From the UHGV virus genome UHGV-0097682: a stretch of 16,064 nt of DNA. One strand, 5' to 3'. Positions 1 to 16,064 of the stretch are shown here, one piece after another. The DNA is from a virus. Below the pieces are notes generated by a model, which was not told the origin of the DNA, did no database searches, and was given only the letters and a program-made list of their open reading frames with translations. Positions within the stretch are counted from its first letter, which is position 1, and every line of letters begins with the position of its first letter. The translations under genes and the position numbers were made by a program.

Positions 1-1429
1 GTTCATACACAATGGTCGGGTCAATCCCGCCAGTATCCCAGCAGATACGGGATACCGACATTTCTGCACCATTCCGGCGGGTATAGGTTTTATTGATGGC
101 CTCATCCACACGCAGCAGCGTCTGTTCATCGTCGTGGCGACCCATAATAATCTGCCGGTCAATCAGCCAGCTTTCCTCACCCGGCCCCCATCCCCATACG
201 CGCATTTCGTAGCGGTCCAGCTGGGAGTCGATACCGGCGGTCAGGTAAGCCACACGGTCAGGAACGGGCGCTGAATAATGCTCTTTCCGCTCTGCCATCA
301 CTTCAGCATCCGGACGTTCGCCAATTTTCGCCTCCCACGTCTCACCGAGCGTGGTGTTTACGAAGGTTTTACGTTTTCCCGTATCCCCTTTCGTTTTCAT
401 CCAGTCTTTGACAATCTGCACCCAGGTGGTGAACGGGCTGTACGCCGTCCAGATGTGAAAGGTCACACTGTCCGGCGGCTCAATCTCTTCACCGGATGAC
501 GAAAACCAGAGAATGCCATCACGGGTCCAGATCCCGGTCTTTTCGCAGATATAACGGGCATCAGTAAAGTCCAGCTCCTGCTGGCGGATGACGCAGGCAT
601 TATGCTCGCAGAGATAAAACACGCTGGAGGGGTCATCCGGCGTCCATTTGAGGCCAAACGGCGTCTCTTTGTCGCCAAATTTAAGGTACTGCTCCTCCCC
701 GCAGTGCGGGCAGGCAACATGAAAACGCATAAAATGCGGGGATTCACTGGCTGCACGCTCAATCTGACAGGTGCCTCTCACTTTTGGCGTGGAGCCACGG
801 ATGGACTTTGGCCAGACCGAGCCTTCAATACGCTTGTCACCCAGGAACGTCGGAGAGCCTTCCTGTTCAATATCATCATCAAAAGCAGCAAGTTCATCAT
901 AACCCGCCACATCCACCGACTTTTCACGGTAGTTTTTTGCCGCTTTACCGCCCAGGCACCAGAAGCCACGCCCATTAGTGAAACGCTTCATGGTGAGCGT
1001 GTTATCCCGGTGCTTTTTGCCATACCACGGGGCCAGCGCCAGCAGCGACGGAATATCACGAATAGTCGGCTCAACGTGGGTTTTCATAAAGTTCTCGGCA
1101 TCACCATCCGTCGGCAACCAGATAAGGGTGTTGCGCTGCTTATGCTCTATGAAGTAGGCATAAACACCCAGCAGCATTTTGGAATAACCGACACGGGCAG
1201 ACTTCACCACATTCACCTCACGGATGTAGTCGCTGCCCATCGCATTCATGATGGCCCGCTGAAAGGGCAGTGTTTCCCAGCGCCCTTCCTGGTATGCGGA
1301 TTCTTTCGGGAGATAGTAATTGGCATCCGCCCATTCAACGGCGGTCTGTGGCTCCGGCCTGAACAGTGAGCGAAGCCCGGCGCGGACAAAATGCCGCAGC
1401 CTGTTAACCTGACTGTTCGATATATTCAC
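1..1429 (-). CDS. A: Terminase large subunit (lambda gpA-like), partial; C-terminal part lies beyond the window start
   Basis: Minus-strand frame is open from the window edge to a GTG start at 1427-1429 that overlaps the Nu1 stop by 26 nt. Translation begins MNISNSQVNRLRHF..., which I recognise as lambda gpA. Absent from the ORF track because it is partial. Confidence 0.92.
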   Translation of the reverse strand, partial: MNISNSQVNRLRHFVRAGLRSLFRPEPQTAVEWADANYYLPKESAYQEGRWETLPFQRAIMNAMGSDYIREVNVVKSARVGYSKMLLGVYAYFIEHKQRNTLIWLPTDGDAENFMKTHVEPTIRDIPSLLALAPWYGKKHRDNTLTMKRFTNGRGFWCLGGKAAKNYREKSVDVAGYDELAAFDDDIEQEGSPTFLGDKRIEGSVWPKSIRGSTPKVRGTCQIERAASESPHFMRFHVACPHCGEEQYLKFGDKETPFGLKWTPDDPSSVFYLCEHNACVIRQQELDFTDARYICEKTGIWTRDGILWFSSSGEEIEPPDSVTFHIWTAYSPFTTWVQIVKDWMKTKGDTGKRKTFVNTTLGETWEAKIGERPDAEVMAERKEHYSAPVPDRVAYLTAGIDSQLDRYEMRVWGWGPGEESWLIDRQIIMGRHDDEQTLLRVDEAINKTYTRRNGAEMSVSRICWDTGGIDPTIVYE

Positions 1430-1949
1430 TCAGCAACCCCGGTATCAGTTCATCCAGCGCGGCTGCTTTGTTCATGGCTTTGATGATATCCCGTTTCAGG
1501 AAATCAACATGTCGGTTTTCCAGTTCCGGAAAACGCCGCTGCACCGACAGGGGGATCCCGTCGAGAATACTGGCAATTTCACCTGCGATCCGCGACAGCA
1601 CGAAAGTACAGAATGCGGTTTCCACCACTTCAGCGGAGTCTCTGGCATTTTTCAGCTCCTGTGCGTCGGCCTGCGCACGCGTAAGTCGATGGCGTTCGTA
1701 CTCAATAGTCCCTGGCTGGAGATCTGTCTCGCTGGCCTGGCGCAGTTCTTCAACCTCCCGGCGCAGCTTTTCGTTCTCAATTTCAGCATCCCTTTCGGCA
1801 TACCATTTTATAACGGCGGCAGAGTCATAAAGCACCTCATTACCCTTGCCACCGCCTCGCAGAACGGGCATTCCCTGTTCCTGCCAGTTCTGAATGGTAC
1901 GGATACTCGCACCGAAAATGTCAGCCAGCTGCTTTTTGTTGACTTCCAT
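1404..1949 (-). CDS. nu1: Terminase small subunit (lambda Nu1-like), 181 aa
   Basis: Track ORF MEVNKKQLADIFGASIRTIQNWQEQGMPVLRGG...SEYIEQSG matches lambda Nu1 almost residue for residue by recollection. It sits immediately next to cos and overlaps the A start. Confidence 0.95.
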   Translation of the reverse strand: MEVNKKQLADIFGASIRTIQNWQEQGMPVLRGGGKGNEVLYDSAAVIKWYAERDAEIENEKLRREVEELRQASETDLQPGTIEYERHRLTRAQADAQELKNARDSAEVVETAFCTFVLSRIAGEIASILDGIPLSVQRRFPELENRHVDFLKRDIIKAMNKAAALDELIPGLLSEYIEQSG

Positions 1950-2126
1950 TGTTCATTCCACGGCCAAAAACAGAGAAAGGAAACGACAAAGGCCCAAAAG
2001 TTCGTTTTCAGCACCTGTCGTTTCCTTTCTTTTCAGGGGGTATTTTAAATAAAAACATTAAGTTACGACGAAGAAGAACGGAAACGCCTTAAACCGGAAA
2101 ATTTTCATAAATAGCGAAAACCCGCG

Positions 2127-2138
2127 AGGTCGCCGCCC
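2127..2138. other. cos: cosN cohesive-end site (12-nt lambda-type overhang sequence); cosB expected between here and Nu1, cosQ on the other side
   Basis: Plus strand reads aggtcgccgccc, the reverse complement of the lambda cohesive end GGGCGGCGACCT. The flanking sequence cgcgggttttcgctatttatgaaaattttccgg (reverse complement) matches the lambda left end by recollection. Confidence 0.85.
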
Positions 2139-2337
2139 CGTAACCTGTCGGATCGCCGGAAAGGACCCGCAAAATGATAATAATTATCATCTGCATGTCA
2201 CAACGTGCATCTACGCCATCAAACCACGTCAAATAATCAATTATGACGCAGGTATCGTATTAATTGATCTGCATCAACTTAACGTAAAAACAACTTCAGA
2301 CAATACAAATCATCGACACTGAATACAGGGCAACCTC

Positions 2338-2571
2338 ATGTCAACGAAGAACAGAACCCGCAGAACAACAACCCGCAACATCCGCTTTCCTAACCAAATG
2401 ATTGAACAAATTAACATCGCTCTTGTTCAAAAAGGGTCCGGGAATTTCTCAGCCTGGGTCATTGAAGCCTGCCGCCGGAGACTGTGCTCAGAAAAAAGAG
2501 TTTCGCCTGAAGCAAACAAAGAAAAGAGTGACATTACTGAATTGCTCAGAAAACAGGTCAGACCAGATTGA
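2338..2571 (+). CDS. Small basic hypothetical protein, possible ribbon-helix-helix DNA-binding fold; resembles a small lambda right-arm ORF
   Basis: Track ORF MSTKNRTRRTTTRNIRFPNQMIEQINIALVQKGSGNFSAWVIEACRRRL... has a basic N-terminus and an RHH-like segment. The N-terminal two thirds match a lambda right-end ORF as I remember it; the C-terminus differs. Confidence 0.55.
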   Translation: MSTKNRTRRTTTRNIRFPNQMIEQINIALVQKGSGNFSAWVIEACRRRLCSEKRVSPEANKEKSDITELLRKQVRPD

Positions 2572-2628
2572 AGCAATTTAGATAATCGTGCAGACTACGC
2601 CCCCTCATATCACATGGAAGGTACTACA

Positions 2629-3039
2629 ATGGCTCAGGTTGCCATTTTTAAACAAATATTCGATAAAGTGCGAAATAATTTAAACTATCACTGGTTTTAT
2701 TCTGAACTAAAACGTCACAATGTCTCACATTACATTTACTATTTAGCCACAGAGAATATTCATCTTGTTCTTGAAAACGATAATACGGTTTTAATAAAAG
2801 GACAGGGTAAGGTTGTAAATGTAAGATTTTCAAAAAATAAATGCCTTATAGAAGCCACCTTAAAAGGATTCAAATCAGGAGAGTTATCATTTTACGAATA
2901 CAGGAAAAATCTTGCTACAGCAGGGGTTTTCAGATGGATTACAAATATCCACGAAAACAAAAGGTATTACTATACCTTTGATAATTCATTACTCTTTACT
3001 GAGAACATTCAGAACACTACACAAATATTTCCGCACTAA
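2629..3039 (+). CDS. Hypothetical phage protein, AT-rich; resembles the lambda right-arm 'putative envelope protein' / E. coli YbcV-like family by recollection
   Basis: Track ORF 2614-3039. The likely true start is the ATG at 2629 ([11 protein letters not shown]...), preceded by ggaagg at 2616-2621. A hairpin at 3049-3085 lies just past the stop. Confidence 0.6.
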
Positions 3040-3632
3040 ATCATAACGTCCGGTTTCTTCCGTGCCAGAACCGGACTCGCTGGCATGATGAAATATGTGT
3101 ACCCGGTAACCCCGGTGTGCATCGTTTTTGATTATTCCCGCACACTCGCGCAGAAGGAGTTCCCCGTCGGGCTACGGTCTCTGTTAATACGGGAATACGG
3201 CGACGATACAGCGCATGATGTGTCAGGCTTGAATACCTTTATCCTTTAAAAGGGATATCAGTTAAGTTATCCCGTGTAGGGTATAAGCCATTATCAAAGC
3301 CACTCTGTAGGGAATGGCTTTTGTGATGGCATCACTTACTCTTTACGCTGCTATCCCACTCATCCCGGAATTTTGATGGGTTATTGAAACCTTCTGCTGA
3401 CATAACAACTCCTTCAATGTTTGGCTGAAATTAGGATGTCTTTCCATCAGTCCGCCACCACAAAGAATCTTTTTTGCCATAAGGCAGGAGGTTCATCTTT
3501 CAGTGGCTGCCGGTGTTATTTCCCCACTTACTGGCTTGGGTTGTTTCGTGGTACTGCCGTTAACTGGTGGCCCAGAATAAATTCCGGTTTCATTATCAAG
3601 CCCACCCGTAGATAGGCTTTGTAATGACATCT

Positions 3633-4157
3633 TCAATTAATCAGCAGTTCAGGCTGTGTCACCTGCAAGATGTATTCATGCTCGACAGCCAGGACACGCT
3701 TCTCTTTCTTCCGTTCGTTCATTAACCGACTGCCGATCGTACCTTTCAGCTTTGAGCGTGTTTCTTTGATGGCGTAGCGGTGCTGCATTTCTTCGCCAAT
3801 TGCCATGCGGCGGCTCAGTTGCTCTGCCATCCAGTTGAATGCTGCGATATAGCTCTCCTTGATTGCCGCAGCAGCTTTCCCGGTGAACCCCATCACAACC
3901 ATGATCCAGCCATCTTTCGTCAGGCTGTACATCGGGCGAACCTTGCCCTGCTCATCGATATAATCAGCCGACGCAAAATTGCGTTGGCTAAACTCACGCG
4001 AGCAATCAGCCTTAACCTGCTCGATTTTCCTGAGAACATCACCGTGTCGCTTGCCGAAGTACTTGGCAATTTTTCTGGATGTGGTAACGACCTCTCCGTT
4101 TTTGGCTTGCACCATTTCTCGGAAGTCGAAGGCTGGAATAACTGAATGATTATTCAT
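3633..4157 (-). CDS. Rha-family phage regulatory protein (antirepressor-like)
   Basis: Track ORF 3633-4193 begins at a GTG. The internal ATG at 4155-4157 (MNNHSVIPAFDFREMVQAKNGEVVTTSRKIAKYFGKRHGDVLRKIEQV...) is the more likely start. The N-terminal region looks like the Rha/phage-regulatory domain family. Confidence 0.6.
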   Translation of the reverse strand: MNNHSVIPAFDFREMVQAKNGEVVTTSRKIAKYFGKRHGDVLRKIEQVKADCSREFSQRNFASADYIDEQGKVRPMYSLTKDGWIMVVMGFTGKAAAAIKESYIAAFNWMAEQLSRRMAIGEEMQHRYAIKETRSKLKGTIGSRLMNERKKEKRVLAVEHEYILQVTQPELLIN

Positions 4158-4299
4158 AGCGTCTTTACCTTTTAGAAAGTGAGCCTGTCTCACAGAAAAG
4201 CCGCCCGAGAGAGGTCGCCACCTATAACGGCATTTCTCAGGCTCGCTTACTGAAAGGCTCTCGTTAATATGCGCGTGAGATGCGCTGTGAAATTCAGAT

Positions 4300-4324
4300 A
4301 TAAAAAGCCCCGCGAATGCGAGGC
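4300..4324 (-). terminator. Probable rho-independent terminator downstream of the lysis cassette
   Basis: Minus-strand RNA gccucgcauucgcggggc forms a GC-rich stem (one G-U pair) followed by uuuuuauau. It lies between the Rz stop and the Rha start. Confidence 0.4.
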
Positions 4325-4498
4325 TAAATCCTGGTATTTGTAATGACTGGCTCTTATCTCAACGCAGCCCCTTACCGCGCGCAAGATGCTCAATATCAAG
4401 CATCAGCAATGAGATGTTTAATCTGGATTCACTCCAGAAGTGATCACCATCCTGTCTACAGAGCCAGATGTGAAGGATGATGAGTAAAATTATCGCTA

Positions 4499-4966
4499 TC
4501 ATCGAAGGCATTGCGTCCTGATGTATTCCTGAAGCGTTCTCAGTGCTGTTTGGTCGCGGATAATTCCGTCCCGGATACCGAGAACGTTTCGTCCAGCAAC
4601 TGGAGAGAGTTCGACGGTGGCATCATTGCCCATGCCGGAGGCGCTGGAGGTTTCGGCTGAGGATGGCACAGGGCATTTTCCTTTGACGAGCACCCTGCCA
4701 CCATTATCAAGCTTGCGCCGAAGAGCATCATTTTCAGCTTTCGCATCAGCTAACTCCTTCGTGTATTTAGCATCGAGTGCATCAGCAGCACGCTGGCGTC
4801 GCTGCATGTCAGTAATGGTGGCGGCCGCCTGCTTCAGCTCACTGACTTTTTTATCACGCTGTTCTTTGTAGGCGATGGCGTTATCACGGTAATGATTAAC
4901 AGCCCATGACAGGCAGACGATGATGCAGATAACCAGAGCAGAGATAATCGCGGTGACTCTGCTCAT
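4499..4966 (-). CDS. Rz: Rz i-spanin (inner-membrane spanin subunit)
   Basis: Track [34 protein letters not shown]... The first ~30 residues are lambda Rz-like with an N-terminal TM segment; the C-terminal half diverges from lambda. Its ATG overlaps the R stop (ATGA). Confidence 0.9.
4540..4746 (-). CDS. Rz1: Rz1 o-spanin (outer-membrane lipoprotein), embedded in the +1 frame of Rz
   Basis: Track [25 protein letters not shown]... has a signal peptide with lipobox VAGC and a Pro-rich segment ([16 protein letters not shown]). It is wholly embedded within Rz, as in lambda. Confidence 0.75.
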
Positions 4967-5439
4967 ACCTCAATCTCTCTGACCGTTCCGCCAGCCTCTT
5001 TGAATTTTGCAATCAGGCTGTCAGCCTTATGCTCGAACTGACCATAACCAGCCCCCGGCAGTGAAGCCCAGATGTTGCTGCAACGGTCGATAGCCTGACG
5101 GATATCACCGCGATCAATCATCGGCAAAGCGCCACGTTCCTTAATCTGCTGCAGCGCAACAGCGTCCTGGCTTTTGGGAGAGAAGTCTTTCAGGCCAAGC
5201 TGCTTACGATAGGCATCCCACCAACGGGAAAGAAGCTGGTAACGTCCGGCTGCTGTTGATTTGAGTTTGGGGTTTAGCGTGACAAGTTTGCGAGGGTGAT
5301 CGGAGTAATCAGTGAATAGCTCTCCGCCTACAATGACGTCATAACCGTGATTTCTGGTTTTCTGCCGTCCGTTATCTGTTCCTTCTGACCACGCCAGCAT
5401 ATCGAGGAACGCCTTACGTTGATTATTGATTTCCACCAT
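4963..5439 (-). CDS. R: Endolysin R (lambda-type lytic transglycosylase), 158 aa
   Basis: Track [52 protein letters not shown]... is near-identical to lambda R by recollection. Confidence 0.95.
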
Positions 5440-5746
5440 CTTCTACTCCGGCTTTTTTAGCAGCGAAGCGTTTGATAAGCGAACCAATCGAGTCAGTACC
5501 GATGTAGCCGATGAACACGCTCGTTATATAAGCGAGATTGCTACTTAGTCCGGCGAAGTCGAGAAGGTCACGAATGAACCAGGCGATAATGGCGCACATC
5601 GTTGCGTCGATTACTGTTTTTGTAAACGCACCGCCATTATATCTGCCGCGAAGGTACACCATTGCAAACGCAAGGATTGCCCCGATGCCTTGTTCCTTTG
5701 CCGCGAGAATGGCGGCTAACAGGTCATGTTTTTCTGGCATCTTCAT
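5423..5746 (-). CDS. S: Holin S (class I, lambda S107/S105 dual-start type), 107 aa
   Basis: Track [32 protein letters not shown]... is near-identical to lambda S. The Met1-Lys2-Met3 dual-start motif is present. Confidence 0.95.
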
Positions 5747-5988
5747 GTCTTACCCCCAATAAGGGGATTTGCTCTATTTAATTAGGAATAAGGTCTATTA
5801 CTGATAGAACAAATCCAGGCTACTGTGTTTAGTAATCAGATTTGTTCGTGACCGATATGCACGGGCAAAACGGCAGGAGGTTGTTAGCGCAGCCTCTTGC
5901 CACCCGCTTTCACGAAGGTCATGTGTAGAAGGCCGCAGCGTAACTATCACTGATGAGTTCAGGATAGCCAGTGGCTACGGCTCAGTTA

Positions 5989-6064
5989 TGGTGCTGGTTA
6001 ACGGACTTGAACCGCTACCCATTCGCTTACAAGGCGACCGCTCTACCATTGGAGCTAAACCAGC
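5989..6064 (-). tRNA. tRNA, anticodon read as UGU (Thr); 76 nt with encoded CCA
   Basis: Minus-strand sequence GCTGGTT-TA-GCTC-CAATGGTA-GAGC-G-GTCGC-CTTGTAA-GCGAA-TGGGT-AGCGG-TTCAAGT-CCGTT-AACCAGC-A-CCA folds by hand into a canonical cloverleaf. The acceptor stem is a perfect 7 bp; the D-loop has GG and the T-loop is TTCAAGT. The anticodon stem has one mismatch. Confidence 0.6.
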
Positions 6065-6069
6065 ATATT

Positions 6070-6144
6070 TGGCGGGACAGCGTGGACTCGAACCACGATA
6101 AGAAGGTTAACAGCCTTCCGTAATGACCTTTATACGACTGACCC
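6070..6144 (-). tRNA. tRNA-like gene, anticodon read as GUU (Asn); 75 nt with encoded CCA
   Basis: Minus-strand sequence GGGTCAG-TC-GTAT-AAAGGTCA-TTAC-G-GAAGG-CTGTTAA-CCTTC-TTAT-CGTGG-TTCGAGT-CCACG-CTGTCCC-G-CCA. The anticodon and T arms are perfect. The acceptor stem has one T-T mismatch and the D-stem is only 3 bp, so it may be partly degenerate. Confidence 0.5.
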
Positions 6145-6145
6145 A

Positions 6146-6207
6146 AATAAAAAATCCCGAAACCGTTGTGCAGGCTCTAACTATTACCTGCGAACTGTTT
6201 CGGGATT
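6146..6207 (-). terminator. tR' terminator (end of the short pR' leader transcript, lambda 6S RNA equivalent)
   Basis: Minus strand reads aucccgaaac...guuucgggau followed by uuuuuuau, a long GC-containing stem with a U-run. It lies about 190 nt downstream of the predicted pR' start, matching the lambda arrangement. Confidence 0.7.
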
Positions 6208-6339
6208 GCATTTTGCAGACCTCTCAGCCTGCGATGGTTGGAGTTCCAGACGATACGTCGAAGTGACCAACTAGGCGGAATCGGTAGTAAGCGCCGCCTC
6301 TTTTCATCTCACTACCACAACGAGCGAATTAACCCATCG

Positions 6340-6376
6340 TTGGGTCAAATTTACCCAACTTTATTCAAAAAGTCAA
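6340..6376 (-). promoter_or_regulatory. Late promoter pR' with expected qut site (Q-utilisation)
   Basis: Minus strand has TTGACT (-35; plus-strand 6371-6376), a 17-nt spacer and TAAATT (-10; plus-strand 6348-6353), immediately downstream of the Q stop. The sequence matches lambda pR' by recollection. Confidence 0.7.
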
Positions 6377-6418
6377 TATTATGCCGTTAATATGTTGCCA
6401 TCCGTGGCAATCATGCTG

Positions 6419-7042
6419 TTAACGTGTGACCGCATTCAAAATGTTGTCTGCGATTGACTCTTCTTTGTGGCATTGCACCACCAGAGCGTCATACAGCGGC
6501 TTAACAGTGCGTGACCAGGTGGGTTGAGTAAGGTTTGGGATTAGCATCGTTACAGCGCGATATGCGGCGCTTGCTGGCATTCTTGAATAGCCGACACCTT
6601 TGCATCTTCCGCACTCTTTCTCAACAACTCTCCCCCACTGCTCTGTTTTGGCTATATCAACCGCACGGCCTGTACCGTGGCAATCTCTGCATCTTGCGCC
6701 CGGCGTCGCGGCACTACGGCAATAATCCGCATAAGCGAATGTTGCGAGCACTTGCAGTACCTTTGCCTTAGTATTTCCTTCAAGCTTTGCAACGCCACGG
6801 TATTTCCCCGATACCTTGTGTGCAAATTGCATCAGATAGTTGATAGCCTTTTGTTTGTCGTTCTGGCTGAGTTCGTGCTTACCACAGAATGCAGCCATTC
6901 CGAATCCGGCTTGTGATTGCGCCATCCCCATAGCAGCCATCACATCAGTACCGGAAAGAGAGTCAGAAGCCGTAGCCCGTGGTGAGTCGCTCATCATCGG
7001 GCTTTTTGGCGAATGAAATTTAGCTGCGCTTTCGAGTCTCAT
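6419..7042 (-). CDS. Q: Late-gene antiterminator Q (lambda-type), 207 aa
   Basis: Track ORF MRLESAAKFHSPKSPMMSDSPRATASDSLSG... is near-identical to lambda Q. The zinc-binding Cys cluster (CRDCHGTG...CGRCKG) is present. Confidence 0.95.
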   Translation of the reverse strand: MRLESAAKFHSPKSPMMSDSPRATASDSLSGTDVMAAMGMAQSQAGFGMAAFCGKHELSQNDKQKAINYLMQFAHKVSGKYRGVAKLEGNTKAKVLQVLATFAYADYCRSAATPGARCRDCHGTGRAVDIAKTEQWGRVVEKECGRCKGVGYSRMPASAAYRAVTMLIPNLTQPTWSRTVKPLYDALVVQCHKEESIADNILNAVTR

Positions 7043-7227
7043 GGCCTTCCCCTTTTGCCCTGTTTGACCATCAGGACGCCGTTAACTATTACGTGACGCT
7101 CGCCTTTGCTGTCTCGGTTGTACTTGAGCACTGTTCCTCTTGCGCAGGAAAGCATCCTTGCCACTTCGGTCTGATTGCCTCGTGTCTGGATAAGAAGCTC
7201 TGGTATCGTTTGAATTGTGGCGTTCAT
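7039..7227 (-). CDS. ninH: NinH-like small protein
   Basis: Track ORF MNATIQTIPELLIQTRGNQTEVARMLSCARGTVLKYNRDSKG... resembles lambda NinH (TIPDML..GNQTEVARRL..SRGTVRKY). It overlaps the Q start and the RusA stop (ATGA). Confidence 0.7.
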   Translation of the reverse strand: MNATIQTIPELLIQTRGNQTEVARMLSCARGTVLKYNRDSKGERHVIVNGVLMVKQGKRGRP

Positions 7228-7586
7228 GCGTTCTCCAGTTCGGTGATTTTTATTCCAAGCCTTCCGCCTGGTACTTTCACGCCACGAATTACGCGAATGT
7301 CATCGAATTGCTCGTCGTCTTCCGCAAATCCGGCGTGGATAAGGGAGTCGAGTAAACCTTTCAGGATGTTGTCGAGGTCGCGACGGCGGGAGTCCGGAAC
7401 GTCTACGATGACTTTGATGCGGAGTCGTGATTTGGTGAAAATGTCTAACTTAAGTTGGCGGATGATTTGCTGAACGTCTTTTCGGTATTTCTGGCCTTTA
7501 TCGCTGATGTAGTATTGGCTTCCCCGTCTTCGCCAGTAGGTGTTCAGCGACGGCGGGTATGGAAGCACAAACTGATATTCGTTCAT
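7224..7586 (-). CDS. rusA: RusA-family Holliday-junction resolvase, 120 aa
   Basis: Track ORF MNEYQFVLPYPPSLNTYW...RRRDLDNILKGLLDSLIHAGFAEDDEQFDDIRVIRG... has the same length and conserved acidic motif (RRRDLDN) as E. coli DLP12 RusA. Confidence 0.85.
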   Translation of the reverse strand: MNEYQFVLPYPPSLNTYWRRRGSQYYISDKGQKYRKDVQQIIRQLKLDIFTKSRLRIKVIVDVPDSRRRDLDNILKGLLDSLIHAGFAEDDEQFDDIRVIRGVKVPGGRLGIKITELENA

Positions 7587-7873
7587 GGTTTAATCTTCCC
7601 CTCCTTCAGCAGTATCGCCTGCGTCCTGATCACGCCTTCGAGGTGGTAAAGTCTGGCGTCTTTGTTGTCGAGATTATGGGTGCGTCGGTCGATTTCATCG
7701 TGACACGCGCTACAAGCCCATGCGCCGATCAGGTCGTCAGGCTTCATTCCAGTTCCGCAAATTCCAGCCATCCGGTAATGTGCCAGAACTGTAGTTTCAG
7801 GATTACCATTGCATATTCCGTAAATACGTACCTGGCATTCTCTGCCGCGTGCTTCTTTGCGTAGGTTAGCCAT
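7583..7873 (-). CDS. Cys-rich nin-region protein (YbcO/DUF1364-like, putative nuclease)
   Basis: Track ORF of 96 aa with several Cys and His (CQVRIYGICNG...CGTG...CSACHDEID). It sits directly upstream of rusA, as ybcO does in DLP12. Family assignment is from memory. Confidence 0.6.
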   Translation of the reverse strand: MANLRKEARGRECQVRIYGICNGNPETTVLAHYRMAGICGTGMKPDDLIGAWACSACHDEIDRRTHNLDNKDARLYHLEGVIRTQAILLKEGKIKP

Positions 7874-8142
7874 TATGGTTCACTCCAGTAATTCTCAATT
7901 GCAGCAGCCATTCTCTGCATCCACTCAGCCAGCTTTAACGCAGCTTCTCTTTCAGAACCACATTTAGGGAAATCCTTCATTTCCATGCTGGCCTTATATG
8001 TTCTGAATGCCAGGTCTCCGGTAATAACCAACTCCTGATCAAGCACCGAGCGTTTATTCCGGTGTTGAACGTAATAGACAGATTCAGTCCGCATTTCTTC
8101 TCTGTCTTTTTTGAAGGAAATAAGCTCAGAGAAATCACTCAT
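7873..8142 (-). CDS. Hypothetical nin-region protein, 89 aa
   Basis: Track ORF. It is translationally coupled at both ends: its ATG overlaps the NinF stop, and its stop shares 1 nt with the next gene's start. Confidence 0.5.
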   Translation of the reverse strand: MSDFSELISFKKDREEMRTESVYYVQHRNKRSVLDQELVITGDLAFRTYKASMEMKDFPKCGSEREAALKLAEWMQRMAAAIENYWSEP

Positions 8143-8311
8143 CGTCTTCTTCCTCGTACATTGAGCTATTCGGATCGCTCATCAGTTCTGCGCAGCAATC
8201 GGAGCACACGTGAACTTCAAGCACATGCAGCTTCTGACCGCAGTTAGCGCACGTTAATGCCCGCTCGACGCTTTCTTTCTGGTATTGAAGGGATTGGGAT
8301 GGGCTAAGCAT
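8135..8311 (-). CDS. ninF: NinF-like protein, 58 aa
   Basis: Not in the track (under 60 aa). Hand translation gives [58 protein letters not shown], near-identical to lambda NinF by recollection. Confidence 0.75.
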   Translation of the reverse strand: MLSPSQSLQYQKESVERALTCANCGQKLHVLEVHVCSDCCAELMSDPNSSMYEEEDDE

Positions 8312-8729
8312 TATTGGCGTCCTGCATCATGAGAAATACAATCATGGCGGCGCGGAGTGGAGATTCACCGCAGAAGTAGTAGCCAGGAATATTTTCCCAT
8401 TCCCAACAACCTTCCTCTAAATCACCTCCTGACCATGCGCACCATTCTTTTTCCGCTGTCATCCACATAGTGCTGATTTTGCTTTCAGTGATAATTGGCC
8501 ACGCGTATTCAGGATTATTGCAAGGATTGAAGCAATTTCCGTTTGAAGAACGGAAGCCATTAATATCCCTTTTTTGCGTCTGCCAAATAGGACCTCTTTC
8601 GTCAGTGGGGATCTCAGAATCGAAGTCTGCTTCGTCATCAGGTATGAAGAAATGCTCCTCCATATCTAAAGCCTCACATACTCGTCTGTTAATTTCAAAA
8701 TCACTTAACTGTGAATAATCCATTGTCAT
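8304..8729 (-). CDS. Hypothetical acidic, Trp/Cys-rich nin-region protein, about 141 aa
   Basis: Track ORF 8304-8765. The probable start is the ATG at 8727-8729 ([16 protein letters not shown]...), which overlaps the NinE stop (ATGA). Confidence 0.55.
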
Positions 8730-8902
8730 TTCCTCGCACGATGTCTTAGCAACCGGATATCCCACAGGTGAGCCGTGTAGTTGAAGGTTTTTACGTCAGA
8801 TTCTTTTGGGATTGGCTTGCGTTTATTTCTGGTGCGTTTCGTTGGAAGGTATTTGCAGTTTTCGCAGATGATGTCGGTGATACTTCGTCGCTGTCGCCTC
8901 AT
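8726..8902 (-). CDS. ninE: NinE-like protein, 58 aa
   Basis: Internal start of track ORF 8726-8947. [50 protein letters not shown]... matches lambda NinE by recollection. Its ATG overlaps the NinB stop. Confidence 0.7.
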
Positions 8903-9309
8903 TCGTACCTCCTGTCGGTAAATCTGACACCCTGACCAATAGCCCATGCTGTTGTGTACTCGATCAGACTTGCCATACGCTTCACACTCATCTGCGCGCT
9001 GCTTTCGCGAATGTTGACGTATTCGCCTTCAAGCCCGGGCAAAACATCAGCTTCCTGTTTTGTTGCCACTGCATGACCGCTGATCAACAAAACCTTCCAT
9101 TGTTCTGGTTTTAACCATTTATCGCGCCACTGAACTTGCCTAGCGATATCTGCGACCATCGCGTGAAATTTTGCGTTCTGGTCAAGGTTGCGCTTGTAGT
9201 CAGTAATGCGGATGGTGACTGGCTTGTCTTTATCGAGTGGTGTTGCGAGGATGGCATTTATTGCAGCTTGCTGTTGTTGCTTAGTTCGGAGGAAGATTGT
9301 TTGCTTCAC
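8899..9309 (-). CDS. ninB: NinB-family recombination protein (Orf-like), 136 aa
   Basis: Track [24 protein letters not shown]...[21 protein letters not shown]... resembles lambda NinB (LDQNRKLWA..VSRQVEW) and occupies the same position. Confidence 0.8.
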
Positions 9310-9320
9310 TGAATACTCCT

Positions 9321-9512
9321 TTATTTTTTATGCCTGTAACCCCATTCTTCCAGCAACCTTGCGGCGTACCACCCAAGAAACAAAGGAAAGAACATTACAA
9401 TGAGATATTTCCCGCCACGGTCAATGTTCGAAATTGACCAGATTACGATGTAACCAGTGCAGGACAGGAATATTACAAACCCCAAAAAGCTACTTCGTCG
9501 ACTCATGCTCAC
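9321..9512 (-). CDS. Small predicted membrane protein, 63 aa (two hydrophobic segments)
   Basis: Track ORF MSMSRRSSFLGFVIFLSCTGYIVIWSIS...YLIVMFFPLFLGWYAARLL. Its start overlaps the upstream gene's stop (ATGA). Confidence 0.45.
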   Translation of the reverse strand: MSMSRRSSFLGFVIFLSCTGYIVIWSISNIDRGGKYLIVMFFPLFLGWYAARLLEEWGYRHKK

Positions 9513-9925
9513 TCCTTCACTTTGATTCCAGCGGCGCGGATAGCCTCTACATCGCTTTCGTATTGCGATTCTGCACCTGAGTCATAGCCAATGTGATAAT
9601 CACCGGGAAGTGGGCCTTTCTTTGGCTTTTGCAGCTCAATTTCAATAGCTGCTCTCGATGCCTGCCACGTTTGCCAGTGGCCTTGAACATCGTCCATCAC
9701 GTATTGACCACCAATATCACCACTGCCAATTTCATGGTGATTTTCAGGGTAACGGATAAGGTCTGAAGATTCGCCCCCACGTCGTAACCAACTCTCTTCA
9801 AACTGGCATCTGCTTTCGTCATCTTTCATAAGGCAGTCACATTCAATAAAAATCGGCTCTCCCCAAGGAGTAGAACCTCCGCTATCACACATTCCTGTGT
9901 TATTGCACTTTTGGCACTTGCTCAC
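9509..9925 (-). CDS. Hypothetical protein with N-terminal Cys cluster, 138 aa
   Basis: Track ORF MSKCQKCNNTGMCDSGG...IECDCLMKDDESRCQ... has a CxxC...C...CxC pattern suggesting a small metal-binding domain. No family recognised. Confidence 0.5.
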   Translation of the reverse strand: MSKCQKCNNTGMCDSGGSTPWGEPIFIECDCLMKDDESRCQFEESWLRRGGESSDLIRYPENHHEIGSGDIGGQYVMDDVQGHWQTWQASRAAIEIELQKPKKGPLPGDYHIGYDSGAESQYESDVEAIRAAGIKVKE

Positions 9926-9937
9926 ATTAACCTCCGA

Positions 9938-10144
9938 TTAACTCACAAAACGCCACGCCACTTTTGCTACGACAACAGGCATAACACCGATAATCACCCA
10001 CAGAAAAATGCTACCGAAAAGCACACCAACCAGGTCTTTACCTTCGCCTACCAACCGGACAAAACTGCTGGCAACCACAATGAACGTCGCCACCATCCAC
10101 ATAGCACCGAGAATCCTCAATGCAGAAAAAATCAACTCAACCAC
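9938..10144 (-). CDS. Small predicted membrane protein, 68 aa (GTG start in track)
   Basis: Track ORF. It is almost entirely hydrophobic with two predicted TM helices. Confidence 0.4.
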   Translation of the reverse strand: MVELIFSALRILGAMWMVATFIVVASSFVRLVGEGKDLVGVLFGSIFLWVIIGVMPVVVAKVAWRFVS

Positions 10145-10220
10145 GATTTACCCTCCCCCAAATAAAAAGGCCTGCGATTACCAGCAGGCCTGTTACAAGC
10201 TCAGTGATGTAGATGGTCAT
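10137..10220 (-). CDS. Possible 27-aa hydrophobic peptide coupled to the helicase stop
   Basis: Hand translation gives MTIYITELVTGLLVIAGLFIWGRVNRG. Its ATG (10218-10220) overlaps the helicase stop (ATGA). Not in the track because of length. Confidence 0.25.
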   Translation of the reverse strand: MTIYITELVTGLLVIAGLFIWGRVNRG

Positions 10221-11671
10221 CAGAATCCTCCTTTCTTCTTGGACTGCGATTCCTCGCGTTCACGGCGGCGCATTTCAGCAGACTGTTGGTCTGTGTCATA
10301 AATAGCGCCATTTGCCTGAATGCAATACACCGTGCCGGTATTGCCATGACGATTGAGACGAAGGATTAGTTCGGTTTCACCAGGTGGAACACTGTCATCA
10401 AAAGCACCTTCACGATGGATCCCCACCCAATAATCGCAATCCTGTTCAATCTGCCCTGTATCTCGTGAGTCACTTGGTAATGGGCGTTTATTGGTTCGGC
10501 TTTCCAGTGCGCGGTTAAGCTGTGTCAGAAGCACAACAACGCAATCAAGCTCTTTGGCAAGGTTCTTCAGTCCTTTGGTGATCATGCCGTAAGCAAGGTC
10601 GTTGCGATCGGCCTTCTCAGCGGTCATTAGTGTCAGGTAATCGACCAGAATCATGCCAACACATCCTTTTTCTCGCTTGATTCGACGGCTTTCGCTGACG
10701 ATTTGAGCCAGAGATAATCCCGGCGTGTCGTCGATGTAAAGCAGGTCGATTTCACTCAAGCGATTGGCTGTTTCGATCGCCCTGTTGAAGTCACCATCGT
10801 AATCACCCTGATAGCCGTCATCAGCGTCATTTGTCGCCGGAAGGTAAAAAATATTCGGGTTAACACCTGACTTCTGTCCTACCAGTTTTTCCAGTATCTG
10901 GTCACCGGGCATTTCAAGGCTGAACATCAGAGCGGGCTTTTTCTCATGCACTGCGCAGTTGATTGCCATCTGGCTGTATAGCGTCGTTTTCCCCATCTTA
11001 GGGCGAGCGCCAATGACAAACAGAGAGCCTTTCACCAGGCCTTTCGGTGACAGCATCCTGTCCAGCGATGGGATCCCTGTGCTCATTCCTCGTTGTTCGC
11101 CTGACGGGTCAAATCGCTTCTCAAGGTCGCTAACCCAGTCTTCCATGACCTCACCAAATGAGCGAAGGCCGCGACGCGATCCGGTTTTTGCATGGTCTGT
11201 CAGTTGCGTGAAAATCGACTGAATAGCTTCGTACTTCTGCGTTGCAGTCATTCCGTTGCGGGAATAGAGCAATTCCGTCGCTTCAGTCATGCGGTTGATG
11301 GCGTAGCGTTCCATTGCGGTTTCACGAACCTGCATTGCATAGGCAACGATGTTTGCTGCGCTTGGCGTGTTCTTTGCGATCTCAGCGATATAAGCAAAAC
11401 CGCCAACAGACACCGTTAACGATTTACGCTCCAGTTCATCGAAAAGCGTCAGGCCATCTACTGGCTTTTGCTCACGGTGCATTCTGGTTATTTCTTCGAA
11501 AATGATTTTGTGTGGTCGGCTGTAAAATGAATCAGGCTTCAGCATCGCCAGGACTTTCTGGACGCGCTCACTGCTGTCATCATCCAGAAGCAATCCACCA
11601 ATCACCGCCTGCTCTGCCTCGATACTATGGGGCGGCGCATAAAAATTATCGGTCATCGTGTTCACCCTCAC
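10220..11671 (-). CDS. Replicative DNA helicase, DnaB family (P22 gene 12-type)
   Basis: Track ORF of 483 aa with Walker A GARPKMGKTT and DnaB-like motifs (DNA-binding N-terminus, RecA-like C-terminus). The track start is GTG; an in-frame ATG at 11654-11656 (MTDNFYAPP...) is the more likely start. Confidence 0.9.
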   Translation of the reverse strand: MRVNTMTDNFYAPPHSIEAEQAVIGGLLLDDDSSERVQKVLAMLKPDSFYSRPHKIIFEEITRMHREQKPVDGLTLFDELERKSLTVSVGGFAYIAEIAKNTPSAANIVAYAMQVRETAMERYAINRMTEATELLYSRNGMTATQKYEAIQSIFTQLTDHAKTGSRRGLRSFGEVMEDWVSDLEKRFDPSGEQRGMSTGIPSLDRMLSPKGLVKGSLFVIGARPKMGKTTLYSQMAINCAVHEKKPALMFSLEMPGDQILEKLVGQKSGVNPNIFYLPATNDADDGYQGDYDGDFNRAIETANRLSEIDLLYIDDTPGLSLAQIVSESRRIKREKGCVGMILVDYLTLMTAEKADRNDLAYGMITKGLKNLAKELDCVVVLLTQLNRALESRTNKRPLPSDSRDTGQIEQDCDYWVGIHREGAFDDSVPPGETELILRLNRHGNTGTVYCIQANGAIYDTDQQSAEMRRREREESQSKKKGGF

Positions 11672-12545
11672 GAACTTTCAGGTAGGTATTATCGTTAAGC
11701 AGGAAATCAAATCCCTTTTTGTGCCAGACGGTTCCGCGTTGATGGTTTGGGCGCTCTTCGAACATCCATCGGCAATTTTCGCCTACGTAGCTCAAATAAT
11801 TTCTCCAGTCCTGCATCGTGAACCCATGCCCGTCAAGCTGGCGGGTTATCACTCCGGCTTTGCGCCAGAACGTTCGGATCTGGTTTTTACGCTTGTCATT
11901 CAGTGCGCGGATTCTTGGCGCTTCAGGAAGGATTTCGTGGTAAGCATCGACAACATCCTGACAGCTAACGGAAGGTTTTTTCTTGTCAGACTTTTTGTCT
12001 GCTGCGGTACTCTCTAATACGTCAGTATTAGAGATAATATTATTATATTCTTTATCTGTGGTAATTTGCTGGTAATCTGCTGGTACAGTATTGCTTGCAG
12101 GCATTGGTATTGCTGGCTTTGAGGTGGTAATTTGCTGGTAATCTGCTGGTACAAAATTTGACTGATAATCGTCATATTTCTCTACCGAGAAAACTGAGAA
12201 TTTACCGTGTGAAACCCAGTCAATCATGCCGAGTTTTTTGAACTTTCTAAGCAGGTACTGAACGCGATCTGGTTTGAGTCCTGTTTCAAACGCCAGAGAG
12301 TTTCTACCGCCAAGTAGCTTCCCTCTGCCTACCAGAATTTCTCCTGCGTCAGTCATTACATACTCAGGCGTATGCTTTGCTTTGAGGATTAAGTGAACCC
12401 ACAGATGCGCTGCTTCTGCGTCCTTGTAAAACGGCACATCCATAATTTTACGGTGCAGCAAGGCATACCCCTTACCGCTGCTTTGATGCGGTTGTTGTAG
12501 CCTTCTGGCCTCTCTGGCTTCGGCTAGATTAGATATGTTACTCAT
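11646..12545 (-). CDS. Replication initiator (lambda O-analogous); origin iterons embedded in the coding sequence
   Basis: Track ORF of 299 aa directly upstream of the helicase and downstream of cII. It contains an internal repeated peptide ([10 protein letters not shown] twice, 22 aa apart) encoded by DNA direct repeats. Confidence 0.8.
12058..12153. repeat. ori: Putative replication origin: two 30-bp direct repeats (66-bp period), each made of 11-bp iterons tggtaatNtgc, flanked by AT-rich DNA
   Basis: gtggtaatttgctggtaatctgctggtaca occurs at 12058-12087 and again at 12124-12153, with a degenerate copy (tggtattgctgg) between. AT-rich stretches lie at 12019-12056 and 12154-12180. Confidence 0.6.
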
Positions 12546-12684
12546 GACCTTTCTCCTTCTGCATCAGCTTCACTTTTTCCAACTCAGCCCGGAATCGACC
12601 AGGCTGCTTGAAGCTGGACAGGAAGCGATCACGTAGTATGTGTTTGTGAATTTTGTCCTGGTAAGGACTGAGTTGTTTTGTCAT
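12538..12684 (-). CDS. Possible small ORF (48 aa) between cII and the initiator gene
   Basis: Hand translation gives [48 protein letters not shown]. Its stop overlaps the initiator ATG. No homolog recognised. Confidence 0.35.
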
Positions 12685-12716
12685 AATGACTCCTGTGGAT
12701 TGATCCAGTAATTCCC

Positions 12717-13013
12717 TCAGAATTGCATATCAATTTGCTTAAAATCCTCGGTGGCGGCCGGGGATTTTTTCTTTGTGATTTCATCAAGCGCATACTTAAA
12801 AGCCCTGCTAATCGGACTGATGTCTGATGCCATTCCGAAAGCACACAAGACCGAAGCAATAAATCTCCAGTCCGTTCTGCTTATCTTCGATTCATGACAG
12901 CCAATCATCTTTGCCAGACCGCGCTGGGTAATAGCTGACAGATTGATAAGTAAATCTGTTTCTGCGCGATCAACGTCACGCTGTGATAGTTTGCTGTAAC
13001 TTGTTCTTTCCAT
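12717..13013 (-). CDS. cII: cII-like transcriptional activator, 98 aa
   Basis: Track ORF. It is the same length as lambda CII and shares its C-terminal tail ([18 protein letters not shown] here, NKKRPAATERSEQIQMEF in lambda), plus an HTH segment ([14 protein letters not shown]). It sits between cro/nutR and the replication genes. Confidence 0.85.
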
Positions 13014-13098
13014 TTCTTAAGATTTCCAATAGTGAATAGTTAGTTGAAAGGTATGCGTGGAAACGCATATGGCCTTAGTTGGTCAGATATCTTGGAAC

Positions 13099-13144
13099 TC
13101 GCTTTTCAGCGACGTAGGACGAATGTCCGTTGTTACAAAGAGCG
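13099..13144 (-). promoter_or_regulatory. nutR: nutR (boxA + boxB) N-utilisation site
   Basis: Minus strand has boxA CGCTCTTTGTAACAA, a 17-nt spacer, then boxB hairpin TCGCT-GAAA-AGCGA (5-bp stem, GAAA loop). It lies between the cro stop and cII. Confidence 0.55.
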
Positions 13145-13154
13145 GATCCGCTTA

Positions 13155-13370
13155 TTAAGCGGCTTTGTGTTCCGGCGGGAACACGTCATCAAGACTGACT
13201 TTTGCGCCTAACTTGTTTAGGCACGCAACAAGAGCACGGCATGTTTTAAGGTCTGGGAAGCGACGACCAGATTCCCAATGTCCGATAGCTCCCTGTGTGC
13301 ATCCAACTGCCTTAGCAAGTGTTGTTTGAGAGATATTCAGTGACTCTCGATATTTTCGTAGGTTGCTCAT
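13155..13370 (-). CDS. cro: Cro-like repressor (HTH), 71 aa
   Basis: Internal start of track ORF 13155-13541: MSNLRKYRESLNISQTTLAKAVGCTQGAIGHWESGRRFP... The ATG at 13368-13370 is preceded by GGAGGG. The HTH recognition helix (TQGAIGHW) is paralogous to the cI one (TQGGIGHW). It is divergent from cI. Confidence 0.8.
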   Translation of the reverse strand: MSNLRKYRESLNISQTTLAKAVGCTQGAIGHWESGRRFPDLKTCRALVACLNKLGAKVSLDDVFPPEHKAA

Positions 13371-13487
13371 ATGCCCTCCATAGTAAACACGAATAAAAAA
13401 ATACAATATGTACTTTGCGAATACAAGTAAAAATACATATTGTGCATGGATGGTTCCAGTACAGAGCGTAATAATAAGGACATGAAA
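13371..13487. promoter_or_regulatory. OR operator / pR-pRM divergent promoter region
   Basis: Intergenic region between divergent cro and cI. Imperfect palindromic sites of the form TACA-N3-TGTA occur at 13402-13412 (tacaatatgta) and 13434-13444 (tacatattgtg), with a weaker candidate between them. Confidence 0.6.
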
Positions 13488-14138
13488 ATGAAATGGTATG
13501 AACTGGCTAGATCCAGAATGAAAGAGCTCGGCATAACTCAAGAGAAGTTAGCCGAAGAGCTAGGTATGACGCAGGGTGGGATTGGACACTGGTTGCGCGG
13601 ATCTCGTCATCCATCTCTTAGTGATATTGGTGTGGTGTTTAAATACCTTGGTATTGATAACATATCATTCAACCACGACGGGACATTTTCACCTGTTGGC
13701 GAATACTCATCGGCCCCAGTTAAAAAACAATATGAGTACCCTGTTTTTTCTCATGTTCAGGCTGGGATGTTCTCTCCAGAACTCAGAACCTTTACCAAAG
13801 GCGATGCGGAGAGATTGGTAAGCACAACCAAAAAAGCCAGTGACTCTGCATTCTGGCTTGAGGTTGAAGGTAACTCAATGACCGCACCAACAGGTTCCAA
13901 ACCCAGCTTTCCTGACGGGATGTTAATTCTGGTTGACCCTGAGCAAGCTGTTGAGCCCGGCGATTTCTGCATAGCCAGACTTGGTGGTGATGAATTTACC
14001 TTCAAGAAACTGATCAGGGATAGCGGTCAGGTGTTTCTACAGCCACTAAACCCACAATACCCAATCCCATGCAATGAGAGTTGTTCCGTTGTGGGGAAAG
14101 TTATCGCCAGCCAATGGCCTGAAGAGACGTTTGGGTGA
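13488..14138 (+). CDS. cI: CI repressor: N-terminal HTH domain of non-lambda specificity fused to a lambda-type C-terminal autocleavage/dimerisation domain (S24-like)
   Basis: Track ORF 13440-14138. The likely start is the ATG at 13488 (MKWYELARS...), with aagga 8 nt upstream; the ATG at 13482 is an alternative. The C-terminal ~130 aa match lambda CI by recollection, including the Ala-Gly cleavage site (VQAGMF), the catalytic Ser (GNSMT) and Lys (FTFKKL). The N-terminal domain differs from lambda. Confidence 0.9.
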
Positions 14139-14177
14139 TGAAACCACTTTTATCTACAATTTACAGGGCGGTAAACA

Positions 14178-14735
14178 TTGGCAAAAATAGATGATTATCA
14201 GCCAAGCCAAGTAGAAGTTGATAAAGTACTTTATTGTAAAAAAATAGTTAACTTTTCTGGCGTTAAATGGAAACAGAAACCAAGTCGCTCTGATATGTGG
14301 CTACAAGCCCATATCATCCCCTTGGATGAGGATTGTATACCTATACAAGGGCTAAAGTTTGAACTGAAATGGAAACCAGATCAGGATTCAGAACCTGATG
14401 ACCCGATTTCTTACCCTAAAATAAATATTATTGCTTTCTATCATAACAAGAGGGTTTTCGCGGTAGATACCTATCACTTTGACAAACACACGAATAGTTA
14501 CAAGGTCGATCATCCGAAGTACCAAGATATCATTTACGGTGCTCACTACCATGTATACTATGAAGAAGCTGGATACTATAGTGATAGAATAGCGTTTCCA
14601 ATCGAAGATGACATAAACCCAGATGACCTGGTAGGGTATTGGAATTACTTCTGTAAACATCTGAACATAACTTACTCTGGGAGAATACCTTTACCGCTTG
14701 AAGATGAGTCGGGGCAAATGGGGTTTGGAATATGA
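14178..14735 (+). CDS. Hypothetical protein, 185 aa, His/Tyr/Asp-rich; first gene of the AT-rich operon downstream of cI (rexA position)
   Basis: Track ORF with a TTG start; the first in-frame ATG is at codon 40. There are no TM segments and no Walker motif. Codon usage is visibly AT-rich compared with cI. Its stop overlaps the next gene's ATG (ATGA). Confidence 0.6.
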   Translation: MAKIDDYQPSQVEVDKVLYCKKIVNFSGVKWKQKPSRSDMWLQAHIIPLDEDCIPIQGLKFELKWKPDQDSEPDDPISYPKINIIAFYHNKRVFAVDTYHFDKHTNSYKVDHPKYQDIIYGAHYHVYYEEAGYYSDRIAFPIEDDINPDDLVGYWNYFCKHLNITYSGRIPLPLEDESGQMGFGI

Positions 14736-15484
14736 TGTGCTCAACAGTGATCTCACAACTAGGTTTCGAATGCCATCCAATAGGCAAGACCTTGAGAATT
14801 ATCAGTCCATTCACTTACTGTGATGATGGAGAGCATGTCGGTGCCTTTATCCGTGAAGTCAATGGTAGGTATTTAGTTAGTGACAGATGCGATGCCTTAA
14901 TGAATATGGAGGCAAGAGGGATCTCGCTTACCAAAAAACGACTTGATGAGATACGACAATTACTGCTTAAAGAAGGCGCAGAACTCAATGCTCGAGGAGA
15001 AATCATTGCTTGGGCAACAGAAAAGGATGTCGGTGCGATTACATCGAACATAATTAGAGCTGGTATACTCGCATCAACTTTGTCGTTAGACTGGTATCAG
15101 CCAGTTCAAGCTGAAAAGTTTGAAAGTATGGTTATTGATTATCTATATCACACAGAGCTTAGAGACGCACTTTCTCTTCGTGAAAACGTATATGGCTTGA
15201 GTGGACATCAAATTACCGTCCCTGTAACAATAAAAACCGACATACCTAAATACGTTTTTACATCAAGCGTGAAACACGGAGGAAGCTGGAATAGTGCTTA
15301 CTCATTGCTTGGGAAACTAATTGATCTTAAAGCTTCAAGTGAGGAGTATAACAACAGATTTGTTGTTATAGACAGCGAAGCAATTGGTGATCAAATGCAA
15401 CAACTCTCCTTACTCTTCCATGAATCAAGCCAAGTTCTACCATTCTCCAAAAGAGAGACTTGGGTTAAGAGACTTGCAGCATAA
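14732..15484 (+). CDS. Hypothetical protein, 250 aa; second gene of the cI-downstream operon (rexB position, but not RexB-like)
   Basis: Track ORF MMCSTVISQLGFECHPIGKTLRIISPFTY... appears soluble and has no recognisable catalytic motif by eye. It is followed by a terminator. Confidence 0.65.
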   Translation: MMCSTVISQLGFECHPIGKTLRIISPFTYCDDGEHVGAFIREVNGRYLVSDRCDALMNMEARGISLTKKRLDEIRQLLLKEGAELNARGEIIAWATEKDVGAITSNIIRAGILASTLSLDWYQPVQAEKFESMVIDYLYHTELRDALSLRENVYGLSGHQITVPVTIKTDIPKYVFTSSVKHGGSWNSAYSLLGKLIDLKASSEEYNNRFVVIDSEAIGDQMQQLSLLFHESSQVLPFSKRETWVKRLAA

Positions 15485-15489
15485 TACAA

Positions 15490-15515
15490 CCCGGCCTCAG
15501 CGCCGGGTTTTCTTT
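15490..15515 (+). terminator. Rho-independent terminator ending the cI operon (tImm-like)
   Basis: Stem cccggc / gccggg with a 6-nt loop, followed by ttttctttg, 6 nt after the stop of the 250-aa gene. Confidence 0.55.
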
Positions 15516-15702
15516 GCCTCACGTTCGCCCACCTAAAAACACATAACCAATTATATTTATTGAAAAATAAATAGATGCAACCCACTAAACCACGCAATTC
15601 TGATCTCTCCTTACATCGCCGAGGCAATACATCCACGCTAAAAAACAACACTATTAAATACAAAGCGTTATAAAAAACCACGCCAACTTACAACAAATTA
15701 TA

Positions 15703-15731
15703 TTGATCTTGTAAAGTACATATCGTACTAT
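15703..15731 (+). promoter_or_regulatory. Putative pL promoter with overlapping OL operator
   Basis: TTGATC (-35, 15703-15708), a 17-nt spacer and TACTAT (-10, 15726-15731). The operator-like palindrome tacatatcgta (15717-15727) overlaps the -10. The orientation and distance to nutL and N fit the lambda layout. Confidence 0.45.
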
Positions 15732-15777
15732 TTAACCGTCAGCAGGACGCTGGAAGCCAAATGGAACAGACTGGCAG

Positions 15778-16064: not shown

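Follow-up and report, generated by a model that had tools for sequence, protein, structure and literature searches.

[quoted passage not shown]

The tRNA pair and its late-operon setting

The ARAGORN analysis of the window, i.e. the whole stretch of 16,064 nucleotides studied here, revealed exactly two tRNA genes, both on the minus strand. In the order of transcription these are tRNA-Asn(GUU) (6070..6144) and tRNA-Thr(UGU) (5989..6064), and the letters between them read directly as a 5-nt spacer, AATAT (6065..6069, minus strand). When aligned to Rfam RF00005, for which the gathering score is 29, tRNA-Thr scored 61.2 bits (E = 2e-11) and tRNA-Asn 55.3 bits (E = 8.5e-10); both genes adopt the four-helix cloverleaf of a canonical bacterial-type tRNA above the gathering threshold, with scores far beyond chance. 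Covariation and the near-complete identity with the tRNAs of phage 21, described below, further support the two assignments. An earlier note, made by folding this DNA by hand, had proposed two tRNAs with anticodons UGU and GUU; its coordinates and anticodons are reproduced by ARAGORN and Rfam.

Both genes possess the expected tRNA landmarks. The anticodon loops are of 7 nt (CUGUUAA in Asn and CUUGUAA in Thr) with U33 and a purine at position 37, the T-loops of the two tRNAs, GGTTCGAGTCC and GGTTCAAGTCC, are of the GGTTCRA type, the D-loops contain GG, and a discriminator base is followed by a gene-encoded CCA. Synthetase identity elements are conserved, namely G34U35U36 with discriminator G73 in tRNA-Asn, and G1-C72, C2-G71 and G35U36 with discriminator A73 in tRNA-Thr. 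Processing, aminoacylation and translational use of both tRNAs are predicted from these elements and from the data on relatives. The anticodon stem of tRNA-Asn is GAAGG/CCUUC, whereas the anticodon arm of tRNA-Thr reads GUCGC-CUUGUAA-GCGAA, where a G27•A43 mismatch flagged by Rfam leaves a stem of 4 bp that includes U28-A42. In tRNA-Asn, the Rfam alignment shows the non-canonical pairs U4•U69 and U13•U22, the latter reducing the D-stem to 3 bp; these are the acceptor-stem T-T mismatch and the short D-stem that had been noticed earlier in the second tRNA.

The pair is embedded in a late operon of lambda type. The gene for the late-gene antiterminator Q (207 aa, 6419..7042, minus strand) is an ORF annotated in HK446/Kapi1 and, as 'late gene regulator Q', in the 100%-identical record of phiv205-1, and contains 4 ACA codons. 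The late promoter pR' (TTGACT-17-TAAATT, 6348..6376, minus strand) was located by a consensus scan, aligns with lambda pR', and has a matching site in HK446 annotated as 'similar to lambda PR''. It is the sole sigma-70-like site on the late strand between 5400 and 6500, and the consensus scan of this interval gave neither a separate tRNA promoter nor an antisense promoter. For Kapi1, however, antisense signal covering the tRNAs has been reported. A leader of ~194 nt runs from pR' to the intrinsic terminator tR' (6145..6207, minus strand), which is nearly identical to lambda tR' and consists of a long hairpin (−26.9 kcal/mol) with a U6AUUU tract. Since tRNA-Asn starts 3 nt past the tR' T-tract, the tail of which, TTTTTTATTT, abuts the gene, the pair lies downstream of a Q-controlled terminator.

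On the other side, tRNA-Thr is followed by a conserved right flank of ~62 nt (5927..5988, minus strand; TAACTGAGCCGTAGCC...GCGGCCTTCT) that marks a mosaic junction, being common to the window, phage 21, P22-like contigs and lambda, with phage 21 differing beyond it. The leader from tRNA-Thr to the holin gene S is 242 nt long and is conserved with lambda. S (5423..5746) is the first protein-coding gene of the late operon and is followed by endolysin R (4963-5439) and spanin Rz (4499-4966), all three being minus-strand ORFs annotated in phiv205-1, Kapi1 and HK446. The placement of the tRNAs on the late-operon strand between tR' and S, as read by the earlier note, thus holds, with the pair immediately 3' of tR' and 242 nt 5' of S. 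The interval between Q and S (5747-6418) contains no ORF of at least 51 aa, in agreement with the proposal that the tRNAs are present without a toxin ORF.

Relation to lambda, phage 21 and 933W, and distribution

Alignment to lambda shows flanks of 97-98% identity on either side of the tRNA block, and ~157 bp of the window stand in place of a lambda segment of ~160 bp (about 44782-44942), with which they share only 59 of 157 positions. The left junction falls inside the tR' T-tract tail, directly after TTTTTTAT, and the right junction directly before AACTGAGCCGTAGCC. Conserved flanks around dissimilar blocks of near-equal length indicate that the tRNA block and the lambda block are alternative alleles, and not that the tRNAs were inserted into lambda. 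The earlier description of genes inserted between tR' and the holin gene is therefore right on position, whereas the insertion is replaced by an allelic exchange of equal length. The same description had lambda free of tRNAs at this site, and neither a tRNA nor a remnant of one was found there. A lambda allele derived by decay of a tRNA pair was considered and rejected on the basis of the low identity (59/157) and the lack of any tRNA-like Rfam match at E<=1 in the 160-bp block.

The closest characterized counterpart is that of phage 21, the late region of which was reportedly described by Guo, Kainz and Roberts in 1991. In the curated genome record used as the reference (OL657228.1), the late terminator ends at 39590 and is followed by tRNA-Asn (39591-39665), tRNA-Thr (39671-39746) and S21, so that the order of terminator, Asn, 5-nt spacer, Thr, ~62-nt flank and holin is the same as in the window. 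The tRNA-Asn genes are identical over 75/75 positions, and the tRNA-Thr genes over 75/76, the sole difference being at the hinge nucleotide 26; the anticodon arm (27-43) of tRNA-Thr21 is identical to that of the window. The spacers are one base apart (AACAT in phage 21, AATAT here). The surroundings differ, the window having a lambda-type Q, pR', qut, tR' and S, whereas phage 21 has Q21, a short leader and the S21 pinholin. In SfI, Sf6, BTP1, Kapi1 and HK446, the cassette occupies the same position between Q and the lysis genes, and only the surrounding mosaic differs.

The Q-to-S slot of Stx phages had been said to hold tRNA genes together with toxin cargo. This is the case in 933W, which carries ileZ, argN and argO with stx2 in the same slot, downstream of pR', qut and terminators and upstream of S. 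The comparison with the 933W tRNA set, as the earlier note had proposed, upholds the shared slot but not shared tRNA species, since 933W has Ile, Arg and Arg tRNAs and the window has Asn and Thr. Furthermore, 933W possesses a putative dedicated tRNA promoter (pT), stx2AB and >4 kb of further cargo, as compared to 157 bp with no ORFs in the window, which therefore carries neither ileZ/argN/argO nor stx or other cargo ORFs of the 933W type.

Phage phiv205-1 matches the region 5400-6900 at 100% identity, and the block is also carried by Kapi1, HK446 and mEp506. A 164-bp block is 100% identical to that of SfI and 98-99% identical to those of Sf6, BTP1, SPN9CC and others; it matches 168 phage records, 59 of them with at least 80% coverage. 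Among 5,426 complete E. coli genomes, 369 (about 7%) carry the cassette, which PGAP annotates there as tRNA-Thr and tRNA-Asn. No phage record or complete E. coli record covers at least 80% of the whole 16-kb window. The window is a mosaic prophage bearing a known cassette on a lambda-type Q/tR'/S backbone; it agrees with the type members in sequence identity, in the abutment of tRNA-Asn on a Q-controlled late terminator and in having the lysis genes downstream. The Asn-Thr cassette of phage 21, Sf6 and SfI is already known, published and widespread, and the feature itself is ordinary, being annotated in many GenBank/RefSeq records. The tandem Asn(GUU) and Thr(UGU) genes of SfI were described in print in 2013, and the same paper places the same tRNA genes in Sf6, ST64T, PS3 and phage 21 (PMC3636060). 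The annotation of the tRNAs is absent from HK446 RefSeq, phiv205-1 and ST64T, and the homologue in Serratia phage BF is annotated 'tRNA-Pseudo'.

The cassette also occurs in at least 120 viral contigs, recovered by a plain 20-mer scan seeded on the Asn D-arm. As Asn is present in these contigs by construction, its position first in the array and next to the terminator is informative, and its constant presence is not. Among the 120 contigs listed, 96 arrays are Asn-Thr, 7 are Asn-Gly and 4 are Asn alone, with other arrays such as Asn-Phe-Thr-Arg; Asn is first in every array, and none of the array variants includes tRNA-Lys. The 5' end of tRNA-Asn abuts the terminator in nearly all of the contigs listed, ~93 of which have a phage-21/P22-type terminator and ~14 a lambda-type tR'; both types share the junction at which TTTTTTATTT is followed directly by GGGTCAG. 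In ~10 Klebsiella-type contigs, the terminator is located further upstream. The Asn sequence is identical on lambda-type, 21-type and P22-type backbones in E. coli, Shigella and Salmonella.

Conservation of the two genes

The mismatches of tRNA-Asn had been taken as a sign that this gene may be decaying, and the alignment of 15 distinct lineage variants, including those of the T4-like phages STP4-a and MP1 and the jumbo phage Serratia BF, speaks against it. Paired cells make up 92.1% of the Asn helices as compared to 34-50% in slid controls, 11 of 21 pairs show double-sided compensatory change, and none of 500 shuffles reached the observed values. tRNA-Thr behaves similarly, with 95.6% of cells paired and double-sided change in 9 of 21 pairs (slid controls over both genes, 17-50%), and its G1-C72 and C2-G71 pairs are invariant across the family. 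Compensatory substitutions across homologues hence maintain the helices of both genes, and the pair consists of genuine cloverleaf tRNAs under purifying selection.

The short D-stem of tRNA-Asn is a lineage trait and not damage, since U13•U22 is invariant in all 15 variants, T4-like and jumbo-phage relatives included, within a lineage-typical D-arm (CGTATAAAGGyyATTACG). Position 4:69 is U·G or C-G in distant relatives and U•U in the lambdoid copies, where U4•U69 is kept in three compensated acceptor-stem backgrounds (CAG/CTG, CGA/TCG and AGG/CCT); the pairs 5:68, 6:67 and 7:66 co-vary while U4•U69 stays. Likewise, the G27•A43 mismatch of tRNA-Thr is found in 11 of 14 family variants. The U•U pairs and the 4-bp anticodon stem are therefore to be read as selected traits, which corrects the suggestion of decay, and a scanner or annotator that labels genes of this kind pseudo, or overlooks them, is not trustworthy on this point. 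Thermodynamic folding gives weak support (z = −1.7 and −1.5), and the minimum-free-energy fold of tRNA-Thr is not a cloverleaf; reliance is therefore placed on the covariance-model scores and the covariation.

Anticodon stems, Toprim nucleases and alternative roles

The effector of the classic P2-lambda interference is P2-OLD. It is lethal to lambda-infected cells through its cleavage of the host tRNA-Thr(UGU) (thrU), which it cuts after the C of the paired CNG motifs located at nt 28-30 and 40-42, with Asn(GUU), Lys and Val tRNAs as slower substrates (Govande et al. 2025, PMC12445682). Phage tRNA-Thr(UGU) variants rescue cells from P2-OLD; resistance requires an altered CNG and a shorter anticodon stem, and the determinant is the anticodon arm (PMC12445682). 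tRNA-Thr21 of phage 21, in which the stem is shorter and C28U/G42A is present, 'also protected against P2-OLD' and is resistant to its cleavage in vitro, although rescue by tRNA-Thr alone is partial and gives small colonies (PMC12445682).

The window tRNA-Thr has both features. It carries UCG/CGA, including the C28U/G42A change, in place of the host CUG/CAG, and has lost the 27:43 pair, as compared to the stem ACUGA/UCAGU of host thrU. The window allele (G26), which departs from the tested Thr21 at nt 26, would be expected to resist P2-OLD as Thr21 does. tRNA-Asn shows a comparable change at its stem: that of host asnT (GCGGA/UCCGU) carries the paired CNG and that of the window (GAAGG/CCUUC) has none, though CNG loss is not universal in the lineage, the Klebsiella-type variant (Mulock) having CAG/CUG in the stem. 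The phage tRNA-Asn is further distinguished from asnT by its D-arm, its 4-nt variable loop and its G1-C72 acceptor end. In general, host thrU and asnT have a 5-bp anticodon stem, paired CNG and U39, whereas the cassette tRNAs lack paired CNG and U39; the 7-nt loops (CUUGUAA and CUGUUAA) and the synthetase identity elements are the same in host and cassette. Evasion through anticodon-loop mutations was considered and rejected, as both loops are those of the host and the differences within the anticodon arm are confined to the stem. These resistance-like features are specific to the lambdoid type of tRNA-Thr, given that the P1/P7 type retains both CUG/CAG and a stem of 5 bp.

A second Toprim nuclease, AriB of PARIS, prefers Lys(UUU) over Thr(UGU) over Asn(GUU), and cuts between nt 40 and 41 near the motif U36AAU39; cleavage is abolished by U39→A, and A41→C is inhibitory (Belukhina et al. 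2025, PMC12409363). The Lys, Thr and Asn tRNAs of T5 jointly neutralise PARIS, and the T5 tRNA-Lys is required for escape (PMC12409363). The indexing of nt 36-41 was validated on T5 tRNA-Lys, where it reproduces the published site UAAACC. On this indexing, host thrU and asnT read UAAUCA and UAAUCC, the Thr and Asn tRNAs of T5 UAAGCA and UAAGUU, and those of the window UAAGCG and UAACCU; in both window tRNAs the U36AAU39C40/N41 site is thus substituted at U39 and/or position 41, although many tRNAs have, by chance, a base other than U at position 39.

The T5 set resembles the cassette in having both anticodons and in a non-U position 39 that breaks U36AAU39, whereas its Thr and Asn tRNAs are of an unrelated lineage and are transcribed from early promoters of their own. 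T5 adds a tRNA-Lys(UUU); the window has Asn and Thr only, and in the lack of a resistant tRNA-Lys the pair alone should therefore not defeat a B185-type PARIS. At the level of sequence, both cassette tRNAs match substrates of the two Toprim nucleases and are changed at the recognition positions. This gives a sequence-level hypothesis for the tRNA-Asn partner too, in the form of a link to secondary targets of the two nucleases.

Taken together, the pair probably represents Q-dependent, nuclease-resistant replacement tRNAs in the late-operon leader (probability of about 0.6). Transcription from pR' with Q-mediated readthrough of tR' would make the tRNAs, leakage through tR' would add to them in lysogens, and host tRNA-processing enzymes would excise both from the late transcript. 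Prophage or satellite Toprim nucleases such as P2-OLD and PARIS AriB cut the anticodon stems of host Thr and Asn tRNAs and abort lambdoid infection, and the cassette tRNA-Thr, with its altered CNG and a stem shortened by G27•A43, would stand in for the cut host tRNA. This role for tRNA-Thr is suggested because of the experiment on the near-identical Thr21, which has the same anticodon arm. tRNA-Asn may likewise be a nuclease-resistant replacement, as judged from its sequence; no experiments on the cassette tRNA-Asn were found in the literature. As the tRNAs lie behind tR', their full expression requires Q, and Q, with its 4 ACA codons, must be translated before the resistant tRNA accumulates.

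Five genes are listed with TPM>100 in BTP1 lysogens, the two tRNA genes being excepted from the list (PMC7067206), which implies that the tRNAs are abundant in these lysogens too; the BTP1 cassette is 98.8% identical to that of the window. A bolder and more tentative form of the proposal, to which we give somewhat less than even odds, takes the invariant tRNA-Asn, first in every array, not as a codon supplement but as the partner of tRNA-Thr in a module of two tRNAs dedicated to counter-defence. Its CNG-free and U39-free stem would resist OLD-family and PARIS nucleases, for which host tRNA-Asn is a secondary target; leakage through tR' would pre-load lysogens, and the onset of Q would flood the cell with Asn and Thr decoders that are nuclease-proof. 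In this scheme the lambda allele of equal length would represent the 'susceptible' state and would account for lambda being the classic victim of P2 interference. If the cassette blunts abortive infection of the OLD/PARIS type, its presence in ~7% of E. coli genomes would bear on prophage competition, and it would be relevant to the prediction of host range in phage therapy.

The alternative that survives best is codon supplementation, in which the tRNAs raise the decoding of phage-favoured codons, chiefly ACA, and speed late-protein synthesis. The host decodes ACA with thrU, a tRNA of low abundance encoded by a single gene, and ACA occurs at 10-18 per 1000 codons in lambdoid genes vs 5.4 in a sample of 42 genes of E. 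coli K-12, an enrichment of 2-3 times in these phages. For SfI, values of 17.3 vs 7.1 have been reported and a codon role proposed, while the same authors found no Asn codon bias and called the significance of the Asn tRNA 'not clear' (PMC3636060). However, lambda without tRNAs is equally ACA-enriched (10.4 in late and 17.3 in early genes), which shows that the bias is not tied to the presence of the tRNAs, and codon usage as the sole explanation is rejected on this ground. The ACA bias is also more pronounced among early genes (18/1000) than among late ones (11/1000), and the early genes are expressed before a tRNA located past tR' accumulates.

For Asn, the late genes of HK446 are somewhat rich in this residue (5.1% vs 3.6-3.8%), but the usage of AAT/AAC is near host values, and the E. 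coli host has four asn tRNA genes of its own. Codon supply is plausible for tRNA-Thr; it explains neither the Asn partner nor the specific changes in the anticodon stems, and as the main function of the pair it is unlikely. It is nevertheless compatible with counter-defence, as one tRNA could do both, and extra decoding of the rare ACA may be a secondary benefit of nuclease-resistant replacement tRNAs.

It is improbable that the tRNAs serve mainly as RNase P/RNase E signals for separating the late mRNA from the pR' leader and the terminator hairpin and for setting its 5' end, decoding being incidental. The direct abutment of tRNA-Asn on the late terminator, seen with at least three unrelated terminator types, would fit such a role, and the host thrU-tufB operon offers a precedent for tRNAs upstream of an mRNA. 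Conserved anticodons and aminoacylation identity elements would, however, be superfluous for a pure signal, the same Asn lineage occurs in ordinary T4-like tRNA clusters away from late terminators, and lambda manages without tRNAs.

Least probable by far is that mosaic recombination has carried along a relic without function, be it the GUU tRNA or both genes, for although the U4•U69 and U13•U22 pairs, the modest z-scores with the non-cloverleaf fold of tRNA-Thr and the degenerate second genes of ST64T and JLK-2012 might suggest it, it is already contradicted here by the strong compensatory covariation in both genes, the retention of both U•U pairs amid co-varying neighbours and relatives, the conserved identity elements and encoded CCA, the identity of tRNA-Asn across backbones and hosts, and the biological activity of the near-identical Thr21. 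The degeneration seen in relatives falls on the second gene, tRNA-Thr: the ST64T copy has a 4-nt anticodon loop, scores 42 bits and receives no ARAGORN call, and the JLK-2012 copy is a hybrid of phage and host thrU with two broken anticodon-stem pairs.

Mosaic composition and cargo genes of the window

The window is mosaic in composition. Its part from 3238 to 13045 displays 99.5% identity to both the P22-like phage phiv205-1 and APEC prophages, whereas the left end (1-3237) is lambda/HK630-like. This end carries Nu1 (1404-1949, minus strand; Pfam 336 bits), with cos located near position 1950, as well as a DUF1398/lambdap78-like gene (2614-3039). The immunity region, within 13045-16064, likewise departs from the phiv205-1-like part. 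The whole window in one piece was found in no phage record and in no complete E. coli genome searched.

A gene for a Rha-family regulator (3633-4193, minus strand; Pfam 98.9 bits) is located on the late strand between the spanin gene Rz and cos. In HK446, the equivalent position carries a KilA-N gene. The late operon has a further variable cargo slot in this interval between Rz and cos.

Two co-oriented ORFs (14178-14735 and 14732-15484, both on the plus strand), the first of them directly 3' of cI (13440-14138, plus strand), lie at the place where lambda carries rexAB. These ORFs match the PADLOC candidate defence system PDC-M24; the match to the B subunit covers its whole length (E = 4.7e-10), and that to the A subunit is weak (E = 4.8e-4). 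Pfam analysis of the two ORFs revealed DUF6978, under its cut-off, and DUF1828, and the PHROG families of both are of unknown function. The pair is described here as a candidate prophage-encoded defence moron.

Asn and Thr tRNA genes in other phages

A Thr tRNA also comes after an Asn tRNA in P1/P7 (325-478 of the P7 locus L017, NC_050152) and in the ~108-kb phages Cyrano (locus L009) and CMS-2020a (locus L010). The two tRNAs are immediate neighbours in P7 and Cyrano, and a Tyr tRNA lies between them in CMS-2020a. As these tRNAs belong to a sequence lineage other than that of the window cassette, the pairing recurs across unrelated temperate-phage groups. The Thr tRNAs of P7 and Cyrano retain CUG/CAG, the paired motif recognised by the P2-OLD nuclease in host thrU, together with a 5-bp anticodon stem, whereas that of CMS-2020a has the cassette-type arm (GUCGC/GCGAA).

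In JLK-2012 (L005, NC_049942; 1285-1438 and 2265-2437 of the locus), the tRNA-Thr is a chimera of a phage-type 5' half and a 3' half similar to host thrU, and its anticodon stem is again shortened due to the mismatches A27•C43 and C28•U42. Next to it comes a T4-like tRNA-Gly(UCC) with a D-arm very similar to the one in the cassette tRNA-Asn, and an STnc100 sRNA (107 bits) is present farther downstream, past tciA/tciB. The tRNA-like gene after tRNA-Asn in ST64T (L006, AY052766; 1285-1353 of the locus, Rfam 42 bits) has a 4-nt anticodon loop, making decoding impossible, and received no ARAGORN call. The gene may be pseudogenised or, possibly, act as a tRNA-like decoy.

Antisense signal and annotation of the cassette

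RNA-seq of a Kapi1 lysogen displays a clear signal antisense to the cassette tRNAs, and a similar signal occurs in BTP1 in the interval separating the tRNAs from the holin gene (PMC12922286). The antisense region of the tRNAs in the window is 5989-6144 on the plus strand, and no promoter-like site was found on that strand within 5400-6500. Abundant structured RNA may have produced the signal as a library artefact; alternatively, it may reflect an unrecognised transcript.

The tRNA pair is without annotation in the HK446 RefSeq record (NC_019714.1), phiv205-1 (MN340231.1) and ST64T (AY052766.1). In Serratia phage BF (KY630187.1), the homologous tRNA-Asn bears the label 'tRNA-Pseudo', for which the U13•U22 D-stem of the lineage is the probable reason.

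What the first reader, a model, noticed from the sequence alone, without database searches (positions are those of the whole stretch)
12019..12180. Iteron-type replication origin embedded in the initiator gene, with the DNA repeat mirrored as a peptide repeat
Two exact 30-bp direct repeats lie 66 bp apart, each built from 11-bp iterons (tggtaatNtgc, about one helical turn), with AT-rich flanks. They sit inside the O-like initiator ORF, as lambda ori sits inside O. Because 66 bp is 22 codons, the protein carries a duplicated [10 protein letters not shown] segment, probably an interdomain linker. The initiator is coupled to a DnaB-type helicase, not a lambda P loader, so this is a P22-type replication module next to lambda-type late genes.
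Basis: partly seen in the sequence, partly recalled or inferred. Interest (0 to 1): 0.5.

Follow-up and report, generated by a model that had tools for sequence, protein, structure and literature searches.

The report
Known HK022-type phage replication origin
The repeats are real and are very probably the replication origin of a common HK022/HK620/VT2-Sakai-type lambdoid prophage, lying inside its initiator gene; public phage records already mark these same repeats as the origin, so the finding is correct but ordinary.

Summary
Two exact 30-bp direct repeats (12058-12087 and 12124-12153, 66 bp apart) lie inside the 299-aa O-like gene (11646-12545, minus strand). Each is built of 11-bp units. 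Translation of the units in three frames gives [10 protein letters not shown] twice.

- About 87 homologous genes, down to about 43% N-domain identity, keep one layout: three 11-bp iterons, a 33-bp variable spacer, three iterons, an AT-rich tract, then a perfect palindrome.
- The iteron sequence changes with the N-terminal domain.
- Synonymous sites are nearly frozen in the iterons, AT tract and palindrome, but not in the spacer.
- The AT tract is the least stable 40 bp of the 16-kb window.
- AlphaFold places the repeats in a low-confidence linker between two folded domains.
- A DnaB-family helicase gene follows.

It is already known. GenBank records of VT2-Sakai ("ori iteron 1/2"), HK620 and Sf6 (rep_origin) mark these repeats, and a phage L paper describes the 11-bp units. 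"P22-type" holds for architecture only: the N-domain shows no detectable similarity to lambda O or P22 gp18.

Side observations are alleles with 1 to 4 iteron clusters, compensatory changes in the palindrome, and a mosaic junction just after the iterons.

The parts
11646..12545 (-). O-like replication initiator gene (299 aa), HK022/HK620/VT2-Sakai allele, called 'Eru3A' in Stx-phage literature
   Evidence: ORF and translation. It is 100% identical to mEp235 and phiv205-1 O and 99.3% to VT2-Sakai O. PHROG 345 'replication initiation O-like', E=5.6e-88. No Pfam Phage_rep_O hit.
12162..12545 (-). Coding region for the N-terminal domain (aa 1-128), the predicted winged-helix iteron-binding domain
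   Evidence: AlphaFold pLDDT is 74-89 for residues about 26-128. The Foldseek matches are all winged-helix DNA binders but weak (E about 7e-3). The domain also matches 'DnaD-like helicase loader' PHROGs. Its sequence type co-varies with the iteron type.
12124..12153 (-). Iteron block 1 (gene nt 393-422): three 11-bp units on the coding strand, TGTACCAGCAG ATTACCAGCAA ATTACCAC; encodes [10 protein letters not shown]
   Evidence: Annotated 'ori iteron 1' in AP000422.1 and as part of rep_origin in AF335538. 25 of 30 columns are invariant in 43 distinct genes, with codon-position-3 diversity 0.029.
12088..12123 (-). Variable spacer between the iteron blocks (gene nt 423-458), encoding [12 protein letters not shown]
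   Evidence: This is the fastest-evolving part of the gene at all codon positions (diversity 0.149; 7 of 36 columns invariant). Its sequence is unrelated between lineages but its length is kept, so the blocks stay 66 bp apart.
12058..12087 (-). Iteron block 2 (gene nt 459-488), an exact copy of block 1
   Evidence: Annotated 'ori iteron 2' in AP000422.1. 24 of 30 columns invariant, with codon-position-3 diversity 0.014.
12035..12057 (-). AT-rich tract (gene nt 489-511), the candidate DNA-unwinding element
   Evidence: GC is 0.225 for 12020-12059. It lies within the least stable 40-bp stretch of the 16-kb window and of every homologous gene. Codon-position-3 diversity is 0.000.
12011..12034 (.). 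Perfect palindrome TCTCTAATAC-TGAC-GTATTAGAGA (gene nt 512-535), with 10-nt arms and a 4-nt loop
   Evidence: (I3). As single-stranded DNA it folds into a hairpin of -8.6 kcal/mol, z -4.6. All 87 homologous genes have a perfect palindrome here with 9-11-nt arms, at least 6 different stem sequences and different encoded peptides, which is compensatory change.
11973..12161 (-). Coding region for the interdomain linker (aa 129-191), which contains the iterons, AT tract and palindrome
   Evidence: AlphaFold pLDDT is 24-36. Natural alleles of 277, 299, 321 and 343 aa differ by whole 22-aa units.
11649..11972 (-). Coding region for the C-terminal domain (aa 192-299), the presumed helicase-recruiting domain
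   Evidence: AlphaFold pLDDT is mostly 65-89 over the 10-residue blocks covering residues 191-290. It is the only part with similarity to P22 gp18 (25% identity, E=1e-4). It is 96-100% identical in Sf6 and ST64T although their N-domains are 45-57% identical. Erwinia phage 59 has a lambda-O-type C-domain there, next to a P-like loader gene.
10220..11671 (-). DnaB-family replicative helicase gene ('P' of HK022; relatives annotate the ATG at 11656), overlapping the end of the initiator gene
   Evidence: Pfam DnaB (1.5e-31) and DnaB_C (3.1e-60). TIGR03600 phage_DnaB scores 584 bits against a cut-off of 499. It is 32% identical to P22 gp12.

Best explanation
This is the replication origin of an HK022-type lambdoid prophage, embedded in the linker-coding middle of its own initiator gene.

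Proposed mechanism (inferred by analogy with ori-lambda and P22):
1. Transcription from pR produces the O-like protein.
2. Its N-terminal winged-helix domain binds the 11-bp direct repeats. There are three per block and two blocks 66 bp apart, so all units follow an 11-bp register.
3. The resulting nucleoprotein complex stresses the adjoining AT-rich tract, which melts. The neighbouring palindrome may extrude as a hairpin.
4. The C-terminal domain of the initiator recruits the phage's own DnaB-type helicase onto the opened DNA. This bypasses host DnaB and a P-type loader.
5. Host primase and Pol III take over.

The [10 protein letters not shown] peptide repeat has no function of its own. It is the translation of three consecutive 11-bp units in the three reading frames, tolerated because it falls in a disordered linker.

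Shown here: the anatomy, its conservation, DNA-level selection, iteron/N-domain co-variation, and the domain layout.
Inferred: binding, melting, helicase recruitment and origin firing.
For: 1. Repeats far beyond chance.
2. The same blocks are annotated as 'ori iteron 1/2' bound by O protein in VT2-Sakai AP000422.1, as rep_origin in HK620 AF335538, and as 'putative; repeat region reminiscent of the phage lambda origin' in Sf6. PMC8022706 describes six 11-bp repeats (TGTCCAACGGA) in the homologous phage L gene 18 as the likely origin, and cites genetics (Hilliker 1981) showing that the replication region is exchangeable only as a whole.
3. The layout is conserved in 8 phage genes and about 80 IMG/VR loci down to about 43% N-domain identity. 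It runs 3x11 bp, 33-bp spacer, 3x11 bp, AT tract, palindrome.
4. The iteron core changes with the N-domain lineage: TACCAGC, GTCCAGC, GTCCAAC, TGCCAAC. Meanwhile C-domains can be 100% identical across iteron types. About 170 E. coli genomes match only gene nt 491-900, so the mosaic junction sits immediately after iteron block 2.
5. Selection acts at the DNA level. Codon-position-3 diversity is 0.029 and 0.014 in the iteron blocks and 0.000 in the AT tract and palindrome, against 0.131 (N-domain), 0.212 (C-domain) and 0.137 (spacer). The 11-bp period is not a multiple of 3.
6. The AT tract is the least stable 40 bp of the window and of each homologous gene.
7. AlphaFold gives two folded domains joined by a low-confidence linker that coincides with the origin.
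8. A DnaB-family helicase gene follows directly. Reference origins in lambda O and P22 gene 18 occupy the same relative position.
Against: - No experiment was found, in the papers I could search, showing origin activity, initiator binding or unwinding for this allele. All public annotations are 'putative' or by analogy.
- The initiator is not detectably homologous to lambda O, so the analogy rests on position and architecture.
- The iterons are short direct repeats without the dyad symmetry of lambda iterons, so the binding mode may differ.
- One database protein (P0144, from a 1.6-kb ENA contig) combines the HK022-type N-domain with Sf6-type iterons. It breaks the co-inheritance rule, unless it is an assembly chimera or a dead prophage.
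- Alleles with a single iteron block exist in complete genomes. Either one block suffices or those prophages are replication-defective.
- The diversity comparison is not corrected for phylogeny.
Confidence: 0.85

Rival explanations
1. Neutral in-frame tandem duplication. The repeats would be slippage products in a disordered linker, with no function at the DNA level.
For: The linker tolerates loss or gain of whole 66-bp units. Alleles of 277, 299, 321 and 343 aa exist, and the units in the 343-aa allele are 100% identical, which implies recent expansion. AlphaFold confidence is very low there.
Against: The two blocks are kept near-identical within every lineage while the spacer between them diverges freely. 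The internal 11-bp period is out of frame. Synonymous sites are 5-10 times less variable than in the flanking domains. Spacing and layout are conserved down to about 43% N-domain identity. A neutral duplication would decay.
Confidence: 0.04
2. The peptide repeat is the selected feature. [10 protein letters not shown] would be, for example, a docking motif for the helicase or a host protein, and the DNA repeat merely encodes it.
For: The motif has a loosely conserved form (V/C)P(A/T)(D/E)xQ across lineages.
Against: If the peptide were selected, synonymous sites should vary; they do not (codon-position-3 diversity 0.014-0.029). The peptide differs strongly between lineages ([36 protein letters not shown]), exactly as the 11-bp DNA core changes. 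One 11-bp unit read in three frames accounts for the whole peptide. The region is predicted to be disordered.
Confidence: 0.03
3. The repeats are initiator-binding sites, but their main role is regulatory: autoregulation, titration, replication-type incompatibility or exclusion. The true start site would lie elsewhere.
For: Ectopic lambda iterons inhibit rep-lambda phages (PMC3349717), so iteron arrays can act as titrating or exclusion elements. Copy number of the blocks is polymorphic.
Against: The adjoining AT tract is the least stable DNA in the window and has frozen synonymous sites. The iteron / AT tract / palindrome order copies the experimentally defined lambda origin and the annotated P22 origin. 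No other comparable repeat or low-stability cluster lies within the replication module.
Confidence: 0.08

Closest known systems
ori of HK620, VT2-Sakai, HK022 and mEp235 (the same allele); Sf6 and phage L/ST64T (sister alleles)
   Same: The initiator N-domain is 99-100% identical to HK022, HK620 and VT2-Sakai. The two 30-bp blocks are identical in VT2-Sakai, and HK022 differs by 1 nt in block 2. They are the features annotated 'ori iteron 1/2' (AP000422.1) and rep_origin (AF335538). Sf6 and phage L (PMC8022706) have the same layout with a different 11-bp unit.
   Different: Nothing of substance. The window is another copy of this allele, which is present at full length in 227 of 5,426 complete E. 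coli genomes.
ori-lambda inside gene O
   Same: The origin lies in the middle of the initiator gene, with the order iterons, AT-rich tract, inverted repeat. It coincides with the interdomain linker. The N-domain and iterons are inherited together, and the C-domain matches the partner protein. Iteron number is variable: 4 in lambda against 6 in Stx phages, adding 13 aa to O (PMC7466680).
   Different: Lambda has four iterons annotated as 18-bp sites; they are dyad-symmetric and bound by O dimers (established knowledge). Here there are six 11-bp direct repeats in two blocks. No sequence similarity to lambda O was found by BLASTP or Pfam. The partner is a DnaB-type helicase instead of the P loader.
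Phage P22 ori in gene 18, with gene 12 helicase
   Same: An initiator plus a phage-encoded DnaB-family helicase. The origin is in the initiator gene, with repeats, an A-rich tract and a palindrome. There is weak C-terminal similarity between the initiators.
   Different: The P22 repeats are about 20 bp (ATCGGTAAAA type, partly inverted). The gp18 N-domain resembles that of lambda O in the printed sequences (DLDDGY/ELDDGY motif) and is unrelated to this one. The helicases are only 32% identical.
Replisome-organiser / DnaD-like initiators of Gram-positive phages (e.g. SPP1 G38P with oriL inside gene 38; lactococcal TP901-1 type). The named examples are from my own knowledge.
   Same: The N-domain matches 'DnaD-like helicase loader' PHROGs (E 5e-21 to 6e-8) and tblastn hits in Lactobacillus, Listeria and Enterococcus phages. 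In those systems too, direct repeats inside the initiator gene act as the origin.
   Different: The relationship is distant (22-33% identity over the N-domain). Partner proteins and host range differ. I did not examine their repeats here.

Membership tests
Lambdoid-phage origin embedded in the initiator gene (ori-lambda class, defined by architecture) | An array of direct repeats in the middle of the initiator gene | tested here: met
   The position (gene nt 393-488) is comparable to lambda (349-433) and P22 (353-497).
Lambdoid-phage origin embedded in the initiator gene (ori-lambda class, defined by architecture) | An AT-rich, easily melted tract directly downstream of the repeats, followed by an inverted repeat | tested here: met
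   The least stable 40 bp of the window is 12015-12055. Palindrome at 12011-12034. Both are conserved in all homologues.
Lambdoid-phage origin embedded in the initiator gene (ori-lambda class, defined by architecture) | Repeat sequence specific to, and co-inherited with, the initiator's N-terminal DNA-binding domain | tested here: met
   Four iteron cores track the N-domain lineages, while C-domains recombine freely. There is a single exception, P0144.
Lambdoid-phage origin embedded in the initiator gene (ori-lambda class, defined by architecture) | Initiator binds the repeats and the fragment supports initiator-dependent replication | not testable with these tools
   This needs EMSA or footprinting and a plasmid replication assay. 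No published test for this allele was found.
Lambda O protein family (Pfam Phage_rep_O, PF04492) | Sequence match of the N-terminal domain to the family profile or to lambda O | tested here: not met
   No Pfam hit at E<=0.01 other than a weak DUF7376 match. BLASTP against lambda O gave nothing (E>4), and against the P22 gp18 N-domain nothing. NCBIfam gave none.
HK022-type initiator (PHROG 345; 'Eru3A' of Stx phages) | Full-length sequence match to HK022, HK620 and VT2-Sakai O | tested here: met
   100% N-domain identity to HK022 and HK620, 99.3% DNA identity to VT2-Sakai. PHROG 345, E=5.6e-88, covering residues 2-299. PMC8044961 names the Sakai-type pair Eru3A/Eru3B.
Phage DnaB-family replicative helicase (TIGR03600) | DnaB N- and C-terminal domains, with a score above the curated cut-off | tested here: met
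   584 bits against a cut-off of 498.65. Pfam DnaB and DnaB_C.
Lambda P-type helicase loader module | A Phage_lambda_P loader gene downstream of the initiator | tested here: not met
   The downstream gene is a helicase. By contrast, Erwinia phage 59 combines this N-domain and iteron type with a lambda-O-like C-domain and a P-like loader.
Plasmid iteron origins (Rep_3 / RepA / pi type) | A Rep_3-family initiator with 17-22-bp iterons upstream of the rep gene | tested here: not met
   There is no Rep_3 or other plasmid Rep hit in Pfam. The units are 11 bp and lie inside the gene. 432 of 433 E. coli places are chromosomal.

The most novel reading that the evidence does not exclude
The perfect palindrome just beyond the AT tract may be an obligatory structural part of this origin class. 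It is kept in all 87 genes examined, through at least six compensatory stem variants that change the encoded peptide. One possibility is a hairpin or cruciform extruded on melting, which serves as the entry site where the phage's DnaB-type helicase is loaded without a dedicated loader.

Together with the natural series of 1 to 4 iteron blocks, this would make the locus a ready-made system for studying loader-independent helicase loading and origin-strength tuning.
Probability: 0.2. Interest if true: 0.45.

Novelty: already known. Interest (0 to 1): 0.15.

Why it matters
The finding adds little new. It correctly re-identifies, from sequence alone, an origin that curators of VT2-Sakai, HK620 and Sf6 had already marked.

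It has some practical relevance. This replication module drives Stx2a prophages of the O157:H7 Sakai lineage ('Eru3'), and toxin output depends on prophage replication. Yet this origin has apparently never been tested biochemically, unlike the lambda/933W type.

The comparative data gathered here give clear, cheap experimental handles:
- DNA-level selection on the iterons, AT tract and palindrome
- iteron/N-domain co-variation with identical C-domains
- natural alleles with 1 to 4 iteron blocks
- a compensatory palindrome

Tried and rejected
- Pfam and NCBIfam on the initiator gave no Phage_rep_O or other named family. I therefore rejected 'member of the lambda O family'.
- BLASTP against lambda O gave nothing. 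Against P22 gp18 there was only a weak C-terminal match. I rejected 'P22 allele'.
- A PDB sequence search gave nothing meaningful.
- A Foldseek search against PDB gave only generic winged-helix hits at E about 1e-2. I use this only as weak support.
It was redone with a shallow 9-sequence alignment, so the model is of moderate quality (mean pLDDT 66).
- DnaA boxes: none within the replication module, and the window-wide count is at chance level. Direct DnaA involvement is therefore not suggested.
- Literature searches for VT2-Sakai plus iteron returned nothing, and HK022 plus iterons returned only lambda-centred papers. The original HK022, HK620 and VT2-Sakai genome papers are not in the searchable library, so I rely on their GenBank annotations.
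- I considered counting 3-copy alleles in E. coli genomes by BLAST coverage, but dropped it because overlapping local alignments would mask copy number. I used subject spans and protein lengths instead.

Full report
**1. The observation**

Window 12058-12087 and 12124-12153 are exact 30-bp direct repeats, 66 bp apart (sequence read). They are the longest exact direct repeat in the 16-kb window. Shuffled sequences reach 15 bp at most. Each block consists of 11-bp units. TGGTAATNTGC occurs exactly four times, only here, and 0 of 200 shuffles reach the observed count at up to 1 mismatch. A truncated third unit follows in each block, and TRF finds period 11.

The repeats lie inside ORF 11646-12545 on the minus strand. 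Its 299-aa product carries [10 protein letters not shown] twice, 22 residues apart. On the coding strand a block reads TGTACCAGCAG ATTACCAGCAA ATTACCAC. The core TACCAGC is therefore translated as V-P-A, then Y-Q-Q, then I-T-T. The peptide repeat is simply three 11-bp units read in the three frames.

**2. What surrounds the repeats**

In gene direction the second block is followed by a 23-bp AT-rich tract. GC is 0.225 for 12020-12059. This tract lies in the least stable 40-bp stretch of the whole window (12015-12055; dG -40.0 against mean -55.5, sd 4.1).

Next comes a perfect palindrome, TCTCTAATAC-TGAC-GTATTAGAGA, at 12011-12034. As single-stranded DNA it folds into a hairpin of -8.6 kcal/mol, z -4.6.

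The next gene (10220-11656/11671, minus strand) is a DnaB-family helicase:
- Pfam DnaB and DnaB_C
- TIGR03600 phage_DnaB, 584 bits
- 32% identity to P22 gp12

Upstream lie a DUF2740 orf48 homologue, cII, a cro-position HTH gene and a cI-type repressor. Downstream lie nin genes, Q, an S-type holin, a lysozyme and Rz. This is an ordinary lambdoid early-right operon.

**3. Identity of the element**

The initiator gene is 100% identical to that of phages mEp235 and phiv205-1. It is 99.3-99.6% identical to VT2-Sakai, Stx2 phage 86 and many O157 Stx phages. Its N-domain is 100% identical to HK022 and HK620 O.

Public records already mark these very repeats:
- AP000422.1 (VT2-Sakai) has misc_binding features 'ori iteron 1' and 'ori iteron 2', bound moiety O protein. 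They map exactly to window 12124-12153 and 12058-12087.
- AF335538 (HK620) has a two-piece rep_origin at gene nt 393-488.
- The Sf6 record has 'rep_origin, putative; repeat region reminiscent of the phage lambda origin; similar to phage HK620'.
[quoted passage not shown] It recalls genetic evidence that the replication region is exchangeable only as a unit.
- PMC8044961 calls the Sakai-type gene pair Eru3A/Eru3B but does not mention iterons.

The allele is common. 396 of 5,426 complete E. coli genomes match, 227 over the full length, and nearly all matches are chromosomal.

**4. Independent comparative tests**

(a) Conservation of layout. I examined eight phage genes: HK022, CobraSix, ST64T, Erwinia 59, a Klebsiella prophage, Sf6, ENT47670 and the window. 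I also examined about 80 IMG/VR loci. Down to about 43% N-domain identity, all show three 11-bp units, a 33-bp spacer, three units, an AT tract that is the least stable 40 bp of the gene, and a perfect palindrome.

(b) Co-variation. The 11-bp core differs by lineage:

| Lineage | 11-bp core |
|---|---|
| HK022 / window | TACCAGC |
| CobraSix type | GTCCAGC |
| ST64T / Sf6 / ENT47670 | GTCCAAC |
| Klebsiella / Erwinia | TGCCAAC |

The C-terminal domain recombines independently. Sf6 and the window have 100% identical C-domains but 45% identical N-domains and different iterons. About 170 E. coli genomes match the query only from gene nt 491 onward, that is, from the first base after iteron block 2. 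Erwinia phage 59 joins this N-domain and iteron type to a lambda-O-like C-domain next to a P-like loader. So the N-domain plus iterons form one inherited unit, and the C-domain goes with the partner protein, as in the classical lambda model.

(c) DNA-level selection. Nucleotide diversity (pi) was measured in 43 distinct genes that share the HK022-type iteron:

| Region | Third-codon-position diversity |
|---|---|
| N-domain | 0.131 |
| C-domain | 0.212 |
| Spacer | 0.137 |
| Iteron block 1 | 0.029 |
| Iteron block 2 | 0.014 |
| AT tract | 0.000 |
| Palindrome | 0.000 |

The spacer varies equally at all codon positions. This contrast, together with the out-of-frame 11-bp period, excludes a purely peptide-level or neutral explanation. 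The comparison is not corrected for phylogeny.

(d) Palindrome. All 87 genes keep perfect arms of 9-11 nt, but with at least six different stem sequences and different encoded peptides ([57 protein letters not shown]). These are compensatory changes.

**5. The protein**

The initiator has no Pfam Phage_rep_O hit, no BLASTP similarity to lambda O, and only a weak C-terminal match to P22 gp18 (25% identity, E=1e-4). It belongs to PHROG 345. Its N-part also matches 'DnaD-like helicase loader' PHROGs and phage proteins of Firmicutes.

AlphaFold, run with a shallow 9-sequence alignment (mean pLDDT 66), gives:
- a folded N-domain, residues about 26-128, pLDDT 74-89
- a folded C-domain, residues about 192-296
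- a low-confidence segment, residues 129-191, pLDDT 24-36, which coincides with the iterons, AT tract and palindrome

Foldseek hits are all winged-helix DNA-binding proteins but are weak (E about 7e-3). The 'interdomain linker' idea is further supported by natural alleles that differ by whole 22-aa units:

| Allele length | Iteron blocks | Examples |
|---|---|---|
| 277 aa | 1 | IMG/VR locus L053; H135 and H136 in complete genomes |
| 299 aa | 2 | the window |
| 321 aa | 3 | many E. coli genomes |
| 343 aa | 4 | P0001, with 66-bp units 100% identical |

Parallel 3-block alleles occur in the Sf6-type (318 aa) and Klebsiella-type (321 aa) lineages.

**6. Mechanism**

The most likely mechanism is the lambda/P22 scheme adapted to this allele:
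1. The winged-helix N-domain binds the 11-bp direct repeats, probably as tandem monomers because the units lack dyad symmetry.
2. The two blocks, six 11-bp units apart, assemble an O-some-like complex.
3. The adjacent AT tract melts, and the palindrome may extrude.
4. The C-domain brings in the phage DnaB-type helicase.
5. Host primase and polymerase follow.

Steps 1-5 are inferred. Anatomy, conservation, selection and co-variation are shown here.

The rivals score low for the reasons given in section 4:
- neutral duplication
- selected peptide motif
- a purely regulatory or titrating array

No DnaA boxes lie nearby.

**7. Caveats**

- I found no experimental demonstration for this allele. The lambda/933W type has been studied biochemically (PMC7466680), but this type has not.
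- One protein (P0144, from a 1.6-kb ENA contig) pairs the HK022 N-domain with Sf6-type iterons. It may be an assembly chimera.
- Single-block alleles raise the question of the minimal origin.

**8. Verdict**

Novelty: already known, and annotated in GenBank for the identical sequence. Interest is low. The small added value lies in the quantitative evidence for DNA-level selection, the compensatory palindrome, the exact mosaic junction and the 1-to-4-block allelic series.

Noticed in passing
window 12058-12153; L013:3393-3620; L049; L053; proteins P0001, P0002, P0126, P0127; hits H135, H136: The number of 66-bp iteron units is polymorphic in nature. Alleles with 1 block (277 aa), 2 (299 aa), 3 (321 aa) and 4 (343 aa) exist. 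Independent 3-block alleles occur in the Sf6-type (318 aa) and Klebsiella-type (321 aa) lineages. Within an allele the spacers are identical, which implies recent unequal crossing-over.
   Followed up: partly
window 12011-12034, and the same position in 87 homologous genes: A perfect 9-11-nt-arm palindrome follows the AT tract and is kept by compensatory changes. There are at least 6 stem variants, each altering the encoded peptide. Its role is unknown.
   Followed up: partly
gene nt 491 = window 12055; E. coli hits H138-H158: About 170 complete E. coli genomes match the initiator gene only from nt 491 to its end. The recurrent mosaic junction therefore lies exactly between iteron block 2 and the AT tract. 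The AT tract, palindrome and C-domain travel together, separately from the N-domain and iterons.
   Followed up: partly
protein P0144 (ENA, 1,619-bp contig): This protein combines an HK022-type N-domain with an Sf6-type iteron/linker region. It is the only mismatch between N-domain and iteron type that I saw. It could be an assembly chimera or a defective recombinant.
   Followed up: no
L008 (Erwinia phage vB_EhrS_59) 1486-3137: A natural domain swap. This phage has the HK022-family N-domain and 11-bp iterons, fused to a lambda-O-like C-terminal domain and followed by a lambda-P-like loader instead of a DnaB helicase.
   Followed up: partly
window 14178-14735 and 14732-15484 (+): Two overlapping genes lie just downstream of the cI-type repressor, in the position of lambda rexAB. 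They match the PADLOC candidate defence system PDC-M24 (A: E=5e-4; B: E=5e-10) and Pfam DUF6978 and DUF1828. They may be a prophage-encoded defence moron.
   Followed up: partly
window 1-3237 and 13046-16064: The ends of the window are not covered by the best phage match (phiv205-1 covers 3238-13045 at 99.5%). The immunity region and the segment beyond Rha differ from that phage, which is typical lambdoid mosaicism. ORF 1404-1949 (-) has an N-terminal match to PADLOC 'mad1' (E=1e-11).
   Followed up: no
window 12088-12123 and homologous spacers: The first 11 bp of the otherwise hypervariable spacer keep a loose AAAnCCAG motif across iteron types (AAAGCCAGCAA here). It may be a degenerate fourth unit.
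   Followed up: no

Follow-up and report, generated by a model that had tools for sequence, protein, structure and literature searches.

A probable VT2-Sakai-type lysis–lysogeny switch with a chimeric cI repressor and putative operators in a lambdoid prophage

The segment 13155–14138 of the window (the whole stretch of viral DNA that was analysed, 16,064 bp) spans exactly cro, the intergenic OR region and cI, and is very probably the lysis–lysogeny switch of a lambdoid prophage, of the immunity type of VT2-Sakai (Sp5) and of the Stx1-converting phage. This switch is already known: it has been on record in the Shiga-toxin phage VT2-Sakai for more than 20 years, and its operators are annotated in GenBank. 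By comparison with lambda DNA, the cI gene is a recombinant, whose joint lies in the inter-domain linker.

Layout, immunity type and state of the locus

The gene order of the whole window is that of a lambdoid prophage in reverse orientation. The leftmost gene, terminase A, runs off the left end of the window and is followed by Nu1; then come, rightward and in this order, the lysis genes, two tRNA genes, Q and the nin region, the DnaB-like P gene, the O gene and cII, next cro, OR and cI, and last two ORFs, a terminator, OL and the start of N. The features that surround and form the switch are the following.

12717–13013, minus strand: cII homologue, downstream of cro (Pfam Phage_CII, E = 5e-31)
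13104–13143, minus strand: nutR-like site, a boxA-like GCTCTTTGTAACAACG and then a hairpin
13155–13370, minus strand: cro, 71 aa, an all-alpha HTH_3 Cro (Pfam HTH_3, E = 4e-12)
OR region, 111 bp: intergenic, within the divergent pair formed by cro (minus strand) and cI (plus strand)
cI, plus strand, stop at 14138: longest ORF from 13440, likely start ATG 13482 or 13488
13482–13730, plus strand: N-terminal HTH domain and linker of cI, non-lambda (Pfam HTH_3)
13731–14138, plus strand: C-terminal S24 autocleavage/oligomerisation domain of cI, lambda type (Peptidase_S24, E = 3e-26)
14178–14735 and 14732–15484, plus strand: two ORFs of the ORF list, in the position of rexA and rexB
15488–15509, plus strand: intrinsic terminator, closing the cI operon
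15778–15817, plus strand: nutL-like site, sharing a 40-nt pattern with the nutR-like site

The boxA and boxB parts of the two nut-like sites are presumed from lambdoid nut sites in general. Downstream of cI, rexA and rexB are absent and a different gene pair stands in their place, presumably co-transcribed with cI, which matches PDC-M24A (E = 5e-4) and PDC-M24B (E = 5e-10) in PADLOC, and DUF1828 in Pfam. The 122 bp around the terminator (15488–15609) are 90% identical to the lambda DNA that lies just downstream of rexB.

The assignment to the VT2-Sakai type relies on the close identity of the region with known phages. The DNA at 13100–14200 is 99.6% identical to that of phages ev017, ev207, PhiR57_1 and PhiR63_2, and about 98% identical to that of the Stx1-converting phage, Stx2 phage II, VT2-Sakai and the PA-series Stx2a phages; over the cro–OR–cI segment, the identity across VT2-Sakai-type phages is 98.2–99.6%, and VT2-Sakai DNA is 98.35% identical across 11231–14136 of the window. 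At the protein level, the window and these phages share the same N-terminal domain of cI and the same Cro; in Stx2 phage II, the PA phages and the Stx1-converting phage, the identity is 100% over the 83 aa of the former and over the 71 aa of the latter. Cro is 100% identical in Nil2 and 1717 as well, its exact sequence occurs on at least 1000 contigs, and the N-terminal domain of cI is 100% identical in 56 phage records. The type is also common in bacterial chromosomes, since the segment made of cro, OR and the N-terminal domain is found in 776 of 5426 complete E. coli genomes (about 14%, or one in seven).

E. coli Nissle 1917 is one of the strains that carry this immunity region, in a defective prophage next to icd. 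A "phage repressor pr" of Nissle was reported to protect K-12 against lambda and Stx phages (Bury et al. 2018); its identification with the cI considered here was rejected, the published primers mapping to the cII homologue (12692–13059).

The surroundings of the switch are mosaic. When the complete E. coli genomes were searched with the whole window, none was found to cover more than 60%. For the backbone, the best match in E. coli is that of APEC IMT5155, which covers 3238–13045 and ends between cII and the nutR-like site, and the PhiR57_1-like match begins at 12677; the position of these two ends suggests that the immunity cassette was apparently exchanged via the common cII gene. The cII gene and the nut sites are common to the window and the VT2-Sakai type. 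The genes between cI and OL, on the contrary, are unlike those of VT2-Sakai and of the Stx1 phage, and are shared with ev017, PhiR57_1 and Nissle.

The likeness with the VT2-Sakai type extends to the putative operators, six 17-bp sites which occupy the same places, three in OR and three, mirrored, in OL.

13399–13415: putative OR1, AAATACAATATGTACTT, the sole exact TACA-N3-TGTA, overlapping the spacer and −10 of the predicted PR
13431–13447: putative OR2, AAATACATATTGTGCAT, centre 43 bp upstream of ATG 13482
13457–13473: putative OR3, CAGTACAGAGCGTAATA, centre 17 bp upstream of ATG 13482, overlapping the predicted PRM
15656–15672: putative OL3, AAATACAAAGCGTTATA, the best unbiased OR-to-OL 17-mer match to OR3 (13–14 of 17 positions, depending on the register)
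15689–15705: putative OL2, TACAACAAATTATATTG, a weakened copy, with TATA where its relatives have TGTA
15714–15730: putative OL1, AAGTACATATCGTACTA, mirror image of OR1 (14–15 of 17 positions, depending on the register), overlapping the predicted PL

The GenBank entry of the Stx1-converting phage (AP005153) has three putative operators in OR and three in OL, together with promoters, exactly at these positions. When the sites are compared to the VT2-Sa list published in 2023 (PMC10742460), OR1, OR3 and OL1 are identical, OR2 differs by one base in the central N3, OL3 by one base and OL2 by two. Within OR, the window and the Stx1-converting phage differ only between the sites or in the central N3, and not in the TACA and YGTR half-sites.

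What sets this copy apart from the VT2-Sakai type is one missing Met codon in cI, and a base change in one half-site of each of OL2 and OL3. By count, the missing codon is the equivalent of lambda M212, in the C-terminal domain; it is present in all five relatives that were compared (four VT2-Sakai-type loci and lambda). The cI protein of the window occurs in its exact form on only two contigs. Considering this missing codon and the weakened OL2, the copy in the window may work less well than the type.

One could go further and regard the copy as the remnant of a prophage in decay or domesticated, whose switch has ceased to control a viable phage and is kept only for superinfection immunity and for the adjacent defence-like genes. 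The missing conserved codon, the rarity of the exact protein and the G-to-A change in the OL2 half-site are compatible with decay, as is the fact that the N frame stops after codon 30; in Nissle, moreover, the prophage that holds the region is defective, and its integrase gene, beside an IS element, is partial. We nevertheless regard this explanation as unlikely, since a one-codon deletion need not inactivate cI, all the other genes, from terminase to cI, are intact, and the break in N may be an assembly artefact: homology to the relatives ends at 16009, 55 nt before the end of the metagenome contig.

The two domains of cI and the matching Cro

As shown by homology, the predicted cI product is a two-domain, LexA-like (S24) repressor, in which an HTH_3 head precedes a lambda-type tail. 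The head matches Pfam HTH_3 over residues 11–58 (E = 2e-10), and its recognition helix, TQGGIGHW, corresponds to residues 30–37. In the tail, Ala-Gly is found at residues 94–95, Ser at 132 and Lys at 175 (numbering of the 218-aa protein), and the motifs QAGMF, GNSMT and TFKKL, which hold the cleavage site, the catalytic Ser and the Lys, align with lambda and are identical to it. The best solved structures are those of lambda repressor (3bdn, E = 8e-94) and of its C-terminal domain (1f39).

In a BLASTP alignment with lambda cI, the protein is 71% identical as a whole; over the first 90 residues the two resemble each other weakly (the N-terminal domain is 30% identical to that of lambda over 50 aa), and beyond them the match is essentially complete to the C-terminus. 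The DNA reveals the same discontinuity in a sharper manner: 13731–14139 is 92.7% identical to lambda 37637–37226, while upstream of 13731 no DNA similarity to lambda 35000–39000 was found. The junction is abrupt and falls in the inter-domain linker, some 10 codons ahead of the Ala-Gly cleavage site, and a second boundary of lambda homology coincides exactly with the cI stop codon. These results bear out the original prediction that cI is chimeric relative to lambda and that its C-terminal domain matches that of lambda, the protein identity being about 98.5% over this domain. The 27 substitutions that separate the C-terminal stretch from lambda include a single amino-acid change (W to L), the other 26 being synonymous, which shows this stretch to be under strong purifying selection. 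A comparable contrast between high C-terminal and low N-terminal homology of the VT2-Sa and lambda repressors is ascribed to Fattah et al. 2000 in PMC10742460.

Tails that are at least 95% identical to the lambda type are found either on a lambda-type head (lambda, HK97, HK542) or on the head described here; in Salmonella phages, a related head (52% identical) is joined to a lambda-type tail that is 81% identical. The cI of HK97 was considered as a third DNA-binding type on the lambda tail, and rejected: its N-terminal domain is 98% identical to that of lambda, so that HK97 cI is lambda cI, and HK97, which has lambda immunity, is grouped with lambda.

Cro does not resemble lambda Cro either, since BLASTP returns no alignment between the two at E ≤ 100. 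It is related to the head of cI instead (35% identity over 62 aa, E = 1e-12); both match HTH_3, and the recognition helix of Cro, TQGAIGHW at residues 25–32, is nearly that of the repressor. [quoted passage not shown] The non-lambda character and mutual paralogy of the two domains had been read from the letters of the DNA, and both hold; the searches with the head of cI and with Cro lead to VT2-Sakai-type phages, at 100% identity.

Such a pairing is familiar from P22 and 434, whose Cro is an all-alpha paralogue of the N-terminal domain of the repressor, with a near-identical helix, and reads the same operators. The window resembles these phages in the homology between Cro and the repressor head and in their common recognition helix, and weak PDB matches to the N-terminal domain of P22 C2 were obtained; the sequences and the operator cores differ. 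The repressor of 933W is another LexA-like cI from an Stx phage. It is described as binding five operators with 15-bp sites, in a non-cooperative manner, and as having S41 and K46 in its recognition helix (PMC3317979). As described there, these two residues do not fit the helix found here.

Relation to lambda and immunity specificity

The window shares with lambda the divergent arrangement of cI and cro, the presence of three operators on each side and the terminator that follows the cI operon. The position of the operators relative to the cI ATG is also similar: the centre of OR2 is 43 bp upstream here and 42 in lambda, and that of OR3, 17 and 19 bp, respectively. The spacing between the centres of OR1 and OR2 is different, 32 bp here versus 24 in lambda. 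The recognition helix is TQGGIGHW here and GQSGVGAL in lambda, and the operator core is TACA-N3-YGTR, in contrast to the TATCACCGC type of lambda. Cro, an HTH_3 protein here, is unrelated in sequence to the Cro type of lambda, and rexAB is replaced. As a matter of fact, neither a lambda-type DNA-binding domain of cI, nor a lambda-type Cro, nor lambda-type operators are present at the locus; the six sites have no common core with those of lambda OR or OL, and lambda 35000–39000 contains a single one-mismatch match to the TACA-type core, inside cI. It had been proposed that the immunity region was built on a lambda scaffold. The tail of the repressor and the layout are indeed lambda-like, but the expression is overstated, since just three stretches of the window match lambda 35000–39000: the C-terminal domain of cI, the 122-bp stretch around the terminator and about 100 bp at the 3′ end of cII.

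Since the window departs from lambda in its recognition helix, in its operators and in its Cro, it is plausible that the immunity specificity is distinct from that of lambda.

The opposite view is that this repressor and that of lambda show cross-reaction, whether at each other's operators or by combining into mixed oligomers through the shared tail, and that the phages are at least partly homoimmune. The results that could be explained in this manner concern VT2-Sakai: cross-immunity with lambda is attributed to Fattah et al. 2000, second-hand, in the part of PMC10742460 that cites it, and EMSA in the same article shows that lambda cI shifts each of the six VT2-Sa operator oligos, the apparent KD being 3.7–6.4 µM. 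The near identity of the C-terminal domains goes in the same direction. It is important to note, however, that in this assay lambda cI binds to OR1 and OL1 of lambda 10–25 times more strongly (PMC10742460), that the EMSA bears on single sites and quotes no non-operator control, and that the recognition helices differ and the operators have no common core with the TATCACCGC type. We therefore consider cross-reaction very unlikely.

Putative operators, promoters and the working of the switch

The operators had been predicted as TACA-N3-TGTA sites shared by OR and OL and unlike those of lambda. The common, dyad-symmetric core is indeed present on both sides and is not lambda-like, but the exact form is found only once: TACANNNTGTA occurs at 13402–13412, compared to 0.25 occurrences expected in the window, which alone is not significant. 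OL2 and OL3 each have two mismatches to TACA-N3-TGTA, and the core of the putative operators is better written TACA-N3-YGTR, within 17-mers of the form AAnTACAnnnyGTAnTT. The OL sites extend over 15656–15730, beyond the segment 13155–14138 to which the original prediction was assigned. The centres of the sites are 32 and 26 bp apart in OR, 33 and 25 bp apart in OL.

The frequency of these palindromes depends on where it is considered. Over the whole window, the TACA-N3-TGTA core with at most one mismatch is not enriched in total, with five matches where 4.7 are expected. What counts is their clustering: four of the five matches fall in the two intergenic regions, which make up 553 bp (3.4% of the window; binomial P = 7e-6), and of the composition-matched Markov simulations of these regions 0.08% reached four matches. 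The relaxed core TACA-N3-YGTR has six matches compared to 1.2 expected, a number that was reached by one of 200 shuffles. In addition, an unbiased comparison of all 17-mers of OR with those of OL pairs OR1 with OL1 and OR3 with OL3, in mirrored orientation.

The closest switch of a different type is the immC region of Salmonella phage ST64T and of phage L, whose Cro is 69% identical to that of the window and whose C2 N-terminal domain is 55% identical to the head of cI. The helices of ST64T, TQGAIGHW and TQGAIGHY, are near those found here. Three TACA-N3-YGTR sites are present in the OR of ST64T (centres 34 and 26 bp apart) and three in its OL (30 and 25 bp), and in both ST64T and the window the centre of OR3 is 17 bp before an internal Met-Lys start. 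On the contrary, the tail of C2 is not lambda-like, C2 is only 47% identical to the cI of the window overall, and the intergenic DNA differs. That the motif and the geometry are the same despite this divergence provides independent support for the operators.

It is thus extremely improbable that the TACA-N3-TGTA sites arose by chance in AT-rich intergenic DNA, with the true operators lying elsewhere, as the single exact occurrence and the unremarkable total could have suggested, given the clustering of the matches, the pairing of the sites in the unbiased comparison and the same motif, number and spacing in ST64T, where the proteins are only 55–69% identical. The searchable literature, including papers on the regulatory regions of Stx phages, yielded no binding, footprint or immunity experiment on this repressor, and the operators are referred to as putative throughout.

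The promoters are predicted at the following positions.

13398–13426, minus strand: PR, −35 TTGTAT (13426–13421), 17-bp spacer, −10 TATTTT (13403–13398)
13447–13475, plus strand: PRM, −35 TGGATG (13447–13452), 17-bp spacer, −10 AATAAT (13470–13475)
15703–15731: PL, −35 TTGATC (15703–15708), 17-bp spacer, −10 TACTAT (15726–15731)

These promoters match just 7–8 of the 12 consensus positions (PR, 7 of 12), and a consensus promoter scan detected none of the three, so that their positions rest on manual reading and on the putative features of GenBank AP005153, with which they agree. The message transcribed from PRM is leaderless in lambda. By analogy, transcription from PRM may start at or beside ATG 13482 in the window, and the cI message may be leaderless too.

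The working of the switch can be proposed from the sequence and from what is known of lambda. A dimer of cI would read, by means of its HTH heads, the 17-bp pseudo-palindromes with the core TACA-N3-YGTR, and the lambda-type tail would supply dimerisation, pairwise cooperativity and RecA-stimulated self-cleavage. As in lambda, repressor bound at OR1 and OR2 would block PR, the repressor at OR2, 43 bp before the cI ATG, would activate PRM, and its presence at OR3 would turn PRM off. By binding to these operators, Cro would favour lytic growth. Cooperativity between adjacent sites in the manner of lambda is an assumption here, considering the wider spacing between OR1 and OR2.

The locus is a textbook case of lambdoid mosaicism, in which a domain exchange inside cI is combined with the exchange of the immunity region as a cassette. 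For annotation, the prophage of the window can be assigned to the VT2-Sakai immunity group, which is medically relevant because its repressor controls the induction of Stx2 phages. The research value lies only in the idea that a common C-terminal domain couples phages that are otherwise heteroimmune. Since the dimerisation and cooperativity domain is virtually the same in both repressors, it is conceivable that this cI and a lambda-type cI form mixed dimers or higher-order complexes when they meet in one cell, which would result in cross-immunity or in a dominant-negative "anti-immunity" in spite of the different operators. We consider this quite unlikely. If it were true, the cross-immunity ascribed to Fattah et al. 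2000 would be accounted for, and immunity groups with a common C-terminal domain would not be independent of one another.

The cII gene and the limits of the immunity cassette

A prophage of APEC IMT5155 matches the backbone of the window from 3238 on with 99.5% identity, and this match stops at 13045; on the immunity side, the match with PhiR57_1 (12677–16009, 99.3% identity) begins at 12677. Since these two matches overlap within cII, the alignments suggest that the immunity cassette has been exchanged via recombination in this conserved gene.

12717–13013, minus strand: cII homologue (gene of a cII-family activator), within the primer-mapped segment 12692–13059

This segment is the one to which the cloning and qPCR primers used by Bury et al. 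(2018) for the "phage repressor" of E. coli Nissle 1917 (pr, EcN_1294) map (PMC5987069). The primers thus target the cII-family activator gene rather than cI. The pr gene of Nissle 1917 was reported to protect K-12 approximately 200-fold against lambda and Stx phages (PMC5987069).

Cro, cI and the genes that follow

Among solved structures, the top match of Cro (13155–13370) is a "lambda repressor-like protein" of 82 amino acids (PDB 28tn, E = 4.5e-17), which is far nearer to Cro than is the N-terminal domain of P22 C2. The cI gene of the window is one Met codon short at 14063/14064, after QYP, whereas this codon is present in VT2-Sakai, the Stx1 phage, PhiR57_1, Nissle 1917 and lambda; the missing residue is, by our own count, the equivalent of M212 of lambda. 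The exact cI protein was seen in two metagenome contigs only, one of them being the window itself.

14178–14735 and 14732–15484, plus strand: two overlapping ORFs that follow cI and precede the terminator, at the place of rexA/rexB

In PADLOC, the two ORFs match component A (E = 5e-4) and component B (E = 5e-10) of PDC-M24, a candidate defence pair, and Pfam returns DUF1828 and, under its cut-off, DUF6978. Nissle 1917, ev017 and PhiR57_1 also have this pair of ORFs behind the cI, while VT2-Sakai and the Stx1 phage have different genes in this place.

N, nut-like sites and tRNA genes

5989–6144, minus strand: genes of tRNA-Thr(TGT) and tRNA-Asn(GTT), with Q (6419–7042) on one side and the holin gene on the other
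15921–16013: ORF of the N antiterminator, ending after 30 codons
15778–15817 (plus strand) and 13143–13104 (minus strand): pair of nut-like sites

In Stx phages, tRNA and toxin genes sit between Q and the holin gene; the window has no toxin genes at this position. The identity to N of relatives breaks off at 16009/16010, 55 nt short of the contig end; either the left arm of the prophage is truncated here or the break is an artefact of the assembly. The inferred PL has one of the nut-like sites downstream of it, and cro has the other; each site carries GCTCTTTnnAACAACG, followed by a short hairpin, whose sequence differs between the two, and then by TACGTsGCTGAAA.

Likeness to the immC region of ST64T

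1419–1489 and 2231–2296 of Salmonella phage ST64T (L006): sites with the core TACA-N3-YGTR

The OL of ST64T contains AAGTACATTTTGTATTG in two exact copies. Because the ST64T/phage L type of immC shares the core TACA-N3-YGTR with the window, and its recognition helix is nearly identical, cross-immunity between the VT2-Sakai type of E. coli and the L type of Salmonella is conceivable from the sequences.

Follow-up and report, generated by a model that had tools for sequence, protein, structure and literature searches.

Organization of the locus

The DNA analyzed here (hereafter the window) is a 16,064-nt stretch of the virus genome UHGV-0097682, and it includes the lambdoid immunity region of an E. 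coli lambda-like prophage. Two overlapping genes, referred to below as A and B, occupy the interval between OR and OL in this region. The features of the locus are as follows, in order of position:

13155–13370, minus strand: cro-like gene of 71 aa, divergent from cI; an ORF whose translation begins MSNLRKYRESLNISQ
13402–13414 and 13432–13444, unstranded: OR-type operator-like motifs in the cro–cI interval (motif AGTACATATTGTA)
13446–14138, plus strand: cI-type repressor with HTH_3 and Peptidase_S24 domains (Pfam), annotated as cI / LexA family at identical loci
14139–14177, plus strand: cI–A spacer of 39 nt, with a weak purine-rich AGGGCGG ahead of the TTG
14178–14735, plus strand: gene A, 185 aa, TTG start
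14732–15484, plus strand: gene B, 250 aa, ATG start
15488–15517, plus strand: intrinsic terminator ending the cI–A–B unit, with a hairpin at 15488–15509 followed by TTTTCTTT
15715–15727, unstranded: OL-type operator-like motif AGTACATATCGTA, with 1 mismatch to the OR motif
15921–16013, plus strand: remnant of the N antiterminator gene, 30 codons with an arginine-rich motif, truncated near position 16010 through insertion of an IS66-family element

A previous sequence-only reading of this stretch had proposed that the pair lies in the position held by rexAB in lambda. Its coordinates, gene lengths, and start codons were all reproduced, as were the 39-nt gap between the cI stop codon (14136–14138) and A and the ATGA at 14732–14735 in which the stop of A overlaps the start of B. 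The proposed position also held, with both genes located between OR and OL, co-oriented with cI, and no terminator before the end of B. The repressor was recognized through its Peptidase_S24 (E 3e-26) and HTH_3 (E 2e-10) domains, and its start codon could be 13440 TTG, 13446 ATG, or 13482 ATG. In Nissle 1917 and PhiR57_1, whose corresponding regions are identical, the cro-like ORF carries the annotation Cro or HTH regulator. Allowing ≤2 mismatches, AGTACATATTGTA occurs three times in 16 kb against 0.19 copies expected, twice between cro and cI and once at the OL position, where the motif lies between the terminator and N and is paired with 13396–13416 by inverted repeat I1. Further downstream, identity with the Nissle N gene (90 aa) stops at 16009; a matching junction, at which antitermination protein N abuts an IS66 family transposase, is present in APEC IMT5155, among others. 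Overall, cI–A–B is bracketed by operator-like motifs in the same way as cI–rexA–rexB in lambda.

Transcription of the pair was then considered from this layout. The terminator, which corresponds to inverted repeat I10, consists of a stem of 8 pairs (6 of them GC), a loop of 6 nt, and a T-rich tail; it had previously been placed at 15490–15515. No other terminator-like site was found on the plus strand from cI to 15488, including the cI–A spacer, and promoter-like matches in the region (5, for 6.9 expected) were not above chance. Co-orientation and a sole terminator after B suggest that A and B would be co-transcribed with cI.

A compositionally foreign and mobile cassette

The GC content of A and B combined is 39.6%, compared to 46.3% for cI and an average of 47.1% (sd 3.6) across every 1307-bp window. 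A GC content this low is reached by only 0.4% of them, with the minimum beginning at 14141, i.e., the pair makes up the AT-richest 1.3 kb of the stretch, in line with the AT-richness described earlier. Horizontal acquisition had been proposed on this basis, and comparisons between phages substantiate it: phage Stx1_121427 carries an identical pair behind a different cI and with a different N, while PhiR11_1 and the Stx1 phage AP005153 carry the cI of the window with other cargo in the slot. This other cargo had no PADLOC match. A–B is a portable cassette of foreign composition.

Of 5426 complete E. coli genomes, 241 contain an identical pair, in every case on the chromosome, and plasmids yielded no B homologue. 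Carriers include Nissle 1917, ATCC 25922, NU14, APEC strains, and at least one Stx1a-converting phage, and the pair is frequent in ExPEC/APEC-type and commensal strains. The pair-carrying PhiR phages, for which ECOR13 is listed as host, may originate from Brenes and Laub 2025 (Cell Host Microbe 33:1004). The A-to-B order, with the two genes adjacent, was conserved in 16/16 tabulated loci and one Pseudomonas phage, down to 21–28% identity for A, and so was the stop/start overlap, mostly of 4 nt; the Pseudomonas phage has the same layout as the window. The pair has also been retained in defective prophages, including those of Nissle, where the integrase is truncated and an IS3-family element is present, and of the window itself, with its IS66-cut N. 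Free-standing chromosomal copies exist as well, e.g., one in the order NnrU, A, B, flavin reductase, which suggests that the cassette works without a phage repressor. A wider locus search with the closer B alignment yielded only 8 loci, so that few distant contexts were surveyed, and no RM or BREX genes were found in the flanks of the loci examined. The cassette is rare, and the family appears mobile.

The sequence-only reading had also asked whether relatives of the pair accompany repressors in other prophages, and this is the case: a phage repressor precedes the pair in the window and in 13/15 related loci, 12 times as a Peptidase_S24 protein with 17–56% identity to the cI of the window and once as a RacR-like HTH protein without S24 domain. 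These S24 partners span E. coli to Aeromonas. Such tight linkage to an upstream, autocleaving S24 repressor could reflect an accessory role in lysogeny control, in which the pair would, for example, tune how often the prophage is induced, how RecA promotes cleavage of the repressor, or the lysis–lysogeny choice. A precedent is provided by Hex of phage 434, a non-Rex gene co-transcribed from PRM which reportedly blocks RecA-mediated autocleavage (PMC3564112). However, the diversity of the partner repressors, one of which lacks the S24 domain altogether, makes a repressor-specific function hard to picture, free-standing copies occur outside prophages, distant relatives sit within RM, BREX, or DISARM loci, and the pair is intact in defective prophages that are no longer productively inducible. 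We thus regard a Hex-like role as distinctly unlikely.

The position of the pair also raises the question of a host-fitness gene set with a metabolic, stress, or virulence role, unrelated to phages and exploiting a constitutively transcribed slot. The slot is a generic lysogenic-conversion expression site, as illustrated by the unrelated cargo behind the same cI, and the ExPEC/APEC and commensal distribution noted above would fit such a role. Nonetheless, neither protein has a signal peptide, a TM segment, or a match to a metabolic or virulence family, relatives occur in RM, BREX, or DISARM contexts, and two independent defence predictors indicate defence (see below), all of which makes this reading highly improbable.

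Features of the two proteins

Gene A starts at a TTG, and its first in-frame Met is codon 40, as had been pointed out. Homologues share the position of the start codon (M-A/G-K-K), using TTG in Aeromonas, GTG in Klebsiella, and ATG in Thorsellia, which makes the TTG start credible. The AlphaFold2 model of A is a compact, soluble, beta-rich fold for which no structural relative was found in the PDB. Its conserved residues are D97, H104, N106, H123, and H125, along with a C-terminal GQ, and their conservation and position in the secondary structure point to a putative metal site. Profile scans linked A to Pfam DUF6978 (E 2.2e-4, 22 bits, under the 29.6 cut-off) and to the PADLOC PDC-M24A model PDLC04536 (E 4.8e-4), both weakly and over residues 104–164 only, where the conserved His residues are located. 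Weak matches to the same C-terminal region were obtained with DUF6978 for 5/15 A family members and with three different PDC-M24A models for several A relatives. These similarities weakly suggest that A could be a distant DUF6978 / PDC-M24A relative.

Protein B is also modeled (AlphaFold2) as a compact soluble fold, and consists of two domains. The N-terminal domain (about residues 1–116) is a DUF1828 with a YbjN / type III secretion chaperone-like fold, and the C-terminal domain (about 129–250) is a DUF1829, an assignment given in DefensePredictor Table S5 (PMC13092281), with a PD-(D/E)xK-clan fold and an alpha-beta-beta-beta-alpha-beta restriction-endonuclease-like core. B matched the PDC-M24B model PDLC04540 with an E of 4.7e-10 (residues 2–249 on profile positions 4–254 of 256), and six B relatives matched PDC-M24B with E from 1e-4 to 1.8e-15. 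In the wide B alignment, the C-terminal invariants are G155, S157, G158, P164, G194, and D198; no catalytic D...(D/E)xK is conserved, since beta2 does not begin with a conserved acidic residue and beta3 lacks (D/E)xK. The previous statement that the proteins lack a nuclease motif thus stands for the catalytic residues but not for the fold, since the C-terminal half of B does adopt that of PD-(D/E)xK nucleases.

This fold could be taken to mean that B is an active, non-canonical PD-(D/E)xK nuclease cutting incoming DNA, with A as its specificity, activating, or inhibitory subunit. Yet the beta2 and beta3 signatures are missing, H159 is replaced by Ile in one relative, K173 is variable, and the DUF1829 protein of HipAD has been proposed to be a regulator rather than an effector (PMC13092281). 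Moreover, both A and B are acidic (pI 5.3 and 5.9), which together with the missing motif means that nuclease activity and DNA binding are not indicated. We consider an active B nuclease unlikely. Compared to the explanation favored below, it would reverse the roles of the two proteins.

Scans against Pfam, NCBIfam, PHROGs, and PADLOC returned only DUF6978, DUF1828, PDC-M24, and PHROGs of unknown function for A and B, with nothing useful from NCBIfam and no match to a metabolic, virulence, or known toxin or antitoxin family (Pfam, NCBIfam, and PADLOC). PDB-chain matches, searched with single sequences and profiles, were dismissed as chance or compositional, e.g., those to designed Kelch or DARPin proteins, which contained not a single significant stretch. 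No signal peptide was found, nor any TM segment, the highest 19-residue Kyte-Doolittle means being 0.45 for A and 1.19 for B; with the soluble models, this bears out the absence of TM segments described earlier. The proposed dissimilarity to RexA and RexB was likewise confirmed by profile scans without homology and by different sizes and folds.

Considering the operon itself, its compact overlapping two-gene structure and the weak start codon of the upstream gene are reminiscent of a toxin–antitoxin style addiction module, which would stabilize the prophage in the chromosome without an anti-phage role and would account for persistence in decayed prophages within a rare, apparently mobile family. 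Against this, A and B show no homology to known toxins or antitoxins (Pfam, NCBIfam, PADLOC) and contain no HTH or RHH autoregulator domain, and reliance on the repressor's promoter, with no own promoter above chance, would be atypical. An addiction module is thus very unlikely, and since many TA modules are defence systems, it would overlap with the explanation we favor.

Published predictions of a defence role

Both exact proteins are labelled "Predicted novel defense gene" by DefensePredictor (PMC13092281, Tables S5 and S10), with log-odds of 5.64 (mean) for WP_000968518.1 and of 4.90 and 5.42 for WP_001062368.1; these accessions annotate the Nissle locus, 100% identical to the pair. The pair is missing from Table S6 of the same study, which holds the units chosen for screening. 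PDC-M24 is a PADLOC candidate (Payne et al., 10.1101/2024.01.29.577857) whose nomination rests on the occurrence of the cassette within BREX, DISARM, or type I RM loci. A probable defence role has thus already been predicted computationally by two published screens, and the prediction is not new. The earlier labelling of the pair as candidate defence genes is backed by the PADLOC PDC-M24 matches and the DefensePredictor listing, and is still a prediction.

A literature search returned nothing functional on DUF1828, DUF6978, or PDC-M24, no mention of the pair's protein accessions in main texts, and no experimental phenotype or expression data for the pair. Strain NC101 without its icd-integrated lambdoid prophage NC-SV showed altered plaque size and unaltered plaque counts for four virulent phages (PMC12803456); this effect was ascribed to an sRNA, and the result would count against a defence role of the pair if NC-SV carries it. 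A link to svsR/C0293 was discarded, as the score of e14 C0293 against the cI region (19) was not above chance (shuffle mean 17.3). The Nissle "pr" gene (PMC5987069), whose cloned fragment is 410 bp, was also set aside.

A candidate lysogen-protecting module

Taken together, these results indicate that A–B is a real, mobile candidate defence cassette, for which expression in the lysogen is predicted from the layout. We consider it reasonably probable that this autonomous, horizontally mobile, repressor-linked cassette protects the lysogen, with B as sensor or regulator and A as effector. Under this explanation, temperate phages would carry A–B directly behind the repressor gene, PRM would drive cI and A–B in the lysogen, and the location behind the repressor would result in constitutive expression. 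The likeliest role would be protection of the lysogen from other phages through superinfection exclusion or abortive infection. The roles of the two proteins are suggested by conserved residues and modeled folds: the chaperone-like N-terminal domain of B may bind another protein, which could be A or of phage origin, its degenerate nuclease-fold C-terminal domain may serve as a binding module, and the invariant Asp/His/Asn/His/His cluster of A could form a metal-dependent catalytic site. The weak TTG or GTG starts of A and the conserved overlap may keep the amount of A from exceeding that of B.

A more specific version of this proposal, which is speculative and which we hold to be doubtful, is that A is the first representative of a new enzyme fold and the effector of a novel class of repressor-coupled immune module, in which B, with its chaperone-like and dead nuclease domains, would restrain A and free it upon sensing an invader, most likely a temperate phage. 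The pair would then define a hitherto unrecognized mechanism, substituting for RexAB in lambdoid and D3-like prophages of hosts ranging from E. coli to Pseudomonas.

If active in defence, the cassette would affect the phage susceptibility of a probiotic chassis (Nissle 1917) and a quality-control strain (ATCC 25922), as well as competition between Stx and other lambdoid phages. Activity would also assign a first function to the DUF6978/DUF1828/DUF1829 cassette, so that a validated system would replace two computational predictions, and would provide a defined cargo for the classical rexAB slot, the variability of which across lambdoid phages is poorly catalogued. At only 1.3 kb, with conserved residues as clear targets for mutation and with natural isogenic pairs available (one cI with different cargo, one cargo with different cI), the cassette is directly testable.

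Comparison with known systems

A positional parallel is lambda rexA–rexB, also two genes directly after cI, between OR/PRM and OL/PL, and closed by a terminator, tIMM, to which the terminator at 15488–15517 is analogous in position. Both pairs are accessory to lysogeny and vary among lambdoid phages, and their expression mode is presumed to be alike. In contrast, A and B have no sequence similarity to RexA or RexB, differ from them in size and fold, and do not include a membrane protein. RexB is a polytopic membrane protein.

Other prophage genes offer partial parallels. The bstA gene adjoins a repressor gene. BstA of prophage BTP1 is a prophage-encoded abortive-infection defence protein (PMC8585504); unlike the two-gene A–B cassette, the system has only one protein and is accompanied by an anti-BstA element that confers self-immunity. 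Hex of phage 434 is a non-Rex gene on the PRM transcript with the repressor in lysogens, as is predicted for A–B, but consists of one ORF, part of which lies within the coding sequence of the repressor, and targets RecA-mediated autocleavage (PMC3564112).

HipAD/DS-6, a validated two-protein E. coli defence system (PMC13092281), resembles the pair in that its second protein has a DUF1829 fused to another N-terminal DUF. This DUF1829 protein is the non-kinase partner and has been proposed to bind and regulate the effector (PMC13092281). The N-terminal domain is a DUF3037 in HipAD and a DUF1828 in B, and the partner is a HipA-like kinase in the former whereas A has a fold without relatives in the PDB and no homology to HipA was found.

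PDC-M24 was the only PADLOC system matched by A or B. In this system (CAS_00098, FAM_00129>>FAM_00065), as in A–B, two same-strand genes are adjacent, A first and B second, and B of the window matches PDC-M24B models over its full length, whereas A is very divergent, with a match in its C-terminal third only and below the DUF6978 cut-off. The contexts differ as well, PDC-M24 being found with BREX, DISARM, and type I RM, and A–B in a prophage immunity region behind the repressor. On these similarities, A–B is a candidate for a divergent, prophage-adapted branch of the DUF6978 plus DUF1828/DUF1829 cassette known in PADLOC as PDC-M24.

A two-gene unit within a lambdoid immunity region

The two genes considered here, A and B (as called in the ORF table), lie downstream of a cI-type repressor gene ending at position 14138 (Peptidase_S24 E 3e-26, HTH_3 E 2e-10), which leaves a cI–A gap of 39 nt:

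14178–14735, + strand: A, 185 aa, TTG start
14732–15484, + strand: B, 250 aa, ATG start
15921–16064: N antiterminator gene remnant, cut after codon 30, and end of an IS66-family element

Read from the sequence, A and B overlap in an ATGA at 14732–14735. An 8-pair GC-rich hairpin at 15488–15509 followed by a T-run is the sole + strand terminator-like site from cI to the window end, and promoter-like matches around the pair did not exceed those in shuffled sequence (5 found versus 6.9 expected). The GC content of A and B together is 39.6%, compared with 46.3% in cI and an average of 47.1% (sd 3.6) across all 1307-bp windows, and the pair is essentially the lowest-GC 1307-bp stretch of the 16 kb. 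No hydrophobic segment was found in A or B. An earlier sequence-only reading had described this layout (coordinates, lengths, start codons, overlap, gap, closing terminator, AT-richness relative to cI, lack of transmembrane segments), and each element is borne out. It had also singled out the TTG start of A as unusual: homologues in other genera begin at the same codon, which is TTG in Aeromonas, GTG in Klebsiella, and ATG in Thorsellia, and have the same M-A/G-K-K N-terminus. In this comparative sense the start is real.

The surroundings of the pair are those of a lambdoid immunity region. Nissle 1917 carries a 100% identical A–B, phage PhiR57_1 is 99.8% identical to the window from cI through B, and in both annotations cII and cro lie on one strand and cI, A, B, and N on the opposite one, with sieB after N on the cII/cro strand. 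The operator-like 13-mer AGTACATATTGTA, allowing ≤2 mismatches, has three copies in the window versus 0.19 expected, two between cro and cI and one ~200 bp past the A–B terminator; OR and OL therefore flank A–B exactly as they flank rexA-rexB in lambda. Neither Rex homology nor a membrane component was found for A or B, in line with the earlier view that they are not RexA/RexB-like.

A portable cassette in a variable slot

Comparison across genomes shows A–B to be portable as a cassette and its slot to vary in content. Of 5426 complete E. coli genomes, 241 have the pair at ≥99% identity, one copy each and always chromosomal. Five different E. coli phages with sequenced genomes also carry it (ev207, ev017, PhiR57_1, PhiR63_2, and Stx1a phage Stx1_121427). 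In Stx1_121427, an identical A–B stands behind a different 234-aa repressor and ahead of a different N. The window's cI allele is also found in many Stx phages and PhiR11_1/2G7b with other ORFs in the slot, and this alternative cargo had no PADLOC match. At 98% identity, the allele (13400–14138) is common to many Stx1/Stx2 phages, including AP005153; their homology to the window ends at about the cI stop codon (query 1–737), suggesting that the cargo slot starts at a recombination boundary. Close homologues (B 47–84%, A 59–71% identity) come only from Enterobacterales and Aeromonas. No B homologue was found among 72,556 plasmids searched. An A profile run against 1.84 billion representative proteins retrieved only 20 clusters, so the family is rare.

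In the window, identity with the full-length 90-aa N of Nissle stops at 16009, and what follows is the end of an IS66-family element; annotations of APEC IMT5155, DE17, and VTB96815v show this N/IS66 junction too, so the prophage is probably defective, with cI–A–B intact. The same prophage in Nissle is likewise decayed and keeps cI–A–B intact: next to icd it has a truncated integrase and an ISEc52 transposase (IS3 family) that is frameshifted (L001, 11710–13315). The window was contiguous in none of the 5426 complete E. coli genomes (best coverage 60%, positions 3238–13045), and in IMT5155 the replication/nin and cI–A–B–N/IS66 segments are ~3.6 Mb apart; the window is thus a mosaic absent from that collection. 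Elsewhere in the window, two adjacent tRNA genes (5992–6144, − strand; Rfam tRNA 61 and 55 bits) belong to the rightward operon, where the nin region and the late genes flank them, and a second strongly AT-rich stretch at ~2400–3050 (GC 32–38% in 400-bp windows), with a 141-aa + strand ORF at 2614–3039, is possibly another moron.

Conserved pairing in distant relatives

Every A relative looked up is directly followed by a 245–255-aa DUF1828 protein, with overlapping stop and start codons, and this adjacency persists down to 21–28% identity of A. Same-strand upstream neighbours are Peptidase_S24 repressors in 12 of 15 cases (17–56% identity with the window cI), a RacR-like HTH protein opposite ydaS/ydaT in one, and not repressors in the remaining two, so that the co-occurrence with repressors elsewhere raised by the sequence-only reading is indeed found. 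Pseudomonas phage phPA-G (Detrevirus) encodes a cI-like repressor, a 216-aa ORF, an A-family ORF, then a B homologue. This A-family ORF (3486–4004 of VB_PaD_phPA-G, PP083311.1, between CDS0028 and CDS0029; E 4e-22 against the A profile) overlaps the B homologue in an ATGA and was missed by the deposited annotation. Distant non-prophage copies also exist, e.g., in the order NnrU, A, B, flavin reductase. We conclude that A and B are obligately paired and make up an autonomous module, repeatedly captured behind phage repressor genes.

In Izhakiella/Providencia prophages, a conserved 113-aa ORF (MAFNDIE...), absent from the window, lies between the repressor and A:

L025, 5044–5385
L027, 5053–5394
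L028, 5052–5393

Predicted properties of A and B

Both proteins are acidic (pI 5.3 and 5.9). The AF2 model of B (pLDDT 83) has two domains, an N-terminal DUF1828 and a C-terminal DUF1829 with a PD-(D/E)xK-clan fold. In an alignment reaching down to 31% identity, C3, G11, C14, S25, P26, D32, G33, E34, D51, R70, G89, W121, F130, G155, S157, G158, P164, G194, and D198 are invariant. No conserved acidic residue occupies the beta2 position and beta3 lacks a (D/E)xK, which leads us to regard the C-domain as a nuclease fold that is degenerate or non-canonical. The A family conserves a C-terminal G-Q and the residues K22, W31, R92, D97, H104, N106, H123, H125, F158, and P173. On predicted strands, H104 and N106 alternate, as do H123 and H125; such geometry is characteristic of metal or ligand sites, and these residues may form one.

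For a defence role, we propose that A would act as effector, with B as its sensor or regulator, because the sole catalytic-looking conserved cluster sits in A, the canonical motif is gone from the B nuclease fold, a DUF1829 protein has a proposed regulatory role in HipAD, and weak A start codons with a conserved overlap would keep A at or below the level of B. The reverse assignment, with B acting as a non-canonical nuclease, is an unlikely but live rival.

Candidate function in lysogens

That A–B lies in the immunity region, contains no internal terminator, and has been captured repeatedly downstream of unrelated repressors indicates that it is selected for expression in lysogens, and its retention in decayed prophages (Nissle, and the window with N cut by IS66) points the same way. 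A Hex-like lysogeny-control function (PMC3564112) would fit a repressor-linked pair; however, repressor-independent copies and relatives embedded in restriction/BREX loci argue against action on the phage's own switch, leaving this role distinctly doubtful. A pure addiction module and a fitness moron unrelated to phages both seem very improbable. Given the selection for lysogen expression and the evidence against an own-switch function, defence against other phages is the best-supported predicted role, with a likelihood somewhat better than even. The initial view of a candidate lysogen-expressed defence module is thus sound, given its position, repeated capture, and DefensePredictor and PADLOC flags.

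This claim is tempered by the deletion from NC101 of the icd-integrated lambdoid prophage NC-SV, a possible carrier of A–B; the deletion altered plaque size alone, for two of four virulent phages, an effect assigned to the sRNA svsR at the 3' end of cI (PMC12803456). E. coli C0293 showed no above-chance similarity to the window cI region (score 19 versus shuffle mean 17.3). The local RNA fold at 14050–14140, at the 3' end of cI, exceeds shuffled sequences only slightly in stability (z −1.9). The interest of A–B lies mainly in its being compact, directly testable, and found in widely used strains; it would not surprise specialists.

Relation to candidate and validated defence systems

A–B has already been flagged computationally, as exact proteins by DefensePredictor and at the family level by PADLOC. 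The only PADLOC-DB match is the candidate cassette PDC-M24 (DUF6978 with DUF1828/DUF1829): B matches PDC-M24B over its full length (E 4.7e-10; relatives as low as 1.8e-15), and A matches PDC-M24A weakly (E 4.8e-4, residues 104–164 only), while the matches of its relatives, to three PDC-M24A models and to Pfam DUF6978, are all weak and fall in that region as well. The 145 PDC candidate systems were nominated because they are embedded in loci of BREX, DISARM, or type I RM; among them, PDC-M24 corresponds to the cassette FAM_00129>>FAM_00065, and a rarer cassette joins FAM_00065, the B family, to a different family (10.1101/2024.01.29.577857). DefensePredictor gave log-odds of 5.6 for WP_000968518.1 (B) and 4.9–5.4 for WP_001062368.1 (A), both labelled 'Predicted novel defense gene' in the tables for 69 and 3,000 E. 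coli strains; neither is in Table S6, which lists the units selected for screening (PMC13092281). In the validated HipAD/DS-6 system, the partner of a HipA-like kinase is a DUF3037+DUF1829 protein, which the authors propose to be the regulator of that kinase (PMC13092281); DUF1829, also present in B, lies there on the non-kinase partner, with DUF3037 as the N-domain. Overall, the best description of A–B is that of a divergent, repressor-linked variant within a candidate defence family, in which A has no structural relative in the PDB.
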